From the IMG/VR virus record IMGVR_UViG_3300045988_097246: a DNA stretch of 59,554 bases. The stretch is one strand, 5' to 3'. Shown here in pieces: positions 1 to 59,554 of the stretch (the stretch's first letter is position 1; each line of letters begins with the position of its first letter). The DNA comes from a virus. Below the pieces are notes generated by a model, which searched no databases, was not told the DNA's origin, and saw only the letters and a program-made list of their open reading frames with translations. The translations under genes were made by a program, and so were the position numbers.

Positions 1-99
1 CGTGAGTTGGAAAAGGAATACACAGCCATGAAAGATAAGGATTTATCCGATTCGGAAAAACTGCAAAAAGACCTTGATTCTGCAAATGCAAAAATCGCA
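1..99. repeat. Terminal direct repeat, copy 1 (identical to 59456-59554)
   Basis: Base-by-base identity of the two window ends, read directly. Confidence 0.95.
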
Positions 100-423
100 G
101 AACTTGAAAAGACACAAGCTATTGCGAATCAGAGAAGCAATGCGGCATCCAAGTTTAACATTTCTGCTGAACAGGCATCACAGGTTATCAAAGATGACGG
201 CAGTTTTGACTACGAAGTACTCGGAAAGATTATCTCTGATAAAGAGACCGCTGCGGCACAGGCTAAGGAACAGGAGATTGCAAACAATACGACAAATCCG
301 GGCGGTAGCAGTGCAGGCAGTAATAAAGGAACTGAAAAACCGGCAGATGTTGAAAATGCCGAAAAGATAACTTTCGGAGAAGCATCAGTCAACAATGAAG
401 CAAAAAATCATTATGTTTTATAG
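1..423 (+). CDS. Capsid scaffolding protein, C-terminal part (gene starts at 59324 and crosses the circular junction)
   Basis: Frame is open from nt 1. Nt 1-99 equal 59456-59554 and are in frame with ATG 59324. Charged coiled-coil protein directly upstream of the decoration and major capsid genes. Confidence 0.7.
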   Translation, partial: RELEKEYTAMKDKDLSDSEKLQKDLDSANAKIAELEKTQAIANQRSNAASKFNISAEQASQVIKDDGSFDYEVLGKIISDKETAAAQAKEQEIANNTTNPGGSSAGSNKGTEKPADVENAEKITFGEASVNNEAKNHYVL

Positions 424-433
424 GAGGTAAATT

Positions 434-763
434 ATGGGAAAACCGATTGAAAGAGACTTTACGCAAAGTAAAGGTATTTTAAAATACTTTCCTTATGAGG
501 GAGCGGCGTGTATTGTACCGCAAACAATGGTAACAAGTGCAGATACAAACGGAAAGAAAATTGTAAAAGCAGGAACACCGTTTCCGAGCAATGACGCAAA
601 ATGTCTCGGATATTTACTTGAAGATGTAGATGTAACAATGGGAGATGCGCCAGGAACATATGTGTATCAAGGTTCTATTGACAAAGCAAAAGTGACAGCA
701 AATGGAGTAACTGTGGCAGATGAAGCTAAAACGGCAACACCACGAGTTACTTTTTTTGATTAA
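434..763 (+). CDS. Head decoration protein (lambda gpD-like)
   Basis: AGGAGG RBS; 109 aa between the scaffold and major capsid genes. The ...GYLLEDVDVTMGDAPGTYVYQGSI... pattern is typical of decoration proteins. Confidence 0.6.
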   Translation: MGKPIERDFTQSKGILKYFPYEGAACIVPQTMVTSADTNGKKIVKAGTPFPSNDAKCLGYLLEDVDVTMGDAPGTYVYQGSIDKAKVTANGVTVADEAKTATPRVTFFD

Positions 764-781
764 AGAAAGAGAGGTATATAA

Positions 782-1873
782 ATGGCATTACCATTATCAG
801 AAGCATTTACAGCGAGAAGTCTCGGAGTAATGTGGAATAACTATGAAAAAACATTAGGTTCTGCCCCTTATGCAGGCAGATTAAAATTTGGAACAAGAAA
901 GCAAGATAGCCTTGACCTCAGATTCATTAAAGGAAAGAGTGGACTTCCTGTATCGTTAAAAGCATCTAATTTTGATGCACAGGCAGAATTAAGAGATGTT
1001 GGCGGCTTTTCTGATATTCAGAACGAAATGCCATTCTATCGTGAGGGATATATGGTAACAGAGAAAGAGGAACAGGAGTACGCTAATTATCAGAATGCCG
1101 AAAACTCTAATCTTGCGAATCAAGTTCTTAGAGAAATTAGCAAGAAACCTATGAATCTGATAGAGGGTGCTTTGACTGTTCCTGAAAGACAGATTTGGAG
1201 CTTGCTTGCCCCAGTTGACGGAGTTCCTAAAATTGATGTACATATTGGTAAAAGTCATTTTACAGTTGATTATACATCAGACGATGGAGCAGAACACAAA
1301 AAAGACCACTTTATCGAAATAAAAACGGCAACGGACAAATGGGACGCACCTACAACAGCAAAGCCACTTGACGACCTCATTCAGGCTAAAAGAACATTTG
1401 CAAAGAAAACAGGCTATTCATTAGCGATATTTACTATGAATACAGAAACATTTGAAAAACTTCTTGAAGCAGAGGACACAAAGAAGCAAGTGCTTGGTAT
1501 TGCGGCATATCAGGGCGGCATCAGAGTACAGCAAGGACAGGTTGTTGATTATCTGAAAGGCTATGGCATTGAGATTGAAGTTTATGACAAACTTTACATC
1601 GACCCAGCAGACGGTCAGACAAAATATTTTGTACCAACTGGTGTTATTTGTGCTCAATCGGGCGGTGTGTACCTCGGAGACTATGTGTTTGGTAGAACTC
1701 CTGAGGAAAGAAGTGGAAGTCTTACAGACGGAAATCTTTCTATTGTGGAAACGGGTATCGCTGTTTACACATATGCTACAAATCATCCTATCAATACTCA
1801 TTGTGTAGTATCTATGATTGGACTTCCGACATTTGAGGGAATGGATAGCGTTGTAGTTATGAAAGTAATGTAG
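782..1873 (+). CDS. Major capsid protein (lambda gpE-like family suspected)
   Basis: 363 aa with a GAGAGG RBS. Position after scaffold and decoration genes, size and N-terminal pattern fit E-type major capsids. Confidence 0.8.
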   Translation: MALPLSEAFTARSLGVMWNNYEKTLGSAPYAGRLKFGTRKQDSLDLRFIKGKSGLPVSLKASNFDAQAELRDVGGFSDIQNEMPFYREGYMVTEKEEQEYANYQNAENSNLANQVLREISKKPMNLIEGALTVPERQIWSLLAPVDGVPKIDVHIGKSHFTVDYTSDDGAEHKKDHFIEIKTATDKWDAPTTAKPLDDLIQAKRTFAKKTGYSLAIFTMNTETFEKLLEAEDTKKQVLGIAAYQGGIRVQQGQVVDYLKGYGIEIEVYDKLYIDPADGQTKYFVPTGVICAQSGGVYLGDYVFGRTPEERSGSLTDGNLSIVETGIAVYTYATNHPINTHCVVSMIGLPTFEGMDSVVVMKVM

Positions 1874-1883
1874 GAGGTGCTAC

Positions 1884-2123
1884 ATGAAAGCAACACACAC
1901 TGTTAAATACAACGGAAAATGGTATAAGGCAGGCGAAGAAATAGGGGCAGTTGAAAAGACTGCTTCTATTCCGTTTGAAACACCTAAATATACCAAAACA
2001 GATATAAACAGAATGAGTACAGCAGATTTACAGGCACTTGCATCTGAAAACGGAATTGTAGATGCTGACAGTTTTAGCGGTGCTGATTTAAAAAGTATCT
2101 TAATCGAGAAATTCAATTTGTAG
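1884..2123 (+). CDS. Small head-module protein with HeH/Rho_N-like motif
   Basis: AGGAGG RBS; 79 aa. The C-terminal ...STADLQALASENGI...ADLKSILIEK resembles SAP/HeH motifs. Confidence 0.4.
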   Translation: MKATHTVKYNGKWYKAGEEIGAVEKTASIPFETPKYTKTDINRMSTADLQALASENGIVDADSFSGADLKSILIEKFNL

Positions 2124-2134
2124 GAGGTATCTGT

Positions 2135-2527
2135 ATGGAATTGAACAAAGCAGAATATACGATTTTAGCACAAGTAAAAATCAGACTTAAACAATTTCAT
2201 ATTGATACAGTTACAAATGATGATGAAACTACATCTGATGTAGTCGTGTTTGATAACAAAGAAGATGATTTGCTTATCGAACAGCTTATTAAGCAGGCTA
2301 CAGAAGATGTCAAGAACAGAAGAAATTACCCCGACAGCTACACAGAAGAAATGATAACAGAGGACTTAAAACAGTTTGAGGGAGTTATCGTTAATCTTGT
2401 TGTGTATGACCATTCACAGGCGGGCGAAGCATTTATGGCAAGTTACAATGAGAATGGTGTCAACAGAACTTGGAGAGATAGAGACAGTTTATTTGTCGGA
2501 GTATTTCCTTTTGCTAAAGTGTTATAG
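2135..2527 (+). CDS. Head-tail connector/adaptor protein (gp6-like, putative)
   Basis: AGGAGG RBS; 130-aa acidic protein immediately after the capsid genes. The call rests on position and size. Confidence 0.5.
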   Translation: MELNKAEYTILAQVKIRLKQFHIDTVTNDDETTSDVVVFDNKEDDLLIEQLIKQATEDVKNRRNYPDSYTEEMITEDLKQFEGVIVNLVVYDHSQAGEAFMASYNENGVNRTWRDRDSLFVGVFPFAKVL

Positions 2528-2556
2528 CTTATCTACCAAGTTGTAGAAAAAGTAAA

Positions 2557-2662
2557 TTATCTGTAATGCAGATAAGGCTATAGAAGATTGTGCGTTACCA
2601 TATTCGTGAGGTTACGAAAATGGTAGCAGGCGGCACACAGTAAGGGTGGTGGGCAGTGTGCC
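2557..2662 (+). promoter_or_regulatory. Hairpin-rich non-coding spacer preceding the holin cassette
   Basis: Three stem-loops: TTATCTG/CAGATAA (2557-2575), TACCAT/ATGGTA (2596-2625) and GGCACAC/GTGTGCC (2632-2662). No plausible ORF. Confidence 0.4.
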
Positions 2663-2685
2663 AAATTATAGAAAGGCGGTATAGG

Positions 2686-2991
2686 ATGCAAATAGAAGTT
2701 GCAATTCTTATAAGTGTCATATCCGTTACTTTTTCCGTCTATTTTGGATTAAAAAACAACAAACGGACAGATACAAAAGAAATCGAAGAACGGGTTAAAG
2801 AAAACACCCGTATCAATATGAAGTTAGATAGTATCTTGGAACTGATTAACGAATTAAAAAGCGAGCGTTCAGAAATGCGAAAAGAATTAGCAGACCATGA
2901 AAGTAGAATTACAAAGGTTGAACAAAGTACAAGTTCAGCACACCATAGGCTTGATGGCTTGGAAGTTCGTATAAACGATGAAAAGGAGTGA
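2686..2991 (+). CDS. Membrane-anchored coiled-coil protein (possible XhlA-like holin partner)
   Basis: N-terminal TM segment VAILISVISVTFSVYFGL followed by a heptad-rich region. Lies directly upstream of the holin. Confidence 0.45.
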   Translation: MQIEVAILISVISVTFSVYFGLKNNKRTDTKEIEERVKENTRINMKLDSILELINELKSERSEMRKELADHESRITKVEQSTSSAHHRLDGLEVRINDEKE

Positions 2992-2998
2992 TTGTTTT

Positions 2999-3202
2999 AT
3001 GAGAGATTGGAAACAGTGGACTAAGGCGGCGGCAGTTAGAGCAATTAAAACAGTTGCACAAACAGCGGTCGGAGTTATCGGTGCAAGCACTGTTGTAAGT
3101 TCGGTTGATTGGAAAGTAGTTGTTTCGTCAGCGGTTCTTGCAGGAGTTGTAAGTATTTTAACATCTGTAGCAGGACTTCCTGAGGTAGAAACAAATGCTT
3201 GA
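2999..3202 (+). CDS. Holin
   Basis: 67 aa with two TM helices and a charged tail ...GLPEVETNA. GGAG lies 10 nt upstream of ATG 2999. The W..KAA.RA.KT.AQT pattern is typical of Firmicutes phage holins. Confidence 0.7.
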   Translation: MRDWKQWTKAAAVRAIKTVAQTAVGVIGASTVVSSVDWKVVVSSAVLAGVVSILTSVAGLPEVETNA

Positions 3203-3674
3203 TATAAACAAGCAGTCAATGAAGTATTCACGACAAAATGGGCGGCGTATCCTAATTTATGAAAAAGACGATGAGGGCAATATCGTTTATGAGGGGTATA
3301 CCGACAGTGACGGAAACTTTGTTCCTTATTTTGATGACGAGGGCAATAAAATTCCCAAAATTATCGGTGAAAAAGCTGTTTTCTCAAAACCTATTGATTT
3401 TAAAGCAAACATAGCGTTCAGTGGCGGCGAAGCTGAAATAGAAGAGTTCGGCTTTGATGCTGCCGACTATGACGCAATAATGTTGACAGATAAAAATGAG
3501 TTCCCTTTAAAAAAAGGTGACTTAATATGGCTTGATAGTGAAGTAACTTACATTGACGAAGATACAGAAACAGTTGACGAAATAGTTGACGAAACATCGG
3601 CAGATTTTACTATAGTCGGAGTTAAACCGGCTTTAAAGTCAACAAAATATGTGCTTAAAGCGGTTGTGAAGTAG
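3195..3674 (+). CDS. Head-tail joining / neck protein (putative)
   Basis: 159 aa with a GAGGT RBS, overlapping the holin stop. The call rests on position between connector and tail tube. Confidence 0.35.
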   Translation: MLDINKQSMKYSRQNGRRILIYEKDDEGNIVYEGYTDSDGNFVPYFDDEGNKIPKIIGEKAVFSKPIDFKANIAFSGGEAEIEEFGFDAADYDAIMLTDKNEFPLKKGDLIWLDSEVTYIDEDTETVDEIVDETSADFTIVGVKPALKSTKYVLKAVVK

Positions 3675-3681
3675 GTGTTTT

Positions 3682-4224
3682 ATGGCAAAGCAAACAATAA
3701 CACTGGGTTTGTCTCAAAAGTCTGTAGAAAAGGCTATAAAACAGCTTAGACAGTACAAACAATGGCTTAGAAACAAAACTACAGAACTTGTAAAGGCACT
3801 TGCGGATATTGGCATACCTGTTATAGAAACGAATGTCGCTGACGCAAGTTATACATTTGACAGTAAAGGGGTTAGGAGTGGTTCTAACACCGAACATTAT
3901 ACCTATGTAAAACTTAATAACTTTGGAAGTTATGCACAGGCAAATCTTGTTGTAGAGGGCGAAGAAATTCTATTTATAGAGTTCGGGGCAGGTGTTTATT
4001 ATAACGGTGAAGCCGGTACAAGTCCACATCCAAAAGGGCAGGAATTTGGCTTTTTAATTGGCTCATACGGAGCCGGTCATGGAGTGCAAAAGGTTTGGGC
4101 TTACTATGATGAAACAGGAGCATTAGTAATGACCCGTGGTGTAGAAGCAACAATGCCTGTTTTAAAAGCGTATGAAAAGATTATAACTGATTATAAATCA
4201 GTGGTAAGGAGAGTGTTTGGGTGA
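3682..4224 (+). CDS. Neck / tail-completion protein (putative)
   Basis: 180 aa; tightly packed in the structural operon; IEFGAG motif. The call rests on position. Confidence 0.35.
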   Translation: MAKQTITLGLSQKSVEKAIKQLRQYKQWLRNKTTELVKALADIGIPVIETNVADASYTFDSKGVRSGSNTEHYTYVKLNNFGSYAQANLVVEGEEILFIEFGAGVYYNGEAGTSPHPKGQEFGFLIGSYGAGHGVQKVWAYYDETGALVMTRGVEATMPVLKAYEKIITDYKSVVRRVFG

Positions 4225-4634
4225 GAGCAAGAACGGCATGGGCTTTTAATTTAGAAAGTACAATATTTAACATTGTCAAAGCAAGAGCAGAAACAGGATT
4301 AAAAAAAACATATCCAAATATCCGTTTTACTAACGAAGAAGAAGCTGACGGAAATGCAGTTTTTCCAACTGTACTGATACAGTCTATGCAACCGTTAGAA
4401 AAAGTAGTAGATTTGGAAAAAATAAATATTGACACAGTGCTTTATACAGCACAAGTTACAGTTACAACAAACAAAAGTCGAGCAGAAGCATTGAATGTGG
4501 CGAATGAGGTGGCAGGAAGATTTAAACAAATGGCGTTTACACTGAATCCAATGCCATTTGTGAGAAAAGAGAACAAAGTTTTTACAGCAACATTCAGGGC
4601 AACTCGTACTTTTGATTATAACGATGTTTTATAG
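4221..4634 (+). CDS. Tail terminator / completion protein (putative)
   Basis: GTG start overlapping the previous stop, with an AAGGAG RBS. 137 aa, immediately before the tail tube gene. Confidence 0.35.
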   Translation: MRARTAWAFNLESTIFNIVKARAETGLKKTYPNIRFTNEEEADGNAVFPTVLIQSMQPLEKVVDLEKINIDTVLYTAQVTVTTNKSRAEALNVANEVAGRFKQMAFTLNPMPFVRKENKVFTATFRATRTFDYNDVL

Positions 4635-4657
4635 AACCATTAGGTTCTTATTTTTTT
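4633..4657 (+). terminator. Weak intrinsic terminator
   Basis: AGAACC-ATTA-GGTTCT stem-loop followed by a T-run. Confidence 0.4.
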
Positions 4658-4679
4658 ACAAAAAATTAGGAGGTAAAAC

Positions 4680-5177
4680 ATGGCAACAGGTTTAAAATCG
4701 AGAATTGCGTACAAAGAACCAAATTCATCAGCAGTGGAAGGAGAGTATTGGGCTGGCACCTATAAATTACTTATGAGAGCTAAGTCGATACCATCTCCGT
4801 TCGGTTCTCAAAACATGGTAGATACATCTACACTTGAAGATTTAGTCGAAACACAGGAGATGGGCAGGCGTGCGGCAGGCTCAATGGAAGTTCCGGGGGC
4901 GTTTGAAAAGAAATACAAAGACGACATGGTAACAAATGAGGGCAAAAAACTTGACTTCATTATTCTTTACGGAACTGACGGAAAAGGTTCAGAGGGCATT
5001 TGTGGATTCATCGGGCAGGAATCATTTGCACCTGACGAAGCAACAGACGACCACTTAACAGGTACTGCAACTATTTCAGTTCAGACAGTGCCGAAATGGA
5101 TTGAAGATAACTATACAGTAACAGTCACAGAAGATGAAAATGGTTATCCAACGGCGATTAAGTTGGCAAAAAAATAG
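4680..5177 (+). CDS. Major tail (tube) protein
   Basis: AGGAGG RBS; 165 aa. Followed by a strong terminator, then the chaperone pair and tape measure, which is the canonical order. Confidence 0.6.
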   Translation: MATGLKSRIAYKEPNSSAVEGEYWAGTYKLLMRAKSIPSPFGSQNMVDTSTLEDLVETQEMGRRAAGSMEVPGAFEKKYKDDMVTNEGKKLDFIILYGTDGKGSEGICGFIGQESFAPDEATDDHLTGTATISVQTVPKWIEDNYTVTVTEDENGYPTAIKLAKK

Positions 5178-5279
5178 GTAGTCAGTCACTAAATAAAAGT
5201 AAAGCTGTAGTGCCTGACGAAATAACAGAAACGGCTGACTATACTTATGATAAATAGCTAAAACAAAATGATTAAAAGA

Positions 5280-5308
5280 GGGGCAGTTTTCGGACTGCCC
5301 CCTTTCTT
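5280..5308 (+). terminator. Rho-independent terminator after the tail tube gene
   Basis: GGGGCAGT-TTTCGG-ACTGCCCC followed by CTTTCTT. Confidence 0.7.
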
Positions 5309-5337
5309 ACAAAAAAGTAAGAGAAAGGGAAAATAAT

Positions 5338-5790
5338 ATGTTTAAAATTTTAAATATCAGTAACAAAGAATACAAACTTGAATACTCTCTCGAAGCATCA
5401 CTTTATCCTGAGAGTACAGAAAGACTTTTGGAATTTATGTCATCAACAGATGCAGATAATGAGAATGACAAAATCAAAGGAATTATAAAAGGAATGTCAA
5501 ATGTACCTCAGACAACATTGCATATGTTCTATGCAGGATTGTTAGAACATCATGGAAATACTGAAAATGGCGACGGTACAGTTACATCACTTAGTGATGC
5601 AAAGGCACTGTTAAAACAGTATATTGCTGAAAATAAATCAAACTTTTATTCAGTCATGGAAATGATATTGGAGCAGATGAGGGAAGATCGTTTTTTAGAG
5701 TTGATAGGTCTGAACGAGATGTTACAGACAGAGGAAGAAACACCAAAGAAAGCATCGAAAGTTCCACAAGACCACATGAAGAAAAAATAA
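5338..5790 (+). CDS. Tail assembly chaperone (gpG-like)
   Basis: 150-aa acidic protein directly upstream of the tape-measure region. Ends in AAG AAA AAA TAA. Confidence 0.65.
   Translation: MFKILNISNKEYKLEYSLEASLYPESTERLLEFMSSTDADNENDKIKGIIKGMSNVPQTTLHMFYAGLLEHHGNTENGDGTVTSLSDAKALLKQYIAENKSNFYSVMEMILEQMREDRFLELIGLNEMLQTEEETPKKASKVPQDHMKKK
5779..5790 (+). promoter_or_regulatory. Candidate -1 programmed frameshift site
   Basis: An A6 run (5782-5787) lies immediately before the TAA. The -1 frame is open from 5637 through 6158. Confidence 0.5.
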
Positions 5791-5819
5791 GTTTCAAAGA
5801 TAACATAGAAAAAAATATC

Positions 5820-6158
5820 TTGCCTAGTGCTATAAAGGCAGGATTGACATATAAACAAGCTATGCACATGACGCCGAAAGCCATAGAAATGCACATAAAG
5901 GCATATACAGAAAGAGAACAAGAGAAAATAAAGGTATCTGAATATCTTTCGTGGTTAAACGGATATTATGTCGCGGAAGCAATAGCGTGTACTTTCGGAA
6001 AAGGAAAATATCCTAAAAATCCATTACTTGAAGAAGAAAAAGAAAACAGGATAAAGAACAATCCCAACAAGGAAAGTCAAGAAGAAATAGCAGTATTTGA
6101 AATGAAACAAAGAATACGGCAGTTAAGAGAAAGCGGACTACCTGAAAGTCCTGATTAA
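5820..6158 (+). CDS. Tail assembly chaperone extension (gpT-like, probably made as a G-T fusion by -1 frameshift)
   Basis: No convincing RBS of its own. The frame is -1 relative to 5338..5790 and overlaps it by about 150 nt of open frame. Confidence 0.55.
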   Translation: MPSAIKAGLTYKQAMHMTPKAIEMHIKAYTEREQEKIKVSEYLSWLNGYYVAEAIACTFGKGKYPKNPLLEEEKENRIKNNPNKESQEEIAVFEMKQRIRQLRESGLPESPD

Positions 6159-6194
6159 AGACAGTGAGTAAAACTTGCTGTCTTTTTATTTTTG
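6158..6194 (+). terminator. Rho-independent terminator
   Basis: AAGACAG...CTGTCTT stem followed by TTTTATTTTT. Confidence 0.6.
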
Positions 6195-6207
6195 AGGTGA
6201 AAACAAA

Positions 6208-6900
6208 ATGAAAATGATTAAGAAAAACGCAAAAAGCATTAGCTATGGCGGTAAGCGCAGCTTAAACAACATAAAGTATATTGTCATACATTATACGGGA
6301 AATAAAGGCGATACAGCACTGAATAATCTTGATTACTTTGCCAATGGCAATACAAGACAGGCAGGAGCACATTTTTTTGTTGATAAGGCAGGTAAGATAG
6401 GTAAATCAATAGCGATGAGCCGTATAGCTTGGGCTGTCGGTGGCAATCATAAAAGCGGCAGAAAAGGCGAAGCGGCTTATTTTAGCAAATGTACAAATAC
6501 AAATTCGGTGTCTATTGAATTGTGTGATATGTGCTTGAAAACAAACTGGGAACAGATGTATGCGACAAGAAAACTTGTTAAATACATTCAAAGCAAGTGC
6601 CCTAACGCAAAAACAATAATTAGACATTGGGATGTAAATGGAAAAAATTGTCCAGCACCTTTTATAGGTAGTGGTAATGAGAAATGGATTGAATTTAAGA
6701 GGTTTATAACAGCAGGATATAAATTTACTGCGGTTGTTACAAAACATGCGGCATTAAGAAGTAAACCGAAGCTTGGGGCAGTAAATAAAAAAGGTACTGC
6801 AAAAAAAGGAACAAAAGTTAAGATTGTTAAACTCGATGGAAATTGGGGACTTACTGACAACGGATATTGGATAAGTCTTGAAAAAGTAAAAGAGATTTAA
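6208..6900 (+). CDS. Endolysin: N-acetylmuramoyl-L-alanine amidase (Amidase_2/PGRP) with C-terminal SH3-like domain
   Basis: Motifs IVIHYTGN, AGAHFFVD, SVSIELCD and HWDVNGKNCPAPF. The C-terminal KVKIVKLDGNWG...GYWISL is SH3b-like. Confidence 0.85.
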   Translation: MKMIKKNAKSISYGGKRSLNNIKYIVIHYTGNKGDTALNNLDYFANGNTRQAGAHFFVDKAGKIGKSIAMSRIAWAVGGNHKSGRKGEAAYFSKCTNTNSVSIELCDMCLKTNWEQMYATRKLVKYIQSKCPNAKTIIRHWDVNGKNCPAPFIGSGNEKWIEFKRFITAGYKFTAVVTKHAALRSKPKLGAVNKKGTAKKGTKVKIVKLDGNWGLTDNGYWISLEKVKEI

Positions 6901-6918
6901 TCAGAATGAGGTGATTTG

Positions 6919-9900
6919 ATGGAATTAGATAGTTTAGAACTGAAAGTATCGGCAGAAGCACAGTCGGCAGAAAAAACACTTGACAGCCTTATAGGTAAAT
7001 TACAGAGTTTTTCGGAAGCACTTGGCGGTATAAACACTACTTCCATCAGCAAAAACCTTGAAAATCTTGCTAAAGTCGGCGGCTTAAAAACTGTCACTAA
7101 AGAGGTAGAGGACTTAGGAAAAACTGTAGACAATGTCGGTAAGAAGAAAACAAAGACTGAGGTTAAAGTCGATGTTAAGCAAGGCTTAGAAGCTATTGCA
7201 GAATTACAGAAACGATTTGAAAATGCAGACAAAGATATAAGATTTACTGGGTCAACAAAACAACTTGAAAAGCAATACGACAGATTATCTAACAGTCTTT
7301 CAAAACTCTTTGCAAAAGAAAACGCAGCACTTGATTTAGGCAAAGCAAGTACAGGTGATGAAAAGTTCGTTAGATTAGAGCGTAACATACAGTCAACCAT
7401 AAACCAACTTGACACACTTAAATCTAAAATTACAGAAGTTCAAAAAGCAGAACAGGCAAGCAAGGCACAATTTTTTGAAAGAGAAAATGCAAAGGCAAAT
7501 CAAGAAAACAAAACTGCAATGATGATACCGCCTGAGAGTGAAATGAAAAAGGCGGCTGAAACATATCAAAAAAATATGGAAAAAATATCATCAGACACAT
7601 TGCCTAAACACACAGGTTGGGATAGTCAAGCAGAACTTCTTAAAGCATTAAAACAGTCTCGAGAGGGAACTACTGGAGCATTAGAGGGATATGACGAAAG
7701 AATAAAGAAAGCCACAGCCGACCTTAAAGCAGTCGAAAAAAGTGGTAAGGGCATGGGTACTGAGGAATGGAATAATGCTAGTATTGCATTGCGAAAAGTT
7801 GTGGCAGAAGCTAAGTGGTATGAAAATACCTTAAAAGAAGCGGCTGCTGACCTTGATTTGAATATCAAATCTATTAAGGAACTTGAAGCAGAAGAAAGCA
7901 AATTAGTACAAAAATCAAATCAGCTTGCTGGAAAAAAGTTAGTCGGAAGTGCTGATTATAACGAAACCATTTATCAACTTGGACGAGTTAGAGAAGAATT
8001 AGATAAGCAGAGAATAAAAATCACAGGTGCGAGCAGTGCTTTAAAAGGATATGACGAAAGAATTTCACAGGCTAAAATCAATCTTGCTAATATACAAGCT
8101 AGTGGCAAAGGCATGGGGACTTCTGAATGGGACACTGCCAAAATGGCTTTAATCAAGTTAGAAAATGAAGCAAAGCGGTATAAAGCGGCTTTAAATCAAA
8201 AAGCACTAGGTCTTGATACCGACATTAAATCAACGGACAACCTCGAAACAAAGATAAAGAAATTAAATCTTGCTATAGAGCAAATGAGAAATAGAGGTAT
8301 TGGTTTCGGTGATACAAACTTTGATAAGTTGTATCAGCAACTTAATCAAGCCGAAAAAGAACTTGCAGAGTACAAGGCTAGACTGACAGAAAGTGAAAAC
8401 TCGACAAGAAGTTTTGGCAGTACATTAAAGAGTGCGGCAACAGGCTTTTCTAATTTTATCAGTAAGATTAAAAATGCTGGTGCGGCAACACTAAATTTTG
8501 CTAAGAATGTTCGCAACATGAAATCGCCTTTAAAACTTGCACTCGGTCAAATTAGCAAATTAGGAAATTCAGTTGCAAGGCTGTATTTCAAGTACATGAT
8601 GCTGTCAAGGGTTGCTGGTGCACTTGGTAAAGTTCTTGGCATATCAAGTGATTATGTCGAGGAATACAACTATTTTCAAAAGGCAATAGACAAGATTGCA
8701 CAGGAAAATAAAGGTAATTACAAGAAATACGGCTATGATGATGCTAAGAGTTATGCGGATAGCTTTGAGGATAGACTTACAACTCTTACAGGCAAAATGA
8801 CAGGATATAAGCCCGATAAAAATGGAAATCTTATAGATACTAATGCGGCAAGTCTTGGGCTTGATATTACACAGGTTACAAACTTTGAAGCGCAGATTGC
8901 ACAAATGACTAATTCTGTCGGCATGATGGGCGAAGCGTCTATTGCAACCTCAAAAGCCATGACAATGCTTGCTGGGGATATGTCCTCATTAACAAATATG
9001 CCACTCGATACAGTTATGAAAAACTTTTCAAGTGGTCTTTCGGGTGCGGCAATGGCTGTCAAAAAATATGGTATGGACATATCAGTTGCGACATTACAGG
9101 AAACAGCACTTGGGCTAGGTGTTAAGAAAAATGTTTCTGATATGACACAGGCTGAGAAAGAGTATTTGCGTGTTATCACTATGTTACAGCAGTCTAAAGT
9201 CGCATGGGGTGACTTAGCTAAGACTATCAATTCTCCCGCAAATCAATTTAGAATGTTAAAGTCCAACATCAAACAGTGCGGCTTGATGCTTTCAAGGCTG
9301 TTTATGCCTGTCATACAAAAAGTATTACCGTGGTTAAATGCAATGGCAATGGCTGTCAAAGATTTAATGAAACACATCGGTGACTTGTTTGGCTTAAAGT
9401 TTGATAGCAGTCTTGGTTCAAAAGACAGTGACACATCAGATACTTATGACGATGTATCAGACAGTGCCGACAATGCGGCAGATAGTATAAATGATGCGGC
9501 AGATGCACAGAAAAAGTTTAATAAGCAGTTGCAGGGATTTGATAAGTTAAATAATCTTACGACAAACGAAACATCTAAGAAAGACAGTGACAAGGATAAA
9601 AACGGCACAGGAGATGTTAGTGGCGTTTTATCTGATGCTCTTATAAATGCTGTCGAAGATTATGAAAAACGCTGGAATAAAGCGTTTAAAAGCATGACAA
9701 GTGATGCTGATAACCTCAAAGAAAAGATTGAAAAATTATTTACAACAGCTTGGGACACAGGCGACGGAACAGAAATCGGTGAAGCACTTGCGACAACCTT
9801 AAATAAGGGCATTGACTGGGTGAATGAAAATACAAGCAAATGGGCTAAAGGCTTGAAAAAGATTACCTCAATTATGGGTACTTCTTTAAATGGTTTTGTT

Positions 9901-12483
9901 AAAAAATTCAAGTGGAAAGGTTTAGGAAAAGCTATAGGCAATTCTATTAAAGCCGCGCTTGAAGCTGAAACAAACTTCTTTAAAAAAGTAAACTGGGTAA
10001 ATCTTGGAAAAGGTTTGTCGAAAACTCTTAATTCAGCTATCAAAACAGGAGTTTTGCAGTCGTACTTTAAATCAATGGCAAGTAAGTTAAGGGCGGCTAT
10101 TGAGACAGCGTTTGGAGCAATTACTACTTTTGATTTTAAAGGACTTGGAAATGCGTTAGGACAGGGAATAAATGACTTTTTTAAGACAATGAATAAGAAA
10201 AATAAGCAGACTGGTCTTAATGGTTGGCAAGAACTTGGAAAGAGTTTAAGTGACGGAATAAAAGGGATAGCAGATAGTATTACGACTGCACTTGATACTG
10301 TTGATTGGGAACAAGTAGGACAAGCTATTGCTGATTTTATCGGTTCTATTGATTGGGGTGGAGTTGTTTGGTCACTAGGCAAAATGGCGAAATCTTTAGT
10401 TAAAGCAATAGGGACAACGATTACAGCACAAACAAAAGAAGACCCAGTTTCAGGAATAATTACAATAGGAATTTTAGCCTTTACTTTAAGAAAAGGCTGG
10501 AAAAAGCTACTTGCAATATTGCTTGGAAGTAAAATTGGAAAATCTAAAATAAGTGTAGGACTTTCAAGAGTTTTTGCTGTTATAAAAGCATGGTCTATAT
10601 CAAAAATAAGCAAGGCGGCTAAGGCTCTTGCAACAAAGATTAAATCAGGAATCGGCAAAATAGTTGTCACATTTAAAAATGTATATGCAAGTATTAAAAA
10701 TTGGATAGCAAGCGGTGCAAAAATTAGTGATTTGATAAAAGCTGTAAAAACAGCATTAGGCATACAAAAGGGACTGACATTGTCGAATATCGCTGTTAAG
10801 ATTGCTACAAAGCTACCAACATTAGCAAATCCCGATATGGCGGCTGATGAACTAGCAAGAAATATTGATGAATGGTTTACAAACAAAATTTGGAAGCCAC
10901 TTTGCAAAAAAGTTTCTTGGCTTGACGAAAACTCACCTATGGGTGTTTTTCAAGTACCTGTAAAATTAGCTATAAAGATAGGCACAACAATAAAAGACTT
11001 TTTCGGAGATACTTGGGATGATACGACAGCCATGACATCCGGAATTGATGTGGGAAACGATATGGCAAACGGAGTTTTAAAGGGGTTTGCTAATGCGTTG
11101 GTATATCCTGCAAATTTCCTTTACAATCTTATTGTAAAACCTGTCAAAGAAGCATTAGGAATACATTCTCCGTCAACGGTATTTAAGGAGATTGCTGGAT
11201 TTTGCGTTGATGGTTTTATGAATAATTTTAATTTAAAGGACAAAATAAAAGAAAAACTTCAAAATTTAGGTAAAGCAACTATTGAACTTGGATTAAAAAT
11301 AAAAGGCAGTTTTGACGATAAAGCCAAAGAAATCAAGGAATGGTGGAACGGCAAAAAAGAAAAAGTGAAAACTTTAATGGCTAAAGCAAAAGGAGAAATT
11401 AGTAAAAAATTCGATGAAGTTAAAGAAAAATGGAATGGATTTAAGGAAAAAACTAAAAGTGTTATAGCCAAAGCTAAAGGTCAGGCAGATAAAGTATTCA
11501 GCAAAATTGTTGATGGTTGGAATAACTTTACTGACGAGACAAAAACTCTTTTTGCTAAAGCAAAGGGTAAAATCGAAGATAGCTTTAGCAAAGCGAAAGA
11601 AGCATGGGCTAGTTTTACTGAGGGTACTAAACAAATTTATGTATATGCTAAAGGTAAAATTGAAGATAAATTCAAAGAAGTGCAACAAAAATGGTCTGAG
11701 GTCAAAGGCGGCACAAAGGAGTTTTTGGCTAAGGCAAAAGCAACAATTTCAGATAAGTTTGACGAGTTATCCGAAAAATGGGGAAAAATAAAGTCTAAAG
11801 ATGCGATTGTCACTGCAAAAGCTACAATTAAAGATGGCGTTGACAAACTCGGTAGCATATGGAAAAGCGTTAAAACCAAAACGGCTACCTTAACAGGAAG
11901 AGCAGAAGAAAAAACCAAAGATGTTTTTAAGTCAATAAAAGATAAATGGAAAGAATTAACGAGTAAAACAGCAGTTTTAACAGCTACTTTTAAAGATATG
12001 TTCACAGCACCGTTAAAAAAGGCTTGGAATGCTATTGCTAGTGCAATTAACAAAGGCATTAAAACTATCAATAAAATACCGGGAGTTAGTATTCCCTCAG
12101 TACCTAAGTTGGCAAAAGGCGGTATTTTTGAAAATGGTTCGTGGCACAACATAGCAAAATATGCAAATGGCGGTACTCCAAACATGGGTCAGCTTTTCTA
12201 TGCAAGAGAAGCAGGTCCCGAACTGGTAGGCACACTCAAAGGCAGAGGAACAGCGGTCATGAACAACGACCAAATCGTTGCGTCAGTATCGCAAGGTGTG
12301 TCAGACGCAGTATATAATGTTATGACACCTGTTTTAACAAGTCTTGTAACAAGCATAAACCGCATGAATAGTAGCGGCACTCCTTTGTATGTCGAGGGTG
12401 TTTCTGAGGGTGATATAGTCAAGATAACGCAAAATGCCAACAGTAATTACAAAAAGCGTTACGGCAAACCTCTTTTCACTTAG
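6919..12483 (+). CDS. Tape measure protein
   Basis: About 1850-aa ORF after the chaperones. Coiled-coil repeats and a central hydrophobic/TM-rich region. GAGGTG lies 5 nt before ATG 6919. Confidence 0.9.
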   Translation: MELDSLELKVSAEAQSAEKTLDSLIGKLQSFSEALGGINTTSISKNLENLAKVGGLKTVTKEVEDLGKTVDNVGKKKTKTEVKVDVKQGLEAIAELQKRFENADKDIRFTGSTKQLEKQYDRLSNSLSKLFAKENAALDLGKASTGDEKFVRLERNIQSTINQLDTLKSKITEVQKAEQASKAQFFERENAKANQENKTAMMIPPESEMKKAAETYQKNMEKISSDTLPKHTGWDSQAELLKALKQSREGTTGALEGYDERIKKATADLKAVEKSGKGMGTEEWNNASIALRKVVAEAKWYENTLKEAAADLDLNIKSIKELEAEESKLVQKSNQLAGKKLVGSADYNETIYQLGRVREELDKQRIKITGASSALKGYDERISQAKINLANIQASGKGMGTSEWDTAKMALIKLENEAKRYKAALNQKALGLDTDIKSTDNLETKIKKLNLAIEQMRNRGIGFGDTNFDKLYQQLNQAEKELAEYKARLTESENSTRSFGSTLKSAATGFSNFISKIKNAGAATLNFAKNVRNMKSPLKLALGQISKLGNSVARLYFKYMMLSRVAGALGKVLGISSDYVEEYNYFQKAIDKIAQENKGNYKKYGYDDAKSYADSFEDRLTTLTGKMTGYKPDKNGNLIDTNAASLGLDITQVTNFEAQIAQMTNSVGMMGEASIATSKAMTMLAGDMSSLTNMPLDTVMKNFSSGLSGAAMAVKKYGMDISVATLQETALGLGVKKNVSDMTQAEKEYLRVITMLQQSKVAWGDLAKTINSPANQFRMLKSNIKQCGLMLSRLFMPVIQKVLPWLNAMAMAVKDLMKHIGDLFGLKFDSSLGSKDSDTSDTYDDVSDSADNAADSINDAADAQKKFNKQLQGFDKLNNLTTNETSKKDSDKDKNGTGDVSGVLSDALINAVEDYEKRWNKAFKSMTSDADNLKEKIEKLFTTAWDTGDGTEIGEALATTLNKGIDWVNENTSKWAKGLKKITSIMGTSLNGFVKKFKWKGLGKAIGNSIKAALEAETNFFKKVNWVNLGKGLSKTLNSAIKTGVLQSYFKSMASKLRAAIETAFGAITTFDFKGLGNALGQGINDFFKTMNKKNKQTGLNGWQELGKSLSDGIKGIADSITTALDTVDWEQVGQAIADFIGSIDWGGVVWSLGKMAKSLVKAIGTTITAQTKEDPVSGIITIGILAFTLRKGWKKLLAILLGSKIGKSKISVGLSRVFAVIKAWSISKISKAAKALATKIKSGIGKIVVTFKNVYASIKNWIASGAKISDLIKAVKTALGIQKGLTLSNIAVKIATKLPTLANPDMAADELARNIDEWFTNKIWKPLCKKVSWLDENSPMGVFQVPVKLAIKIGTTIKDFFGDTWDDTTAMTSGIDVGNDMANGVLKGFANALVYPANFLYNLIVKPVKEALGIHSPSTVFKEIAGFCVDGFMNNFNLKDKIKEKLQNLGKATIELGLKIKGSFDDKAKEIKEWWNGKKEKVKTLMAKAKGEISKKFDEVKEKWNGFKEKTKSVIAKAKGQADKVFSKIVDGWNNFTDETKTLFAKAKGKIEDSFSKAKEAWASFTEGTKQIYVYAKGKIEDKFKEVQQKWSEVKGGTKEFLAKAKATISDKFDELSEKWGKIKSKDAIVTAKATIKDGVDKLGSIWKSVKTKTATLTGRAEEKTKDVFKSIKDKWKELTSKTAVLTATFKDMFTAPLKKAWNAIASAINKGIKTINKIPGVSIPSVPKLAKGGIFENGSWHNIAKYANGGTPNMGQLFYAREAGPELVGTLKGRGTAVMNNDQIVASVSQGVSDAVYNVMTPVLTSLVTSINRMNSSGTPLYVEGVSEGDIVKITQNANSNYKKRYGKPLFT
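11314..12000 (+). repeat. About eight tandem ~28-aa repeats inside the tape measure (AKAKGxIxDKFxExKxKWxxFKExTK)
   Basis: Seen in the translated protein. A separate ~120-aa tandem duplication is at about 7560-8280 (GYDERI...SGKGMGT.EW occurs twice). Confidence 0.8.
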
Positions 12484-12488
12484 AAATA

Positions 12489-12517
12489 TTGCTATATCGT
12501 GTCAAATATGATATGAT
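12489..12517 (+). promoter_or_regulatory. Sigma-70-like promoter embedded in an inverted repeat
   Basis: TTGCTA, 17 nt, TATGAT. Arms TTGCTATATC (12489-12498) and GATATAGCAA (12515-12524) form a 10-bp inverted repeat. Confidence 0.55.
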
Positions 12518-12549
12518 ATAGCAAATATTGAAAAGGAGTGTGAACGGAT

Positions 12550-13368
12550 ATGAGAAAAAGATTTTTTACAAAGATTGTAGCAATTTTAGGAATAGCAACT
12601 CTTGCTATCTCCAGTATACATACTACATCTTATGCAGTATGTAATCACAGATGGGTTTTAGATTCTAGTTTTAGTGAAAAGCCCACATGTTCCGAGGCGG
12701 GTTATAATTGGTATGACTGCTCTATTTGTGGAGATTCTAAGAAAGTGACTGTTCCAGCAACAAGAGTACATAAATGGACTGAATGGAAAGCTGATGGTTA
12801 TTTATGTGAGGATGGAAAGTGGGAAAGATATTGCACTGAATGTTACAAAGAAGAAACAAAAGCAAGACAAGGTGATGGCTCACATTTATGGTCTAATTGG
12901 GAAGTGTGGACAGAAGCTGACTGTTTAAACAAAGGACAGGAAAGCAGATATTGTTATAATTGCTATCAAAGAGAATACAAGGATATTCCAGTTGATGACA
13001 CAAAACATGATTGGAGTAGTTGGAGTACATTGTGGGATGAAAGTGCAGAACCTACAATTTTTAAAAGCGGAAAACAGACAAGGCATTGTTATACATGTTC
13101 AAAAGTAGAAATAAAGAAAATACCTAAATTAAAGGCAACAGTTTCAATATCATGCAAGAGCAAAACTTTAAAAGTAGGTGAAAAGCTGAAATTAAAAATA
13201 AAGAAAAGAACTTATCCCGATGTATTGAAAAATTGGACTACTGACAATAAAAAAGTTGCTACAGTCAATAAAAAAGGAAAAGTTTCGGCTGTTAAAAAAG
13301 GGAAAGCTATAATAACTTTAAAAATGAAAAGTGGTTGTACAGCAACTTGTAAAGTAACAGTTAAATAA
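12550..13368 (+). CDS. Secreted Cys-rich repeat protein with C-terminal Big_2-like Ig domain (moron)
   Basis: Signal peptide MRKRFFTKIVAILGIATLAISSIHTTSYA. Four H.W..W...C...C..C repeats. The tail ...KVATVNKKGKVSAVKKGKAIITL... is Big_2-like. Confidence 0.6.
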   Translation: MRKRFFTKIVAILGIATLAISSIHTTSYAVCNHRWVLDSSFSEKPTCSEAGYNWYDCSICGDSKKVTVPATRVHKWTEWKADGYLCEDGKWERYCTECYKEETKARQGDGSHLWSNWEVWTEADCLNKGQESRYCYNCYQREYKDIPVDDTKHDWSSWSTLWDESAEPTIFKSGKQTRHCYTCSKVEIKKIPKLKATVSISCKSKTLKVGEKLKLKIKKRTYPDVLKNWTTDNKKVATVNKKGKVSAVKKGKAIITLKMKSGCTATCKVTVK

Positions 13369-13387
13369 AAAGTAGGTGTTGAAAAAA

Positions 13388-13894
13388 ATGAATAATGGTA
13401 AGAAAAAACATAAGATATTATGGATAATAGTTGGCATTGCAATAGCACTTTATGTATTGTCGGTAATCGGGGATGATAACTCAGATGATGATATGAAACA
13501 AATAGAACAAAGTTATACTTTACAAGAAATGAAGAATAAAAGTGTATCGTTTCCGTACAAAAAGGTTGCAAGAGAGCCTAAAAAATATGATGGACAATGC
13601 TTTAAGGTTAATCTTTACATTAGTGATGTAATAAACGACAGCGTAAAAACAGGATGTGAAAAGTATTATAAAGCATATGTGTATAACAAGAAAGAAAAGC
13701 AAGAAGATTATGATAAATTTGTTTGGCTGTATGATTATCAGACAAATGATGATAACCTTAATATATTAGAGGATGATGTTATCGAAGCATATACTGTTTT
13801 TAACGGAATGGGAGATACTGAAAATTCTCTTACTGGCGAAAAAACAAAAGATGTTGCATTGGATTTACATTATGCTAAGTTGATAAAAGAATAA
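13388..13894 (+). CDS. N-terminally membrane-anchored protein (moron; superinfection-exclusion candidate)
   Basis: TM segment ILWIIVGIAIALYVLSVIG followed by a soluble domain. TAGGTG RBS 9 nt before ATG 13388. Followed by a terminator. Confidence 0.5.
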   Translation: MNNGKKKHKILWIIVGIAIALYVLSVIGDDNSDDDMKQIEQSYTLQEMKNKSVSFPYKKVAREPKKYDGQCFKVNLYISDVINDSVKTGCEKYYKAYVYNKKEKQEDYDKFVWLYDYQTNDDNLNILEDDVIEAYTVFNGMGDTENSLTGEKTKDVALDLHYAKLIKE

Positions 13895-13914
13895 ATTAAA
13901 TTTTATAAAAACAC

Positions 13915-13941
13915 AAGACGGATTTAATATCCGTCTTTTTT
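13915..13941 (+). terminator. Rho-independent terminator closing the moron cassette
   Basis: AAGACGGAT-TTAAT-ATCCGTCTT followed by TTTT. Confidence 0.75.
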
Positions 13942-13984
13942 GATGCAAAAAAATCATTAACCTTAAAAAGTTAGAGGTAGAATT

Positions 13985-14434
13985 ATGGCATTTTCAAAAA
14001 GTAAGGGTCTTGTTTCCATTGCTACAGGATATAGTGGTGGGAACTACGAATATACCAAAATAGACCAATTCATAGCGGCAGATAATTTGAGTATCACTGC
14101 TGACAGGGCACAGGATTTAGATAGTTATGTCAACGCAAACGGTCATTTAAAGAGAAATGTTTTAAAGCATATGCGTGATGGCATTTCTTTTTCAACGGTT
14201 TATATGGGATATGAAAAAAAAGAAAAATTTATGTCAATTATTCGCAAAGGTATGAAACAGCATGGATGTATTGAACCGCCCGAAAAGAAAGTTCGTGTTA
14301 GGTACTTTAATGAATGGACTAACGATTACGAAACAGGATTTTTCTATATACCGGATGTTGAATGGAAATATGGCGGTACATATAAGGGGACACCGACATA
14401 TTTGCCTACGACATTTGAGTTAATAGAGTATTAG
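13985..14434 (+). CDS. Distal tail / baseplate protein (putative)
   Basis: 149 aa with a GAGGTA RBS. It is the first gene after the tape measure once the moron is ignored. Confidence 0.4.
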   Translation: MAFSKSKGLVSIATGYSGGNYEYTKIDQFIAADNLSITADRAQDLDSYVNANGHLKRNVLKHMRDGISFSTVYMGYEKKEKFMSIIRKGMKQHGCIEPPEKKVRVRYFNEWTNDYETGFFYIPDVEWKYGGTYKGTPTYLPTTFELIEY

Positions 14435-14446
14435 CGAGGTGAGACA

Positions 14447-17116
14447 ATGCTTAATCTTACAGATAGTGAAAAAGAGTGCTTTTATAAAAGCGGTGCGTAC
14501 TTTAATGACTATGAATTTAATTTTTCTGATTTGAATTTTACAATAACAAATGAGACATTACATCAAGAAAGCGTGACAATTAAAGAAAGCATATGTGATA
14601 GTGAAGATTTACAGTTAGGCGGTTGTATAGCATCATCGTGTGAATTTGAGGTGTCAGAACTTGCAGGGAAAGAACTTGCAGGACTGGAATTTACGGCAAG
14701 ATTATTAGTAAATGATGGTAAAGACGCAGTTGTAAAAATGGGTAAATATCGTGTTGATAGTGCAAAGCGTGTGAATGATAAAGACTATAGAAAAATTGTT
14801 GCTTATGATGCTTTATATGATGCACAAATAGATGTTTCCGACTGGTATAACAAAGTTTTCTATGTAGTATCTGAATATGAAGAAGTAGTTGCAGTTGGAG
14901 ATATTGATGATTTATGGGAACACGGAGACTATTATATTGATAATTCGGGAAGTAAACCACCTTGGATAGCGTTTTTTGCGAATGGTGCAGTACCCGAAGA
15001 AGCACATGACACAACATATCTTGATACATCAACAGGTAAATTGTATGAAGCACAAGATATTAACAAAGATGATGATAGTAAGGACGAACTGTATCGTTGG
15101 GTTGAAGTGTATCAATGTAAAAGGAAAACAACCACGAAGCGTATTTACGCAAAAACAACATTAAAAAAACTAAGAGAAAGTCTTTTAAATTACTTGAACA
15201 TTTCTTTTATAGAACAGAATTTAATAAATGATGATATAACTATCGAGAGGACATTTGATACTAGCGATACTGGTGAAATCATCGGCACAGATATACTAAA
15301 ATACATTTGTGAATTAAATGCTGGATTTGGAAAAATAAATCGTGATGGAAAATTTGAAGTAGTTCAATTGACAAGTGCGGGGTTATATCCCGAAGAAACA
15401 TTGTACCCATCTGAGGATTTATACCCCGAAGAAAGCAATTATGAGCTTTTAAGTGCAGAAGAAAACGAAGCTAATTATATTTCTGTAGCTTATGAAGAAT
15501 ATGAAACAGAAGCTATTACGGGTGTTATAGTAAAAAGCAATAGTGATAATGTTGGTCAAGTTGTAGGAACAAAAGATAATGCTTATATGCTTACTGGAAA
15601 TCCTTTGATATACAATAAGACCTCAGAAGATTTAACAAAAATCGGACAAAATATATTTGCAAAAATAAAAGGAATTACATACAGACCAAACACAACAACT
15701 TTAGAGGGGTTGCCGTACTTAGAAACAGGCGATTATTATATTCTGACAAAAAACAATGACGATGTAGGTTCGCCTATATTTACAAGGACATTGGCAGGAG
15801 TACAAGCGTTAAAAGATACGTTTGAAAGCAAGGGAAATAAACTAAGAGTAAACGAAGATAGTCAAACGTCAGAAATGATGACTTTACAGTCAAAAATGCT
15901 TAAAATTCAAAAAGGTGTTGACGGACTGTTGATAGAGGTTACAGACCTTGACGAAAATACAAGTTCAAGATTTGAACAGACAGCAAGCAAAATTGAAGCC
16001 GAGGTAAAAAGAGCAAGCAACGCTGAGGGAGAACTTTCGGGCAGGATAACTGTTACGGCTGATGCAATTACACAAGAAGTTACAAGAGCAAAAGGTGAAG
16101 AAACAAAGTTAAGCGGTAGAATAACTTTGACTGCGGAACAATTCTCTACTGAATTGTCTAATTTATCAGATAGTACAGATTCAAGATTCACTCAAACTTC
16201 AAATAGTATAACAGCTGAGGTTACAAGGGCAACGAATGAAGAGAATAGTTTATCGAGCAGAATATCAATAACTGAAAATGGAATATCACAAAAAGTGTCG
16301 AAAGGGGATGTGTGCAGTGAGATAAATCAATCATCAGATCAGATTACACTTAATTCTAACAGGCTTGTGGTTAATAGTTCTAACTTTAATCTTGACAGGT
16401 CAGGGAATGGAAAAATCGGTGGTTGGAATTTTGGTAATGGCTATATGTATTCTAATGGAGAATCGTTTATATCCACACATTCTTACACAAACTACTATCA
16501 ATGGAATGGCTATCCCTACAAGTCATCATTATATCAAGGTAAATTGATTTGTGGTGTTCAAACAGGCGCGGCAAGTACAGGCATACCTACAACAAGCTAT
16601 GGTTATTGTGACTTATCTGTTGCAGGATTTTATTCAAAAGATTTAGACATGAGTGCAGGATATTTGTTCGCTGTAGATGTAAAAAATGGTTCAGTTACAA
16701 CAAATACTGGAGCATTTACAGGCTCAGACAGGCGATTAAAAACTAATATTTCTGAAATAGATGAACAATATGCAAACGACTTGATAGATGGTTTAAAACC
16801 GTCAAATTATACAATGATTGACGGAAAGCGAACACATAGCGGATTTATAGCAGATGAAGTTAAGCAAACTGCTGAAAGGATTTTAGGTACTGTAGATAAC
16901 TTTGCCGCTTATGCGACTGTTAAAATTGATGAAGATAAAGAAGATTATGCGGCATTAAGATATGAGGAATTTATAGCACCTTTGGTAAAATATTGTCAAT
17001 GCTTAAAGAGAAATTTAAAGCAGGAAACAGCAAAAAATCAGCAATTACAATTTAAGCTTTTGAACTTACAAAGCGAATTTACGATATTAAAACAACAACT
17101 TTTAGGAGGTAATTAA
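14447..17116 (+). CDS. Tail tip/fibre protein with coiled-coil repeats and C-terminal peptidase_S74 intramolecular chaperone domain
   Basis: 889 aa. Repeats of the form ...RFEQTASKIEAEV.../...RFTQTSNSITAEV.... The C-terminal GSDRRLKTNISEI...GFIADEVKQ is the S74 signature and starts near nt 16724. Confidence 0.7.
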   Translation: MLNLTDSEKECFYKSGAYFNDYEFNFSDLNFTITNETLHQESVTIKESICDSEDLQLGGCIASSCEFEVSELAGKELAGLEFTARLLVNDGKDAVVKMGKYRVDSAKRVNDKDYRKIVAYDALYDAQIDVSDWYNKVFYVVSEYEEVVAVGDIDDLWEHGDYYIDNSGSKPPWIAFFANGAVPEEAHDTTYLDTSTGKLYEAQDINKDDDSKDELYRWVEVYQCKRKTTTKRIYAKTTLKKLRESLLNYLNISFIEQNLINDDITIERTFDTSDTGEIIGTDILKYICELNAGFGKINRDGKFEVVQLTSAGLYPEETLYPSEDLYPEESNYELLSAEENEANYISVAYEEYETEAITGVIVKSNSDNVGQVVGTKDNAYMLTGNPLIYNKTSEDLTKIGQNIFAKIKGITYRPNTTTLEGLPYLETGDYYILTKNNDDVGSPIFTRTLAGVQALKDTFESKGNKLRVNEDSQTSEMMTLQSKMLKIQKGVDGLLIEVTDLDENTSSRFEQTASKIEAEVKRASNAEGELSGRITVTADAITQEVTRAKGEETKLSGRITLTAEQFSTELSNLSDSTDSRFTQTSNSITAEVTRATNEENSLSSRISITENGISQKVSKGDVCSEINQSSDQITLNSNRLVVNSSNFNLDRSGNGKIGGWNFGNGYMYSNGESFISTHSYTNYYQWNGYPYKSSLYQGKLICGVQTGAASTGIPTTSYGYCDLSVAGFYSKDLDMSAGYLFAVDVKNGSVTTNTGAFTGSDRRLKTNISEIDEQYANDLIDGLKPSNYTMIDGKRTHSGFIADEVKQTAERILGTVDNFAAYATVKIDEDKEDYAALRYEEFIAPLVKYCQCLKRNLKQETAKNQQLQFKLLNLQSEFTILKQQLLGGN

Positions 17117-17117
17117 C

Positions 17118-17363
17118 ATGGTAAAATTAAATAAACAAACTACAGTGACAGGAGTAAGTGTATTAACTATTGACGGAGAAGAAAAACAGATTGCGTACAT
17201 GAGCGCAACTATTCCTGTCAGTGGGACACCGAACATAGGTCGGTCGATTCAAGATGTGGAATTATTTAATGCAAATAAAGAGGAAATATTGAAAGACTTT
17301 GCGGCATTTGACAATTATGTATATAGCCTTATGGAAACAGAGGAAACAAAAACAGCAGAATAA
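17118..17363 (+). CDS. Hypothetical tail-module protein
   Basis: AGGAGG RBS; 81 aa; tightly packed between the fibre genes. Confidence 0.45.
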   Translation: MVKLNKQTTVTGVSVLTIDGEEKQIAYMSATIPVSGTPNIGRSIQDVELFNANKEEILKDFAAFDNYVYSLMETEETKTAE

Positions 17364-17376
17364 GAGGTGACACACG

Positions 17377-18255
17377 ATGGCAGTAATAAAGGTTTACAGT
17401 CGAATAAATTGGCTTAATAAGTCGGAAAGTCTGACAACACCGCTTGGTAAAACAAACTTAAATAAGATGGATAAAGCAATCAATCTTATTGATGATGAAG
17501 TAGTATCAATGTCGGCTAAAATTGATGAAATTGACACTACAAAAGTAAGTGCAGACCAACTTAATAACATGGTGACTGATGTATCTTTTAATGATAAAAA
17601 TGGTGTTATCAGTATAACGAAGCACAATGGTACAGTTTTGAATATTGATACCGCAATGGAAAAAATAGCCGTAAACTTTGAGTATAACGCACAGACACAA
17701 CAGCTCATACTTACACTTGAAAACGGCGAAAAGCAATACGTTGATATGTCAGCTTTGATTACTCAGTATGAGTTTAAAGACACTGATACGATAGCTTTTA
17801 GCATTGATAGCAGTGGAAAAGTGAGTGCGTCTATCAAAAGTGGCAGTATAACAAAAGCTATGCTGTCAAGTGAAGTTATGTCGGCTATAACATTGTCAGA
17901 AAACAATGCGGCGGCATCAGCACAGGCGGCGGCTCAGTCGGCTACAAATGCTGAGTTAGACGCTAAGTTATCTCAGTCTTACAGCGTTGGTAAAAGCGGC
18001 ATCCGTGATGGGGAAAATACTGACAATGCAAAGTATTATTCAGAAAAAGCAGAAACAGTAAGTGCAAATGTGCCATCGTATTTAAAACAAATTGAAGATG
18101 CCGGAAACAGTCAAATAGACAAGATAAATGATGCATTTGGCAAAACAGAAGCCACTTTTAAAGTAAACTTTGAAACAGGGCATCTTGAATACACAGGAGC
18201 AAGATTTACTTTTGAAGTGGCGGATAACGGACATTTAAACTGGGAGGTAAATTAA
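17377..18255 (+). CDS. Tail fibre / baseplate upper protein-like
   Basis: 292 aa. An N-terminus of the form ...INWLNKSE..TPLGKTNLNKMD is common in Firmicutes phage fibre proteins. Contains an Ala/Gln coiled coil. Confidence 0.45.
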   Translation: MAVIKVYSRINWLNKSESLTTPLGKTNLNKMDKAINLIDDEVVSMSAKIDEIDTTKVSADQLNNMVTDVSFNDKNGVISITKHNGTVLNIDTAMEKIAVNFEYNAQTQQLILTLENGEKQYVDMSALITQYEFKDTDTIAFSIDSSGKVSASIKSGSITKAMLSSEVMSAITLSENNAAASAQAAAQSATNAELDAKLSQSYSVGKSGIRDGENTDNAKYYSEKAETVSANVPSYLKQIEDAGNSQIDKINDAFGKTEATFKVNFETGHLEYTGARFTFEVADNGHLNWEVN

Positions 18256-18257
18256 AT

Positions 18258-19373
18258 ATGGCAGACGCAGGAAGAATAGTAATAATACCTAAAGGGGAGT
18301 ATAAAAGTAATATAACATACGAAAGGTTAGATGCAGTTGAATACAATAACAACGGCTACATAGCTTTAAAAACAGTAACAGGCATAACACCTACAAACGA
18401 TGGGACGAACTGGACGTTGTATGTTAAAGGAACGCAAGTTGACAGCGAGTTATCGACCGCATCATCAAATCCCGTTGCAAACAAAGTGGTAGCAGAAGCT
18501 GTAAATGATATAGAAAAAGAAATTGGTATATTATCTCAAACCGTCACCCATAATATGCCCCGAATAGTTCCAAAAGACATTACATTATATATCACAGACG
18601 GAACATTCTATAAAAGATTAAACGGTACAGATGGTTTTGATTTATTTGAGGACATTTATGCAGGCGATTATATAAAAATGTCAAGACCTATCACATGCCC
18701 GAATCAAGACAGCTCGACGGCTACGACAGGGTCGCAATATGTAACAATCATCGGTTTAGATGCCTTACAAGGCAATGGAGATAACATAGTTGTGAATTAT
18801 CACCATGCAGTTATGACAGCAGGGCAGGGATTTGGTGGTGTACAGCATTTTGGTAAACATAGAATGAACAGTACAAATACAACGGTAGGTGGATATGTAG
18901 GCTCTGAAATGAATACAAGTATATTAGGAGCAGTTACTTCGAGCGGTTCTACTGCTAGTGATGCTACTATAAATCAACAATTGTACGCCGAATTTGGTTC
19001 ACACTTAAAAACCACGAGAGAATTATGTAGCAATGGCGTAAATGAAAGCGGTTATAATAGATTTGGTAGCAACACTGGTTGTTCTAACAGCTGGGCTTGG
19101 GGCAATTTTCAAGCTATTTTAATGAGCGAAATTGAAGTCTACGGGTCTACAGTTTGGAGTTCCAGTGGATATGATACAGGAAACGCAAAAATGCAGATGC
19201 CGTTGTTTACTCACAACAGACAAGCTATGGACAATAGAAGTAGCTGGTATTGGCTAAAGGATATGGCCTCGGATGCTTATGTTTGCAATTGTGACACTAC
19301 TGGCCGTGCGGACTACAGCGGTGCGAGCAATGTTCGGGGCTCTGTGCGTCCTCGCTTTATAATCGGAGCGTAG
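18258..19373 (+). CDS. Receptor-binding tail fibre protein (putative)
   Basis: 371 aa. It is the last gene of the tail module, and its N-terminus looks beta-rich. Confidence 0.45.
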   Translation: MADAGRIVIIPKGEYKSNITYERLDAVEYNNNGYIALKTVTGITPTNDGTNWTLYVKGTQVDSELSTASSNPVANKVVAEAVNDIEKEIGILSQTVTHNMPRIVPKDITLYITDGTFYKRLNGTDGFDLFEDIYAGDYIKMSRPITCPNQDSSTATTGSQYVTIIGLDALQGNGDNIVVNYHHAVMTAGQGFGGVQHFGKHRMNSTNTTVGGYVGSEMNTSILGAVTSSGSTASDATINQQLYAEFGSHLKTTRELCSNGVNESGYNRFGSNTGCSNSWAWGNFQAILMSEIEVYGSTVWSSSGYDTGNAKMQMPLFTHNRQAMDNRSSWYWLKDMASDAYVCNCDTTGRADYSGASNVRGSVRPRFIIGA

Positions 19374-19383
19374 CGAATCCGAA

Positions 19384-19408
19384 ATCCCCGCTCCTTGTGG
19401 GCGGGGAT
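19384..19408. terminator. GC-rich hairpin after the tail module (no clear U-tract)
   Basis: ATCCCCGC-TCCTTGTGG-GCGGGGAT. Strikingly GC-rich against the AT-rich background. Confidence 0.35.
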
Positions 19409-19480
19409 GTAGGTACAAAATTTTACGAAAGAGAGAAAAAATATGGCAGTATTGAAGAACTTTAAAACGGAGGTAAGATA

Positions 19481-19846
19481 ATGGACTATACAACAATAAA
19501 CACTTCGGAAAATGGCATGGACGAAGAAACCGAAATGCAGTACCGTGAAATGATGAGAAAGCAAGAAAAACAAAATAAGTTGGAAAGTGAACTCAGATGT
19601 TTACACTCTGATTTACAGCAGAACACCTCAGAGTGTGGTGACTGGCGTATGGCGAAAGCTATAGAGAAGTTGCTTATTGCATTACAGGACTGCGAAACCG
19701 AAGAAATCGGTGTTTGTATCAAGAACTGGGCAATGGAAACATATATGAATATCGGAAGTCAAATTAACGATAGGATATACAAGAGGGACAGGGTAAATGA
19801 GATTGAAGAAGAACTAAAAATTTTGTCGAATAATAGCATATTTTAG
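19481..19846 (+). CDS. Hypothetical protein
   Basis: GGAGGT RBS; 121 aa; soluble, partly coiled-coil. Confidence 0.5.
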   Translation: MDYTTINTSENGMDEETEMQYREMMRKQEKQNKLESELRCLHSDLQQNTSECGDWRMAKAIEKLLIALQDCETEEIGVCIKNWAMETYMNIGSQINDRIYKRDRVNEIEEELKILSNNSIF

Positions 19847-19984
19847 CACATGAAAGTGTCTGACAACTATTTAAAATTCCCTCGAATAGTCTTATAATAA
19901 TAATGTCGATAAACACATCGGCATATCAAGTTTCGGTTATGGGCGGTGTAATTGGCGTTGCACTGCCCTGTTTTTTTGAGGGGA

Positions 19985-20013
19985 TTGACATAGCAGAACA
20001 GTTGTTCTATATG
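19985..20013 (+). promoter_or_regulatory. Sigma-70-like promoter for the 39-aa ORF
   Basis: TTGACA, 17 nt, TATATG. Confidence 0.5.
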
Positions 20014-20036
20014 TGTGTCACATAGGAGGATTAAAT

Positions 20037-20156
20037 TTGAGTAAAGAAGAACTAAAACGAGAAATTGTGGAACTTGTAGACAAAATTGACAGTGAAAAAT
20101 TTTTACATTTCTTATTAAGTACAATTAAATCATTCAAAAAAAAGTGGGGCATTTAA
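20037..20156 (+). CDS. Small protein (39 aa), convergent with the repressor gene
   Basis: AGGAGG lies 8 nt before TTG 20037. Translation: MSKEELKREIVELVDKIDSEKFLHFLLSTIKSFKKKWGI. Below the size cutoff of the ORF track. Confidence 0.4.
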   Translation: MSKEELKREIVELVDKIDSEKFLHFLLSTIKSFKKKWGI

Positions 20157-20170
20157 TGCCCCTCTTTCTC
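20135..20170. terminator. Bidirectional terminator shared by the 39-aa ORF and the repressor gene
   Basis: A8-GT-GGGGCAT-TTA-ATGCCCC-TCTTTCTC. Both stop codons lie inside it. Confidence 0.65.
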
Positions 20171-20518
20171 ATACCAATAAGCAACAGTATCAAAAATTGT
20201 TTGCTGATGTTCTTTGCTAAGGTCGTATAATTTCTTAATACATTCTAACATTTTTTCATTTGAAAATAAATCCGGAAGAAAATCTGCAACAATATCTGAA
20301 TTTTCATTTGACATATTATCTTCCCAACCCATTAGATATGCTGGTGAAATTTTTAAAGTATCAGCTATTCCTTGCAATTTATCACTTGGAATATTGGTTA
20401 TAATGTCATTTTCATACTTATATAAGGTTTGTTTTGACACACCAATTTTTTTTGCTAATTCTACTTGCGATAAATCTGCCTTTTCACGACTTTTTTTAAT
20501 TCTATTTCCAACAGTCAT
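20153..20518 (-). CDS. CI-like repressor (XRE-family HTH)
   Basis: IKKSREKADLSQVELAKKIGVSKQTLYKYEND is an HTH_3 motif. GGAGGG RBS. Divergent from a Cro-like gene. Confidence 0.8.
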   Translation of the reverse strand: MTVGNRIKKSREKADLSQVELAKKIGVSKQTLYKYENDIITNIPSDKLQGIADTLKISPAYLMGWEDNMSNENSDIVADFLPDLFSNEKMLECIKKLYDLSKEHQQTIFDTVAYWYEKEGH

Positions 20519-20547
20519 GGGAACCCTCCTTTCTTATTGGTAACTTC

Positions 20548-20575
20548 ATTATAGCACAAAAAAGTTACAAGTCAA
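20548..20575 (-). promoter_or_regulatory. Leftward promoter (repressor gene)
   Basis: On the minus strand: TTGACT, 16 nt, TATAAT. Confidence 0.6.
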
Positions 20576-20587
20576 GTAAAAAATAAC

Positions 20588-20615
20588 TTGACAAGTTACT
20601 TTTAGGGTGTATAAT
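20588..20615 (+). promoter_or_regulatory. Rightward early promoter (Cro-like gene)
   Basis: TTGACA, 16 nt, TATAAT. Confidence 0.65.
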
Positions 20616-20671
20616 GTAAGTAACCTCAAAAGTTACCACAGAGGTTACAGCAACGAAAGAGAGGTGATAAT

Positions 20672-20881
20672 ATGATAGACACAAACAAACTTAGAGGTAT
20701 CTTTGCTGAGAATGGAAAGACACAGGCTGATGTAGCCAAAATGCTTGGTGTAACGCCCAAAACATTTTATATGCATATGCGAAAAGGCGTTTTCGGCAGT
20801 GATGATATTCAGAAAATGATTGACAGTTTCGATATTGAAAATCCTATTGATATTTTTTTTGCTAAAGAAGTAACTTTCTAA
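20672..20881 (+). CDS. Cro-like / small HTH regulator
   Basis: 69 aa. GKTQADVAKMLGVTPKTFYMHMRKG looks like an HTH. It is the first gene of the rightward operon. Confidence 0.6.
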   Translation: MIDTNKLRGIFAENGKTQADVAKMLGVTPKTFYMHMRKGVFGSDDIQKMIDSFDIENPIDIFFAKEVTF

Positions 20882-20911
20882 GTTACTAAACAGAAAAGAG
20901 GTGATAAACAT

Positions 20912-21637
20912 ATGGATAGTTTAGAACAGAAATATCTCGACAGCAGAGAAGTGGCTGAGATGGTAGACAAACAGCACAATGACTTGCTGAAAGATATTCG
21001 TAGATATGTTCAGCAATTAAGTGAGGGGAAGATTTCCCACACCGACTTTTTCACAGAAAGTCAGTACACAGACAAGTCTAACAGACAGAAGCCTTGTTAT
21101 CTTGTCACAAAGAAAGGTTGCGAGTTTATAGCACACAAACTGACTGGTGTAAAAGGTACAGAGTTTACAGCAAAGTACATAAACAGGTTTCACGAAATGG
21201 AAGATACAATTAAAACTCAACTTCCACAGGGAAATGATTTGATTGCACTTGCAGTTATCGAAGCTCAGAAAATGATTGCTGAGAGAGACAAACAGATTGA
21301 ACGCATGAAACCGAAAGAAATATTTGCTGACGCAGTATCGGCTAGTGAAACATCAATCCTTGTCGGAGATTTAGCAAAATTGATTTCTCAGAACGGTTAC
21401 AAAATCGGACAAAAGAGGTTGTTTGAATGGTTAAGAACGAATAACTTCCTTATTAAATGTGGTTCATCAAGAAATATGCCACAGCAGAGGTTTGTTGAAC
21501 AGGGATTGTTTGAAATCAAAGAAAGCAACATTCAGAACCCTGATGGCAGCGTGAGAATAACACGCACAACTAAGGTCACAGGCAAAGGGCAAATTTACTT
21601 TGTTAATAAGTTTATGAAAAGTGAGGTAACAGCATGA
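20912..21637 (+). CDS. Antirepressor (Rha-like N-terminus plus KilA-C/ANT-like C-terminus)
   Basis: The N-terminal SREVAEMVDKQHNDLLKDIRRY is Rha-like. The C-terminal ADAVSASETSILVGDLAKLI...KRLFEWLR is an antirepressor C-domain pattern. Confidence 0.75.
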   Translation: MDSLEQKYLDSREVAEMVDKQHNDLLKDIRRYVQQLSEGKISHTDFFTESQYTDKSNRQKPCYLVTKKGCEFIAHKLTGVKGTEFTAKYINRFHEMEDTIKTQLPQGNDLIALAVIEAQKMIAERDKQIERMKPKEIFADAVSASETSILVGDLAKLISQNGYKIGQKRLFEWLRTNNFLIKCGSSRNMPQQRFVEQGLFEIKESNIQNPDGSVRITRTTKVTGKGQIYFVNKFMKSEVTA

Positions 21638-21831
21638 CAAGAGAGCAGAGAATATCAGAAATTATGGATGAACTTTCATGTTGTCGTGATGTGGCAGAGC
21701 AGATGTTCTTAGACGAGATTTGTGACAAATATGGAACTGATGATGTGGATGTGGCATTACAGATGTTTTTGGATGACGAGGAACAAATAGCAGAAAACAA
21801 TGCACAGTTGAATTTGGAGGTAACAGCATAA
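21634..21831 (+). CDS. Hypothetical acidic protein with internal QMFLD repeat
   Basis: GTGAGG RBS with an ATGA overlap; 65 aa. Confidence 0.5.
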   Translation: MTREQRISEIMDELSCCRDVAEQMFLDEICDKYGTDDVDVALQMFLDDEEQIAENNAQLNLEVTA

Positions 21832-21847
21832 GGAAAGGAGAATAAAA

Positions 21848-22075
21848 ATGGACGATTTTATCAAAGATGCTTTAAAAAACGAAATGTTGAAAACAACAGA
21901 TGGAACTATATTTTTTGCAACGCTTTGCCAAAACAGACGAGCCATAGATTGTTTGGCTAATTCTACAAAAGAATTGATTGCACAATATGGCTTATCTGCT
22001 TCGGAAGCTAAAGGGTTTTTAGATTATATGAAGATTGTTATTGATGCTTCTTCATATCTTTCTCCAAAGAAATAA
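21848..22075 (+). CDS. Hypothetical protein
   Basis: AAGGAG RBS; 75 aa. Confidence 0.5.
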   Translation: MDDFIKDALKNEMLKTTDGTIFFATLCQNRRAIDCLANSTKELIAQYGLSASEAKGFLDYMKIVIDASSYLSPKK

Positions 22076-22271
22076 TGCGAATGCCACATTCGTCAAAATT
22101 AAACATGTCCGATTCGGGTATTTCTTTAGCAGTTTTGAGTATAGATAACACTTTGGCAGAGTGAGGATATTCAAGACCACAGTTAGGACAAACAATTTTG
22201 TTAGTGGATATGTCTTCATTTACAGTATATTCACTATGGCAAGTACAAAATATTTGAAACTTTAAAAGCAT
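22038..22271 (-). CDS. Zinc-ribbon protein encoded antisense to the early operon
   Basis: Strong minus-strand RBS TAAGGAGGTGAACCTATG. Motifs CTCH...CPNCG. Its 3' end overlaps 21848..22075 by 38 nt. Confidence 0.6.
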   Translation of the reverse strand: MLLKFQIFCTCHSEYTVNEDISTNKIVCPNCGLEYPHSAKVLSILKTAKEIPESDMFNFDECGIRIISLEKDMKKHQ

Positions 22272-22341
22272 AGGTTCACCTCCTTATTGAATGATAAGGA
22301 GATTATACCACAGGGGCAAAAGAATAGAAAGTGAGGTAAAT

Positions 22342-22437
22342 ATGTTCGTAAACCCATTTGTTTTAGGAATTTTGGCAACTTTATTTGCAGAAATGGCATT
22401 ACTTATTGTATTGTCATGGTTTTCTAGTAAGAAATAG
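22342..22437 (+). CDS. Small hydrophobic peptide (31 aa)
   Basis: GTGAGG RBS. Translation: MFVNPFVLGILATLFAEMALLIVLSWFSSKK, a single TM helix with a basic tail. Confidence 0.5.
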   Translation: MFVNPFVLGILATLFAEMALLIVLSWFSSKK

Positions 22438-22446
22438 GAGTAGACA

Positions 22447-22578
22447 ATGAATAACAAAATAATAAGAGATATAAAGGAATTGTCAGTTTTTGAGATAGAG
22501 AAATCGGCAAAGGTGTTGAGAATTGAGTTTATTATCAATAACGGCAACGAAATAAAAATTGTGAGAAAGGAGAAATAA
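22447..22578 (+). CDS. Small protein (43 aa)
   Basis: TAGGAG RBS. Translation starts MNNKIIRDIKELSVFEIEKSAKVLRIEFIINNGNEIKIVRKEK. Abuts the next gene. Confidence 0.5.
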   Translation: MNNKIIRDIKELSVFEIEKSAKVLRIEFIINNGNEIKIVRKEK

Positions 22579-22581
22579 TAG

Positions 22582-22980
22582 ATGATAGACGCAAGCAGAA
22601 GTGTGGATAAGCCGACAGAAAATGTTAAAGTGCCGTTTGATGAATACAATAAACTTTCAAGTATATCGACAAAAGTTGATATTATAGTTGACTTGATGTG
22701 TCATGGAACGCTGATGGCAGACGATGTTTTGAGAATATTGAAAGTTGACACAAATTTCCCGAAAGAAACAACATTTGAAAAAGATATAGTAGTTTCGGTG
22801 TGTATTTATAATAATCTTTTAGAATTAAAAGTGCGTGTAGATGTTCTGCTAGATATGTTAGAAAAGAAAGACTATGTATCAACAGACGAGATTTTAAGAA
22901 CACTTGGCACAGAGTTGGCAATTGAAGAAGCAGACAGGTGGGAAAAGGAGATAAATGAAAGATTTAATAATAAGCAATAA
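22582..22980 (+). CDS. Hypothetical protein
   Basis: 132 aa; tightly packed. Confidence 0.55.
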   Translation: MIDASRSVDKPTENVKVPFDEYNKLSSISTKVDIIVDLMCHGTLMADDVLRILKVDTNFPKETTFEKDIVVSVCIYNNLLELKVRVDVLLDMLEKKDYVSTDEILRTLGTELAIEEADRWEKEINERFNNKQ

Positions 22981-23761
22981 AGAGTATCGGGCAAGAGAAG
23001 GAGTAAGTAGCACAGACTTAAAGAAGATTGCAAAATCCCCAGCACACTTCCGTTACTGGAAAGATAATCCACAGGAAGATACTCCGGCGTTGCTTTTCGG
23101 CAGAGCAGTACATAAATATGTATTAGAGAGAGAAAAATTCAATGAGGAATTTGCCGTTGCACCCGAAGTAAATAAGCGAACAAAAGAGGGTACGGCTCAG
23201 TGGTTGTTATTTCAAGACCAAAACGAGGGCAAAGACATTATTTCCATTGAAGATTTTGAAAAGATAAAAGCTATGAGAGAAACATTGTATCAGACATCTT
23301 TTGTAAGTCAATTATTAAAAGGCAAAAAAGAGCTGTCTTACTTCACGGAAGATGATGAAACAGGATTGACGATAAAGTGTCGTCCCGACTGTCAGACACA
23401 GGTCGGAGATACACATATCTTAATTGACTACAAATCTTGCTCAGATGCCAGCGGCGACAAATTCATGCGTGACGCAATCAACTTAATGTATGACCTACAA
23501 ATGGCATTTTATAAAGACATTATGGATAAAGTGACAGGCTATGAACACTCAGTTATCTTCATAGCACAGGAAAAAACACCACCGTATTGTGTGAATGTTT
23601 TAGAAGCAAACGAATATTTTTTGAAAAGTGGCAGAGATATGTATAGAACCTATCTTAATGTCTACAAAGAGTGTTTAGGAAGTGGCAACTGGTATGGTTA
23701 CACAAATGGCGAGGTAAACACGCTTGGTTTACCGAATTGGTTGCAAAAGCAATATGAATAG
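22955..23761 (+). CDS. PD-(D/E)XK exonuclease (DUF3799/RecE-like recombination exonuclease)
   Basis: SSTDLKKIAKSPAHFRYW...LLFGRAVHKYVLE together with ILIDYKS (D..(D/E)xK) matches phage PDDEXK exonucleases. Confidence 0.7.
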   Translation: MKDLIISNKEYRAREGVSSTDLKKIAKSPAHFRYWKDNPQEDTPALLFGRAVHKYVLEREKFNEEFAVAPEVNKRTKEGTAQWLLFQDQNEGKDIISIEDFEKIKAMRETLYQTSFVSQLLKGKKELSYFTEDDETGLTIKCRPDCQTQVGDTHILIDYKSCSDASGDKFMRDAINLMYDLQMAFYKDIMDKVTGYEHSVIFIAQEKTPPYCVNVLEANEYFLKSGRDMYRTYLNVYKECLGSGNWYGYTNGEVNTLGLPNWLQKQYE

Positions 23762-23776
23762 AAAAGGAGAAACAAT

Positions 23777-24091
23777 ATGAAGCTTTATTTTTACAGTGTG
23801 AATACAAATGGAAGATATGGGAAATTAGGAATTACAGTTCAGGTATGTGAAGCAGCGGAAAAAGCTAAAACATATTGGCCTGTTGGCGATGCTTTTCCAG
23901 GGACTACTAGCAGAGTAAGAAAGGATAGTATCGGAGAGATTGACGACAGATGGCTAGTTCTTAAAGAACCTAATTTTGAATATGCAAAGAAAAAGTTTAT
24001 AGAATTGTTAAAATCAAAAGTTGCGGTTCTTAAAGAGAGTCTTGAAAGAGAAGAGAGAGAATTAAAGTTAATCGAAGAAAGCGAGGAATAG
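23777..24091 (+). CDS. Hypothetical protein
   Basis: AAGGAG RBS; 104 aa. Confidence 0.55.
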   Translation: MKLYFYSVNTNGRYGKLGITVQVCEAAEKAKTYWPVGDAFPGTTSRVRKDSIGEIDDRWLVLKEPNFEYAKKKFIELLKSKVAVLKESLEREERELKLIEESEE

Positions 24092-24094
24092 AAC

Positions 24095-24940
24095 ATGAAT
24101 GAAGTGAGTAATAATAACAATCATGTACCTTTTAACAACATAAATCAAGGTACGGTAGCAGTCGAAAGTAGTCGTGCAATTACAGAAGCACAGGGGAAAT
24201 TGTTACTTGCAAAGCAGTTCCCGAGAAATTACACAAATTGCTATGCAACAGCTATTGAAGCGTGTCAGCGTAAAGGGTTTGCAGATAAAGCGTTTTTTGC
24301 ATATCCACGAGGGGGACAGACTGTAACAGGAGTGACAATTAGATTTGCTGAGGAATTAGCAAGATGTTACGGCAACCTTGACTATGGCATTAAAGAGTTG
24401 TCACACGAAGATGGCAAGTCAGAAATGCAGGCATATGCTTGGGATCTGGAAACAAATACAGTATCAAGTCAGAACTTTACAGTTGAACATATCATGGAAA
24501 CACGAAACGGCAGCAGAAAGTTGACAAGCCAGCGTGATATTTACGAGAGAACAGCTAATGACGGTGCAAGAAGATTAAGAAGCCGTATTTTAGCAATTTT
24601 ACCACCCGACTTGGTGGAAGATTGCATAAAAGAGTGCAAGAAAACGCTTGCAGGACAGAACGGAATACCATTTGCCGATAAAGTCAAAAACATGGTTGTA
24701 GCTTTTGCTAAATACGGTGTTACAAAGGAAATGCTTGAAAAGAGATTAGACCACACTGTCGAGAGTATCAGTGAAGATGAACTGACAGAGTATATCGGTA
24801 TTTTCAACGGTTTGGCACAGAAGGAAACAACGGTTTCAGATTGGTTTGAACAGCCAAAAACAGCAAGTCAGATGACTGCATTACTTGAAGAAGCTGAGAA
24901 AGAAGAAAAAGCCAAAGAAAAGAAAGAGGAAAAGAAATAA
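24095..24940 (+). CDS. Recombination-module protein (possible single-strand annealing protein)
   Basis: 281 aa between the exonuclease and the RusA-like gene, with a Lys/Glu-rich tail. I did not recognise a family motif. Confidence 0.3.
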   Translation: MNEVSNNNNHVPFNNINQGTVAVESSRAITEAQGKLLLAKQFPRNYTNCYATAIEACQRKGFADKAFFAYPRGGQTVTGVTIRFAEELARCYGNLDYGIKELSHEDGKSEMQAYAWDLETNTVSSQNFTVEHIMETRNGSRKLTSQRDIYERTANDGARRLRSRILAILPPDLVEDCIKECKKTLAGQNGIPFADKVKNMVVAFAKYGVTKEMLEKRLDHTVESISEDELTEYIGIFNGLAQKETTVSDWFEQPKTASQMTALLEEAEKEEKAKEKKEEKK

Positions 24941-25335
24941 TGACATACAAAGTGATGATTGATAAGAAAAACAATACATTCCCCTTAAAAGGTTTAAATG
25001 AATTGTTGGGTGCGAGATTATACAACCCACGCACGAAAAGATATACAAATTCTGTTAAGACTTCAAATGACAGAACTTGCTTAAAAGCAATAAAAAAGTG
25101 CTTACCATCGGTGCATATTGATAAACCTATCAGATGTACTTATCGCATCTATACAGCAGACAAAAGGCATGACAGAAGTAATTTATATGCCGCAATAGAA
25201 AAGTCATTCTTAGATGCTTTGCAGTTGGCAAAAGTTATAAAAAATGATGGCTGGGATGATGTTCTTGACAGCGTTTTTCACACAGAAGTTGACAAGGAAA
25301 ATCCGAGAGTTGTAGTGGAGATTGAGGTTTTATGA
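24940..25335 (+). CDS. RusA-like Holliday junction resolvase
   Basis: 131 aa. ...HDRSNLYAAIEKSFLDALQLAKVIKNDGWDDV... fits the RusA D-x-DN...DAL...DD pattern. Confidence 0.5.
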   Translation: MTYKVMIDKKNNTFPLKGLNELLGARLYNPRTKRYTNSVKTSNDRTCLKAIKKCLPSVHIDKPIRCTYRIYTADKRHDRSNLYAAIEKSFLDALQLAKVIKNDGWDDVLDSVFHTEVDKENPRVVVEIEVL

Positions 25336-25348
25336 AAGGAGTAAGAAC

Positions 25349-25690
25349 ATGAGAGTTATATCACAGAATGGAAAATCTGATATTCCATATGAATATTTTG
25401 TTTTTTCAATAGTGGGTAATAGCAATAGTTATAGTATTATTGCAACTAAAAATATTGCAGAATCACCAGAAGTGATTATGAATAGCATTTTTGCAACTTA
25501 TTCAACCGAAGCAAAGGCAATTAAGGCTATGGAAATGCTTAGAGAGCAACATGAAAAGGTTGCTTTTCTTAAAACAATAATAAATACCGAAAAAGGTATT
25601 TCATTCGTAAGAGGTTTGTCAAAAACTGATTTTGACAAGATGACACAGAATTATTTCCAGTTCCCGAAAGATGATGAGATGGAAGTATGA
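25349..25690 (+). CDS. Hypothetical protein
   Basis: AAAGGAG lies 7 nt before ATG 25349. Confidence 0.5.
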   Translation: MRVISQNGKSDIPYEYFVFSIVGNSNSYSIIATKNIAESPEVIMNSIFATYSTEAKAIKAMEMLREQHEKVAFLKTIINTEKGISFVRGLSKTDFDKMTQNYFQFPKDDEMEV

Positions 25691-25944
25691 AAGAAAATCC
25701 AGCAAACGCAATTAAAACTACCATGTGGAAATTTCTCATGGATAAAGGTCAGAAAGAAAATATACCAGCTTTAAAAGAGTATGTTTTTGACCTTATCGAA
25801 ATGACAACGCAGAAGACTGCCGGTCAGAGAAAAGAAACAAAGAATGATATAAGTTGGGATGAACTTGATATGACGCTTATGTCAATAGTAATAGAAGCTA
25901 CTGCATTAGTGTTGTCAGGAACATTAGACGAGTTAAAAGATTAA
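25687..25944 (+). CDS. Hypothetical protein
   Basis: ATGA overlap with the previous gene; 85 aa. Confidence 0.45.
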   Translation: MKENPANAIKTTMWKFLMDKGQKENIPALKEYVFDLIEMTTQKTAGQRKETKNDISWDELDMTLMSIVIEATALVLSGTLDELKD

Positions 25945-25959
25945 GGGGTTGAACTACAA

Positions 25960-26523
25960 ATGAGTGCAAGGAGAGCGGCTATGCGTCGGGAACGATTGCA
26001 AAGGAACAAAATTGACAAGAAAAAATGTGCTATGGCTGAACTTGAAAGAGCAAAAGAGCAAGGCATCATTGATGGCAGGGCGATAGGTGTTAGTGCGTGC
26101 CTTGAAGTGTTGCATAGTAAATACAAGTTTAGCAATAATAAAGCACAACAGTTACTCAATGTTATGGGGAGAGAAAGTGCAAGACTTGATGATACAGGTG
26201 TTAGATTTGTTGCAAATTACTATGCTGAGAAGTTTGAAAAGAAACTAGATGCACTGGGAATATATCAAGATATAGCTGATATTCCTACAAAGATTTATTG
26301 TGCATCAAAGCATGAGTTGTTTGTAACATCAGTCGCAATAGTCTTGATGGTGCTAAATGAATTATGGAATTTTAGCAGTAACGATAAAAACACTGGTCGG
26401 CTTGATTACATCATGGAGTATTGCACAAATCGGTATTTAGAGATGCAACTTGACCCCGACAAAAACACGGCAGAATACTATTTTGAGCGAATGTTAAGAC
26501 GGACTGGTTATAAGTTACATTAA
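25960..26523 (+). CDS. Hypothetical protein
   Basis: 187 aa with a basic N-terminus. Confidence 0.5.
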   Translation: MSARRAAMRRERLQRNKIDKKKCAMAELERAKEQGIIDGRAIGVSACLEVLHSKYKFSNNKAQQLLNVMGRESARLDDTGVRFVANYYAEKFEKKLDALGIYQDIADIPTKIYCASKHELFVTSVAIVLMVLNELWNFSSNDKNTGRLDYIMEYCTNRYLEMQLDPDKNTAEYYFERMLRRTGYKLH

Positions 26524-26532
26524 GAGGTAAAT

Positions 26533-26619
26533 ATGATAGACGAAAAGAAGATTATTAAGAAAATCGAAAACAGGATAGACACTTATATAAAAGAATATCC
26601 TGAAAAGAAAAAACTGTGA
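26533..26619 (+). CDS. Small protein (28 aa)
   Basis: AAGAGG RBS. Translation: MIDEKKIIKKIENRIDTYIKEYPEKKKL. Confidence 0.35.
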   Translation: MIDEKKIIKKIENRIDTYIKEYPEKKKL

Positions 26620-26702
26620 ATATATAGAAACACAAAGAGAGTTTATACATATATTACAGATTGAAGCAAGAGAGCAGGAAAAAAGAAAGGAAAGGTAAAA
26701 GA

Positions 26703-26858
26703 ATGATTTATAAGATTGTAACAAAAAGAACTACTTATGTAACTGCGGAATTTTATGAAGAAGCTATGGAGAAATATGAAGAGGATGATTATTTGAAACA
26801 GGATGAAGAAACGCTGAGCGTTACTGAATCGAATATAGAAGAAGCCTTTTCGATGTAA
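26703..26858 (+). CDS. Hypothetical acidic protein
   Basis: GGAAAGG RBS before ATG 26703. Confidence 0.45.
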   Translation: MIYKIVTKRTTYVTAEFYEEAMEKYEEDDYLKQDEETLSVTESNIEEAFSM

Positions 26859-26880
26859 AATTTTGCGAGGTGAGAACATT

Positions 26881-27069
26881 ATGAAAAAGTATGTATATGT
26901 CGCATATTCAAAAGACAAATATAAATTACCTGTTTTTGTTGCTGATAGTGTGAAAGAACTTTCAATAGTGATGGGAATAAGTGAAAACACTATAAGCTCA
27001 GTAATATCACATGGCAAGAAACAAGGAAAAGAGTTTAGATTTGCGAGAGTGGATGTTAGCGGCGTTTAG
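26881..27069 (+). CDS. Small HTH-like protein
   Basis: GAGGTG RBS. The segment ...SVKELSIVMGISENTISSVISHG... looks like an HTH. Confidence 0.45.
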   Translation: MKKYVYVAYSKDKYKLPVFVADSVKELSIVMGISENTISSVISHGKKQGKEFRFARVDVSGV

Positions 27070-27081
27070 AGAGGTGATGGC

Positions 27082-27285
27082 ATGAATATATATTTAGTCG
27101 AAAGAACCGAGAAAATCACTTGGGTTGAAGATTACGCAATGGTCGTGATAGCAGAGGATGAAAAACACGCTGAAAGGAGAGCAAGATGGGAAAGCAGAGA
27201 TTTTAAAAGAGCAAAGAACTTGCTTGTAAAAAAGGTAGATGCAGACAAAGAGCAGTCGGTTTTGATTGCTAATACAGGAGCGTGA
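27082..27285 (+). CDS. Hypothetical protein
   Basis: GAGAGGTG RBS; 67 aa. Confidence 0.5.
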   Translation: MNIYLVERTEKITWVEDYAMVVIAEDEKHAERRARWESRDFKRAKNLLVKKVDADKEQSVLIANTGA

Positions 27286-27289
27286 TGCA

Positions 27290-27472
27290 ATGACGGTAGA
27301 TGAATTTAAACGGTTAGCAATAGATACTAAAATCTCAGTGCGTGATATTCGCACTGGGGAGTATCTAAAAAACAAAAACGAATATGGCAGCAGGAAAATA
27401 CAGGAAGTGTATGCAAGGGCGCACAGGTATAAAGACAGCTATGAGGGAAATATAGTTTTGATGGTGAGGTGA
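27290..27472 (+). CDS. Hypothetical protein
   Basis: GGAG RBS before ATG 27290. Confidence 0.45.
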   Translation: MTVDEFKRLAIDTKISVRDIRTGEYLKNKNEYGSRKIQEVYARAHRYKDSYEGNIVLMVR

Positions 27473-27476
27473 TGTA

Positions 27477-27677
27477 ATGAGCTGTAAGAATTGTACTGAA
27501 AGAAGAATAAACTGCCATGCTGTATGCAAAAAATACATAAAGTGGAAAGCTGAGGACGATAAACGCAAAGAAGAAATACGCAAGAAGCGTGATGAATTAG
27601 TGAATATCACAGGCTATGAGAAACAAAGACATATAAACATGAAAACACGAAGAAAAGTAAGTGTTGATAGGATTTGA
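27477..27677 (+). CDS. Cys-rich small protein
   Basis: GAGGTG RBS. CKNC...C..VC motif followed by a basic tail. Confidence 0.5.
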   Translation: MSCKNCTERRINCHAVCKKYIKWKAEDDKRKEEIRKKRDELVNITGYEKQRHINMKTRRKVSVDRI

Positions 27678-27688
27678 AAGGAGCAGTA

Positions 27689-28279
27689 ATGGAGAGATTA
27701 ACAAGTAATAAGCTGGCATCTGATATGAATGTACTTGAATTGGCATATAACAGCTGTTATGCAGATAAAAACCATAATGCAAGGTATAGAGATTATGAAC
27801 TTGATATTGACAGTCGAGAACTTATTAAAAATCTTGCTAAAGATATGTGCGATGAATTTTTATTCGATATGTCAGATGAAGAATTTGATGAATATATGGC
27901 TGAAATGTTGTCAGTTGAAATGGATAGTCAGATAGGATTATTAGCTTTATTCTATCGTAATTTATGGGCTATGGCTGATTTAAGAGAAAAGCTGAAAGAT
28001 TACGAGGACTTAGAAGAACAAGGCAGACTTCTGAAACTGCCTTGTAAGGTAGGAGATACAATATATGCTGTTGGCGAAATAGTAAAAGAATACAAAGTAA
28101 TAAGCGTGGGTTATCCTAGCAATAAAGCAACTAACAGAAGCAAATTTTGCATTGAAACATTGCCTGTCAATGGCTCAAGAGTAGTTGTGGCTTTTTATGA
28201 TAAGGAATTCGGAAAGAATGTATTCCTTACAAAATCGGAAGCAGAAGAGAAACTCGAAGAATTGAGAGGTGGAGAATAA
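27689..28279 (+). CDS. Hypothetical protein, paralog of 35747..36058
   Basis: Shares a 28-nt identical start region (GAAAGGAGCAGTAATGGAGAGATTAACA). Also shares ...YEDLEEQ.RL.KLPCKVGD...FLTKSEAE.KL.EL. Confidence 0.55.
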   Translation: MERLTSNKLASDMNVLELAYNSCYADKNHNARYRDYELDIDSRELIKNLAKDMCDEFLFDMSDEEFDEYMAEMLSVEMDSQIGLLALFYRNLWAMADLREKLKDYEDLEEQGRLLKLPCKVGDTIYAVGEIVKEYKVISVGYPSNKATNRSKFCIETLPVNGSRVVVAFYDKEFGKNVFLTKSEAEEKLEELRGGE

Positions 28280-28659
28280 TGGCGCAGTGGAATTGTAATA
28301 CAGTACCTAAGTGTGAAGATAAATGTTGTTCTGATGAAGTTTTGGTAACGGTAGAACACATAGGATATGGCGGAAAACTTTATAGGAGAGTGGTTAAGGC
28401 GGTTTACTTTCCATATCATCATTGCACTGTTGAAGATATGGGATGGAATATGCGTGATGGTGTTCCTGATGATTGGGAATATTGTGAAGAACAAGATACA
28501 TGGTGGATTCCGCAAGGCTGGTATGAAGTGTGTGATTACTTTGAGGACTATTCCTATTCGCAAATTACAGATTGCGTAAAGGCTTGGATGAAGTTACCCA
28601 AACCATATGAATCAAGAGTTAAAGAGTTTGGAGGTGGAGAAAATGAAAGTAATAATTGA
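28279..28659 (+). CDS. DUF551-like protein
   Basis: A Cys/Trp-rich protein ending in ...WMKLPKPY, similar to 37275..37649 (WQPLPKPY). Confidence 0.4.
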   Translation: MAQWNCNTVPKCEDKCCSDEVLVTVEHIGYGGKLYRRVVKAVYFPYHHCTVEDMGWNMRDGVPDDWEYCEEQDTWWIPQGWYEVCDYFEDYSYSQITDCVKAWMKLPKPYESRVKEFGGGENESNN

Positions 28660-29023
28660 CATACCTAAAGATTTTACAGGAGATTATATTGCTGACAAAT
28701 TCAAAGATTTCTTTTCGAGGGTTATTGCGGATATTGATTGCAGAGGTGCGTGTGGTAGATACGAGAAGGAAATTGCTGAAATGTTTTTAAAGGCATTTGA
28801 CGATAGTGAAGAAAAGATTTCTTGCAACTGCCAGCACAACAGCAATCCAAGAGATAATGAGCCTTGTTGCAGATGTGACAGCAGAATGACTAACGCTGAC
28901 AGGATTAGAAATATGACAGATGAAGAGTTAGCAGAGTTTCTTGTCGGATTTAAAAACACATTTGGCGGGGAATACGAGGGAGAAGCTAGTTGTATGGAAT
29001 GGCTTCAATCAGAAGCGGAATAG
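28643..29023 (+). CDS. Hypothetical Cys-rich protein, paralog of 36086..36577
   Basis: GGAGGTGGAG RBS. Shares TNADRIRNMTDEELA and the C-terminal WLQSEAE with the second copy. Confidence 0.55.
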   Translation: MKVIIDIPKDFTGDYIADKFKDFFSRVIADIDCRGACGRYEKEIAEMFLKAFDDSEEKISCNCQHNSNPRDNEPCCRCDSRMTNADRIRNMTDEELAEFLVGFKNTFGGEYEGEASCMEWLQSEAE

Positions 29024-29032
29024 GAGATAAAT

Positions 29033-29320
29033 ATGGAAAATACAGATGCTAGAGTGCTACTACAACATATTTACAATACTTATGGTTATCAAATATCAAA
29101 AAACTTTAAGGATAATGCCATTCGAGACGCTTTTGAATTAGCAGACAAGGCACTTGAACAGCAGATACCGAAGAAAGTAAAAAACAGTGGAGAGAGAATT
29201 CCGTTTGAATGGTATTGTCCTACTTGCGGAGAAATATTGTGTGATGATGGCTACAAAAATACCGACATCAAATATTGTGAGCAATGTGGTCAGGTATTAG
29301 ATTGGAGGGATGAACAATGA
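29033..29320 (+). CDS. Zinc-ribbon protein
   Basis: AGGAG RBS. Motifs CPTCGE...CEQCGQ. Confidence 0.55.
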   Translation: MENTDARVLLQHIYNTYGYQISKNFKDNAIRDAFELADKALEQQIPKKVKNSGERIPFEWYCPTCGEILCDDGYKNTDIKYCEQCGQVLDWRDEQ

Positions 29321-29601
29321 GATTGATTGACACAGATAAATTATTAGAACTGATAAAAGACCAGAAAGAAAGAGAGATAGGAGCATACGCAAAAGGCATA
29401 AATGCTGGTCTGAATATTGTAAAGAGTATTATCAATGATGAAACACAAACTCCAACCGCCTATGATGTAGATAAGGTTGTGGAACAATTAAAAACGGACT
29501 CTTTAATAAAACTATATGGAAGCGGTAACAGTGATAATTATCTCATTCCTGTTAAAAGAGCAATCGAAATAGTAAAGGCAGGTGGAATAGATGAACGATA
29601 G
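29317..29601 (+). CDS. Hypothetical protein, paralog of 37636..37932
   Basis: Both start MRLID and share QPTAYDV.KVV.Q and VKAGG. Confidence 0.5.
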   Translation: MRLIDTDKLLELIKDQKEREIGAYAKGINAGLNIVKSIINDETQTPTAYDVDKVVEQLKTDSLIKLYGSGNSDNYLIPVKRAIEIVKAGGIDER

Positions 29602-29956
29602 ATATTTATTTAAGGCAATAGATACTAATTCTGTATGGCGTACAGGCTTACTTATAGCTTTGAAAGGCAATAGATGTGCAATTGAAGAAAGTGACGGAAG
29701 CAAATGGGCGTGTGACGCTAAAACTCTTTGCCAGTGTACTGGCTTGAAAGATAAGAATGGAAAACTGATTTGGGAGAATGATATTGTAAAAATAAATAAT
29801 AGCAAGGTGAATACGGTTATAACATTTAGAGATTTTGAAATTATATGTACAATTCCTAACGAAAAATATTATAAGCATAGGCTTGAGTATGATACTGAAT
29901 ATGAAGTTATCGGCAACATATTTGATAACCCGGAGCTGTTAGAAAGTGAGGAATAA
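29591..29956 (+). CDS. YopX-like protein
   Basis: ...CQCTGLKDKNGKLIWENDIV...IGNIFDNPELLE is the YopX pattern. A paralog is at 36842..37273. Confidence 0.65.
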   Translation: MNDRYLFKAIDTNSVWRTGLLIALKGNRCAIEESDGSKWACDAKTLCQCTGLKDKNGKLIWENDIVKINNSKVNTVITFRDFEIICTIPNEKYYKHRLEYDTEYEVIGNIFDNPELLESEE

Positions 29957-29958
29957 AC

Positions 29959-30417
29959 ATGGCAAAGATATTTAGATTTAGCGGCTATTTAGTTGAAAAT
30001 AGCAATATAGAGGATTTGGAAAATGTCAAATACAGACTAGGACTTATTAAAAGTGAATATGACGATGTTATACAGCAGTTACACATCGAAGAAAGTGAGA
30101 AGTTTGAAGCTAAAGAAGAACTGGAAGAAAATTGTGACCTTGCATTATTGACAAGACATTTTAAAGGTTTTTGTGATAGTGCTTACAACTTTGACCGACC
30201 TATTCCACAGACAGGTGAAAAATATAGACATTTTAAGCAGGGCAAAATAGTTAATATCATTGGGATTTGCAGACACACAGAAACCGCAGAAATTTCAGTG
30301 GTGTACGGTTGTGAAGGGCAAGTTTGGAATAGACCTCTTGAAATGTTTATGAGCGAAGTTGACAAAAAGAAATATCCTGATGCGAAGCAGAGATATAGAT
30401 TTGAGGTGATTAAGTGA
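29959..30417 (+). CDS. DUF1653-like protein
   Basis: ...YRHFKQGKIVNIIG.CRHTET.E..VVY......VW.RPLEMF matches the DUF1653 pattern. Confidence 0.5.
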   Translation: MAKIFRFSGYLVENSNIEDLENVKYRLGLIKSEYDDVIQQLHIEESEKFEAKEELEENCDLALLTRHFKGFCDSAYNFDRPIPQTGEKYRHFKQGKIVNIIGICRHTETAEISVVYGCEGQVWNRPLEMFMSEVDKKKYPDAKQRYRFEVIK

Positions 30418-30614
30418 TACCCGAATGTGTAAACTGTAAAAATCTCTTTACTTGCACGATAAAGGATAAACCGAAAAATGAAGCGTGCGTAATGTTTGAA
30501 GAGAGAGACAAGGATAAATCAGAAGCTAGGAAAAGATTTGAAGAAGAAATGCAAGGCTTTTCTGAGTTGACTGTAGAAACATTGAAAAGGTGGAAACGAA
30601 AAAATGGACAATAA
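30414..30614 (+). CDS. Cys-containing small protein
   Basis: GAGGTG RBS; GTG start; motif CVNC...C...C. Confidence 0.45.
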   Translation: MIPECVNCKNLFTCTIKDKPKNEACVMFEERDKDKSEARKRFEEEMQGFSELTVETLKRWKRKNGQ

Positions 30615-30795
30615 AAAAGAAAATAAATATTGTGAATGGCGAATTGTTGATACACCGCACGGAATGCCTATTTACAATACAGGCTGTGGAAAAATAAGGC
30701 TTAGCTGTGCGACAGGTATTGATATTTACTGCAATGCTTGTGGCAGAAAAATCAAGATTGTTGATGATATGAAAGCAGGTGAAAGCGATGAATGA
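30604..30795 (+). CDS. Zinc-ribbon protein
   Basis: Motifs C..W...CGK...CNACGRK. Confidence 0.5.
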   Translation: MDNKKENKYCEWRIVDTPHGMPIYNTGCGKIRLSCATGIDIYCNACGRKIKIVDDMKAGESDE

Positions 30796-31027
30796 GAGAG
30801 CCCATAAGGCTGGTTTTAGCCTAACAAGAAAAATGTTAGAAGAAAACAGAAAAGCTGGGTATGAACACGGATATTCAGTTGGTTATAACAAGGCTGTTGA
30901 TGACACTATAAAATCCATTAAAGAAGAATATGCCTTTACAATCTTGGAAGAAGAAAAGATTGACGAAATAGCCGAACAGTTGAAAGGAGCAAAACAGAAT
31001 GAAGATTTTAAGCAAGAAGAAATATAA
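30788..31027 (+). CDS. Hypothetical protein
   Basis: AGGTGA RBS 5 nt before ATG 30788. Confidence 0.45.
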   Translation: MNERAHKAGFSLTRKMLEENRKAGYEHGYSVGYNKAVDDTIKSIKEEYAFTILEEEKIDEIAEQLKGAKQNEDFKQEEI

Positions 31028-31274
31028 TAAACTCATTGAAGATTTTGAGAAATCGCAGAAAAAGGTCGAGGAACTCAAAAGGATAAATGAAAGCCTTGGA
31101 AAAAAGTTAGAGGATAAAAAGACAAGTTGCAAGCTGAATAATGGTAAGGATTTCTGCTTTAAATGCCAAAACTCTTACAGATATAAGACATATTGGGGAG
31201 TAACAGAAGTTGAGCGGTGCGGTTGCTTACTTGATATTCCTTGCGAGAGCTTTGAAAGAAAAGAAAGGAAGTGA
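30999..31274 (+). CDS. Coiled-coil and Cys-rich protein
   Basis: AAAGGAG RBS. Motifs CFKCQ...CGC...C. Confidence 0.5.
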   Translation: MKILSKKKYNKLIEDFEKSQKKVEELKRINESLGKKLEDKKTSCKLNNGKDFCFKCQNSYRYKTYWGVTEVERCGCLLDIPCESFERKERK

Positions 31275-31280
31275 TTCAGA

Positions 31281-31496
31281 GTGAAAAGAAATGATTGCAT
31301 AGAGGTATTAGACCACTTAAAAGAAAAGCTGAAAGAAAAGGATATAATTGCCGTACAGGATAGTGAAGATGATTATAAATGCCCTGTATGCGGTCAGATT
31401 TTTACAGGAGAAGAGATTATTAAATACTCTTACAAGTGGTGCTATAGCTGCGGTCAGAGAGTAGATTTTACTCTTCCGAGAAACAGATTTAACTAA
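31281..31496 (+). CDS. Zinc-ribbon protein
   Basis: Motifs CPVCGQ...CYSCGQ. Confidence 0.5.
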   Translation: MKRNDCIEVLDHLKEKLKEKDIIAVQDSEDDYKCPVCGQIFTGEEIIKYSYKWCYSCGQRVDFTLPRNRFN

Positions 31497-31499
31497 CTA

Positions 31500-31520
31500 A
31501 AAATCTAAGAAAGGAAATAG
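31500..31520 (+). repeat. Conserved intergenic element, copy C (AAAATCTAAGAAAGGAAATAG)
   Basis: The same AAAnCTAAGAAAGGA core occurs at 32335 and 38415. Confidence 0.6.
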
Positions 31521-31523
31521 TCC

Positions 31524-32336
31524 ATGAGTGAGAAAATGAAACATATTCCTCATATTAACTCTTATGAGGATATAAGAAAAGAAATGAACAATGACTTGCG
31601 ATATAGACTGAATAGCAGAAAAGAGAGAACTTCATTGGGAGTTCCACTTTACTATCGTATCAATGTTCAGATTATAACAACACAGGAGTGTCCATATAGT
31701 TGCCCATTCTGTTTAGAAAGGCAGAACCCTATGGCAGGAGAAAATGACTTTGACAAGCAGATTGAATCATTGAAAGCAGTTTTGAGCGAACACCCTAAAG
31801 CGAGACTTACAATAACAGGCGGAGAGCCGGGACTTTATCCACAGCATATTAAACAACTTGTAGATACATACAATGAACTTAGCAACAATGTTTTTTGTTC
31901 TGTAAACACGGCAGGATATACAAGAGAGTTAAACGGATTATGCCACATAAATCTGTCTCATAACGATTATGTACACGCAAATCCGAGCAACTTCCCTAAC
32001 TGTACATTGCAGACTGTTGTGGAAAATCCAAGTATAGATTTTATAAAAGAATTTATGCACAAAGACGCTGACAGCTTTTCTTTCAGATTTTTAAGCGGAC
32101 TTGAAAAGAAGGACTATCCAGTTGATATATGGAATGATTTGCAGAACGACAAAGAGATTGATATTCATACCTTTAGAATTGGTGACTTTTTTGTGTATGC
32201 TACATTTAACTATCGTTGCAAGCACGCAAGATTGACTTTGGGCGATATGTGGCAGCAGAGAAACAACGATTACAAAGATGGATATTCAAACATAATTATT
32301 CATCCGAATGGAGTTATAGGAACAAACTGGAAATAA
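31524..32336 (+). CDS. Radical SAM protein (function unknown)
   Basis: CPYSCPFC is a CX3CX2C motif. LTITGGEPGL is a GGEP SAM-binding motif. 270 aa, with no SPASM-like second Cys cluster. Confidence 0.75.
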   Translation: MSEKMKHIPHINSYEDIRKEMNNDLRYRLNSRKERTSLGVPLYYRINVQIITTQECPYSCPFCLERQNPMAGENDFDKQIESLKAVLSEHPKARLTITGGEPGLYPQHIKQLVDTYNELSNNVFCSVNTAGYTRELNGLCHINLSHNDYVHANPSNFPNCTLQTVVENPSIDFIKEFMHKDADSFSFRFLSGLEKKDYPVDIWNDLQNDKEIDIHTFRIGDFFVYATFNYRCKHARLTLGDMWQQRNNDYKDGYSNIIIHPNGVIGTNWK

Positions 32337-32381
32337 ATCTAAGAAAGGAATAGGTTGTGCGCACATAAAACCGAGGTTTCC
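32335..32381 (+). repeat. Conserved intergenic element, copy A, with a 3-codon mini-ORF
   Basis: AAATCTAAGAAAGGAATAGGTTGTGCGCACATAAAACCGAGGTTTCC. The mini-ORF is GTG CGC ACA TAA (32357-32368). Confidence 0.55.
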
Positions 32382-32396
32382 TTTTGGTGATTTGAG

Positions 32397-33125
32397 ATGA
32401 TAGTACATTGTTTATTTGAACAGTCAGGCACATTCAAGAACGCTTTCAAGAAGTATGGAATTAAAGCCTATGACTATGATATTTTGAATGAGTTTAACCA
32501 GACAGACTATATTATTGATTTGTTTGCAGAGATTGAGGGGGGGTATCAAGGTGAACCGAGTTTGTTTGACAAGATAAGTCCTGATGATTTGATATTTGCA
32601 TTTTTCCCTTGCATAAGATTTGAGAATCAAATAATGCTGTGGTTTAGAGGGCAGTCAGCAAGTCAAAAAGGATGGTCTTTAGAAAAGAAATGTGAGTTTG
32701 ACATGAATTTGCTTGAAGAAGTTTTGCATATGTATAGCCTGGTAAATAAAATGTTTATTATTTGCATGAGAAAAGGGTTGAAGCTAGTAATGGAAAATCC
32801 TTATTCAGAGGAACATTTTTTAAGACGATATTGGTGCTATTCTCCGGCGGTAATTGATAAAGATAGAAGAGATAGCGGAGATTACTTTAAAAAGCCTACA
32901 CAGTATTGGTTTTTGAATTGCGAGCCACAGAACAATCTTATTTTTGAGCCAATTAGCTATAACGCTATCGAATGCAAGGACGCAATAAGAACAATGACAA
33001 AAGAACATTATGCAAAAACAGGGGCAGATAATAAGAAAACGGCAAGGTCAATGATACACCCGCAGTACGCGGATAGATTTATTAGGCAATATATTCTTGA
33101 TGAAGCAATATGGAGAAAGGAGTGA
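32397..33125 (+). CDS. C5-cytosine-methyltransferase-like protein (divergent)
   Basis: LFEQSGTF resembles motif I, FAFFPC resembles motif IV (PC), and LVMENP resembles motif VI (ENV). Confidence 0.5.
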   Translation: MIVHCLFEQSGTFKNAFKKYGIKAYDYDILNEFNQTDYIIDLFAEIEGGYQGEPSLFDKISPDDLIFAFFPCIRFENQIMLWFRGQSASQKGWSLEKKCEFDMNLLEEVLHMYSLVNKMFIICMRKGLKLVMENPYSEEHFLRRYWCYSPAVIDKDRRDSGDYFKKPTQYWFLNCEPQNNLIFEPISYNAIECKDAIRTMTKEHYAKTGADNKKTARSMIHPQYADRFIRQYILDEAIWRKE

Positions 33126-33129
33126 CTAT

Positions 33130-33537
33130 ATGGATTGTAACAATTATTCTTGTAGCAGACAGATGGATATATTTGATTTCTTAGAAGATAAGAACAATAT
33201 AAAAGAGTTTAACCATTTGAAAGCACTTGCTTTATGTGGTACAGGAATTCCAGGTGGAATGAAAAGCATAGCAGATTATTTTCTTGAAAATCATAATTTG
33301 AGAGAAAAAGTTGCGTTTTTGAAAAACGAATATGGGACAGGCGGTTTCGGTTCGCTAGTTAAAAAGCCTTGCTATATACATGGAATGTGTACGGCTACTT
33401 CACAGAAGCTGATTGAATATGAGTATTACGATGAAGATATGCAGGACATAAAGAAATATTGTAGTTGGGTTGACTTGGCGAATGTTATTACAGAAATGGT
33501 TGCAAAAGATGAATATGTTTATAAGGACGGTGATTAA
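33130..33537 (+). CDS. Hypothetical protein with LKNEYGTGG motif
   Basis: AAAGGAG lies 7 nt before ATG 33130. The motif recalls domains found next to methylases in conjugative-element polyproteins, but the similarity is weak. Confidence 0.3.
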   Translation: MDCNNYSCSRQMDIFDFLEDKNNIKEFNHLKALALCGTGIPGGMKSIADYFLENHNLREKVAFLKNEYGTGGFGSLVKKPCYIHGMCTATSQKLIEYEYYDEDMQDIKKYCSWVDLANVITEMVAKDEYVYKDGD

Positions 33538-34320
33538 ATGGCAATTTACAGAAATGTACGCTTATCGTTTTGGACGGATAATAAGGTGATAGATGATTTC
33601 ACGCCCGAAGATAAGTATTTTTACTTGTATCTGCTGACGAATCCGCAGACAAATTTGTGCGGTTGTTATGAGATAAGTTATAAAAGCATGAGTGAAGATA
33701 CAGGATATAACAAAGATACTTGTTTGAGGTTGTTGAAAAGATTCGACGAAGTACACAATGTTATCAAATTTAATGAGAGTACAAAAGAAGTGCTGATTCT
33801 GAATTGGTATAAATATAACTGGAGCAGCTCGGCAAAGACTTTGTCAGGGGTTATGGCTACAGCGAAACACATAAAGTGCGAAGCCTTTAAAAAATATGTG
33901 TTATGTGTAGTTGAAAGTGTAAAAAATGGTGATAAAGAGCCAGTCAGATACCCCATAGAAGCATCTGTATCTGTAGCTGATACTGTTACTGATTCTGTTT
34001 CTGAAACTGATACTGTAAAAGAAAGCAAGTCAGAAGATATAAAAAGGATAGTTGACTATCTGAATGAAAAGTGTGGAACGCATTATAGATACAATACAGC
34101 AAATACAAGAAAACATATCATAGCAAGATTTAACGACGGATATGCAGTTGATGATTTTGTGCAGGTGATTGACAAAAAGACAGGTGAGTGGATGGGAACG
34201 AAATTTCAGCAGTATTTACGACCCGATACTCTGTTTGGGAATAAATTTGAAAGTTATCTGAATCAGCAGATTAAACAGAAAGATAGCACAAAAGAATTTT
34301 TGGGCGGTTGGGGGTTGTAG
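33538..34320 (+). CDS. Replisome organiser / replication initiator (DnaD-like N-terminus plus conserved phage C-terminal domain)
   Basis: N-terminal YRNVRLSFWTD...FYLYLLTNPQTNLCGCYEIS. C-terminal IVDYLNEKCGT.YR....NTRKHIIARFNDGY...DF..VID...W....F..YLRP.TLFG.KFE.YL. Confidence 0.75.
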   Translation: MAIYRNVRLSFWTDNKVIDDFTPEDKYFYLYLLTNPQTNLCGCYEISYKSMSEDTGYNKDTCLRLLKRFDEVHNVIKFNESTKEVLILNWYKYNWSSSAKTLSGVMATAKHIKCEAFKKYVLCVVESVKNGDKEPVRYPIEASVSVADTVTDSVSETDTVKESKSEDIKRIVDYLNEKCGTHYRYNTANTRKHIIARFNDGYAVDDFVQVIDKKTGEWMGTKFQQYLRPDTLFGNKFESYLNQQIKQKDSTKEFLGGWGL

Positions 34321-34323
34321 CTT

Positions 34324-34926
34324 ATGACAGAAAAAGAAGTAAGACAATTACTTGCCATGACACAGGCTGTATACCCTAACTACAATCCACCCAGCAGAGA
34401 AGCGGCGGTAAATGCGTGGCTTATGTGTTTAAGCGAGTATGATAATAATGTTGTCATGGCGGCATTTAAAGCATACATGACTACGAATACAAGTGGTTTT
34501 GCACCTGCACCGGGGCAACTTATAGAAATATTACAGACTTTGACACAGCCGTCTGAGCTGAACGAACTGGAAGCGTGGTCGCTTGTCAGACAGGCATTAA
34601 AAGATTGTAATTACAATTCGGAACAAGAGTTTGCAAAGTTGCCGACAGTAGTGCAAAAAGCTGTCGGGACACCGCAACAGCTCAGAATATGGGCGAGTGA
34701 TACAGAGTTTAATGAAAATGTTGTGAGCAGTAATTTTATAAAGACATATAGAACAGAGGTCAAGCGAGCAACAGAGTTAAATAAAATGTCTAGTGATGTA
34801 AGGAAACTTATAGAAATGGTAAACACAAATTCTGCATCGGCTCAAATAGCAAGTGAAAATAAAAGGACTATATCTTTATCACTTGAAGATAAAAAAAACA
34901 GAGGAAACAGGCAAAATGGAAGTTAG
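34324..34926 (+). CDS. G39P-like helicase loader
   Basis: EVRQLLAMTQAVYPNY...AVNAWLMCLSEYDNNVVMAAFKAYM resembles the G39P 'loader and inhibitor of G40P' N-domain. Confidence 0.55.
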   Translation: MTEKEVRQLLAMTQAVYPNYNPPSREAAVNAWLMCLSEYDNNVVMAAFKAYMTTNTSGFAPAPGQLIEILQTLTQPSELNELEAWSLVRQALKDCNYNSEQEFAKLPTVVQKAVGTPQQLRIWASDTEFNENVVSSNFIKTYRTEVKRATELNKMSSDVRKLIEMVNTNSASAQIASENKRTISLSLEDKKNRGNRQNGS

Positions 34927-35009
34927 AAACAGTGTTCCTATGCCTGAGAAATATAAAAAAGAATTTGGCATTAAATAATGAGTTTAAGGAAAGGAGATGA
35001 ACCGCCGTT

Positions 35010-35387
35010 TTGATTAGTTGGGATATAGTTACAAAGTTAATGAATTGTTTTCCTAATAGCGTTATAAATCATAACGCAGAGTTTATAGCACATATTAAAA
35101 GCAATACATATTTTGGATTAAAAGATTGTGAAAATGAAACAGATGTAAAGTGCAAAATGTTGGAATGGCTATCAAGACCTGCACACAAGGCAGAACCATA
35201 TAACACTAAACGGAGCAATAATGAATTTCACAGATTTATACTTAGCGGTGTAAATCAGTTTTTGGAAACCGATTTTACCGAGAAAGATATGGAGCAGATT
35301 TATACATATCTTGGAAACAGGTGCAACCATGCCAAAACATTGAAGTTTATTGAAAGTGGGTATGATATGTCGGTTTTGAAAGATTAA
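35010..35387 (+). CDS. Hypothetical protein (start uncertain)
   Basis: TTG 35010 lies 14 nt after AAAGGAG. An alternative start is ATG 35040. Confidence 0.4.
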   Translation: MISWDIVTKLMNCFPNSVINHNAEFIAHIKSNTYFGLKDCENETDVKCKMLEWLSRPAHKAEPYNTKRSNNEFHRFILSGVNQFLETDFTEKDMEQIYTYLGNRCNHAKTLKFIESGYDMSVLKD

Positions 35388-35462
35388 AAAATTCTAGTGA
35401 GTGTCCGTTTTAGAAAGGAGATTATATGTCAAGAGTTTCTTTTTGACAGATTGGAGGTGCGA

Positions 35463-35720
35463 ATGAGAAACTTTTATAGCGGTATCAGTAATGATAAAAC
35501 ACAATTTTTGATAAATATGAATTGGTATAATGATAATGATGTAGAAGCCTGTTTTAATCTTAGTAAAAATTTTCATGGATTGCCTAAAAAATGCAGTATT
35601 GAAAAAAATGATTTTGAATTAGTGTATTTAAAATTTGAATGGATTGGTAATACATATTATCCACAAGAAAGTGATAAAGACGAAGGACAGCCAATTAGGG
35701 TATATAAAATCAAGATGTAA
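35463..35720 (+). CDS. Hypothetical protein
   Basis: GGAGGTG RBS before ATG 35463. Confidence 0.5.
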   Translation: MRNFYSGISNDKTQFLINMNWYNDNDVEACFNLSKNFHGLPKKCSIEKNDFELVYLKFEWIGNTYYPQESDKDEGQPIRVYKIKM

Positions 35721-35746
35721 ATAATTAAAGGCAGAAAGGAGCAGTA

Positions 35747-36058
35747 ATGGAGAGATTAACAATGAAAACAGAAGATGGTTACGAAAGAGTAAGCATATGG
35801 ACGAAAAATCAGCAATTGATTGACAAGTTAGCATATTATGAGGACTTAGAGGAACAGGACAGACTTGTTAAACTACCTTGTAAAGTTGGAGATGATGTTT
35901 ATTACATCTTAGGGATTCCAAATGAAACACCATGTGCAATAGATAAGTGTACATTTGAGTTATCAGACATAAACAAAATTGGCAAAACATTATTCCTTAC
36001 AAAATCCGAAGCAGAAGCAAAACTGAAAGAATTAAACGAGAAGAACCAAGAGTTATAA
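35747..36058 (+). CDS. Hypothetical protein, paralog of 27689..28279
   Basis: 28-nt identical start region, plus a shared C-terminal domain. Confidence 0.55.
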   Translation: MERLTMKTEDGYERVSIWTKNQQLIDKLAYYEDLEEQDRLVKLPCKVGDDVYYILGIPNETPCAIDKCTFELSDINKIGKTLFLTKSEAEAKLKELNEKNQEL

Positions 36059-36085
36059 AACAGGTAAAGAAAGGTGGAAAAACAT

Positions 36086-36577
36086 ATGATTTGTGAAAAT
36101 TGCAAAGGTAAAGACGAATGTGGATGGTATGCATCATACAAGAGAATTGAAAATGAAATTTATTTAGGGGTTGGAACTGATAATACATTAGGCAGAGCAT
36201 TACTTGCAGCAATGAGTGATAATCAATTAGAACAGTGCGAATATTTTGAAGATTATATTGATGAAATGGCAGATGATTTGAAGAGAGGTGAAGAAAATGA
36301 TAATGCAAAAAACAAAGTTACATCACTTGAAATTATCGTAAGGATGATAGACAACAAGCCATATTACGAAATCAAGTACAAAAAAGTCGGCGAAGATTAT
36401 TACCATGTAGGTTACAGTTCATTTAATATTGATAATGTATTGAAATGGCGTGATGAGTGCTTTGAACTTGTTGACGCGAAAGTGACCAATGCCGACAGGA
36501 TTAGAAATATGACAGATGAAGAGTTGGCGAGTGTACTATTTAGTGGTTGTATTGATTCTATGGATTTGGAAGAGTGA
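36086..36577 (+). CDS. Cys-rich protein, paralog of 28643..29023, ending at an in-frame TGA
   Basis: AAAGGTGG RBS. Shares a 32-nt identical stretch encoding ADRIRNMTDEEL. Confidence 0.55.
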   Translation: MICENCKGKDECGWYASYKRIENEIYLGVGTDNTLGRALLAAMSDNQLEQCEYFEDYIDEMADDLKRGEENDNAKNKVTSLEIIVRMIDNKPYYEIKYKKVGEDYYHVGYSSFNIDNVLKWRDECFELVDAKVTNADRIRNMTDEELASVLFSGCIDSMDLEE

Positions 36578-36670
36578 CCTTATGCTAGTGAAAGTGAACT
36601 CGATAACAATAAAATTGGAAAAATATGTAAAAAATGCACACTTGATTGGCTTCAATCAGAAGCGGAATAG
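36575..36670 (+). other. In-frame continuation after the TGA (30 codons ending ...CTLDWLQSEAE)
   Basis: Same frame as 36086..36577. The end matches the paralog's C-terminus, and 28 nt are identical to 29000-29027. Confidence 0.5.
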
Positions 36671-36678
36671 GAGAGAAT

Positions 36679-36828
36679 ATGGAAGACAAACCTAAAACAG
36701 TGGAAATTCGGCTCACTAAGGAAGAGTTTGAAAAACTAAAGACTGTAAGGCAGTTAGATAAGGTTATTTTCCTTGATGAATCAAGCAAGGAATGTTTTAC
36801 AGTTTACAATTTGGTATCAGATAACTGA
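36679..36828 (+). CDS. Small hypothetical protein
   Basis: AGGAG RBS; 49 aa. Confidence 0.45.
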   Translation: MEDKPKTVEIRLTKEEFEKLKTVRQLDKVIFLDESSKECFTVYNLVSDN

Positions 36829-36841
36829 GAAAGGAAAGGTT

Positions 36842-37273
36842 ATGGAAGATAGATATTTATTTAAAGGAAAGAGAGTTGATAACGGAGAATGGGTAATTGG
36901 CAATCTAATTACAAATGTGTTCTTTAGATTAGGTCAAAGTATTCCATACATTTTATGCCCGGATAAAGCAGAATATGATTGCTTTGAGGATTTTACAGAG
37001 GAAAATGGAATTTTTGAAGTGCGACCGAATACAATCTGCCAATGCACCGGCTTAAGAGACAATAGCGGCAAGCTGATTTGGGAGAACGATATTGTTGAAT
37101 GCACACGCGGAAATGCCATAGTGGAATGGGATAGAGTAGACTGGAAAATTCGATGGATTGAAGAAAGCATATGGAGAAGAGATTTGCGCCATTGGTCTAT
37201 AGATGACGCAGATGGGATTAGGTTCCTTGGCAACATATTTGATAACACTGAATTATTAGAAAGCGAGGAGTAA
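36842..37273 (+). CDS. YopX-like protein (second copy)
   Basis: ...CQCTGLRDNSGKLIWENDIV...LGNIFDNTELLESEE. Confidence 0.65.
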   Translation: MEDRYLFKGKRVDNGEWVIGNLITNVFFRLGQSIPYILCPDKAEYDCFEDFTEENGIFEVRPNTICQCTGLRDNSGKLIWENDIVECTRGNAIVEWDRVDWKIRWIEESIWRRDLRHWSIDDADGIRFLGNIFDNTELLESEE

Positions 37274-37274
37274 T

Positions 37275-37649
37275 ATGACAGAGAGTGAAGCGGTAGAGTG
37301 GATAAAGGAATTAAAAGGTTCAGAAGAAATACTAGAATTTTATTATGCTGAGAGTTTTATAAAGGCTTGTGATATGGCGATACAGGCACTTGAAAAGCAG
37401 ATAAATAGATGTTGGGTTCCTTGTAAGGATAGATTGCCAGAAGAAATTGATAAATATTATTTAGTTACATGCAGAGGTGTAATTTGTGGAGAATTTGAGC
37501 AATTTACAACTGTTTCATATTTTTCGACATTTTCTAACGGAGATAAATCTTGGGAGATTGGAGAAGAACATGGAAATAATTGGATGGTTACAGCATGGCA
37601 ACCATTGCCAAAACCTTATAAGGAGGGCGAAAAAAATGAGACTGATTGA
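37275..37649 (+). CDS. DUF551-like protein
   Basis: ...CWVPCKDRLPEE... and ...WQPLPKPY. Confidence 0.5.
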   Translation: MTESEAVEWIKELKGSEEILEFYYAESFIKACDMAIQALEKQINRCWVPCKDRLPEEIDKYYLVTCRGVICGEFEQFTTVSYFSTFSNGDKSWEIGEEHGNNWMVTAWQPLPKPYKEGEKNETD

Positions 37650-37932
37650 TGCAACAATTCAGCCAACGTTTTTGACTGATTATATTTTAGAAAGAAAGTC
37701 AACGTTCATTCGCGTGTTAGAAAAGGGAGATAATGATTTTCTTTTTGGCTTGCTAATGGATTACTTTGATGAACAACCGACCGCCTATGATGTAAACAAA
37801 GTTGTGAAACAAGTAGAAAAAGATAAATTTATAGATTGTGAGACCGTATTATCGGATGTGCATCAAGGATATAACGCTGGACTAAGTAGAGCAGTAATGG
37901 TAGTAAAGGCAGGTGGTGAGAATGACGATTGA
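37636..37932 (+). CDS. Hypothetical protein, paralog of 29317..29601
   Basis: AGGAGGG RBS; starts MRLID. Confidence 0.5.
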   Translation: MRLIDATIQPTFLTDYILERKSTFIRVLEKGDNDFLFGLLMDYFDEQPTAYDVNKVVKQVEKDKFIDCETVLSDVHQGYNAGLSRAVMVVKAGGENDD

Positions 37933-38263
37933 TGAAGCAATATCTGAATTTAAAGAAAGAGCAGAAGATAGTAAAAAAATTTCAGAATTAGGCATGGAAA
38001 GTTACATTCCAAAAGAAAAAGAAGAGAAACAGCTTGCGGAGTGGTTGGAAGAGTTGAAATCATACAGAGCTTCGGTATTTAGTGGAGATATGACACAGAA
38101 AATGCTGAAAGAAGAATATAACAAGGCTGTTGATGATTTCTATAACAAAATTATTGAAGCATACAAAGAAATGAAAAATATTCCACAGGTAGAAAAATCA
38201 ACAGTACATACAATAGCATTAGGAATAATGGAGCAGTTAAAAAATAAGAATTTAGCGAGGTGA
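37922..38263 (+). CDS. Hypothetical protein
   Basis: GGTGGTGAG RBS before ATG 37922. Confidence 0.5.
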   Translation: MTIDEAISEFKERAEDSKKISELGMESYIPKEKEEKQLAEWLEELKSYRASVFSGDMTQKMLKEEYNKAVDDFYNKIIEAYKEMKNIPQVEKSTVHTIALGIMEQLKNKNLAR

Positions 38264-38270
38264 TTATACA

Positions 38271-38411
38271 ATGAATGATTGCAAAGGATGTAAATATGAG
38301 AACAGCACAGATATAGAGATATGTTTAGAATTTTGTACAAATTGTAAAAGAGCCTATTCTAATGAAGAAGATAGAGAATTTCACGAAGATAAGTATGAGA
38401 TTGTAGACTAA
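38271..38411 (+). CDS. Small zinc-binding protein (46 aa)
   Basis: GAGGTG RBS. Translation begins MNDCKGCKYENSTDIEICLEFCTNCKRAY.... Confidence 0.45.
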   Translation: MNDCKGCKYENSTDIEICLEFCTNCKRAYSNEEDREFHEDKYEIVD

Positions 38412-38414
38412 GCT

Positions 38415-38473
38415 AAAACTAAGAAAGGAGTAAGAGTTTTGTGCACAGTAAAAACCGGTTTTGCTCCAAATAA
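38415..38473 (+). repeat. Conserved intergenic element, copy B, with a 10-codon mini-ORF
   Basis: AAAACTAAGAAAGGAGTAAGAGTTTTGTGCACAGTAAAAACCGGTTTTGC. The mini-ORF (GTG 38441 to TAA 38473) ends 2 nt before ATG 38476. Confidence 0.55.
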
Positions 38474-38475
38474 TT

Positions 38476-39141
38476 ATGTATAGCGAAAACAAAAAGAAAT
38501 GGTATAAAGAGCGTTATCGTCAAAGAAAAGAACATGGCTTATGTACTAATTGTGGTAAACCTGCAATGACAAATAAAACTCTGTGCAAGGAATGTACCGA
38601 AAAAAAGAAGAATAAATATCGAGAAGATAGAGCGTTTTTCAAAACGCTGGGACTATGCCCGAAATGTGGCAAAAACAAATTGTTTGGCAGTGAAAAAACT
38701 TGCCCTGAGTGTTTAGCGTATGCCGAAAAAACAAATGCTAAATGCGCGATAAAAACAGCTGGTAGCAAAGAAGCGTATAATAAACAAGTTTATCAAAAAG
38801 CAAGACAACGTTGTGATGAACAAAATCTTTGCGTAATGTGTAAAATAAGACAGCGTGCAGAGGGACATATACATTGTGAAGAATGTCTTGAGAAAAGACG
38901 CATAAAAGGCAGAGAAATACGTAAAAAGCAAAAAAAGGTAGGAATAACAAGAAGTGAAAGACCGACTTACGGACTTTGTTATTGCTGTGGGAAGCCACTT
39001 GACAGAGAAGGTAAAAAATGTATTAAATGTGCCGCAAAAGTTACAAACAATTTACCACGAATTAAAGCTACTGAACATTGGAAAAAAGACAATAATTTAA
39101 TATTTGTAGGAGGTAAGCAAGATGATAAAATTCAAAAGTGA
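38476..39141 (+). CDS. Multi-zinc-ribbon basic protein (four CxxC-N10-12-CxxC units)
   Basis: The four units are CTNCGK...CKEC, CPKCGK...CPEC, CVMCK...CEEC and CYCCGK...CIKC. Each is followed by a basic stretch. Confidence 0.6.
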   Translation: MYSENKKKWYKERYRQRKEHGLCTNCGKPAMTNKTLCKECTEKKKNKYREDRAFFKTLGLCPKCGKNKLFGSEKTCPECLAYAEKTNAKCAIKTAGSKEAYNKQVYQKARQRCDEQNLCVMCKIRQRAEGHIHCEECLEKRRIKGREIRKKQKKVGITRSERPTYGLCYCCGKPLDREGKKCIKCAAKVTNNLPRIKATEHWKKDNNLIFVGGKQDDKIQK

Positions 39142-39316
39142 ATGTGTCGACTGCCCCAGTGAAATAGGTTGTCTTGGGGATAGTTGCCCGAAACACAATA
39201 TACCTCACCTTATATGCGATTGTTGTGGTGAAGATGTGGAAGAACTGTATGGATATGACGGAGAACAGTTATGTAAAGATTGTTTGCTTGATGCAGTACC
39301 AAAAATAGAGATATAG
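39122..39316 (+). CDS. Cys-rich small protein
   Basis: AGGAGG RBS. Motifs C..C...C...C...CDCCG...C..C. Confidence 0.5.
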   Translation: MIKFKSECVDCPSEIGCLGDSCPKHNIPHLICDCCGEDVEELYGYDGEQLCKDCLLDAVPKIEI

Positions 39317-39327
39317 GAGATTGGCTT

Positions 39328-39537
39328 ATGAAGTTTTCAGAACTGACTAAGCCGGAGCTTGATTTTATTTTAAAATACGCCAACTTCACAGAAGAAGAAG
39401 AAGATATATTCAAATTACTTTCAAGAGGAAAAAGCATAATCGAAATTGCTGAACATATAATGATATGCGAGCGTACTGTTAATAGAAAAGCAGCAAAAAT
39501 AAAAGAAAAAATAAATAAACTGGGGGGATTGACATGA
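39328..39537 (+). CDS. Sigma-70 region-4 / LuxR-type HTH protein (late regulator candidate)
   Basis: 69 aa. ...EEEEDIFKLLSRGKSIIEIAEHIMICERTVNRKAAKIKEKI is a region-4-like HTH. Confidence 0.6.
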   Translation: MKFSELTKPELDFILKYANFTEEEEDIFKLLSRGKSIIEIAEHIMICERTVNRKAAKIKEKINKLGGLT

Positions 39538-39625
39538 TTAAAATTACTATTGATGGCAAAGAAGTAAAGGCAGAAGATATAAAACTTTCTGCTGATGTTG
39601 TGAAAGTCATATCATCATGCCTTGA

Positions 39626-39654
39626 TTGACATTATAGCAAAAAGAGGTTAGAAT
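39626..39654 (+). promoter_or_regulatory. Sigma-70-like promoter upstream of the integrase gene
   Basis: TTGACA, 17 nt, TAGAAT. Confidence 0.5.
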
Positions 39655-39692
39655 GTGTCGTAAAGTACGATAAATACGGCACATTCTTTTTA
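39651..39692 (+). terminator. Terminator-like hairpin overlapping the -10 of the integrase promoter
   Basis: GAATGTGTCG, 16-nt loop, CGGCACATTC, then TTTTTA. Confidence 0.5.
39662..39681. repeat. Inverted repeat, left copy, flanking the integrase gene
   Basis: AAAGTACGATAAATACGGCA. Its reverse complement matches 41115-41134 at 19 of 20 positions. Confidence 0.8.
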
Positions 39693-39710
39693 TATAAAGG
39701 GGGATTTAAG

Positions 39711-41072
39711 ATGGAATGTGTTGCGTATATAAGAGTATCAACAGAAAAACAGGTTGAAGAAGGCTACGGGCTTGAAAGTCAGCAAAGAGACATCAAAGAG
39801 TATTGTCAAAAAAATAACATGATAATATCTCACTGGTATATTGATGCAGGTCTGACTGGTATGGAGATGAGCAAAAGAGTTGCATTACAAGAACTTATTT
39901 CTGATTTAAAGAAGATAGATAAAGTCGTTATCTATAAGCTTGATAGACTTGCGAGAGATAGTGTTGATGCTTTAAATATGATTGAAAAAATATTCGTGCC
40001 TAGAAACGTAGAAGTGTTAAGCGTACATGATTTTGCAAAATATAAAACGCCACAGGATAAATTTCAAACTCAAATAATGGCAGCAGTAGCGGAGTATGAC
40101 AGAAACACTATGTTGCTCCGTATGCGCGGCGGTATGTTGGAAAGAATAAAAGAAGGCTACTGGCCGGGTGGCGGTAATACTCCTTATTGCTATTCTTATA
40201 GTAAAGAGACAGGAACGCTTGTGCCGATACCGGAAAGAAAAAAACAAGCTAATGAAGCAATAGACCTGTTTTTACAAGGTTATTCAGATAACAAAATTCG
40301 TGACATGCTAGGTTTTAAAAGTGAAATGGTTGTGCGAAGTCTACTTATAAGTCCAGTCAATATAGGATATATACCCTATAAAGGTAAAATCTACAAAGGT
40401 AAACATGAACCGATTTTTGAAATTGATAAATTTAATTTAGCACAGGAAGTTAGGAAAAACCGAAGAAAAAAGAAAACTACTTGTATAAATAAAGAGCCAA
40501 ATCTACTTACCGGATTATGTTATTGTGGTGTTTGTGGTTGTTCTATGCGGTATCAAAAATGGACACATGGAAAGCATAAAATATACTGTTGTTCAAGAGA
40601 TAAATCAATGTCGTATCTTCCTAATTATAATGCTAATTGCGATAACACTCTTGAATGGGCTGTTGATATTGAAAAACAAGTTGAAGAAGAAATAATTAAA
40701 ATATCATTGAATTTGTCATCAGAAAAGCCAGTTGCAAAACAAAGTAAAATTGAAATTTTACAGTCGCAGATAAAAAAAGAAGAAAATCGCAGAAAGAGAT
40801 TTTTTAATTTGTATGCTGACGGAAACGATGATGTATTATTAAGCATAAAAGAAATTAACAATACTATCAAAAGTTTAAAAGAACAGCTTGAAACTGAAAG
40901 GTCAAATACCGATTTAAATAGGAAGAAAAGCGTTACTTATAAAAACATAAAAAAAATTGCCGATGTTTGGGACAGCATCGACAAAAAAGATAAAAATATT
41001 ATACTTAAAAGTATAATTGATAAGATTGTTATAGTCAATGGAAATATTGAAATACAGTTAAAGAATTTTTAG
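39711..41072 (+). CDS. Large serine recombinase (integrase)
   Basis: N-terminal resolvase motif AYIRVSTEKQ...YKLDRLARD. Recombinase domain. Zinc ribbon CYCGVCGC...CC. C-terminal coiled coil. Confidence 0.9.
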   Translation: MECVAYIRVSTEKQVEEGYGLESQQRDIKEYCQKNNMIISHWYIDAGLTGMEMSKRVALQELISDLKKIDKVVIYKLDRLARDSVDALNMIEKIFVPRNVEVLSVHDFAKYKTPQDKFQTQIMAAVAEYDRNTMLLRMRGGMLERIKEGYWPGGGNTPYCYSYSKETGTLVPIPERKKQANEAIDLFLQGYSDNKIRDMLGFKSEMVVRSLLISPVNIGYIPYKGKIYKGKHEPIFEIDKFNLAQEVRKNRRKKKTTCINKEPNLLTGLCYCGVCGCSMRYQKWTHGKHKIYCCSRDKSMSYLPNYNANCDNTLEWAVDIEKQVEEEIIKISLNLSSEKPVAKQSKIEILQSQIKKEENRRKRFFNLYADGNDDVLLSIKEINNTIKSLKEQLETERSNTDLNRKKSVTYKNIKKIADVWDSIDKKDKNIILKSIIDKIVIVNGNIEIQLKNF

Positions 41073-41113
41073 CACTTACTATATGCTGTGCCAATAGCAT
41101 TAAGTTAGTGCTA
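41070..41113. other. Imperfect 44-bp palindrome at the integrase stop codon (attP candidate)
   Basis: Arms TAGCACTTACTATAT and ATTAAGTTAGTGCTA match at 12 of 15 positions. They are separated by a 14-nt spacer. Confidence 0.3.
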
Positions 41114-41114
41114 A

Positions 41115-41134
41115 TGCCGTGTTTATCGTACTTT
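41115..41134. repeat. Inverted repeat, right copy, flanking the integrase gene
   Basis: TGCCGTGTTTATCGTACTTT. Confidence 0.8.
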
Positions 41135-41152
41135 TTACAATTAAATAAAATC

Positions 41153-41188
41153 AAACTGTCGTTTTTGTGTCGTTAAACTGTCGTTTTT
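41153..41188 (+). repeat. Two 14-bp direct repeats AAACTGTCGTTTTT with 22-bp periodicity, plus further TGTCG motifs
   Basis: Repeats at 41153-41166 and 41175-41188. TGTCG also occurs at 41168, 41190 and 39656. Confidence 0.7.
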
Positions 41189-41190
41189 CT

Positions 41191-41212
41191 GTCGCTTTAA
41201 GCGGCTTTTTTT
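41191..41212 (+). terminator. Terminator after the integrase gene
   Basis: GTCGCT-TTA-AGCGGC followed by T7. Confidence 0.5.
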
Positions 41213-41249
41213 ATGTGAAAATAAAATTACAAAAAGGAGAGTGATTGAA

Positions 41250-41420
41250 GTGTACGACGAAGATTTAAGAGAGCGATTACTCTCACGGGAACAAATACAA
41301 AAATTAGACTTAGTAACTCAAACAATATTGTTTAGCGTTATTGAGGATGTATTAGAGGAGAGAGAACATGATAAACAATCCTTATCAACAACAGATGATG
41401 ACTTATACGCCGGGTTATAA
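41250..41420 (+). CDS. Possible small acidic protein (56 aa)
   Basis: AAGGAG lies 10 nt before GTG 41250. The ORF overlaps the next gene by 53 nt, so it is uncertain. Confidence 0.3.
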   Translation: MYDEDLRERLLSREQIQKLDLVTQTILFSVIEDVLEEREHDKQSLSTTDDDLYAGL

Positions 41421-41892
41421 TGCGTATCCGTACAACCCGATGCAAAGATTTCAGGAGCAGCAGTTACCGCAACAGCCAGTTCAACAAGTACCACAACAGC
41501 AGAATTTACAGATACAAGCAGGGATAAATGGCAGAATGGTGGCAGCAGTTGAACAAATTGCGGCTAATGATGTACCTATGGACGGCTCAGTTGCATTTTT
41601 TCCTAAACAGGATTTAACAGAAATATACGCAAAACAATGGGGTGCAGACGGCTCAATAAAAACAGTCGTGTATAAGCCTTATACAGAGCCTAAAAACAGT
41701 CAAGGCATAAATAATACAGAAAATATTGAAAACTTGAAAATTGACCTATCAGACGAAAGCACAGCGGTATTTATGCAGAAGTTTGATGAGATTTTTAATA
41801 AATTTGACGAGTTAGAAAACAAAATGTGTAAAAGTGCTACTTCTCAAAGGAAAACTTCGACTTTAAAAAAGGAGGGCGGTGTAAATGAATAA
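41368..41892 (+). CDS. Gln/Pro/Tyr-rich protein of unknown function
   Basis: GAGGAGAGAG RBS. The N-terminal ~45 aa are mostly Q/P/Y/N/M (NPYQQQMMTYTPGYNAYPYNPMQRFQEQQLPQQPVQQVPQQQNLQ). Confidence 0.6.
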   Translation: MINNPYQQQMMTYTPGYNAYPYNPMQRFQEQQLPQQPVQQVPQQQNLQIQAGINGRMVAAVEQIAANDVPMDGSVAFFPKQDLTEIYAKQWGADGSIKTVVYKPYTEPKNSQGINNTENIENLKIDLSDESTAVFMQKFDEIFNKFDELENKMCKSATSQRKTSTLKKEGGVNE

Positions 41893-42115
41893 TCAGATTA
41901 TGCAGATGTTAAATCAGATTAAAAATATAAAAAATCCAAAAGAAGCCGCTATGAAAACATTAGAGCAAGCGGCAAATCAAGGAAATCCAATGGCAAAAAA
42001 TATGTTGCAGAAAATAAACAGCGGTGACATGAGCGGAGCACAGCAGATACTTGGCAATTTTATGAATGAGCAAGGATTAAATATACAGGAAATTCAAAAA
42101 CAAATTCAAAAATAG
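41885..42115 (+). CDS. Small Asn/Gln/Met-rich helical protein
   Basis: ATGA-type overlap with the previous gene; 76 aa. Confidence 0.55.
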   Translation: MNNQIMQMLNQIKNIKNPKEAAMKTLEQAANQGNPMAKNMLQKINSGDMSGAQQILGNFMNEQGLNIQEIQKQIQK

Positions 42116-42191
42116 TACATATTAGGGTTTTGTCCGGACAATAAAAACCAGTTCCCTATTTTGTAAATAAATTAAATGGAGGTAAACTAAT

Positions 42192-42971
42192 ATGTTTAAC
42201 AACGGAGTTAGCCTTGCCGATATTGCGGCAGTAACAGGCAATAACAGAAACAATGACGGTATGTGGGGAGACGGAGCATGGTGGATTGTCATTCTTCTTA
42301 TTTTCGGCTGGGGTGGTTTTGGTAACAACGGCTGGGGTAACGGTAATGGAATGGGTTCTACTGCCGCCGCTTATACAGACAGTGCTATTCAGCGTGGATT
42401 TGATAATCAGGCTGTTGTTTCAAAACTTGATGGCATTTCTAACGGACTTTGTGACGGTTTCTATGCTATGAACAACAGTATGCTTACCGGCTTTAATGGT
42501 ATTAACACAAATATCATGCAGACCGGCTATGGCATCCAGCAAGCTATTAACGCTGATACAGTCGCTAATATGCAAAATACAAATGCTTTACAGTCACAGA
42601 TTGCTAACTGCTGCTGTGAGACGAGAGAAGCCATCCAAGGTGTAAACTACAACATGGCAACTAACACTTGTGCTTTGCAGAACACAATGAACAATAATAC
42701 AAGAGATATTATTGACAGCCAGCAGGCAGGAACAAGAGCAATCCTTGACTTCCTGACAAATGACAAGATTGCAACCTTACAGGCAGAGAATAACGATTTG
42801 AGAAGAGCTGCTTCACAGGATAGACAGAACGCACTTCTGACTTCTGCCATGAGCACACAGACAAATCAGATTATTGATGCAGTAAGACCTACACCGGTCC
42901 CTTCGTTCCCGGCTTCTAACCTTTATGGTTACGCATATGGATGTGGTTGCAATACAGGATGTGGCTGCTAA
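42192..42971 (+). CDS. Membrane-anchored Asn/Gln/Gly-rich protein with Cys-rich C-terminus
   Basis: GGAGGT RBS. TM segment GAWWIVILLIFGW followed by GGFGNNGWGNGNG. A long N/Q/T-rich region contains a CCC. The protein ends GYAYGCGCNTGCGC. Confidence 0.65.
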   Translation: MFNNGVSLADIAAVTGNNRNNDGMWGDGAWWIVILLIFGWGGFGNNGWGNGNGMGSTAAAYTDSAIQRGFDNQAVVSKLDGISNGLCDGFYAMNNSMLTGFNGINTNIMQTGYGIQQAINADTVANMQNTNALQSQIANCCCETREAIQGVNYNMATNTCALQNTMNNNTRDIIDSQQAGTRAILDFLTNDKIATLQAENNDLRRAASQDRQNALLTSAMSTQTNQIIDAVRPTPVPSFPASNLYGYAYGCGCNTGCGC

Positions 42972-43239
42972 TGAAAGAAGAATATGAAGATTTTGATTTT
43001 TTGATAGTAATTCTTTTATATATGGCATTGGTGGAAAAAACTTAACTAAAAAAATAAAAGCTTTCAAAAAGGCTTAAAACAATAAAGTATCTTAATTAAG
43101 CTTAACTTGTTTTTAATTTGGCATTAACGAATTAAAACAAGATTTAAACGAGATTATGTCTGCTAAGCAGTATTACTTACAAACACAAAGGGCAGGCTAT
43201 AATGTTTGCCCTTATTTTTATGAAAGAGAGGTAAAAATA

Positions 43240-43659
43240 ATGGAAATAACAGGAATTGCGTTACAAACAGTTGCCGCCGGAGAAGATGTTGCATTTACAG
43301 AAACACCGGTATGCGGTAGCAAATGTATAGTCCACAGACAGGGAAGCGGAATTATCAAGTTAAGAGGTATTACAAATCAGTGCAAGGCTAGATTTTTAGT
43401 ATCTTATAGTGGAAACATTCAGATACCTACAGGCGGTACAGTTGAAGCTATTTCGCTTGCTATTACAGTAGATGGAGAGCCTTTGCAGTCAACAAGAATG
43501 ATTGTAACACCAGCCGCAGTTGAGAATTTCTTTAATGTATCAGCACAGGCATACGTTGATGTGCCTTGTGGTTGTTGCAGTACAGTAGCGGTGCAGAATA
43601 CATCAGCACAGGCTATTGAAGTACAAAATAGTAACTTAATCGCAGTAAGGGAGGCTTGA
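43240..43659 (+). CDS. Beta-rich Cys-containing protein (possible C1q/TNF-like jelly roll, as in BclA C-terminal/exosporium domains; unverified)
   Basis: GAGAGGTAAAAATAATG RBS. A hairpin at about 43187-43215 argues against the upstream ATG 43156. The sequence shows an alternating hydrophobic pattern. Confidence 0.55.
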   Translation: MEITGIALQTVAAGEDVAFTETPVCGSKCIVHRQGSGIIKLRGITNQCKARFLVSYSGNIQIPTGGTVEAISLAITVDGEPLQSTRMIVTPAAVENFFNVSAQAYVDVPCGCCSTVAVQNTSAQAIEVQNSNLIAVREA

Positions 43660-43663
43660 TGAT

Positions 43664-44326
43664 ATGCATAAATGGGCTAAACAGATAATGGAATGCGTCA
43701 AGGCTAAGGTTGACGGAATTGGAATTGACAATTTTGAGGGGCAGAACCTTGACGATTTAAAGGATTTTACAGAAATAGCGAAAAACATAGCTTGCTTTGA
43801 TAAGGATTACAGAATTGTTGAAGCTATGGAAAAGTCAGAAGATAATGAGGATATTATGCGTATGCTTGAACAGTACGAAGATTATCCGGACAGAAGATAC
43901 TATGACGCTTACCGCTATGCAAACGGCAGATTCGCCCCTAAAGGTCGTGGAACACGCAGAGGATATGAAGAACCGCCATATTATCATATGTACCCTGAAT
44001 ACGACGAAAGAGAGCGTATGAGAGACATGGATAGGGATGATAGAGGAAAGATGTATTACAGCGAACCTGCAAGCAATGTGGGTGGTAGCAATAATATGTC
44101 AAGAAACTACTCTGAAAGCAACTATGACAGGGCAAAGCGTAACTATACAGAAACAAAAGAGTTACACAAAGGGAACACTCAGGAAGATAAAGAGCATAAG
44201 ATGAAATCCCTTGACGGATACATGAAAGAGTTGTCAACAGACATTACACACTTGCTCGGTGACATGACCGCAGAGGAAAAAAATCTTTTAAGAACAAAAC
44301 TTAGTACGCTTGTTTCTAAGATTTGA
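43664..44326 (+). CDS. Tyr/Arg/Asp/Glu-rich protein of unknown function
   Basis: 220 aa. The central region reads RRYYDAYRYANGRF...RRGYEEPPYYHMYPEYDERERMRDMDRDDRGKMYY. Confidence 0.6.
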   Translation: MHKWAKQIMECVKAKVDGIGIDNFEGQNLDDLKDFTEIAKNIACFDKDYRIVEAMEKSEDNEDIMRMLEQYEDYPDRRYYDAYRYANGRFAPKGRGTRRGYEEPPYYHMYPEYDERERMRDMDRDDRGKMYYSEPASNVGGSNNMSRNYSESNYDRAKRNYTETKELHKGNTQEDKEHKMKSLDGYMKELSTDITHLLGDMTAEEKNLLRTKLSTLVSKI

Positions 44327-44350
44327 GAATAATATTTTCCGACAATCTAG

Positions 44351-44383
44351 GGCTATAGATAGCAATATCTGTAGCCTGTTTTG
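44351..44383 (+). terminator. Rho-independent terminator closing the five-gene cluster
   Basis: GGCTATAGATA-GCAA-TATCTGTAGCC followed by TGTTTTG. Confidence 0.65.
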
Positions 44384-44541
44384 AACTTTGAAAACTTTAT
44401 ATTGTTAATGATTTTTAAATAAAGACAATCTTTGTATGCAGTTTATAGGCTAGAGTTGATACATTCCATGAAAAATGTACATAAATTTATGATACACACA
44501 TGGATAGAATAACAAAAAATATCAACTGGAGGAATGATACT

Positions 44542-45195
44542 ATGTTAGTAGAAACAAGAAAATTAAGCAAAAAAGAGGTAACTGTAGTAACAAGTCTTGA
44601 TGTAGCGAAAACTTTTGAAAAGGAACATTACCATGTCATAGAGGAAATAAGAGCTATACGGGAGAAAATTAGTAGCACCGAATTTTCGGGGCTATTCTAT
44701 GAAAGTGATTATGTTGCATCAAACGGCAAGAAAAATCCAATGTATCTTATGAACCGAGATGGCTTTACACTTTTAGTAATGGGCTATACAGGAGAAAAGG
44801 CTATGAAATTTAAGTTAGCCTACATCAATCAATTTAATGAGATGGAAGAACTTCTTAAAGGCAAGTTGATAGAAAGAGAAAAAGGCATTGCGGTTAGACA
44901 ATCACTTACAAAAGCAATTCAAATGTCGAAAGAAAACGAGCGTATGCACGGACACGCATATTCTGTTTATACTGACATTGTATATAGGGCTGTATTTTGC
45001 AAGACAGCAAAGCAGTTAAGAGAAGAATATGGAATTGATAAAAAGGCTAATTTGCGTGATTATTTCACAGTAGAGGAACTTGCAAAAGTCCAGTCCATAG
45101 AAATGATAGTAAGCGGTCTTGTTAATTGTGGATGGGGATATAATGAAATCAAACATTTTATTACTTCATCAACTTTAAAATTAACAGCGGCATAA
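44542..45195 (+). CDS. Rha-family phage regulatory protein (second copy)
   Basis: GGAGGA lies 8 nt before ATG 44542. Motifs VTSLDVAKTFEKEHYHVIEEIR...MNRDGFTLLVMGYTGEKAMKFK.AYI..F..ME. Confidence 0.7.
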   Translation: MLVETRKLSKKEVTVVTSLDVAKTFEKEHYHVIEEIRAIREKISSTEFSGLFYESDYVASNGKKNPMYLMNRDGFTLLVMGYTGEKAMKFKLAYINQFNEMEELLKGKLIEREKGIAVRQSLTKAIQMSKENERMHGHAYSVYTDIVYRAVFCKTAKQLREEYGIDKKANLRDYFTVEELAKVQSIEMIVSGLVNCGWGYNEIKHFITSSTLKLTAA

Positions 45196-45265
45196 AAATA
45201 TTTTCTACCATTCACGAAGTCATTAACAATATAAGTTAGTGGCTTCTTTTTTGTGAGGTGATTTT

Positions 45266-45586
45266 ATGTTTATAATAAACAATATAATGTGGCAAATTGT
45301 ATTTGTACCAAGCGGCAGTAATAAACTTATGCGTTCTGACGGTTCTATTAGCCTTGCTGTGACCGATTTTAACGACAAGACGGTATATGTATCAGATAAT
45401 GTAAAAAACGGCTATTTACGCAAAGTAATGGCTCATGAATTATGCCATTGTTTTTGTTTCAGTTACAACATATATATGCCTATTCAGCAAGAGGAATATT
45501 TGGCTGACTGGATAAGTTTATATGGTGCAGATTTGATATATTTACTTGACGATTTGATGATAACTTTAACAAGGAGTGTGGCATGA
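45266..45586 (+). CDS. Small HExxH zinc-metalloprotease-like protein
   Basis: GAGGTG RBS. VMAHELCHCF is an HExxH motif. 106 aa. Confidence 0.5.
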   Translation: MFIINNIMWQIVFVPSGSNKLMRSDGSISLAVTDFNDKTVYVSDNVKNGYLRKVMAHELCHCFCFSYNIYMPIQQEEYLADWISLYGADLIYLLDDLMITLTRSVA

Positions 45587-45741
45587 TAAAGAAATTATTA
45601 GAGCAGATACAAAAGACAAACCCCGACATGACAGTAGAAAAACTTATATCTGAGATACGATATAGCGACTATTTAACAAGAGCGTTGATGATAAGTAAAG
45701 GAATTGCCAGTAAAGAGGAAAACTGCTATACTAACAAATAA
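45583..45741 (+). CDS. Small protein (52 aa)
   Basis: ATGA overlap with the previous gene. Translation begins MIKKLLEQIQKTNPDMTVEKLISEIRYSDYL.... Confidence 0.45.
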   Translation: MIKKLLEQIQKTNPDMTVEKLISEIRYSDYLTRALMISKGIASKEENCYTNK

Positions 45742-45755
45742 AAAGGAGTTTTAGT

Positions 45756-46010
45756 ATGGCAATAACAGGAACAAAAGGCGTACAAATATCGTATGAGTGT
45801 GAGAACTTGATAGAAAGCCTTGAACTTGATATATCAGAGTATGGCAAGAGTTGCAGGGTTTACGCAATATCTGAAATGATGCAGGGAGTGGAAATCTATA
45901 CAGGCTATGAATATACAGACAGAATACAGTTAAAGCGAGGGCGAAAATATACGCTCATGTCAGCCGGTCAGCTTATGGATATTTTACAGAAGCAAAATTC
46001 GATATTGTAA
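45756..46010 (+). CDS. Hypothetical protein
   Basis: AAGGAG RBS; 84 aa. Confidence 0.55.
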   Translation: MAITGTKGVQISYECENLIESLELDISEYGKSCRVYAISEMMQGVEIYTGYEYTDRIQLKRGRKYTLMSAGQLMDILQKQNSIL

Positions 46011-46011
46011 A

Positions 46012-46044
46012 ACAAAAAGAGACTTTTTACAGTCTCTTTTCTTT
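46012..46044. terminator. Bidirectional terminator between convergent units
   Basis: A-run, AGAGACT-TTTTAC-AGTCTCT, T-run. Confidence 0.7.
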
Positions 46045-46675
46045 ACCAAAATTCATTCTTTTTATTCTTAATATAAATGTGAAAGCGTATTTTATTGCTT
46101 TCTAAAAGCGTTTGTTTTGCTTCTTCAAAAGTTAATTTAACTCTTTTACCTGCTAAACGCTCAGGCTCTAAATTGTTTAATATTTTTTGAACTTTTTCAT
46201 TATCTAATGCTGCATAAGCATAACCTTGAAATCTAATGTTATGTTTTTTTAAAAGCAAACGAATCACATCTTCATATCGTTTTTCTTTAATTATAACATT
46301 TATTTCTTCTAAAGAAATGGTATTTTCAGATTTAAAACCTAAACCATCTGTCGAATACATTCCTGCATCGTCTTTTTCTAAAGTTAAATAAAAATTTGTA
46401 TTTTCTTTCTCTAAGTAATAATATTTATCGTTTTTGAGTTCATAATTAAAAATATTTTCATGCTCTTTAAAAAATTTATGGCAAGTTATCCCATACACAT
46501 TAGAGTACAGATAGCCGTCTTGATGCGTTCCAGGAACGCAAGCCTTTAACCATTTTGGCACTTTACTTTCTGAAATTTCTTCGTACAATGTGCGTCCTTC
46601 TAAAATGTACACTTTACCATTGTACTCCATTTCGCTGTATTCGACGCCGTTATACTCCACCAAATTTTTCCACAT
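46043..46675 (-). CDS. Hypothetical protein (210 aa), last gene of the minus-strand operon
   Basis: AAAGGTGG RBS 5 nt before ATG 46675. Confidence 0.6.
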   Translation of the reverse strand: MWKNLVEYNGVEYSEMEYNGKVYILEGRTLYEEISESKVPKWLKACVPGTHQDGYLYSNVYGITCHKFFKEHENIFNYELKNDKYYYLEKENTNFYLTLEKDDAGMYSTDGLGFKSENTISLEEINVIIKEKRYEDVIRLLLKKHNIRFQGYAYAALDNEKVQKILNNLEPERLAGKRVKLTFEEAKQTLLESNKIRFHIYIKNKKNEFW

Positions 46676-46734
46676 AATAACCACCTTTTTAACCTTTCAT
46701 TTTTAATTATATCTTTTATAGTGATGTTTTTCAA

Positions 46735-46905
46735 TCACCAAAAAATTATATTTCCTTTTTTATCTACATTATAATGCCACCATTTGCCCGATTGATACAT
46801 AATGCAAACATTACCGTTTTCGTCAATCCATGTTTTTTCGATTTCACCATGTTCCCAAGTATCAAACTGGGAACGGTGGAAATTGTAAAATTGCTTTGCC
46901 GTCAT
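46735..46905 (-). CDS. Small Trp-rich protein (56 aa)
   Basis: AAGGGGG RBS. Translation: MTAKQFYNFHRSQFDTWEHGEIEKTWIDENGNVCIMYQSGKWWHYNVDKKGNIIFW. Below the ORF-track cutoff. Confidence 0.5.
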   Translation of the reverse strand: MTAKQFYNFHRSQFDTWEHGEIEKTWIDENGNVCIMYQSGKWWHYNVDKKGNIIFW

Positions 46906-46921
46906 ATAATTGCCCCCTTTT

Positions 46922-47161
46922 TTAATAAATAAATATAGCGGTGTAAAATCCGCGGCATTCTGTTATATGATTTTTACATAATTTACGAATTTCGTTTATA
47001 ATTGCAAATGTCTCTTTTGACGGATAAGGTCCCTCATAATCCGTATTTATACGCAATGCTGGGACATCTATCCCGTGCCCTTTTGCGTTGTAAACTGTGA
47101 TAAATTCCGCATTATATCCCGCTGTATATAGTTTTTTCTGTAATCTTTTTAATTTATTCAT
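46922..47161 (-). CDS. Hypothetical protein (79 aa)
   Basis: AAGGAGG lies 8 nt before ATG 47161. Confidence 0.55.
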   Translation of the reverse strand: MNKLKRLQKKLYTAGYNAEFITVYNAKGHGIDVPALRINTDYEGPYPSKETFAIINEIRKLCKNHITECRGFYTAIFIY

Positions 47162-47238
47162 GTTTTTTGTCCTCCTTAATTTTTTCAAAGCAAGCCGGGG
47201 AATTGAACCCCGAAAATGCTGGTCTTGCTAAATCTTTC

Positions 47239-47634
47239 TTAATAATTCCAAACATCTAAACCATATCTGCTTTTTATATATTCTTTAAGTTCTTTTGTGG
47301 GATTTACATATTTATCACGTCCAACTCTCTCGCCGCCCGGGCATCGTACATAATAATCATACCCGCTTTTGTACTGCTCCACACTTAAATCACTAGAAAT
47401 TGTAAATCTGTATTCGATACCTTTTTTACTCGTAAATCTTCCGTTAATCTCGGTTTGGAACTCAGTTTCTTTTCTTAAAATTTCGATAGCCTCCTGAGTT
47501 GTGTGGTCTCTGTACCAAACCCACGGCTTGCTATATGCCGCGTCAAGTGCATACGGTTCTTGATTTTGTAATAAATAAGCTCTGATTTCTTCAGCTTTTA
47601 AAGAAACGTTTTCATAATTTCCCACTTTTGTCAT
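47239..47634 (-). CDS. Hypothetical protein (131 aa), first gene of the minus-strand operon
   Basis: AAAGGTG RBS 6 nt before ATG 47634. Confidence 0.6.
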   Translation of the reverse strand: MTKVGNYENVSLKAEEIRAYLLQNQEPYALDAAYSKPWVWYRDHTTQEAIEILRKETEFQTEINGRFTSKKGIEYRFTISSDLSVEQYKSGYDYYVRCPGGERVGRDKYVNPTKELKEYIKSRYGLDVWNY

Positions 47635-47683
47635 AATGTTCACCTTTTCAACCTTTCTTATTTGCTTTCCTTATGTTGTATAT

Positions 47684-47712
47684 ATAATAACACAAATATT
47701 GGTGTATGTCAA
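47684..47712 (-). promoter_or_regulatory. Leftward promoter of the minus-strand operon
   Basis: On the minus strand: TTGACA, 17 nt, TATTAT. The spacer is itself the palindrome at 47690-47705. Confidence 0.55.
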
Positions 47713-47727
47713 CACAAAAAGTAGTGT
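47690..47727. promoter_or_regulatory. Two ACAC-N8-GTGT operator-like palindromes
   Basis: ACACAAATATTGGTGT (47690-47705) and ACACAAAAAGTAGTGT (47712-47727). Confidence 0.55.
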
Positions 47728-47745
47728 AAATTAAAAATATTTTTA

Positions 47746-47774
47746 TTGATTTATTCAATCAAAATTTGTATAAT
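47746..47774 (+). promoter_or_regulatory. Rightward promoter for the XRE regulator
   Basis: TTGATT, 17 nt, TATAAT. Confidence 0.55.
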
Positions 47775-47817
47775 TAAAACACAAAACAAAGTTAGTTTTA
47801 TGAAAGGAGTTTTAAAA

Positions 47818-48045
47818 ATGTTTATTTATAAAAAAGATATATTAAAAGAGTTAGCAGACAGAGGTTATAATTGTTCGCGTATGAGAAAAGAAAAGATTTT
47901 AGGTGAGGGAACAATACAAAATATAAGAAAAGGAAAAAGTTTTACTCTTGATACACTTAACACAATATGTTGTATATTAAGATGCCAGCCATCTGACATT
48001 ATAGATATAGTACCGAGTGACGAAGAAAAGATTAAATATTTCTAG
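47818..48045 (+). CDS. XRE-family HTH regulator
   Basis: AAAGGAG RBS. ...GTIQNIRKGKSFTLDTLNTICCILRCQPSDII is a typical short XRE protein ending. Confidence 0.65.
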   Translation: MFIYKKDILKELADRGYNCSRMRKEKILGEGTIQNIRKGKSFTLDTLNTICCILRCQPSDIIDIVPSDEEKIKYF

Positions 48046-48124
48046 CTACACAAATAATAGTGTTGACTTTTACCGCTCAAGGATGTATAATAAGTATATC
48101 AAATAAAGAAAGGCGGAATGGTAA

Positions 48125-48457
48125 ATGAGCAAAACTATGACTAAAGAACGAAGAAAGCAAATCTATGACATGACTAGAGGGAAGTGCTTTTATTGCGGTT
48201 ATGACATTGATTTAGAAAACTTTCATGTAGACCATTTTATCCCGAAAGCCAAGGGCGGGAAAATGAGGGAAAATCTTGTTCCTGCTTGCCCCCAATGTAA
48301 CATGATAAAAGGTGACAAAAGTATAGAGGAATTTAGAAGAGTTATTCTGAATTATCTTCATACGGATACCCATGTTATGATGGTTGATAAATATATGACG
48401 ATTGTTAGAAGACCCATCAAGTTTTATTTTGAAAAACGAAAATTTCTAAAAAAATAG
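48125..48457 (+). CDS. HNH endonuclease
   Basis: CFYCG...HVDHFIPKAKGG...N.VPACPQCN..K. Confidence 0.8.
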   Translation: MSKTMTKERRKQIYDMTRGKCFYCGYDIDLENFHVDHFIPKAKGGKMRENLVPACPQCNMIKGDKSIEEFRRVILNYLHTDTHVMMVDKYMTIVRRPIKFYFEKRKFLKK

Positions 48458-48697
48458 TACAACTCAACAACAGCTTTAAACTTATAAACTCGAATTTCTG
48501 TATAATTATATAATGTGCGTTTTTATAGTTAAAAATTCACAAGACTTTAATGCTATTCATAGTGTTTTATATAAGTTTTGCCTAAAAAACATACTATTTT
48601 TATACAAAAATTTGAGTTTTCTGATACACCATACAAGCATCTGTTATCTGTTACTGTTATATCAAAGAATTAAACTCTTAGATAAAACTACAGTATT

Positions 48698-48808
48698 AGC
48701 CAGTAAAGTATATTAAGCATAAATATATATATAAATACAGCCAGTATAGTATATTATAAATATATAAATTATATTAAACACATATAAAGCCGGTATGTAG
48801 ATTATATA
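48698..48808 (+). repeat. Three direct repeats AGCCRGTA(N)AGTATATTA in an AT-rich non-coding region
   Basis: Repeats at 48698-48715, 48739-48756 and 48788-48808, spaced 41 and 49 bp apart. Confidence 0.7.
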
Positions 48809-48836
48809 TATAAAACAAAAAAATATATTTAGGGTA

Positions 48837-48865
48837 TTGACAGCATATAAATTTAAGTGTATAGT
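48837..48865 (+). promoter_or_regulatory. Sigma-70-like promoter upstream of the small terminase gene
   Basis: TTGACA, 17 nt, TATAGT. Confidence 0.5.
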
Positions 48866-48996
48866 AAACGCATAAAATTTAATAACTTAGCTGTCTAGCA
48901 CTTGTAAGAGATATATAAACACATGTATAGAGTATGTGTAGAATGTATATCTTTGCAGGTGCTTTTTTATTTATATAACATACTGGAGGTGAAAAG

Positions 48997-49644
48997 ATGG
49001 TAAAGGATGTAGAGCAAAACATAGATGTATTTGAAAACGATGTAGATGAATATTTACAGCTTTTTCTTGAAGAGCAGGACATAGAGGACATGAGAAGTGA
49101 ATCGCAAAATGTGTGGAGTTCTGCATTGATGTACATTCAAAAGCATGTATTTAAAAATAATAAAATGCTAAAAATGACTACACCTCCTGACGGTTATAGA
49201 AGTAATGATTACGACAATCAGTACAGTAATTTAAATCAAAGTAACTGCAATGCATATGATTTAGAGAAAGTAAAACATGTATGTGATATATATATATATG
49301 AGTGTATGCTATATGATAAAATACCTACTCAACAAGGCTTTGTATATATGACAGGCATTACAGCTGATACTATATGCAGGTGGAAGAAAGATAGTAATGT
49401 ACTAAGTAAGTCGGGTTCAGAATTTTTGCAAAATCTTTATGATAGCGAAGAGGAAGCGTTGATGTCTAAAGCGTTCTCGCTCAGAAACCCGACCGGAGCA
49501 CTCGCAGCACTCAATCACAAAAAAGGCTGGAGGGAAGATGGCAAGCTTCATGTACAGCAAGTCGAACAAAAGACAGCAGCAGAGCTTCCAAGACTTGATA
49601 CAGCACCACAAGATGTGGCGGTTATTGAGGATAAAAACCACTAG
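48997..49644 (+). CDS. terS: Terminase small subunit
   Basis: GGAGGTG RBS. ...KIPTQQGFVYMTGITADTICRW... is HTH-like. The C-terminal ...RNPTGALAALNHKKGWRED is a typical TerS ending. Confidence 0.65.
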   Translation: MVKDVEQNIDVFENDVDEYLQLFLEEQDIEDMRSESQNVWSSALMYIQKHVFKNNKMLKMTTPPDGYRSNDYDNQYSNLNQSNCNAYDLEKVKHVCDIYIYECMLYDKIPTQQGFVYMTGITADTICRWKKDSNVLSKSGSEFLQNLYDSEEEALMSKAFSLRNPTGALAALNHKKGWREDGKLHVQQVEQKTAAELPRLDTAPQDVAVIEDKNH

Positions 49645-49866
49645 ATGTGGTGGTCTACGAGTTCAACTATTCGCTAAACTATACTTTTACGAATAGTTAA
49701 AGAAAATGACAGATTTTTGGTATTTACAAATATATGTTCACAACAGTAAAGCCAACAATCATTGCGGCAGGGGGTACCCCTCTGGTGAGCTTGAAAAAAT
49801 CGACCCACTAAGTCCCTCAGACAACCTCAAAAACAAAAACCGGCTTTTCATGAAAAGGAGTAGTCT

Positions 49867-50052
49867 ATGAGAAAATACACTGTAAAAGAATTGTTTTCAT
49901 TGAGACATAATGGAATTGCAACAAAATTTATCCTTGGGAAATTCTTACTGGTGCAAAATCATATAGTTGATTGGCATTTTCCGAAAGATGGCAGTAGTCC
50001 TAAGAAAGTATATATCGTCCTCAAGGGCAAGCATTTAGCAAAATTGGTATGA
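49867..50052 (+). CDS. Hypothetical protein
   Basis: AAGGAG RBS; 61 aa. Confidence 0.5.
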   Translation: MRKYTVKELFSLRHNGIATKFILGKFLLVQNHIVDWHFPKDGSSPKKVYIVLKGKHLAKLV

Positions 50053-50059
50053 GGTGTAT

Positions 50060-50215
50060 ATGATAGCAGAGGCTTTAAAAAGGTTATTTTGTAAGCATGA
50101 ATGGGAATTAAAGCATTGCATTGCGATACAAGGAGAAAATGATAAAATTCCAGTCGGATATAAAGATGTTTATGTTTGTAAAAAGTGCTTGAAAAAGCAT
50201 ATTATAAAATATTGA
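50060..50215 (+). CDS. Small zinc-ribbon-like protein (51 aa)
   Basis: GAGGTG RBS. Translation: MIAEALKRLFCKHEWELKHCIAIQGENDKIPVGYKDVYVCKKCLKKHIIKY. Confidence 0.45.
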   Translation: MIAEALKRLFCKHEWELKHCIAIQGENDKIPVGYKDVYVCKKCLKKHIIKY

Positions 50216-50232
50216 TAAGGGCGGTGGATAGA

Positions 50233-50610
50233 ATGACAAACAAAGAAAAGTATGCGGAAGATTTATACGATATCTTTTTAAACAGTTTTGGAGTGGATGA
50301 AGAAAATAAACCTTTTCGGTGCGTTGAATCGTGTGGTGGACAATGCCAGTTTTATCACAACGAAATAACTTGTAAAACACTTGCAAAACAGTGGCTTGAT
50401 GAAGAATATAAAACAGATTGGTCGAAAGTACCTGTCGATACTCCGATTCTTGTAAAAGACAGTGAATTTGCAGAATGGCGGCGTAGATACTTTGCAGAAT
50501 ATGAAAACGGAAAAGTTTTCGCATGGGCTGATGGCTTAACTTCATGGAGTGCGAGAGGCGCTAACCGTGTGAGTTGGGAATATGCCCGATTATATGAAGA
50601 TAATAAATAG
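50233..50610 (+). CDS. Hypothetical protein
   Basis: GGCGGTGG RBS before ATG 50233; 125 aa. Confidence 0.5.
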   Translation: MTNKEKYAEDLYDIFLNSFGVDEENKPFRCVESCGGQCQFYHNEITCKTLAKQWLDEEYKTDWSKVPVDTPILVKDSEFAEWRRRYFAEYENGKVFAWADGLTSWSARGANRVSWEYARLYEDNK

Positions 50611-50767
50611 AACTGAGGTGATAAAGTATGGCAATAAGAGCACCAACAATTTAAAGTGAAACATTTTTTGAAACTTTTTTAACATTTGTATTTTAATTCA
50701 TATCTTTTGTACTTCATAAAAATATTACATATCACATCCGCAAGGCAATAACAGTCTTGCGGAATAA

Positions 50768-50839
50768 TGGGGTATCGCCAAGAGGTTAAGGCATAGCACT
50801 TTGACTGCTACATCATGGGTTCAAATCCCATTACCCCAG
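50768..50839 (+). tRNA. tRNA-Gln (anticodon TTG)
   Basis: Hand-folded cloverleaf. Acceptor TGGGGTA/TACCCCA. Anticodon stem TAGCA/TGCTA with loop CTTTGAC. T arm ATGGG-TTCAAAT-CCCAT. Confidence 0.85.
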
Positions 50840-51093
50840 TTTGGCAAGATATGCCATCTTTGTTTTTCTTCTTGCAAAATCGCGGAGAAAAACTCCTTTC
50901 CCACACTAGCGGAATGCTGTTAAGAGCCATCGCACGGCTCGGTGTGGTTGTTCGGGTGTCTATCCCACGATGCCCGAACTTACATACTTTTTCCGTACTG
51001 GACTAATGTAGTTCCATTACAAATTTCACACCCCCATAACACACAGGTGCTTGCATACCATCTTAAAAGCCTATACAGAGGTGTATGCAATTT
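50840..51093 (+). ncRNA. ORF-free, GC-richer, hairpin-rich spacer between tRNAs (candidate structured RNA)
   Basis: Examples of stems: GTTCGGG...CCCGAAC (about 50960-50989), GGAG-AAAAA-CTCC, and TTGCATACC...GGTGTATGCAA. Confidence 0.3.
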
Positions 51094-51165
51094 TGGCATA
51101 TAGTTCAGTGGTAGAACGACAGACTGTTATTCTGTAGGTCGTAGGTTCGATACCTACTATGCCAG
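51094..51165 (+). tRNA. tRNA-Asn (anticodon GTT)
   Basis: Acceptor TGGCATA/TATGCCA. D arm GTTC-AGTGGTA-GAAC. Anticodon stem ACAGA/TCTGT with loop CTGTTAT. T arm GTAGG-TTCGATA-CCTAC. Confidence 0.9.
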
Positions 51166-51192
51166 TTAAACAGAGTAAGAATGGTGTAGAAT

Positions 51193-51217
51193 GGTGGTTC
51201 GAGCCCACCTGTGAGCA
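51193..51217 (+). ncRNA. Orphan tRNA T-arm-like hairpin
   Basis: GGTGG-TTCGAGC-CCACC followed by TGTGAGCA. There is no room for a full tRNA upstream. Confidence 0.4.
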
Positions 51218-51283
51218 TAACTCTAGCGAAAAAGGTACTCACCGCTTCTTTCTTAATGTTCTTGGCGATACAAAGAAAATTCG

Positions 51284-51373
51284 GGGCGAACGGCAACGAT
51301 TGGTGGTGTTGCGGCAGACTGTAAATCTGTTCCCATGTGGTAAACAATAGAGGTTCGATTCCTCTTTCGCCCA
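51284..51373 (+). tRNA. tRNA-Tyr (anticodon GTA), long variable arm
   Basis: Acceptor GGGCGAA/TTCGCCC. Anticodon stem GCAGA/TCTGT with loop CTGTAAA. T arm AGAGG-TTCGATT-CCTCT. The variable region is unusually long. Confidence 0.75.
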
Positions 51374-51376
51374 TTT

Positions 51377-51460
51377 GCAGATATGGTGTAATGGTATCAC
51401 AGTAGCTTGCTAAGCTATCCAGCAGAAATGCTGTCAAGGTTCGAATCCTTGTGTCTGCGT
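51377..51460 (+). tRNA. tRNA-Ser (anticodon GCT)
   Basis: Acceptor GCAGATA/TGTCTGC. Anticodon stem GTAGC/GCTAT with loop TTGCTAA. Variable arm CAGC-AGAAAT-GCTG. T arm CAAGG-TTCGAAT-CCTTG. Confidence 0.85.
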
Positions 51461-51569
51461 TATGTCAACACTTGTGCAGAAACCAATGTCGGCAATGGAA
51501 GAACAGAAACTAGCTGTTGACATTATTAAAAAATGCCCACGCAAAAATACTAGGTACGACGCGGGTGGT

Positions 51570-51726
51570 AGATAGTGGCGGAATAGGTAAACGCTTAAGC
51601 ATAAGGCAACCACGCTTTGGTTAGAAAAAGGTTATCGAATTAAAAAGGCGATAAATGAACCTGAAACGGTGTTACCCGTTGTGAGAAGTCGTTGCTATGT
51701 GTGGTGCAAATCCACACCTATATACT
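51570..51726 (+). ncRNA. Degenerate tRNA-Leu-like element with a ~100-nt insertion
   Basis: Near-canonical class II D arm TGGCGGAATAGGTAAACGC. Acceptor-like pairing TAGATAG/CTATATA (6 of 7). T-arm-like GTGTGG-TGCAAAT-CCACAC. No canonical anticodon arm. Confidence 0.35.
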
Positions 51727-51794
51727 TATCCTCAAAACTATCGAGGATAGCTGATAAACAGGCTTTTTAAAATTCCTCATGACAATATGAAGAA

Positions 51795-51836
51795 GAGCAG
51801 ATGGTGCTTTATCCGGTTCGACCCCGGACTACTCTT
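51795..51836 (+). ncRNA. tRNA-like acceptor/T-arm minihelix
   Basis: AGAGCAG...TCCGG-TTCGACC-CCGGA-CTACTCT. The acceptor pairs at 6 of 7 positions and the T loop is canonical. D and anticodon arms are absent. Confidence 0.4.
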
Positions 51837-51863
51837 TAATAATTTAAGTGAGAGGTAAGAAAG

Positions 51864-52382
51864 ATGGATAATTTGGAACAACACAAAATACTTTTACAGC
51901 AGATACATGATACATATATCAAGAAAAATCATGATTATGGCGATAGCTTTAGTCGTTCATTTAAGAAATATGGATTAGTAGCGGCTATGGTTCGCATGGA
52001 AGATAAATGGAACAGACTTGATAATATGGCAACAGGAGCAGAACAGAAAGTTGCTGACGAAACTATAAGAGATACGCTGTTAGACCTTGCTGGATATTGC
52101 GTTATGACAAGGATGGAACTGGACAGAGAGAAAGACAACGCAAATCAAAAGGCATTTGAAGAACAGGTTCGGGATGAATATACTGAAGTTTTTGGAGAAG
52201 ATAACGAGAACAAAAATGAAGGAACAGATACTTCTAATAAAACATCAGCGGAAAAGAGTTCTATTGATGTAGGCAAGGTAATGGCTTTACATAATGCCAA
52301 ATGGTCGCAAGCAAAGATTGCTGATGAAATGGGGTGTTCACAAAGTATGGTTTGTAAGATTATCAAAAAATATAAACAGTGA
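51864..52382 (+). CDS. DUF1599/MazG-like all-alpha nucleotide-binding domain fused to a C-terminal HTH
   Basis: KKNHDYGDSF...MVRMEDKWNRL...DTLLDLAGYCVM matches the DUF1599 pattern. The C-terminal WSQAKIADEMGCSQSMVCKIIKKY looks like an HTH. Confidence 0.5.
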   Translation: MDNLEQHKILLQQIHDTYIKKNHDYGDSFSRSFKKYGLVAAMVRMEDKWNRLDNMATGAEQKVADETIRDTLLDLAGYCVMTRMELDREKDNANQKAFEEQVRDEYTEVFGEDNENKNEGTDTSNKTSAEKSSIDVGKVMALHNAKWSQAKIADEMGCSQSMVCKIIKKYKQ

Positions 52383-52393
52383 GGTAGTAGGTA

Positions 52394-52876
52394 ATGGATT
52401 TTGAAGAATTAACAAGAAAAATAACTGACATAAAAGATAAAGAGATGGCTATGGAGTTTACACAAACTATTGGTAAATTATTAAAAGAAAGCGGAGTGAC
52501 AGTGTATTGTTCAGAATGTGAACAGAGCATTATGACTGGAGGCTTATTAGAGATTGTTTTTGATAAACTTGATTTTACTGAGCATGACAAAAAGTTTATA
52601 GATGAAATCGAGTGCTGGAAGAAAAAATGCAGTGATTTAAGTAACTACAACAAACAATTAAAATATGACTTGGAAAAATGTGAAAATAAGAAAAACGAAA
52701 ACAAAGAGTTACCGTTTGACCCACTAGAAGTTGTCGATATGCTCATCAATGAAACATATGAACACAGTATTCCGTTTACAGGGAGAAAAACTGAAAGCAG
52801 TAAGTATGGAATTGACGAGTTAGAACAGATTGCGGAGCATTTGCTTGTGTATTGTAAACACAACAAAGAGGAATGA
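52394..52876 (+). CDS. Hypothetical protein
   Basis: GTGAGGTAG RBS; 160 aa. Confidence 0.55.
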   Translation: MDFEELTRKITDIKDKEMAMEFTQTIGKLLKESGVTVYCSECEQSIMTGGLLEIVFDKLDFTEHDKKFIDEIECWKKKCSDLSNYNKQLKYDLEKCENKKNENKELPFDPLEVVDMLINETYEHSIPFTGRKTESSKYGIDELEQIAEHLLVYCKHNKEE

Positions 52877-52881
52877 TGAAT

Positions 52882-53103
52882 ATGTGTAAGTTTTGTAATA
52901 ATAAAGCTAAACCTATAATTTTAAATGTAGAACAAGACGGCATAATGAACGAGAAAATACAAGTTTTTCAAGCTACAATAAAAGGCAATGAATTGATGTT
53001 TGAAATAGTTTCTAATCACTTATTAGATTACTTTAATCTTACAACATTAAAAAAACAAATATCTTATTGCCCTATGTGTGGCGAAAAACTGATGGAGGAC
53101 TAA
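52882..53103 (+). CDS. Zinc-ribbon protein
   Basis: Motifs CKFCNNK...YCPMCGEKL. Paralogous in architecture to the next gene. Confidence 0.5.
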   Translation: MCKFCNNKAKPIILNVEQDGIMNEKIQVFQATIKGNELMFEIVSNHLLDYFNLTTLKKQISYCPMCGEKLMED

Positions 53104-53105
53104 GT

Positions 53106-53315
53106 ATGTATGAATTTTGCGAAAACATAGGAATTGACATACCAAAATGGGACTTCTGTAATGAAAAATCTCCGAATTATTCTGGGATTGATATTGGGAT
53201 ACGCAACATTACTAATAACCCGAGCTTAGTATTTACAAATTCTGCTGATGAATACGGAGTAGGAGCATTAAGTATCAATTATTGCCCTATATGCGGTAGA
53301 AAGTTGGTGGAATGA
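53106..53315 (+). CDS. Zinc-ribbon protein
   Basis: GGAGGA RBS. Motifs C...C...YCPICGRKL. Confidence 0.5.
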   Translation: MYEFCENIGIDIPKWDFCNEKSPNYSGIDIGIRNITNNPSLVFTNSADEYGVGALSINYCPICGRKLVE

Positions 53316-53509
53316 TGGTTACACAGAAAGATATTCACAATAGTATAGTTGTAAATGCAAGCGATTGGCAGAAAAGCTATTTATCATTACAATGCGGTGG
53401 AGACGTTGAAAAGATAAAGAAAGTCGAACAGACAATGGCTAATATGATTAACGGCATTAGCAAGGCACTTGAAAATAGTGGAACAGATTATTTGAATGAG
53501 ATTTTATGA
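53312..53509 (+). CDS. Hypothetical protein
   Basis: ATGA overlap with the previous gene; 65 aa. Confidence 0.45.
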   Translation: MMVTQKDIHNSIVVNASDWQKSYLSLQCGGDVEKIKKVEQTMANMINGISKALENSGTDYLNEIL

Positions 53510-53519
53510 GGGTGAGGTA

Positions 53520-53765
53520 ATGAAACATAGCAAAGAATGGCACACTTGCGACAGGTGCGGTGAAAAAATATCTCATAGAAAAAGAAACGAAATGAAATAC
53601 ACAAGTTTTGGCAAATATTCAATCCCATATCCAATCTTTGAGGATGGAGATGTTGTTGGGGAGATTGAAAAGATTGAGAAACATCGCATTTTTCCCGGGA
53701 CAAAAGTTTTGGAATTATGCCCTAAGTGCAGGAAAGATTTTGAGAGGTTTATGAGGAATGAATGA
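53520..53765 (+). CDS. Zinc-ribbon protein
   Basis: GGTGAGG RBS. Motifs CDRCGEK...CPKCRKD. Confidence 0.5.
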   Translation: MKHSKEWHTCDRCGEKISHRKRNEMKYTSFGKYSIPYPIFEDGDVVGEIEKIEKHRIFPGTKVLELCPKCRKDFERFMRNE

Positions 53766-54054
53766 TTGTTCAAAATGCAAATTCAGCGAAGAAGATTATA
53801 TTTTCGATGAAGAAATAGGAGATGAATATCCCATTTACACTTGTAGCAAGGGCAATGACACAGATTTAGACTGTGAGTGTAAGGATTTTAAGGAATACAA
53901 GCCGAAGAAATATAAAGAGAAAGATACAAAGTGCGACAAATGTGAGCATCTTGAGATTTGCCTTGATAAGGGCAATGTTATTGATTGCAAGACAGTTTGC
54001 GACACAAGAAGTCATTATATATCTGGCAGAATGGGGTGTGTTAAAAATGAATAA
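53758..54054 (+). CDS. Cys-rich protein
   Basis: 12 Cys in 98 aa (CSKC...C...CEC...CDKCEHLEIC...C..C). Confidence 0.5.
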   Translation: MNDCSKCKFSEEDYIFDEEIGDEYPIYTCSKGNDTDLDCECKDFKEYKPKKYKEKDTKCDKCEHLEICLDKGNVIDCKTVCDTRSHYISGRMGCVKNE

Positions 54055-54298
54055 CTGCAACTTAACCACATGCCGCTACAATAAAGACAATAAATGCACA
54101 AATGATGAAAAGAGAGCAGAATGTGTTGAGGTATCTGGAAAAGTAATGGGTATTGATGTTTCTGTTGATGCAGTTAATGAGTACGCAAAATCAATTTTAG
54201 GCAGATACCCAAAAAATAATCATGAATTTTCAAGAGCATTAGCAATGAAAATTTTAGAGGAAACAAAATCATTAGCAAATAGTGTAGAAAAGGGGTAA
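54047..54298 (+). CDS. Hypothetical protein with N-terminal Cys cluster
   Basis: ATG 54047 overlaps the previous stop. The track's longer start at 53873 would overlap the whole previous gene. Confidence 0.45.
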   Translation: MNNCNLTTCRYNKDNKCTNDEKRAECVEVSGKVMGIDVSVDAVNEYAKSILGRYPKNNHEFSRALAMKILEETKSLANSVEKG

Positions 54299-54302
54299 TA
54301 TT

Positions 54303-54485
54303 ATGAAAATATCAGAAATGAATAACTGCATTGAAGAAATGCGTAAATGTTACAAGTTTGATGATAATAAAACGGAAATAAGATTTGGAGATATGGCAAG
54401 TAACAGATATGTAACTGTCGGCACAAGGGACGAAAACGGAACACAGATTGAAATGACAAGGCGTGCGGAAGAATTAGAACAATGA
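54303..54485 (+). CDS. Hypothetical protein
   Basis: AAGGGG RBS; 60 aa. Confidence 0.5.
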   Translation: MKISEMNNCIEEMRKCYKFDDNKTEIRFGDMASNRYVTVGTRDENGTQIEMTRRAEELEQ

Positions 54486-54673
54486 TTGCTGATTGTCAGC
54501 GGAAAGGAAATCAAATGGACGAAATGAAATTCGGAATGAAAATTGCCTATCAAGGAGTAAAAGAAGAAATGGAAACAATAGTTGCAGAACTTGCAAGAAA
54601 AGAAATTGAAAAGCCAAAAGGCTTTAGTGTATTGGAGCAGTTTATAAAAGACAGACTTTCAGAATGCGAATAA
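54482..54673 (+). CDS. Hypothetical protein
   Basis: ATGA overlap with the previous gene; 63 aa. Confidence 0.45.
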   Translation: MIADCQRKGNQMDEMKFGMKIAYQGVKEEMETIVAELARKEIEKPKGFSVLEQFIKDRLSECE

Positions 54674-54712
54674 ATATATTACCGGCTACAGATTGATTGT
54701 AGTAGCTACCAA
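54673..54712 (+). repeat. Repeated post-stop hairpin element, copy 1
   Basis: AATATATTACCGGCTACAGATTGATTGTAGTAGCTACC, with stem CTACA/TGTAG. Confidence 0.6.
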
Positions 54713-54754
54713 TGAAAATAAAGGCTGATAAAATATAAAAGGAGACAGAAAGAA

Positions 54755-55141
54755 ATGAAAAAATTATTTGTAAGTGTGCCGATGAAAGGCAGAACAGAGG
54801 AAGAAATCAAAGCAAGCATCCAGAAAATGAAAAAGATTGCTGAAATATACGAGGGCGAAGAATTGAAGCTTATCGACAGTTATACTAAGAGTACCTCACC
54901 TAAAGACAGCAAAGAAGCAGTATGGCACTTGGGCGAGAGACTTAAGAAACTGGCACGGGCTGATGTATTCATTGGAATTGATGAAGTGCATAATTGGAAT
55001 GGCTGTTATATTGAAAGAGATACAGCACAAAGCTATGGCATTAAAACATACATAGCTCCGGCAAGGTATGTAATTGACGATTATAATGCACTTGTGCAGA
55101 AATTATATTCGGCTTGCAATGAAGCAATGCCAACATTCTAA
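54755..55141 (+). CDS. DUF4406 / nucleoside 2-deoxyribosyltransferase-like protein (tentative)
   Basis: AAGGAG RBS. LFVSVPMKGRTEEEI recalls the IYI.GPM.G opening of that fold. Confidence 0.35.
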   Translation: MKKLFVSVPMKGRTEEEIKASIQKMKKIAEIYEGEELKLIDSYTKSTSPKDSKEAVWHLGERLKKLARADVFIGIDEVHNWNGCYIERDTAQSYGIKTYIAPARYVIDDYNALVQKLYSACNEAMPTF

Positions 55142-55142
55142 C

Positions 55143-55183
55143 AATATATTTACCGGCTAACAAGTGGAGTTAGTCGCTAACCT
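55143..55183 (+). repeat. Repeated post-stop hairpin element, copy 2
   Basis: AATATATTTACCGGCTAACAAGTGGAGTTAGTCGCTAACC, with stem CTAAC/GTTAG. The stem changes are compensatory relative to copy 1. Confidence 0.6.
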
Positions 55184-55208
55184 AGAAAAATTATAGGCAG
55201 AGGTCTAT

Positions 55209-55246
55209 AAGCACCTTTGCTGGAGAAAGCGAGGTGCTTCTTTTTT
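55209..55246 (+). terminator. Terminator-like hairpin containing the terminase RBS
   Basis: AAGCACCT, 15-nt loop, AGGTGCTT, then CTTTTTT. GAGGTG (55231-55236) lies in the 3' arm. Confidence 0.55.
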
Positions 55247-56987
55247 GGCATCTAAATATCTTAAAGAAACAGTTCAAAGTTATGAAAATTACATAGAGAA
55301 AAATGGAATAGATGAAAGTGTTATTGATGCATACATAGAAGCGGCAGAAGTTGCAATAAATACAGAAAAGGATATTCAGTATGGATTGCAACTTACAAAG
55401 CGTTCTAAGGGCATTGTAGAGCATTTCTGCATGGATAAGACAGGTGGTACAATATGGGAATTGGAAAAGTATGCATTTGAGAATAAGGTTGAGTATGATT
55501 TGATTGATAAATATTATAAACCAATATTATATGAAGCTCAAAACAAAATTGTAGACAGTTATTTTCAGTACATAGAGAGAAAAAGAGAGCCTAAAGACAG
55601 ATTTTATATGCCACGAAGAAAGCAATTAGTAAAAATTGGGCTTATTGATGCATTGCAAGGCATGATAGATGATAAATACGATATTTTATGTGTTAGCTTA
55701 GTGCCGGGTGCTGGGAAAAGTACGGTTGAAAAGTTTTTTCACTCCGGTATAGCCGGTTGGTTTCCAAAAGATTATAGCTTGTTTTATTCGCATAGCGGTG
55801 ATATTACACGAATGTATTATGATGGCGTTTACGACATTGTGACAAATGACGATGAATATGCATGGCATGAAATATTTCCAAAACTTTCAGTAACAAGCAC
55901 AAATGCAAAGATGGAACAGTTTAACATAGGAAAATATAAACCGTTTCCAAGCGTACAATGCACATCTGTAGGAAGTAAAAATGCTGGTAAAGTCCGTGCA
56001 AGTAAATTTTTACTTGTAGATGATATGATAGGAGGTATCGAGGAAGCCTTAAATCCAGTTATTCTTGATAAACTATGGAATAAGTATGCAGTAGACGCAA
56101 GACAGCGTAAAACACAAGACACGGACGGAAAGCCGTGCAAGGAGATACACATTGCTACTCGTTGGAGCGTACATGATGTTATTGGAAGAATACAAAATAT
56201 GTATGAGGAAAATCCGAGGGTTAAAGTGATTGCAGTACCGGATGTTGACCCGGTTACAGGAGAAAGCAATTTTAATTACGAATATGGGGGCTTTACAAAA
56301 GAGTTCTTTGCAGACCAACAACTTTTAATGGATGAAATCTCTTATAGATGTTTGTATAAGCAAGAACCCATTGAGCGTGAGGGATTATTATTCCCGGATG
56401 ACAAAATCAGACGTTATCTTAATTTGCCACATGGAGAACCGGAGATTGTTACCGCACAATGCGACACAAAAGGCAAGGGAACAGATTACTTTGTGTTGCC
56501 GGTGCTTCAAAAATATGGGGATGATTATTATTGTGTTGATTGCGTGTGTGATAATACAGCAGACTATGAAGCACAATACAGGAACGCAGCGGGCGTGCTT
56601 GTAAATAATAAAGTACAAGAATGTGAATTTGAGCGCAATGCTGGTGGAGACAGAGTTGCAATGGAAGTTAATAAGCGTGTTGAGAGTGTCGGATGGATAT
56701 GTAACATCACTGACACCCCAACGGAAACAAATAAGGAAGCAAGGATTTTCCAATGTTCTAACTGGATATTACAGCACATTATTTTTAAAGACCCCTCACT
56801 TTATAAACCTAACGAGCCATATGGAGTAATGATGTCATTATTAAAGCAGTATTCGGTGTCGGGTAAAAAACAATTAGATGATGTACCGGATGTTTTTTCA
56901 AACTTTGCATTAAGAATAACTCAAGGAAATAGAATTTCCAAAGTTCAAGCGGCTGTAAATCCTTTTAGTAGCGGTAGGAGGTATTGA
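55245..56987 (+). CDS. terL: Terminase large subunit
   Basis: Walker A LVPGAGKST and Walker B-like FLLVDDMIGG, with a C-terminal nuclease-like half. TTG is the only in-frame start near the 5' end, since the frame opens at 55197. Confidence 0.8.
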   Translation: MASKYLKETVQSYENYIEKNGIDESVIDAYIEAAEVAINTEKDIQYGLQLTKRSKGIVEHFCMDKTGGTIWELEKYAFENKVEYDLIDKYYKPILYEAQNKIVDSYFQYIERKREPKDRFYMPRRKQLVKIGLIDALQGMIDDKYDILCVSLVPGAGKSTVEKFFHSGIAGWFPKDYSLFYSHSGDITRMYYDGVYDIVTNDDEYAWHEIFPKLSVTSTNAKMEQFNIGKYKPFPSVQCTSVGSKNAGKVRASKFLLVDDMIGGIEEALNPVILDKLWNKYAVDARQRKTQDTDGKPCKEIHIATRWSVHDVIGRIQNMYEENPRVKVIAVPDVDPVTGESNFNYEYGGFTKEFFADQQLLMDEISYRCLYKQEPIEREGLLFPDDKIRRYLNLPHGEPEIVTAQCDTKGKGTDYFVLPVLQKYGDDYYCVDCVCDNTADYEAQYRNAAGVLVNNKVQECEFERNAGGDRVAMEVNKRVESVGWICNITDTPTETNKEARIFQCSNWILQHIIFKDPSLYKPNEPYGVMMSLLKQYSVSGKKQLDDVPDVFSNFALRITQGNRISKVQAAVNPFSSGRRY

Positions 56988-56990
56988 CAT

Positions 56991-57413
56991 ATGACGACAA
57001 AAGACTATCTTAATCAAATCAATAGATTAAATATGCTGATAAATAATAAATTACTGGAAATTTCACAGTTTAAAGAGCTATCTTGTAGCATTTCAGCAGT
57101 TAAAAACGATGAAAAAGTAATGACAACGCCTAATCAAGACCCAATCGGTACAAGCATAGCAAGGTTGGACGAAATGGAACGAAAACTTGATAATATGATA
57201 GATGATTATATTGACAAAAAGAACTATATTATATCTCAAATTCAAAATATAGAAAATGATGATTACTATGAGATTTTATTTGCAAGATACATTGAAAAAC
57301 TGACTTTTGAAAAAATAGCAAATAAGACAGGATGGTGCTGGCGACAAGTTCACAGAATACATTCAAAAGCATTAAAAGAATTTGAAGAAAAATATGGAGA
57401 TGAATATTTGTAA
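56991..57413 (+). CDS. Sigma-70 region-4-like / phage transcriptional activator-like protein
   Basis: AGGAGG RBS. ...YYEILFARYIEKLTFEKIANKTGWCWRQVHRIHSKALKEFEE is a region-4-type HTH. Confidence 0.55.
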   Translation: MTTKDYLNQINRLNMLINNKLLEISQFKELSCSISAVKNDEKVMTTPNQDPIGTSIARLDEMERKLDNMIDDYIDKKNYIISQIQNIENDDYYEILFARYIEKLTFEKIANKTGWCWRQVHRIHSKALKEFEEKYGDEYL

Positions 57414-57488
57414 GTTGTCATAGAATGTCACATAGTCGATGTGTTATTATTAAAATGTAATATAAATCTTTCAAATATCCTTTCGTTT

Positions 57489-57529
57489 AAATGCGTATCA
57501 CTTTGGTTACAAGGCGGTACGCATTTTTT
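57489..57529 (+). terminator. Terminator-like hairpin
   Basis: AAATGCGTA, 20-nt loop, TACGCATTT, then TTT. Confidence 0.45.
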
Positions 57530-57544
57530 GATGGAGAAAACAGA

Positions 57545-57736
57545 ATGAAAAGTAAAATGATATATTGTCCTCAATGCAGGCGAAAAGTCGCTACATATGA
57601 TGGGCGAGCAACGATAAATAAAATTGCAAAATGCAAAAAATGTAATTTACAAGTTATTTATGATGTTGCAAGGGATGAAACAACAGTTAAGCCGTTACCA
57701 AAAAGAGAAACATCTAGCGGTGCTGTTTTATATTAG
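57545..57736 (+). CDS. Com-like zinc-ribbon protein (tentative)
   Basis: GGAG RBS. 63 aa with CPQC...CKKC and a tail ending in Y. Size and layout recall Mu Com. Confidence 0.4.
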   Translation: MKSKMIYCPQCRRKVATYDGRATINKIAKCKKCNLQVIYDVARDETTVKPLPKRETSSGAVLY

Positions 57737-57744
57737 GAGGGAAT

Positions 57745-59208
57745 ATGCGAAATACAAGACCTCTGAGAGATATTATAAAAGGAAATTACGGCAGAAAAGT
57801 ATTATATACTACTGCGGAAACAATAACACAGGACAACATATTAAAGGTTGTCGGTGATGTTATCGGAAATTTCTATTATAACAAAACAATAATAGATTAT
57901 TTGTGGCGATATTATAAAGGCGACCAACCGGTATTATACAGAACAAAAGTTGCAAATGATGATATTATAAACAAAATTGTAGAAAATCATGCATATGAGA
58001 TAGTGCAATTCAAAGTCGGACAAACCTATGGGGAGCCGGTACAATTTGTGAGTAGAAAAGATGACGATGCCGTAAATAATGCCGTTGATGAACTTAACGA
58101 CTATATGTCAGATGCAAATAAACAAGAAAAAGACATTAAGTCGGGTGAATGGCAGTCGGCAACAGGAACATCATTTAAAGCATTACAGTTTTCTGATGGT
58201 GACATACCATTCAGAATTGTGTGTCCTACACCCATGAATACTTTTGTTATTTACAATTTAAGTACAGAAGAACCTATGCTTGCGGTACAAGAATTAAAGG
58301 ACTTTGAGGGCAACTATTACAAGTTGTGCTACACAAATACAAACTCATGTATTATTAGAGACGGCGTTGTTTCTGAATGGAAGTTACATGGTTTTGGCAG
58401 TATTCCTATCGTTGAGTTTCCAAACAATCACGAAAGATTGTCTGACATTGAAATTGTTATTGATATGTTAGATGCAATTAACAATATGCAGTCTAACAGA
58501 ATGGATGGAGTTGAACAGTTTGTTCAGTATTGGGTTAAGTTTATAAATTGCGAGATTGACGAAGAAACATTTACAAAAATGAAAGAAAGCCATGCACTTG
58601 CGGTCAAGTCGGTCAATAAAGACAACAAATCAGATGTTGACATTATGACACAAGAACTTAATCAAACACAATGTCAAGTTGCTAAAGATGATTTATGGGA
58701 TAATACATTATCTATTTTGGCTATACCAAACAAAAATAACAATAACAGCGGCGGCGATACGCAAGGAGCTGTACAGCTAAGAAATGGATGGGACTTTTCT
58801 AAAACTAGAGCAAAGTTAAAAGACCCGATTGTTAAGTCGTCAGAAAAACGGCTTGCTAAAGTAGCGTTAAATATTATTCGTATCAAAGACCATGATTTGG
58901 GTATAACATTAAGAGATTTTGATGTACAAATCAACCATAGTCCGCAGGATAATATGTACACTAAGGCTCAGACATTGTTACAGCTTTTACAGTGCGGCAT
59001 ACATCCGCTTATAGCAATAAAAACAGTAGGATTGTGGGGAGATGCAGAAAAGACATTCTTGTTATCACAGCCGTACATAGATAATTTATGGAAAACTATT
59101 GATGATGTAGAAGCACAGGAACAGAAAGCACAAGAAATAATGCAACAAATGAACAGTAACAATGAAGTAAATAATGATAATAACAAAAATGAAGCAGTTA
59201 TCGAGTAA
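57745..59208 (+). CDS. Portal protein (SPP1 gp6-like)
   Basis: AGGAGGG RBS; 487 aa. ...DYLWRYYKGDQPVLYR...NKIVENHAYEIVQFKVGQTYGEPVQF fits the gp6-type portal pattern. Confidence 0.8.
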   Translation: MRNTRPLRDIIKGNYGRKVLYTTAETITQDNILKVVGDVIGNFYYNKTIIDYLWRYYKGDQPVLYRTKVANDDIINKIVENHAYEIVQFKVGQTYGEPVQFVSRKDDDAVNNAVDELNDYMSDANKQEKDIKSGEWQSATGTSFKALQFSDGDIPFRIVCPTPMNTFVIYNLSTEEPMLAVQELKDFEGNYYKLCYTNTNSCIIRDGVVSEWKLHGFGSIPIVEFPNNHERLSDIEIVIDMLDAINNMQSNRMDGVEQFVQYWVKFINCEIDEETFTKMKESHALAVKSVNKDNKSDVDIMTQELNQTQCQVAKDDLWDNTLSILAIPNKNNNNSGGDTQGAVQLRNGWDFSKTRAKLKDPIVKSSEKRLAKVALNIIRIKDHDLGITLRDFDVQINHSPQDNMYTKAQTLLQLLQCGIHPLIAIKTVGLWGDAEKTFLLSQPYIDNLWKTIDDVEAQEQKAQEIMQQMNSNNEVNNDNNKNEAVIE

Positions 59209-59227
59209 TTGGTAGCTGTTTTTATTT

Positions 59228-59301
59228 TATAAAAATTCGCAATGCCGTGAGCGTATAAATCGGCAATGTCACCCGGTGTCGTTGCACCGTATAAAAATTC
59301 G
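59228..59301 (+). repeat. Three imperfect direct repeats (TATAAA(AA)TTCG...) in the portal-scaffold spacer
   Basis: TATAAAAATTCG occurs at 59228 and 59290, and TATAAATCGG at 59254. CGCAATGCC and CGGCAATGTC follow the first two copies. Confidence 0.5.
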
Positions 59302-59323
59302 TAGGACATAACGGAGGTAATTT

Positions 59324-59554
59324 ATGAAGAGAGAAGAACTGACAGCTATGGGTTTGACTGATGAACAGATTGAAAAAATCATTGCTGAGAATAGTAAGGA
59401 TGTTCAGGCAGCAAACGCAAAAGCAAACAAAAACAGTGAAGAACTGACAAGACTGCGTGAGTTGGAAAAGGAATACACAGCCATGAAAGATAAGGATTTA
59501 TCCGATTCGGAAAAACTGCAAAAAGACCTTGATTCTGCAAATGCAAAAATCGCA
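59324..59554 (+). CDS. Capsid scaffolding protein, N-terminal part (continues at nt 100 after the junction)
   Basis: GGAGGT RBS. In frame with 1..423 through the 99-nt duplicated segment. Confidence 0.7.
   Translation, partial: MKREELTAMGLTDEQIEKIIAENSKDVQAANAKANKNSEELTRLRELEKEYTAMKDKDLSDSEKLQKDLDSANAKIA
59456..59554. repeat. Terminal direct repeat, copy 2
   Basis: Identical to nt 1-99. Confidence 0.95.

Follow-up and report, generated by a model that had tools for sequence, protein, structure and literature searches.

A widespread gene cassette beside a phage serine integrase, tentatively read as encoding a membrane-anchored cysteine-rich stalk with an exchangeable head

We analyzed a viral DNA stretch of 59,554 nucleotides (IMG/VR record IMGVR_UViG_3300045988_097246), referred to here as the window, in which a cluster of small genes follows an integrase gene. 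Five open reading frames, p1 to p5, were all found on the plus strand where the first-pass annotation had placed them. p1 (41368..41892) has a Q/N/P/Y-rich N-terminus of about 45 amino acids, a conserved core of about 50 amino acids, and a coiled coil with a basic tail. It belongs to PHROG 21718, occurs in two subtypes with the core in common, and had no match in PDB or Pfam. p2 (41885..42115) is a helical, Met/Gln/Asn-rich protein of 76 amino acids (Q 17%, N 16%, M 10.5%), for which family searches gave sub-threshold matches only; its start overlaps the stop of p1, which suggests translational coupling. p3 (42192..42971) is the core protein of the cassette and matched PHROG 16490 (9e-55), and p4 (43240..43659), of type a, matched PHROG 20016 (1e-67). 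p5 (43664..44326) is helical in both its N- and its C-terminal part, with an R/Y/D/E-rich low-complexity linker between them; its relatives carry an RRDSMGRYSR-type motif, and the homologue in Dulem virus 35 is PHROG 28802. All PHROG families matched by cassette proteins are labeled as of unknown function. Good Shine-Dalgarno sequences precede p1 (GAGGAGAGAG), p2 (AAGGAGGG), p3 (TGGAGGT), and p5 (AGGGAGG). A sixth small open reading frame, p0 (41241..41420, plus strand; 59 amino acids, GTG start, good ribosome-binding site), lies 5' of p1 and overlaps its start. This acidic ORF, additional to the earlier five, has homologues at the same position in 10 of 60 loci, including Dulem virus 39 and L007.

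The p4 frame could also be opened at 43156. We kept the start at 43240 (Met29 of the longer frame) and hence the length of 139 amino acids assumed earlier, because the longer start has no ribosome-binding site, a hairpin (43188-43213) falls inside the extension, and nearly all of more than 3,700 homologues are 139–140 amino acids long. No signal-peptide-like segment was found in p1, p2, p4, or p5. Searches of Pfam, NCBIfam, PADLOC, and PDB sequences gave no match for cassette components other than p4, in agreement with the earlier statement that no described system has this gene set.

The composition of the cluster had been called extreme in Gln, Asn, Tyr, and Cys, which was partly overstated. 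Relative to the rest of the genome, Gln (2.2-fold), Asn (1.6-fold), and Met (1.7-fold) were enriched, and Tyr (0.9-fold) and Cys (1.0-fold) were not enriched overall. Within the cluster, p5 is the Tyr-rich member (8.2%), and Cys accumulates in p3 and p4 (3.5–4.3%) and not in p1, p2, or p5. The phage tRNAs had been said to decode exactly the enriched residues; this holds for the Gln and Asn codons and not for the Tyr and Ser-AGY codons. Ranked by the codons read by the four phage tRNAs, p2, p1, and p3 are first, second, and fourth among 104 ORFs, because of Gln and Asn only. CAG is preferred in the cluster, although the anticodon of the tRNA-Gln is UUG.

The terminators proposed on both sides of the cluster are real. 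On the integrase side, a hairpin followed by a T-run (41191..41205, plus strand; −7.2 kcal/mol, z = −3.4) ends int transcripts, or in a lysogen those from the 5' half of a split sigma gene, and thereby insulates the cassette; an equivalent hairpin is also present in divergent loci. The closing hairpin (44350..44377, plus strand; −17.1 kcal/mol, z = −4.0) has counterparts with a T-run within 250 nt past p5 in 40 of 61 loci. Two 20-nt direct repeats, AAACTGTCGTTTTTGTGTCG and AAACTGTCGTTTTTCTGTCG (41153..41194, plus strand), are a possible operator, and the TGTCG elements of this region are conserved in relatives. A promoter-like, cassette-specific motif, TTTTTATGTGAAAATAAAAT (41208..41227, plus strand), computed from sequence alone, occurs once in the window. 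A scan of 75 loci with its position weight matrix placed it between −300 and +150 relative to the start of the cassette in 29, including 16 that lay outside the training set (36-fold enrichment), and it was absent from the starts of other genes. The AT-rich p3-p4 spacer of 270 nt contains the stable hairpin at 43188..43213 (plus strand; −15.9 kcal/mol, z = −3.9) with a T-run, whose sequence is conserved in Dulem virus 39 and which may serve in attenuation or as a processing/stability element.

Two further genes recur near the cassette. One, reg (39328..39537, plus strand), encodes a 69-aa GerE/LuxR-type regulator with a sigma-70-region-4-like HTH (Pfam GerE, 28 bits; cutoff 23.5 bits). Of 71 loci, 43 have a same-strand reg homologue no more than 2.5 kb upstream of the cassette, and in 23 the distance is at most 400 nt; usually reg is directly upstream, whereas in the present phage the integrase and attP part it from the cassette. 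The other, mp (45266..45586, plus strand), encodes a small HExxH metallopeptidase-like protein (weak Pfam M78/SprT-like matches, PHROG 1233/87) and is a possible accessory component. A Rha gene stands between mp and the cassette in the present phage; in 16 of 60 loci mp and the cassette are neighbors, in the crAss-like phage cr116_1 mp is next to p3, and Bacteroides phage C3_41T2LP has a gene annotated 'PolyVal metallopeptidase' at the corresponding position.

The cluster is real and far more than chance, its gene order being kept in dozens of loci. The five genes are strongly co-conserved: the order p1-p2-p3-p4-p5 is retained across 60 related loci, with p1 in 56, p2 in at least 45, a protein in the fourth slot in 59, and p5 in 44, and the p3 proteins of such loci show an identity of only 33–79%. 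All five genes are present in Dulem virus 39, Dulem virus 35, and Butyrivibrio phage Ceridwen, which the authors of its description regarded as virulent. The fourth slot is filled by p4a or p4b, two small beta-proteins, both rich in Cys, between which no sequence similarity was detected; the mean number of Cys per protein is 4.8 in p4a, 9.0 in p4b, and 10.8 in p3. The p3 family comprises at least about 8,000 clusters at 90% identity (1,900 at 50%) and extends to crAss-like phages, a phage of Bacteroides uniformis, and viruses assigned to Methanomassiliicoccales. The crAss-like and archaeal versions lack p1, p2, and p5.

The position of the cassette varies. It follows the serine integrase in the present phage, and in 18 loci it lies in the head-morphogenesis operon between the gene for a gp7-like minor head protein and those for the scaffold/MCP. 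Other copies lie directly after endolysins and before tyrosine integrases, or after an antirepressor; many are at the end of late operons and some in early regions. The head-operon contexts, together with the extremely low-complexity p1, p2, and p5, would suit a condensate in which these three proteins phase-separate on a p3 membrane tether and concentrate phage assembly or replication by Tyr-Arg 'sticker' chemistry. We consider this highly improbable: the argument is from composition alone, leaves the Cys-rich tail of p3 and the jelly roll of p4 without a function, and meets crAss-like and archaeal cassettes that do without the three proteins.

We confidently predict that p4 is a C1q/TNF-like jelly roll. 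The AF2 model (pLDDT 81.5, pTM 0.75) and Foldseek matches to PDB entries bear out the earlier guess of a fold like the BclA C-terminal domain: F-BclA CTD (9h38; E 1e-6, TM 0.70–0.73), BxpB (8d02), ExsFA (7r1m), BclA (1wck), and EDA-A1 (1rj7; TM 0.76). Cys29, Cys48, and Cys112-Cys113 of p4 are invariant, and standalone homologues from gut phages were found in BFVD. The best structural matches are Bacillus exosporium proteins (F-BclA, BxpB/ExsFA, and BclA; TM about 0.7, E 1e-6 to 1e-5). p4 and BxpB/ExsFA are both free-standing domains of about 140 amino acids with no signal peptide, and the Cys-rich partner adjoining p4 is a further likeness. However, identity is only 10–16%, Pfam searches of p4 gave no DUF3992, DUF4183, or BclA_C match, and the cassette has no collagen repeats or BclA-type exosporium-targeting motif. 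Moreover, it is phage-encoded, also in phages of non-spore-formers, and its partner genes are unrelated to ExsY/CotY/BclA.

The same fold is found in viral proteins, namely the central spike knob of phi812 (9eul), the short tail fiber of cyanophage A-1(L) (8ke9), and giant-virus collagen-like C1q proteins. Since such knobs are common at viral fiber tips, the cassette might encode a virion-associated accessory fiber or decoration, with p3 as a trimeric stalk on capsid or tail, p4 as an exchangeable distal knob binding bacterial or gut-mucus glycans, and p1, p2, and p5 as assembly chaperones. The swappable p4 head resembles receptor-binding-domain exchange, the proteins have an extracellular-type composition and no signal peptides, as virion proteins do, and the 18 head-operon loci and the many at late-operon ends point the same way. 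Other annotators chose 'outer capsid protein/viral fiber' or 'spike protein' as names for homologues of p3, but these labels are homology-free. Viral fiber knobs are C-terminal domains of long fiber proteins encoded among tail/structural genes, whereas p4 is encoded on its own, as a small protein of a portable cassette. Fiber or decoration proteins do not usually have a conserved membrane-like hydrophobic segment; structural genes do not typically come with a regulator, promoter, and terminators of their own; the highly variable position includes early regions; and the siphoviruses, crAss-like phages, and archaeal viruses that carry p3 have capsids and tails without a common docking site. We regard the adhesin as unlikely.

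p3 begins with an acidic N-tail and a Trp-flanked hydrophobic segment (AWWIVILLIFGW); a Gly-rich linker leads on to two long amphipathic helices (periodicity 3.6–3.67 residues) with an invariant CCC and to a Cys-rich C-terminal tail. The AF2 monomer model is all-helical with low confidence (pLDDT 49). The segment and its flanking Gly and Trp residues are invariant in the homologues of Firmicutes phages and crAss-like phages. We read it as a putative membrane anchor because the lipid membrane is the sole target common to hosts whose envelopes differ greatly. Against this, the hydrophobic core is short (mean 13.3 amino acids) and no positive-inside signal was found, so both insertion and topology are putative. 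A membrane target shared by very different hosts would also suit capsid-packaged proteins that are loaded beside the gp7-like minor head protein and enter the host together with the DNA, in which case the p3 segment would help to form a channel across the host membrane. The helical p3 with its membrane-active-looking segment, the cassettes directly 3' of SPP1-gp7-like genes in the 18 loci, and the recurring metallopeptidase-like gene favor such ejection proteins. They are nonetheless quite unlikely: a folded jelly-roll head is unlikely to travel through the tail channel, DNA entry in siphoviruses is already served by the tape-measure protein, and the cassette, with a regulator of its own, is in many cases distant from head genes, as in the present phage.

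The integrase (39711..41072, plus strand) is a large serine recombinase (Pfam Resolvase 3.6e-32, Zn_ribbon_recom, and Recombinase; PHROG 95, 6e-99). attP (41069..41114) is an imperfect inverted repeat at about 41.09 kb, next to the 41.1 kb proposed earlier, with the crossover inside the shared core GTGCCAAT (about 41087-41094) or beside it. L091 contains the attR junction and L098 the attL junction, and homology between a Lachnospira intestinalis prophage and the present phage begins at 41094. The cassette therefore lies at a prophage end in lysogens of the present phage, and the recombinase does target a sporulation gene, for a sigma factor of the SigF/SigG family; such factors are forespore-specific. 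In the lysogen, spoIIAA/AB-like genes and the 5' half of the split sigma gene directly precede the cassette and share its orientation. Joining the flanks of the element restores an intact sigma ORF. The skin element in sigK (SpoIVCA) and SPbeta in spsM (SprA) are likewise inserted inside sporulation ORFs by large serine recombinases, and the ORF is restored when the flanks are joined (PMC4191935). All described intervening elements interrupt mother-cell genes, in contrast to the forespore target here. Unlike those elements, the present one looks like a complete phage, with free attP forms coexisting with integrated forms.

These findings bear on the earlier idea of lysogenic conversion, in which the cassette would supply the surface of the host's spores with exosporium- or coat-like proteins. 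The insertion site, the lysogen layout, the exosporium matches of p4, and the sporulation genes of the host speak for it, and p3 and p4 resemble coat proteins in being rich in Cys and made in the cytoplasm. It was not borne out. The full cassette is carried by the likely virulent phage Ceridwen, whose host genus Butyrivibrio is taken to be non-sporulating (a related Butyrivibrio species has a documented loss of sporulation genes), and p3 occurs in crAss-like, Bacteroides, and archaeal viruses, which makes a spore-surface role unlikely as the general function. Relatives of the cassette are thus found with non-spore-formers, and the present phage is not. The 18 head-operon loci, the copies that directly follow endolysins, the hairpin terminator between the sigma 5' half and the cassette, the opposite orientation of the related L. 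intestinalis prophage, and the missing collagen, targeting, and Pfam signatures also argue against it. Furthermore, the insertion should itself block sporulation unless the prophage excises. We consider this function very unlikely.

Phage morons are autonomous promoter-gene-terminator units, such as HK97 gp15 and lambda bor/lom. The cassette is similarly self-contained, with its own promoter-like element and terminator, is inserted at module boundaries or in late operons, and differs in location between related phages. Unlike morons, it is much larger (five to six genes plus a dedicated regulator) and is also present in apparently virulent phages. We tentatively favor a mobile, self-regulated, moron-like accessory unit, perhaps building a membrane-anchored Cys-rich stalk (p3) with an exchangeable head (p4). 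The products would all be made in the cytoplasm during phage development. p3 would oligomerize through its two amphipathic helices, and its short Gly-bracketed hydrophobic segment would anchor it in the cytoplasmic membrane. The Cys-rich tail would then capture Cys-bearing p4 by disulfide or metal bridges; we infer this interaction from adjacency and Cys content. ExsF trimers bind the N-terminal peptide of a fiber protein (PMC12357932), and the capture step would be analogous to the docking of an N-terminal peptide of F-Anchor, and reportedly of BclA, on ExsF/BxpB trimers. p1 (Q/N/Y), p2 (M/Q/N), and p5 (R/Y/D/E) would be assembly, chaperone, or adaptor factors.

The product would be a two-polypeptide anchor, stalk, and trimeric head recalling TNF-superfamily type II membrane ligands such as EDA-A1, which share the order of N-terminal hydrophobic anchor, elongated stalk, and jelly-roll head. 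In contrast to these ligands, the head is a separate polypeptide, the anchor core is short (about 13 residues) and lacks a positive-inside signal, and the stalk is a helical, Cys-rich one; we imply no homology. The N/Q/T/S/G-rich, charge-poor, and Cys-rich p3 and p4 look more like extracellular or virion proteins than cytoplasmic ones, and a virion role is at least equally compatible with the head-operon setting of about a quarter of the loci. In the membrane-anchored reading, the assembly would work for the phage at the envelope of the infected or induced cell. Its biological output is the weakest step; our leading guesses are exclusion or masking against further phage, or else regulation of what happens at the envelope around lysis. 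In sum, we see here a single copy of a very common, wholly unnamed cassette that moves between gut viruses. It probably makes a cysteine-rich anchor-stalk-head structure for the virus and does not form a spore-coat system, even though the present phage inserts into a sporulation gene.

The window represents the whole genome of a siphovirus in circularly permuted form, with an exact direct overlap of 99 bp between its ends (1-99 and 59456-59554); with the overlap removed, the genome is about 59,455 bp, circular or circularly permuted. We located the genes for the major capsid protein (782-1873), tape measure (6916-12483), TerL (55245), and portal (57745), and the replication genes at about 23-35 kb. 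The five ORFs of the cluster, designated p1 to p5, were placed between the large serine recombinase gene (39711-41072) and the gene of a Rha-type regulator (44500-45195). The first-pass annotation had described five ORFs with strong ribosome-binding sites, and all five were recovered in place with good sites. The start codon of p4 was set at 43240, giving a protein of 139 aa, because the alternative 167-aa reading has no ribosome-binding site and contains a hairpin of -15.9 kcal/mol, and because nearly all homologues are 139-140 aa long. Relatives also keep a sixth small ORF, p0 (41241-41420), which overlaps p1 at its start. Hairpins with T-runs flank the cluster on both sides (41191-41205 and 44350-44377). 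Contigs of 59,574-59,582 bp from other samples carried an integrase gene and p1 identical to those of the window. Elsewhere in the genome, a radical-SAM-domain protein was seen in the early region (31524-32336), and between tail genes (17377-18255) sits a protein with a match to PHROG 17196, a family that bears the label 'kinase'.

The extreme composition initially ascribed to these proteins was found for Gln (2.2 times the genome average), Asn (1.6 times), and Met (1.7 times), although the skew was less uniform than described. Tyr and Cys showed no overall enrichment, contrary to that description; Tyr is concentrated in p5 and Cys in p3 and p4. The proposed match between enriched residues and the phage tRNAs held for Gln and Asn and failed for Tyr and Ser. 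ARAGORN called a 90-nt tRNA-Tyr(GTA) at 51284-51373 with the anticodon at position 38, and the Rfam tRNA model at its gathering threshold recovered the other three tRNAs only. This tRNA may be atypical or have a long variable arm, or the call may be false.

The same collinear gene set was detected in very divergent phages by locus inspection and local profile searches. A tblastn search with p3 matched 44 phage records. All of p1 to p5 are present in Dulem viruses 39 and 35 and in Butyrivibrio phage Ceridwen, and p1 to p3 are accompanied by a different protein in the position after p3 (slot 4) in C. perfringens phage vB_CpeS-17DYC and bajarodcaudo virus 5. When one genome per prokaryotic species was scanned, 80 loci emerged, mostly from Lachnospiraceae, Oscillospiraceae, and other Clostridia. 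Genes were counted in the 60 loci whose flanks were long enough, drawn from genome loci, phage records, and the window. We found p1 in 56 of the 60, p2 in at least 45, a slot-4 protein in 59 (39 of type a, as in the window, and 20 of type b, termed p4a and p4b), and p5 in 44. The five genes, whose co-occurrence the first-pass annotation had left to be checked, are thus strongly co-conserved. Their order was always p0-p1-p2-p3-(px)-p4-p5-(mp), where px is an optional gene and mp a small HExxH metallopeptidase-like protein (45266-45586 in the window) that neighbors the cassette in 16 of the 60 loci. The p3 and p4 families each comprise at least about 8,000 clusters at 90% identity, p3 forming 1,900 clusters at 50%, and both are without a name or a Pfam domain; in gut viromes they rank with the more abundant of the protein families that lack a name. 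A further family of about 130 aa with a GDC...GH...DSWDS pattern lies just upstream or just downstream of the cassette in 43 loci (for example, L034 7999-8388, L076 8601-9014, L085 8549-8959, and L003 4722-5099). Its motif looks like that of a Cys/His peptidase; it had no Pfam match and is absent from the window.

Without the rest of the set and with other small neighbors, p3 is encoded by many crAss-like phages, by the cultured Bacteroides uniformis phage C3_41T2LP, and by viruses for which the GenBank host field names Methanomassiliicoccales. Homologues with 27-30% identity by tblastn were seen at L006 4929-5825, L087 5989-6906, and L088 5878-6759, and depositors have labelled the p3 homologues of crAss-like, Bacteroides, and archaeal viruses as 'spike protein/glycoprotein' or 'outer capsid protein/viral fiber'. 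The small genes 3' of these homologues had no detectable similarity to p1, p2, p4, or p5. For the crAss-phage neighbors we claim no homology to these four, as hhalign gave about 1% or less and one weak match of 3.9%.

The position of the cassette (41241-44326, plus strand) is not fixed. At least four distinct contexts were observed: directly 3' of a serine integrase gene (the window and Dulem virus 39); between the genes of an SPP1-gp7-like minor head protein and the scaffold or major capsid protein (18 loci, with the downstream scaffold or capsid gene confirmed in 12); 3' of an endolysin gene, with tyrosine integrases or repressors downstream; and 3' of an antirepressor gene in C. perfringens phages. 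Such variation in site is a mark of phage morons.

Of 71 loci, 43 have a gene for a GerE/LuxR-type, sigma-70-region-4-like HTH regulator of about 66-70 aa, designated reg, no more than 2.5 kb upstream of the cassette and co-oriented with it; in 23 loci the distance is at most 400 nt. In the window, reg is at 39328-39537, and the integrase gene and attP are inserted between it and the cassette. The interval from reg to p1 has an arrangement common to very different loci, consisting of a GC-rich hairpin, a T-run, and the motif TTTTTATG(C/A)(G/C)AAAAT(A/T)TAAT. This promoter-like motif occurs once in the window (41208-41227) and was not present at other gene starts. With a weight matrix, 29 of 75 loci were found to have the motif where the cassette begins, a 36-fold enrichment, and 16 of the 29 were outside the set used to build the matrix. 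Downstream of p5, 40 of 61 loci have a hairpin with a T-run. The cassette is thus computationally predicted to have its own promoter upstream and terminator downstream, as morons do. We rejected the motif as a general late promoter, since in the window the complete motif is found nowhere but at the cassette start, and sites upstream of scaffold genes share only the T-run and ATG with it. Sporulation-type promoters, which the first-pass annotation had proposed looking for, were not recognized: no sigma-E/K/G/F-like match was seen by eye, and a sigma-H-like reading (AGG...GAAAAT) was a loose, unconvincing resemblance on which we make no claim. Between attP and the motif, two 20-nt direct repeats (AAACTGTCGTTTTTGTGTCG and AAACTGTCGTTTTTCTGTCG) were noted at 41153-41194, and their TGTCG elements are kept in relatives; they may be operator sites.

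These observations establish that the cassette is a mobile, self-contained, regulated unit with p3 and an exchangeable Cys-rich partner at its center. Because it is autonomous and variable in position, we regard it as an accessory, moron-like unit rather than a set of core structural genes. It resembles a moron in its genomic dynamics, namely its own promoter-like motif and terminator and its varying insertion site; it differs in its far greater size and in having a regulator dedicated to it.

A recognizable fold was obtained for only one of the six cassette proteins. The AlphaFold (AF2) model of p4a was confident (pLDDT 81.5, pTM 0.75), and its predicted fold is a C1q/TNF-like jelly roll. Four Cys residues of p4, at positions 29, 48, 112, and 113, are invariant. 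Foldseek searches of the PDB with this model returned 9h38, 8d02, 7r1m, and 1wck at TM 0.65-0.73 and E values of 1e-6 to 5e-5. The best matches were the C-terminal domain of B. thuringiensis F-BclA, B. anthracis BxpB, B. cereus ExsFA, and the BclA C-terminal domain, followed by EDA-A1 and other TNF ligands, and then by phage receptor-binding knobs. BFVD contains similar free-standing proteins of about 135-140 aa in gut siphoviruses, myoviruses, and podoviruses. The alternative partner, p4b, has a conserved N-terminal M-A-C-x3-C-x2-C (CxxxCxxC) motif and a mean of 9 Cys per protein; it showed no profile-profile similarity to p4a (hhalign probability <1%).

The core protein p3 consists of an acidic N-terminal tail of about 30 residues, a Trp-flanked hydrophobic core of 10-16 residues without a Lys/Arg flank, a linker of extreme Gly content, two long helices (residues 73-111 and 119-231) that show an amphipathic periodicity of 3.6-3.67 residues, an invariant CCC triplet, and a Cys-rich C-terminal tail, with about 11 Cys per protein in total. 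Its monomer model was unreliable (pLDDT 49) and too poor for a fold search. p1 has a Q/N/P/Y-rich N-terminus, a conserved core of about 50 residues in two subtypes, and a coiled-coil tail; p2 is a helical protein of 76 aa rich in Met, Gln, and Asn; and in p5 a linker rich in Arg, Tyr, Asp, and Glu connects the helical ends. Searches of Pfam, NCBIfam, and PADLOC with all components and divergent variants gave sub-threshold noise only, the PADLOC defense-system models yielding insignificant coiled-coil matches (best E 0.0037, 14 bits). Matches in PHROGs were solely to families labelled as unknown function, which include p1, p3, and p4. No PDB sequence was matched by the single proteins or by profiles of p1 and p4b, and phmmer with p4 returned nothing relevant.

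We tentatively favor the reading that an infected or induced cell makes a membrane-anchored assembly of anchor, stalk, and head. A membrane anchor is suggested because the Trp/Gly-flanked hydrophobic segment of p3 is its most conserved part across viruses whose hosts have very different envelopes. The moron-like autonomy and shifting position of the cassette also speak for this reading. The Cys-rich tail of p3 would contact the p4 head, given the adjacency of the two genes, their shared richness in Cys, and the ExsF/F-Anchor precedent (PMC12357932). A fiber on the virion, or another extracellular role after lysis, would account for the extracellular type of composition and the many Cys of p3 and p4, for the lack of any signal-peptide-like segment in p1, p2, p4, and p5, and for the quarter of loci in a head-operon context; weighed against the arguments for an anchor, a virion fiber appears rather unlikely to us.

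The membrane-anchored assembly resembles TNF-type membrane ligands and i-spanins in layout only. Type II ligands of the TNF superfamily carry a signal-anchor TM segment, stalk, and TNF homology domain on one polypeptide and form trimers, whereas p3 and p4 are encoded separately and the p3 hydrophobic core, 10-16 aa long, is without a Lys/Arg flank. Spanins of the Rz/Rz1 type act in Gram-negative hosts and pair an i-spanin, which has an N-terminal TM segment and a Cys-bearing coiled coil, with a lipoprotein of the outer membrane; here no lipobox was found in any partner family, and the host of the window phage is a Firmicute with sporulation genes. Spanin, collagen, and BclA-leader readings were discarded, as such features are absent from the p1 to p5 families. 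Within the head module, just 3' of the major capsid gene (2656-3202), are an XhlA-like gene, so labelled by eye, with an N-terminal TM segment and coiled coil (2656-2991), and a homologue of r1t-type holins at about 3053-3196, which shares 59% identity with the holin of bajarodcaudo virus 5; no endolysin was recognized anywhere in the window. A lysis role argued from a missing lysis cassette was rejected, because this holin homologue is present and because in other carrier phages the cassette directly follows a normal endolysin gene.

p4 shares the predicted jelly-roll domain with BclA and ExsFA (BxpB), but neither p4 nor its Ceridwen homologue matched Pfam, including BclA_C, at E <= 0.1. None of the 367 members of the p1 to p5 families had a collagen-like run of five or more GXY repeats, or an exosporium-targeting motif of the form GPT[LFI]PP or [LI][VI]GPT, as would be expected of a BclA-type fiber partner. 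Carriers are not confined to spore-forming hosts, as Ceridwen has p1 to p5 and crAss-like, Bacteroides, and archaeal viruses have p3. We take Butyrivibrio, the host genus of Ceridwen, to be non-sporulating. Loss of sporulation genes is documented in a related Butyrivibrio species (bioRxiv 10.1101/2022.02.25.481979), and Ceridwen was judged virulent by its describers (PMC7372960). ENA endospore appendages (S/L-ENA, DUF3992; F-ENA, DUF4183) differ in that p4a, p4b, and the crAss-phage neighbor have no Pfam match. In ENA subunits, a Cys-containing N-terminal connector provides cross-links; the N-terminal Cys motif in p4b sequences may or may not be comparable. The p4 fold thus comes without the sequence and architecture that mark the BclA/ExsFA and ENA families. 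Since these are lacking and the likeness to morons, TNF ligands, and i-spanins is partial, we filed the cassette as an undescribed kind of phage cassette.

The first-pass annotation had also linked the recombinase to sporulation-associated excision. The attP region (41069-41114) contains an imperfect inverted repeat (41069-41087 and 41096-41114) 3' of the integrase stop codon, and both attachment junctions were found in metagenome contigs. For attR, contig L091, with the window integrase at 100% identity, matches the window exactly up to ...GCTGTGCCAAT, continues into host codons PMIIGEIRRYLRD..., and reaches the start of a ylmC/ymxH-like gene. For attL, contig L098 carries valS, a STAS-domain gene, a HATPase_c gene, a sigma-70 region 2 fragment, then ...GCAGTGCCAAT|AGCATTAAG..., and then p0-p1-p2. 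Joining the host halves of L098 (3756-4900) and L091 (7363-7918) restored an intact 239-aa sigma factor ORF, interrupted at the codons for YAVPMIIGEI; this agrees with the suggested link between the recombinase and sporulation. Free and integrated forms of the phage occurred in one sample.

The split gene lies 3' of spoIIAA/spoIIAB-like genes and 5' of ylmC/ymxH. The C-terminal part of its counterpart in Lachnospira intestinalis (locus L007, 8079-8891) scored best against SigG models (E 5e-77). SigF is favored by the upstream gene order, which we take to be spoIIAA-spoIIAB-like, and by the short N-terminus. On these sequence grounds, we called the target a SigF/SigG-family sporulation sigma-factor gene. 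SigF and SigG are the forespore sigma factors. In the chromosome of L. intestinalis CLA-AA-H89B, a related prophage starts exactly at window position 41094 and adjoins the same gene in the opposite orientation, so that the cassette end rather than the integrase end borders the 3' half of the sigma gene (L007 8800-8940 versus L091 7330-7470). Within the attB core is the palindrome ATGATCAT, a feature that may let both orientations insert. The phage resembles skin/SPbeta-type elements in its large serine recombinase, its insertion within a sporulation ORF, and the intact ORF formed when the flanks are joined. However, described intervening elements interrupt mother-cell genes (PMC4191935), whereas the target here is of the forespore SigF/SigG family. 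An element in a gene expressed in the mother cell is retained by the germ line. Our literature search found no report of insertion in sigG or sigF.

A spore-surface function, as first suggested for the cluster, fits this context of the window phage only and conflicts with the distribution of the cassette; we consider it highly improbable. A broader and, in our view, doubtful proposal is that the cassette represents a new class of virus-encoded envelope organelle: a portable, self-regulated kit of Firmicutes gut viruses, with a membrane-anchored, Cys-cross-linked stalk and an exchangeable TNF/C1q-like or alternative head displayed on released particles or the infected cell. The p3 core would serve viruses of Bacteroidota, and even of methanogenic archaea, in the same way. 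In the window phage, where the kit stands directly behind the split forespore sigma gene, it could then be read through by transcripts that arise as sporulation begins.

A block of hypothetical proteins thereby becomes testable as a fixed-order, self-regulated, mobile cassette with a recognizable head fold and a cross-domain core. Cultured carriers include Butyrivibrio phage Ceridwen, phiCP13O-like C. perfringens phages, in which p1 to p3 occur with p4b, and Bacteroides phage C3_41T2LP, and L. intestinalis CLA-AA-H89B is a lysogenic isolate carrying it. If p3 and p4 form a membrane or virion appendage, they would represent a new type of phage structure and an evolutionary link to TNF-like exosporium proteins. 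A complete temperate phage splitting a forespore sigma-factor gene differs from all described intervening elements, and raises the question of whether phages of gut Lachnospiraceae block host sporulation, excise during it, or ride in spores.

Follow-up and report, generated by a model that had tools for sequence, protein, structure and literature searches.

Conserved structured spacers and exchangeable cassettes in a gut-phage tRNA operon

What are the long spacers that separate the tRNA genes of a phage tRNA operon? The question is raised by a stretch of 59,554 nucleotides (referred to as the window), the genome of a temperate siphovirus-like phage whose host is probably a Firmicute, as the portal relatives are all Firmicute phages. 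A gene-free island in this genome is a gut-phage tRNA operon, in which four tRNA genes alternate with spacers (Table 1). The initial annotation saw in these spacers a candidate for one large RNA in a GOLLD/ROOL-like context and, failing that, either a new structured RNA or decayed tRNA spacer. We lean, with modest confidence, towards conserved structured RNA modules which tRNA processing would free, and of which the one behind tRNA-Gln has a conserved core that would act as a Shine–Dalgarno-binding small RNA.

Table 1. Features of the tRNA island and its spacers (positions in the window).
Feature	Position	Strand	Description
Island	50611–51863	+	1.25 kb, gene-free; four tRNAs plus spacers
Leader hairpin	50738–50762	+	CCGCAAG-N11-CUUGCGG; 5 nt upstream of tRNA-Gln
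tRNA-Gln (UUG)	50768–50839	+	ARAGORN; Rfam tRNA 63.9 bits
Spacer 1	50840–51092	+	253-nt RNA; hairpin series plus three-way junction
H1	50842–50856	+	5 bp, followed by U-rich tract; window clade only; flagged as terminator-like
H2	50862–50893	+	12 bp; window clade only
Conserved core	50881–50982	+	~100 nt of spacer 1; hit of covariance model R1
CUCCUUUC	50893–50900	+	anti-Shine–Dalgarno-like; unpaired in MFE and consensus folds
Three-way junction	50901–50947	+	outer helix CCACACU/GGUGUGG, 7 bp
Junction inner hairpins	50908–50918; 50924–50940	+	small; 5 bp with 7-nt loop
H4	50950–50979	+	11-bp stem; loop UAUCCCAC at 50961–50968 with unpaired UCCC
3′ domain of spacer 1	50995–51090	+	clade-specific
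H5	50995–51020	+	rebuilt in L069 with compensatory changes
C-rich tract	~51027–51046	+	unpaired
H9/H10	51051–51090	+	3′ end 2 nt short of tRNA-Asn
tRNA-Asn (GUU)	51093–51166	+	ARAGORN; Rfam tRNA 73 bits
Spacer 2	51167–51283	+	no fold signal (z = +0.3)
T-arm-like hairpin	51193–51209	+	GGUGG-UUCGAGC-CCACC, canonical; inside spacer 2
tRNA-Tyr (GUA)	51284–51373	+	ARAGORN; 90 nt, class II, atypical
tRNA-Ser (GCU)	51376–51460	+	ARAGORN; Rfam tRNA 59.1 bits
Module A	51461–51529	+	69 nt; hairpin 51485–51525
Element X	51563–51731	+	tRNA-like scaffold in spacer 3
X closing/acceptor stem	51563–51575 with 51718–51731	+	
X D-arm-like hairpin	51576–51595	+	
X insert	51596–51698	+	~100 nt, replacing anticodon and variable region
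X T-arm-like hairpin	51699–51717	+	GUGUGG-UGCAAAU-CCACAC
Hairpin behind X	51728–51748	+	AUCCUC-N9-GAGGAU; conserved in most relatives
Same hairpin with short stem and U5 run	51728–51768	+	U5 at 51764–51768
Minihelix	51793–51836	+	tRNA-like; acceptor-like stem plus T-arm UCCGG-UUCGACC-CCGGA

Four tRNA genes in a gene-free island

ARAGORN returned exactly the four tRNAs that had been folded by hand (Gln, Asn, Tyr and Ser), and the Rfam tRNA model confirmed three of them (59–73 bits). All four annotated genes are thus tRNAs by one or the other model, tRNA-Tyr being called atypical because it obtained only 35 bits in Rfam, on the tRNA-Sec model. CCA is encoded in none of the four. tRNA-Gln is the first island gene in both phage clades. 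When ARAGORN was run with introns, with lowered thresholds or in mitochondrial mode, only poor calls for extra tRNAs in the window were obtained; one of these, a low-threshold ‘tRNA-Met’ (51744–51836), contains mismatches, is of poor quality and is not a genuine tRNA. The tRNA-like elements described below (the spacer-1 junction, element X and the minihelix) received neither a default ARAGORN call nor an Rfam tRNA-model match at E ≤ 10.

The tRNA genes are preceded by an AT-rich leader of 157 nt, whose conservation extends to islands with a different upstream gene. Its hairpin is kept in alignment A4, with G-C to A-U or G-U changes in the related loci L002 and L018. A promoter-like site (50679–50706) is a weak match. 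A search for tandem or direct repeats, either ToxI-like or CRISPR-like, found none.

The spacers are richer in G+C than the window, as had been noted by eye (44.3%, 41.9% and 40.4% for spacers 1, 2 and 3 vs. 35.6%), and the value for spacer 1 is attained by only 2% of 253-nt windows. The tRNA-like fragments seen in them are real, as revealed by the T-arm-like hairpins at 51193–51209, 51699–51717 and 51812–51828. A suggested tie between the tRNA set and a Q/N/Y/S-rich gene cluster at 41–44 kb proved weak: two of the four ORFs in this cluster are Q/N-rich (28–31% QNYS vs. 20.8% overall), the other two are not.

That the spacers encode small proteins is extremely unlikely. ORFs of 30–63 aa occur on both strands, one of 37 aa starting at 51462, but every ORF of at least 30 aa overlaps a tRNA or is not preceded by a Shine–Dalgarno sequence, in agreement with the initial view that no ORF of the island is credible. 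Relatives show wholesale block replacement and, inside spacer 1, 2-nt indels which rule out coding; substitutions keep base pairs, not reading frames.

The spacer behind tRNA-Gln and its conserved core

Spacer 1 begins and ends exactly at the 3′ end of tRNA-Gln and the 5′ end of tRNA-Asn. Its MFE is −75.3 kcal/mol (z = −4.26 on the + strand vs. −2.43 on the − strand), and none of 200 shuffles folds as well. The description of the island as hairpin-rich therefore has statistical backing for spacer 1 but not for spacers 2 and 3 as wholes (z = +0.3 and −0.9). In an alignment of 20 distinct homologues, the 69 pairs of spacer 1 are formed in 99.3% of cells, compared with 89.6% on the − strand, the fold being specific to the + strand because of G-U pairs. 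Compensatory change is seen at eight pairs; shuffles give 1.8 ± 1.1 such pairs (0/500) and slid controls 0–2. Paired columns vary as often as unpaired ones (27% vs. 26%), and pairing is nonetheless kept. The tip of H2 has been swapped for a different yet paired sequence in L002, L006 and L069, and that of H10 is rebuilt in L003 and L005, where tRNA-Trp takes the place of tRNA-Asn.

The conserved core of spacer 1 combines the unpaired CUCCUUUC, a three-way junction resembling a tRNA minihelix, and H4. A covariance model of the core (R1) matches it with 109 bits (E = 1.6e-23) and finds one match per island, always just 3′ of tRNA-Gln; in the rest of the window and in ~55 other loci searched it found no match. 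The core also follows tRNA-Gln directly in the distant clade, in which the neighbouring MazG-like protein is only 67–73% identical. A nhmmer search of the distant loci with full spacer 1 gave only a marginal match to H4, but the homology is clear on reading the sequences and with the covariance model.

CUCCUUUC resembles the anti-Shine–Dalgarno tail of Firmicute 16S rRNA and abuts the 5′ end of the junction. It is found in 22 of 23 core sequences from both clades, the distant clade having the form CCUCCUUUC. The window contains a single copy of CUCCUUUC/CTCCTTTC in transcript sense; the complement GAAAGGAG occurs 12 times on its + strand, and AAAGGAG, a generic complementarity, 23 times. The apical loop of H4 is identical in 21 of the 23 sequences, again from both clades. 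These two CU-rich motifs, unpaired CUCCUUUC and the UCCC-containing loop UAUCCCAC, are conserved across clades and were picked out after the fact.

In the junction, the 3′ strand of the larger inner hairpin is directly continuous with that of the outer helix. The geometry is that of a 12-bp acceptor/T-arm minihelix, with stems of 7 + 5 bp in the window and 6 + 6 bp in the distant clade. Compensatory changes within the window clade (CG to UA and AU to CG in L005 and L018, CG to UA in L012, partial in L069) are accompanied by others between the clades. The stem of H4 has been rebuilt in the distant clade (GUUCGGGUGUC/GAUGCCCGAAC vs. AUCAUGCGUC/GGCGCAUGAU), three pairs being altered on both sides and six on one side. 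A 12-nt match connects the junction with the variable arm of tRNA-Ser; it lies within chance expectation, and descent of the junction from tRNA-Ser was dropped except as a lead.

In the two-clade alignment of the core, the number of pairs with both sides changed (10 of 27) does not beat shuffles (9.1), whereas the number of such cells does (69 vs. 28.2 ± 4.3; 0/500), and the covariation score is 0.377, slid controls reaching no more than 0.077. Because the sequences represent just two clades with intermediates, many of the cells with both sides changed are inherited from few events. For the distant clade, RNAalifold assigned the 5′ strand of the junction to another, distal partner, so the junction as drawn is secure for the window clade only.

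Cassette exchange, element X and the ROOL question

Exact-pattern scans for spacer 1 recovered the same ~20 IMG/VR contigs twice, together with 13 gut-metagenome contigs. GenBank phages gave no close relatives, only matches of tRNA length, and the sole GTDB match to the spacer-1 pattern, in Peribacillus, is a chance match. The window clade is ~94–95% identical overall. The islands are mosaics with break points at tRNA 3′ ends. The cassette of spacer 2 and tRNA-Tyr is common only to the window, L004 and L007; module A is placed after whichever tRNA is the last before it, namely Ser in the window and Asn in L002 and L010.

Exchange extends into element X, a tRNA-like scaffold around an insert. 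One scaffold holds at least five unrelated insert types (50–96 nt) in the window clade and further types (82–191 nt) in the distant clade. Over 13 scaffolds, pairing amounts to 97.8% in the acceptor stem, which has two co-varying pairs, and to 100% in the T stem, which has one. The window copy has a C to A mismatch at 51721 and X is rearranged in L001, indicating that X is dispensable or decaying in some genomes. The hairpin behind X with its U5 run may be a weak terminator or a site of processing. Farther downstream, the minihelix sits 27 nt upstream of the start of a DUF1599/HTH gene (51864). It is also found in L001, behind ROOL and tRNA-Tyr; the window copy is missing four nucleotides (UAGA) that complete a 7-bp stem in relatives.

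The GOLLD/ROOL-like context, a phage and adjoining tRNAs, was correctly recognized, as sister phages carry a complete ROOL in the homologous island; context alone is not membership. In L001 (4185–4780), ROOL (RF03087) scores 334.7 bits over the full model (1–574 of 574) between tRNA-Leu and tRNA-Tyr. It is also present in L008, L062 and L069, and L069 (334.8 bits) together with L001 served as the full-model positive control for the Rfam ROOL model. In L001 and L069, ROOL occupies a cassette position. An insertion of ROOL into element X was considered for L001 and rejected: ROOL follows no more than the initial 13 nt of the 5′ flank of X, and the 3′ half of X lies elsewhere.

The window itself contains neither RNA. 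Rfam 15 was searched at gathering threshold and, for positions 50400–52100, at E ≤ 10 with permissive filters, yielding tRNAs and chance-level matches only. Neither ROOL (gathering score 99.1 bits) nor GOLLD (RF01998) was matched in the window at either setting. The nhmmer search with L001:4185–4780 matched L001, L008, L045, L053, L062 and L069 but nothing in the window, which lacks a counterpart to island positions 699–1294 of L001, the region of its ROOL cassette. A single large RNA spanning the ~780 nt of spacer was not borne out either, the longest structured unit having 253 nt. Membership of the island in ROOL or GOLLD is already refuted at the available sensitivity. A divergent or degraded member is scarcely credible given these results, despite the ROOL copies of the sister phages and the occurrence of both families near phage tRNAs. 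Since the homologous islands of sister phages carry full-length ROOL, what the window holds is a mosaic array of tRNA/ncRNA cassettes from which ROOL is missing.

Other known families were not found in the window either. HEARO, group I and II introns, T-box, 6S, SRP and RsaE gave no Rfam match at E ≤ 10. tmRNA was seen neither by default ARAGORN nor in Rfam, spurious permuted calls appearing at lowered threshold only. Self-cleaving ribozymes (HDV-like, hammerhead, twister and others; the theta type via the Rfam HDV models only) had no Rfam match; type II hammerheads occur elsewhere in distant-clade loci. YrlA (RF02553) reached 18.2 bits (gathering score 69; E = 1.3) at tRNA-Asn rather than at X, and no Ro60/TROVE domain was present in the four flanking ORFs. 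The fallback proposal of a new structured RNA fits spacer 1 and part of spacer 3, which have covariation-supported pairs and no Rfam family.

Proposed processing, alternatives and known systems

Anatomy, conservation, covariation, the cassette mosaic and the lack of an Rfam match are all observed; that the island is one transcription unit, where it is cut, how stable the RNAs are and that they bind Shine–Dalgarno sequences is inferred. Transcription would start in the AT-rich leader and proceed through tRNA-Gln, spacer 1, tRNA-Asn, spacer 2, tRNA-Tyr, tRNA-Ser and spacer 3. In Firmicutes, RNase Z processes CCA-less precursors. Host RNase P would cut the 5′ ends of the tRNAs and RNase Z their 3′ ends, freeing the pieces between them as discrete RNAs; the spacer-1 junction, element X and the minihelix would be extra cutting points for both enzymes. 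The 253-nt RNA between Gln and Asn would present CUCCUUUC and the UCCC of the H4 loop as two unpaired CU-rich motifs on a structured frame, and its core may pair with Shine–Dalgarno regions of mRNAs in the manner of RsaE, LhrC and RNAIII. A search for targets by complementarity within the genome gave longest matches of 12–13 nt, near chance, and otherwise generic Shine–Dalgarno matches only. Element X would be a tRNA scaffold that stabilizes and delimits an exchangeable RNA insert. As the island evolves, cassettes would be exchanged at the boundaries of tRNAs and tRNA-like elements, ROOL being one of these cassettes in some sister phages.

A more far-reaching version is improbable when its parts are taken jointly. 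According to it, the junction may be a tRNA minihelix mimic steering RNase P to its exact 5′ edge. The cut may free an upstream RNA comprising H1, H2 and a tail ending in ...CUCCUUUC-3′OH, which may mimic the anti-Shine–Dalgarno tail found at the 3′ end of Firmicute 16S rRNA. Such an RNA could compete with ribosomes for Shine–Dalgarno sites, or could be a decoy for factors or toxins whose site of action is the 16S 3′ end. In element X, phages may have a natural tRNA scaffold with which to express and exchange variable cargo RNAs. Both taken together, the locus would be of a new type, an array of exchangeable ncRNA cassettes punctuated by tRNAs.

Two other readings deserve to be weighed against the module interpretation. 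If the spacers acted only in cis, they would be structured punctuation which guides RNase P, RNase Z or an exonuclease, or which attenuates the tRNA operon and the downstream mRNA, and the pieces would be degraded. The 12-bp minihelix geometry of the junction is consistent with this, as is the fact that X and the minihelix immediately precede the next gene. So is the retention of H9/H10 directly ahead of the following tRNA in islands where a different one has been swapped in. H1 with its U tract and the hairpin with U5 at 51728–51768 resemble weak terminators, and both ends of the whole gap are complementary in the distant clade. However, a role in cis leaves unexplained both the cross-clade invariance of unpaired CUCCUUUC and of the UAUCCCAC loop and the long structured inserts in X, and ordinary tRNA operons are processed without such elements. 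We regard it as unlikely, though worth keeping in view.

Decay alone does not account for the spacers. If they were decayed or recombined tRNA genes devoid of function, they would owe their structure to former tRNAs and their conservation to recent ancestry and recombination; we consider this distinctly unlikely. Much of the material does look tRNA-derived, and to this extent the decay scenario of the initial annotation stood: T-arm-like and acceptor-like remnants are found throughout the island, the mosaic content is heavy, the window clade is closely similar overall, X and the minihelix have defects in the window, X is rearranged in L001, the folding energies of spacers 2 and 3 are unremarkable, and the match between junction and tRNA-Ser hints at descent, though within chance expectation. 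What the scenario does not accommodate is that structure has been kept under constraint in both phage clades. Within a clade, compensation rebuilt two pairs of a single 7-bp helix; H3b and H4 are almost entirely resubstituted across clades while the H4 loop and CUCCUUUC are fixed. The position behind tRNA-Gln is kept in phages whose flanking protein has diverged to 67–73% identity, the X scaffold has been retained through at least five insert swaps, and invariant non-tRNA motifs are not expected of neutral relics.

The locus bears on ROOL and GOLLD, abundant and elaborate phage RNAs of unknown function for which tRNA adjacency is the one consistent clue. Here ROOL is one exchangeable cassette of a tRNA-punctuated array, next to at least two smaller conserved RNA modules without an Rfam family, and nearly identical natural phages with and without ROOL offer a ready comparison for its function. 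The core provides a testable idea, Shine–Dalgarno/anti-Shine–Dalgarno mimicry by a phage RNA freed via tRNA processing. Should the modules be inert, the locus would still record how phage tRNA islands evolve via cassette exchange at tRNA-like boundaries. A literature search for tRNA-like scaffolds in phage tRNA arrays and for anti-Shine–Dalgarno mimic RNAs retrieved nothing relevant.

Among known systems, ROOL and GOLLD are located near tRNAs and maybe co-transcribed with them (PMC5737381, PMC12286853). Like the proposed island RNAs, they are ncRNAs of phages or prophages found within tRNA arrays or adjoining them. A tRNA is embedded in some GOLLD RNAs (PMC12990946); in X, a tRNA-like fold embeds another RNA. 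With ~580–800 nt they are also longer than the units of the island (100–250 nt), which have no evident pseudoknotted ornate architecture or multimer interface, and they have no sequence or structure match in the window. The island modules are a family or families distinct from ROOL and GOLLD. Comparable in setting are RNAC and RNAD of phage T4, small RNAs from its tRNA region whose role is not known (PMC3014915). Spacer 1 and X are likewise non-tRNA sequences within a phage tRNA cluster and on the same (+) strand. Homology with RNAC and RNAD is not expected; the T4 host, E. coli, belongs to another phylum, and RNAC and RNAD are transcribed, while the island RNAs are putative transcripts of presumed stability.

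Small RNAs from Gram-positive bacteria bind ribosome-binding sites by way of UCCC and CU-rich motifs that are left unpaired (PMC8383071). The core appears similar to RsaE/RoxS, LhrC and RNAIII, as judged from its sequence, in having a UCCC apical loop and a single-stranded C/U-rich stretch complementary to Shine–Dalgarno sequences. It differs in that it has no Rfam small-RNA match, is phage-encoded and lies between tRNAs instead of having a promoter and terminator of its own.

The arm order of YrlA is stem-V-T-acceptor-D (PMC4201824), compared with D-insert-T in X, as in tRNA. X is like tmRNA in general plan, but has no credible tag ORF, and no G3-U70 pair is seen in its acceptor stem. Ponchon and Dardel reportedly engineered tRNA scaffolds in 2007 for the expression of recombinant RNAs. 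X is built likewise: it retains the acceptor stem, the T-arm and a D-arm that contains GG, while another RNA stands in place of the anticodon arm. It would be the natural counterpart of such a scaffold.

A tRNA island with G+C-rich spacers

The window contains no known large RNA and carries members of at least two RNA families absent from Rfam 15; literature searches found no description of these families. Rfam 15 was run against the whole window at gathering threshold and against 50400–52100 at E ≤ 10 with permissive filters. As both scans returned only tRNAs and chance-level matches, the GOLLD or ROOL membership considered in the initial annotation has to be dropped, and the window falls outside the GOLLD, ROOL, HEARO, tmRNA, intron and ribozyme families, none of which was found in it.

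The genes identified by PHROGs and Pfam encode a major head protein, tail proteins, a large serine integrase, an anti-repressor-type regulator, the large terminase and the portal, and nearly all genes are on the plus strand. Since contigs of relatives are 53–60 kb long, the window represents in essence the complete genome of a temperate siphovirus-like phage. No close relative was found among GenBank phages. Portal homologues belong to Firmicute phages throughout (best named: a Clostridium innocuum phage, 35% identity), and every close relative comes from human-gut samples. We retrieved 37 IMG/VR loci via the genes on either side of the island, the downstream one being DUF1599/HTH, and a second set of 80 loci via a MazG-like gene which precedes the island in many relatives. 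The longest plus-strand ORF gap of the window (46011–47745, 1735 nt) contains minus-strand ORFs at 46043–46684 and 47239–47643 and is probably a divergently transcribed lysogeny-control region; just downstream, around 48400–48900, G+C is only 21–24%.

The four tRNAs proposed initially (Gln, Asn, Tyr, Ser) were all found by ARAGORN on the plus strand, and none encodes CCA. Those for Gln, Asn and Ser score 59–73 bits on Rfam's tRNA model. The tRNA-Tyr is atypical, as Rfam scores it at no more than 35 bits, with the tRNA-Sec model, whose threshold it does not reach. ROOL-bearing sister phages have a different, better-scoring tRNA-Tyr (4776–4859 of the relative's locus L001, 55 bits). In locus L008, one wobble-base change gives the island tRNA-Gln (2463–2534) the anticodon CUG instead of UUG. 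A tRNA-Trp(CCA) takes the position of tRNA-Asn in L003 (4516–4589) and L005 (3873–3946), where the hairpin tip just upstream is also rebuilt.

All island ORFs of at least 30 residues overlap a tRNA or lack a ribosome-binding site, in agreement with the earlier view that none is credible. The G+C enrichment claimed for the spacers was likewise found: 44.3% in spacer 1 (between tRNA-Gln and tRNA-Asn), 41.9% in spacer 2 (between tRNA-Asn and tRNA-Tyr) and 40.4% in spacer 3 (tRNA-Ser to the next gene), versus 35.6% for the window, of whose 253-nt windows only 2% are as G+C-rich as spacer 1. The description as hairpin-rich holds for spacer 1, which shows excess folding energy (z = −4.26, versus −2.43 on the minus strand), but not for spacers 2 and 3, which are ordinary as wholes. 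The suggested link to a Q/N/Y/S-rich cluster at 41368–44326 applies to two of its four ORFs (Q 12.6%, N 13.9%; QNYS 28–31% versus 20.8% genome-wide), whereas the other two are not enriched; Pfam gave no match for any of the four.

An 8-codon mini-ORF (50629–50655; ATG GCA ATA AGA GCA CCA ACA ATT TAA; MAIRAPTI) lies between the upstream gene and the leader of the tRNAs; the Shine-Dalgarno sequence found 7 nt before it, GAGGTG, is a strong one. The mini-ORF is kept in all relatives, including those with a different upstream gene; it varies by synonymous changes (ATA to ATT, GCA to GCC) and one conservative A to V replacement, and in L002 the start codon is GTG. It could be a leader peptide; IRAP within it recalls arrest-peptide motifs.

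Features of the island and ROOL copies in the islands of two relatives (L001, L069)
Feature	Location	Strand	Remarks
tRNA-Gln (UUG)	50768–50839	+	ARAGORN; Rfam tRNA model
tRNA-Asn (GUU)	51093–51166	+	ARAGORN; Rfam tRNA model
T-arm-like hairpin, canonical	51193–51209	+	spacer 2
tRNA-Tyr (GUA)	51284–51373	+	ARAGORN; 90 nt; unusual D region
tRNA-Ser (GCU)	51376–51460	+	ARAGORN; Rfam tRNA model
Element X	51563–51731	+	13-bp closing/acceptor stem; D-arm-like hairpin with GG in loop; T-arm-like hairpin GUGUGG-UGCAAAU-CCACAC
Hairpin and U5 run	51728–51768	+	downstream of T-arm of element X
Acceptor-plus-T-arm minihelix	51793–51836	+	27 nt upstream of next gene
ROOL	L001:4185–4780	+	between tRNA-Leu and tRNA-Tyr, abutting tRNA-Tyr; 334.7 bits, model 1–574/574
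ROOL	L069:8089–8682	−	RF03087, about 335 bits

Covariation in spacer 1 and its core

Twenty distinct homologues of spacer 1 from IMG/VR and gut metagenomes were aligned (mean identity 94%), for which RNAalifold gave ten helices: H1, H2, a three-way junction, H4, H5, a weak H8 and H9/H10. Standard pairs occur in 99.3% of 1376 pair cells, and eight pairs are changed on both sides, versus 1.8 ± 1.1 in shuffles (0 of 500) and 0–2 in slid controls. Paired and unpaired columns are similarly variable (27% and 26%); pairing is nonetheless retained. G-U pairs make up 10% of cells, and read on the minus strand the same pairs are just 89.6% intact, which indicates that the constraint acts on the plus-strand RNA. 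As relatives carry 2-nt indels, spacer 1 is non-coding. With covarying pairs and no Rfam family, it bears out the fallback proposal of a new structured RNA.

In the distant clade (L091–L118; MazG 67–73% identical), tRNA-Gln(UUG) is again the first gene of the island, and a gap of 147–701 nt without tRNAs comes next; no known Rfam family was found in these islands. Reading the gap sequences, we recognized distant homology to the middle part of spacer 1. Shared are an unpaired (C)CUCCUUUC, the junction (CCAC-UAG-hairpin-CUG-UUAAG-hairpin-GGUGG in the distant clade) and the unchanged H4 loop UAUCCCAC; the H4 stem has been rebuilt (GUUCGGGUGUC/GAUGCCCGAAC in the window versus AUCAUGCGUC/GGCGCAUGAU in L093). 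The 5′ part of spacer 1 (H1, H2) and its 3′ part (H5 to H10) are not common to the distant clade. Distant-clade phages carry type II hammerhead ribozymes (RF02276, 62–68 bits) on the other strand, roughly 3.5 kb ahead of the MazG-like gene (L091:721–786, L092:811–879 and L110:468–536, all minus); the window has none.

When the core was aligned across both clades (23 distinct sequences), pairing holds in 93.9% of cells, and both sides are changed in 10 of the 27 pairs. Cells changed on both sides number 69, versus 28.2 ± 4.3 in shuffles (0 of 500), and the covariation score is 0.377 versus at most 0.077 in slid controls. Because there are essentially two clades, many changed cells descend from few events; the count of changed pairs alone (10 versus 9.1) does not exceed that of shuffles. 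Searches with R1, a 105-position covariance model of the core, gave a single hit in each island, each time just 3′ of tRNA-Gln (50881–50982 in the window, 109 bits), and no match in the rest of the window or in about 55 other searched loci lacking the core. We have good confidence in the core as a genuine structured RNA.

The 3′ strands of the junction's outer helix and second hairpin follow each other without a gap, and the two stems sum to 12 bp in both clades (7 + 5 bp in the window, 6 + 6 bp in the distant clade), which is how a tRNA acceptor/T-arm minihelix is built. The CUCCUUUC motif adjoins the 5′ end of the junction helix. For the distant clade, the partner that RNAalifold favours for the junction 5′ strand is a second, distal 3′-strand copy at the extreme gap end, a direct repeat of the proximal ACCGUC-N-GGUGG (also written ACCGUCC-GGUGG); the minimal 147-nt gap (L095:5070–5216) has the distal copy only. 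The gap ends are complementary (UCGCCAC..GGACG with CGUCU..GUGGCGG; L093:5317–5543 and others), which suggests either an alternative long-range closing helix around up to 700 nt or the footprint of cassette insertion at a tRNA-like 3′ end. In the window, the junction 5′ strand CCACACUAGC (50901–50910) is complementary, with one bulge, to GCUAUGUGUGG (51694–51704), which lies some 800 nt further downstream, at the T-arm of element X; this is probably coincidence, as it is not conserved in the distant clade.

Exchangeable cassettes and tRNA-like elements

The first 558 nt of the island (leader, tRNA-Gln, spacer 1, tRNA-Asn) are present in every close relative at 93–98% identity, independent of the upstream gene; in L003 and L005, which carry tRNA-Trp for tRNA-Asn, identity falls to 90–93% over the first ~515 nt. 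Downstream follows a mosaic of cassettes with tRNAs for Tyr, Ser, Leu-UAA and Trp and several tRNA-free blocks (190–740 nt), whose break points are tRNA 3′ ends. An Rfam scan of 12 relatives revealed complete ROOL RNAs (RF03087) in the same island of L001 and L069, so the guess of a ROOL/GOLLD context was right for sister phages and the window has the ROOL-less version of the island. Such positions fit the literature, where ROOL and GOLLD are described as RNAs of phages that sit close to tRNA islands and may be transcribed together with them (PMC5737381, PMC12286853). With the L001 ROOL as query, nhmmer matched loci of about four contigs (L001/L053, L008/L045, L062, L069) and nothing in the window, which has no counterpart of this cassette. 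As only about four of ~33 contigs carrying spacer 1 have ROOL, its presence is polymorphic among near-identical phages.

Spacer 3 is an assembly of tRNA-like pieces; element X, the minihelix and the hairpin of spacer 2 account for the tRNA-like fragments noticed earlier. In element X, an insert of ~100 nt stands where the anticodon and variable region would be. The scaffold is nearly invariant, yet the window clade has at least five variants whose inserts (50–96 nt) are unrelated, and the inserts of the distant clade (82–191 nt) differ again. Acceptor pairs co-vary between the clades (UAGAUAG/CUAUCUA versus UAGGUGG/CCACCUA), as does one pair of the T stem (U-A versus A-U). The window copy has one C to A mismatch within the acceptor stem. 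In the separate minihelix of the window, 4 nt needed for the full stem of relatives are missing. Element X was rejected as a tRNA, having no tRNA score in the Rfam scan, and as YrlA, since its arm order is that of tRNA, unlike YrlA (PMC4201824). A second tRNA-like element occurs in relatives (L005:4338–4455; also L004, L007, L009, L010, L013, L027 and L029). In the L005 copy, acceptor stem, D-arm and T-arm are all good, and the Rfam tRNA score is 40.7 bits; the copy has ~45 extra nt in the anticodon/variable region and is missed by default ARAGORN. Elements of this type belong to a 307-nt cassette absent from the window.

A possible working of the array

The plus-strand array combines CCA-less tRNAs, strand-specific modules supported by covariation, tRNA-like folds at module borders and cassette exchange. 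In Firmicutes, tRNA precursors that lack CCA are processed by RNase Z. The whole array may be a single transcript, in which RNase P would cleave 5′ ends and RNase Z 3′ ends; cleavage would free the inter-tRNA RNAs, with tRNA-like folds supplying further cut sites, and element X would stabilize and delimit its exchangeable insert. The freed core would expose CU-rich seeds for pairing with Shine-Dalgarno regions. We hold this putative release by tRNA processing with moderate confidence.

UCCC is unpaired in the H4 loop. The plus strand of the window has two copies of CTCCTTTC, one in the core and the other at 20526 beside a minus-strand ORF, where it is probably that ORF's Shine-Dalgarno sequence read on the opposite strand; there are 12 copies of the complement GAAAGGAG, which is a typical Shine-Dalgarno context. 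The core shares unpaired UCCC/CU-rich motifs with the Gram-positive small RNAs RsaE, LhrC and RNAIII, in which they are seeds pairing with ribosome-binding sites (PMC8383071). A Shine-Dalgarno-binding function of the core is put forward with low to moderate confidence.

The main rivals are that the spacers may be neutral relics of tRNAs, or that the modules may be purely cis-acting processing or attenuation signals. Against both stands the invariance of the unpaired motifs across clades.

Phage non-coding RNAs embedded in tRNA arrays are already known; the locus type described here has ROOL as one among several exchangeable cassettes. RNAC and RNAD of phage T4, which are made from its tRNA region (PMC3014915), and ROOL and GOLLD come closest as precedents for the island RNAs.
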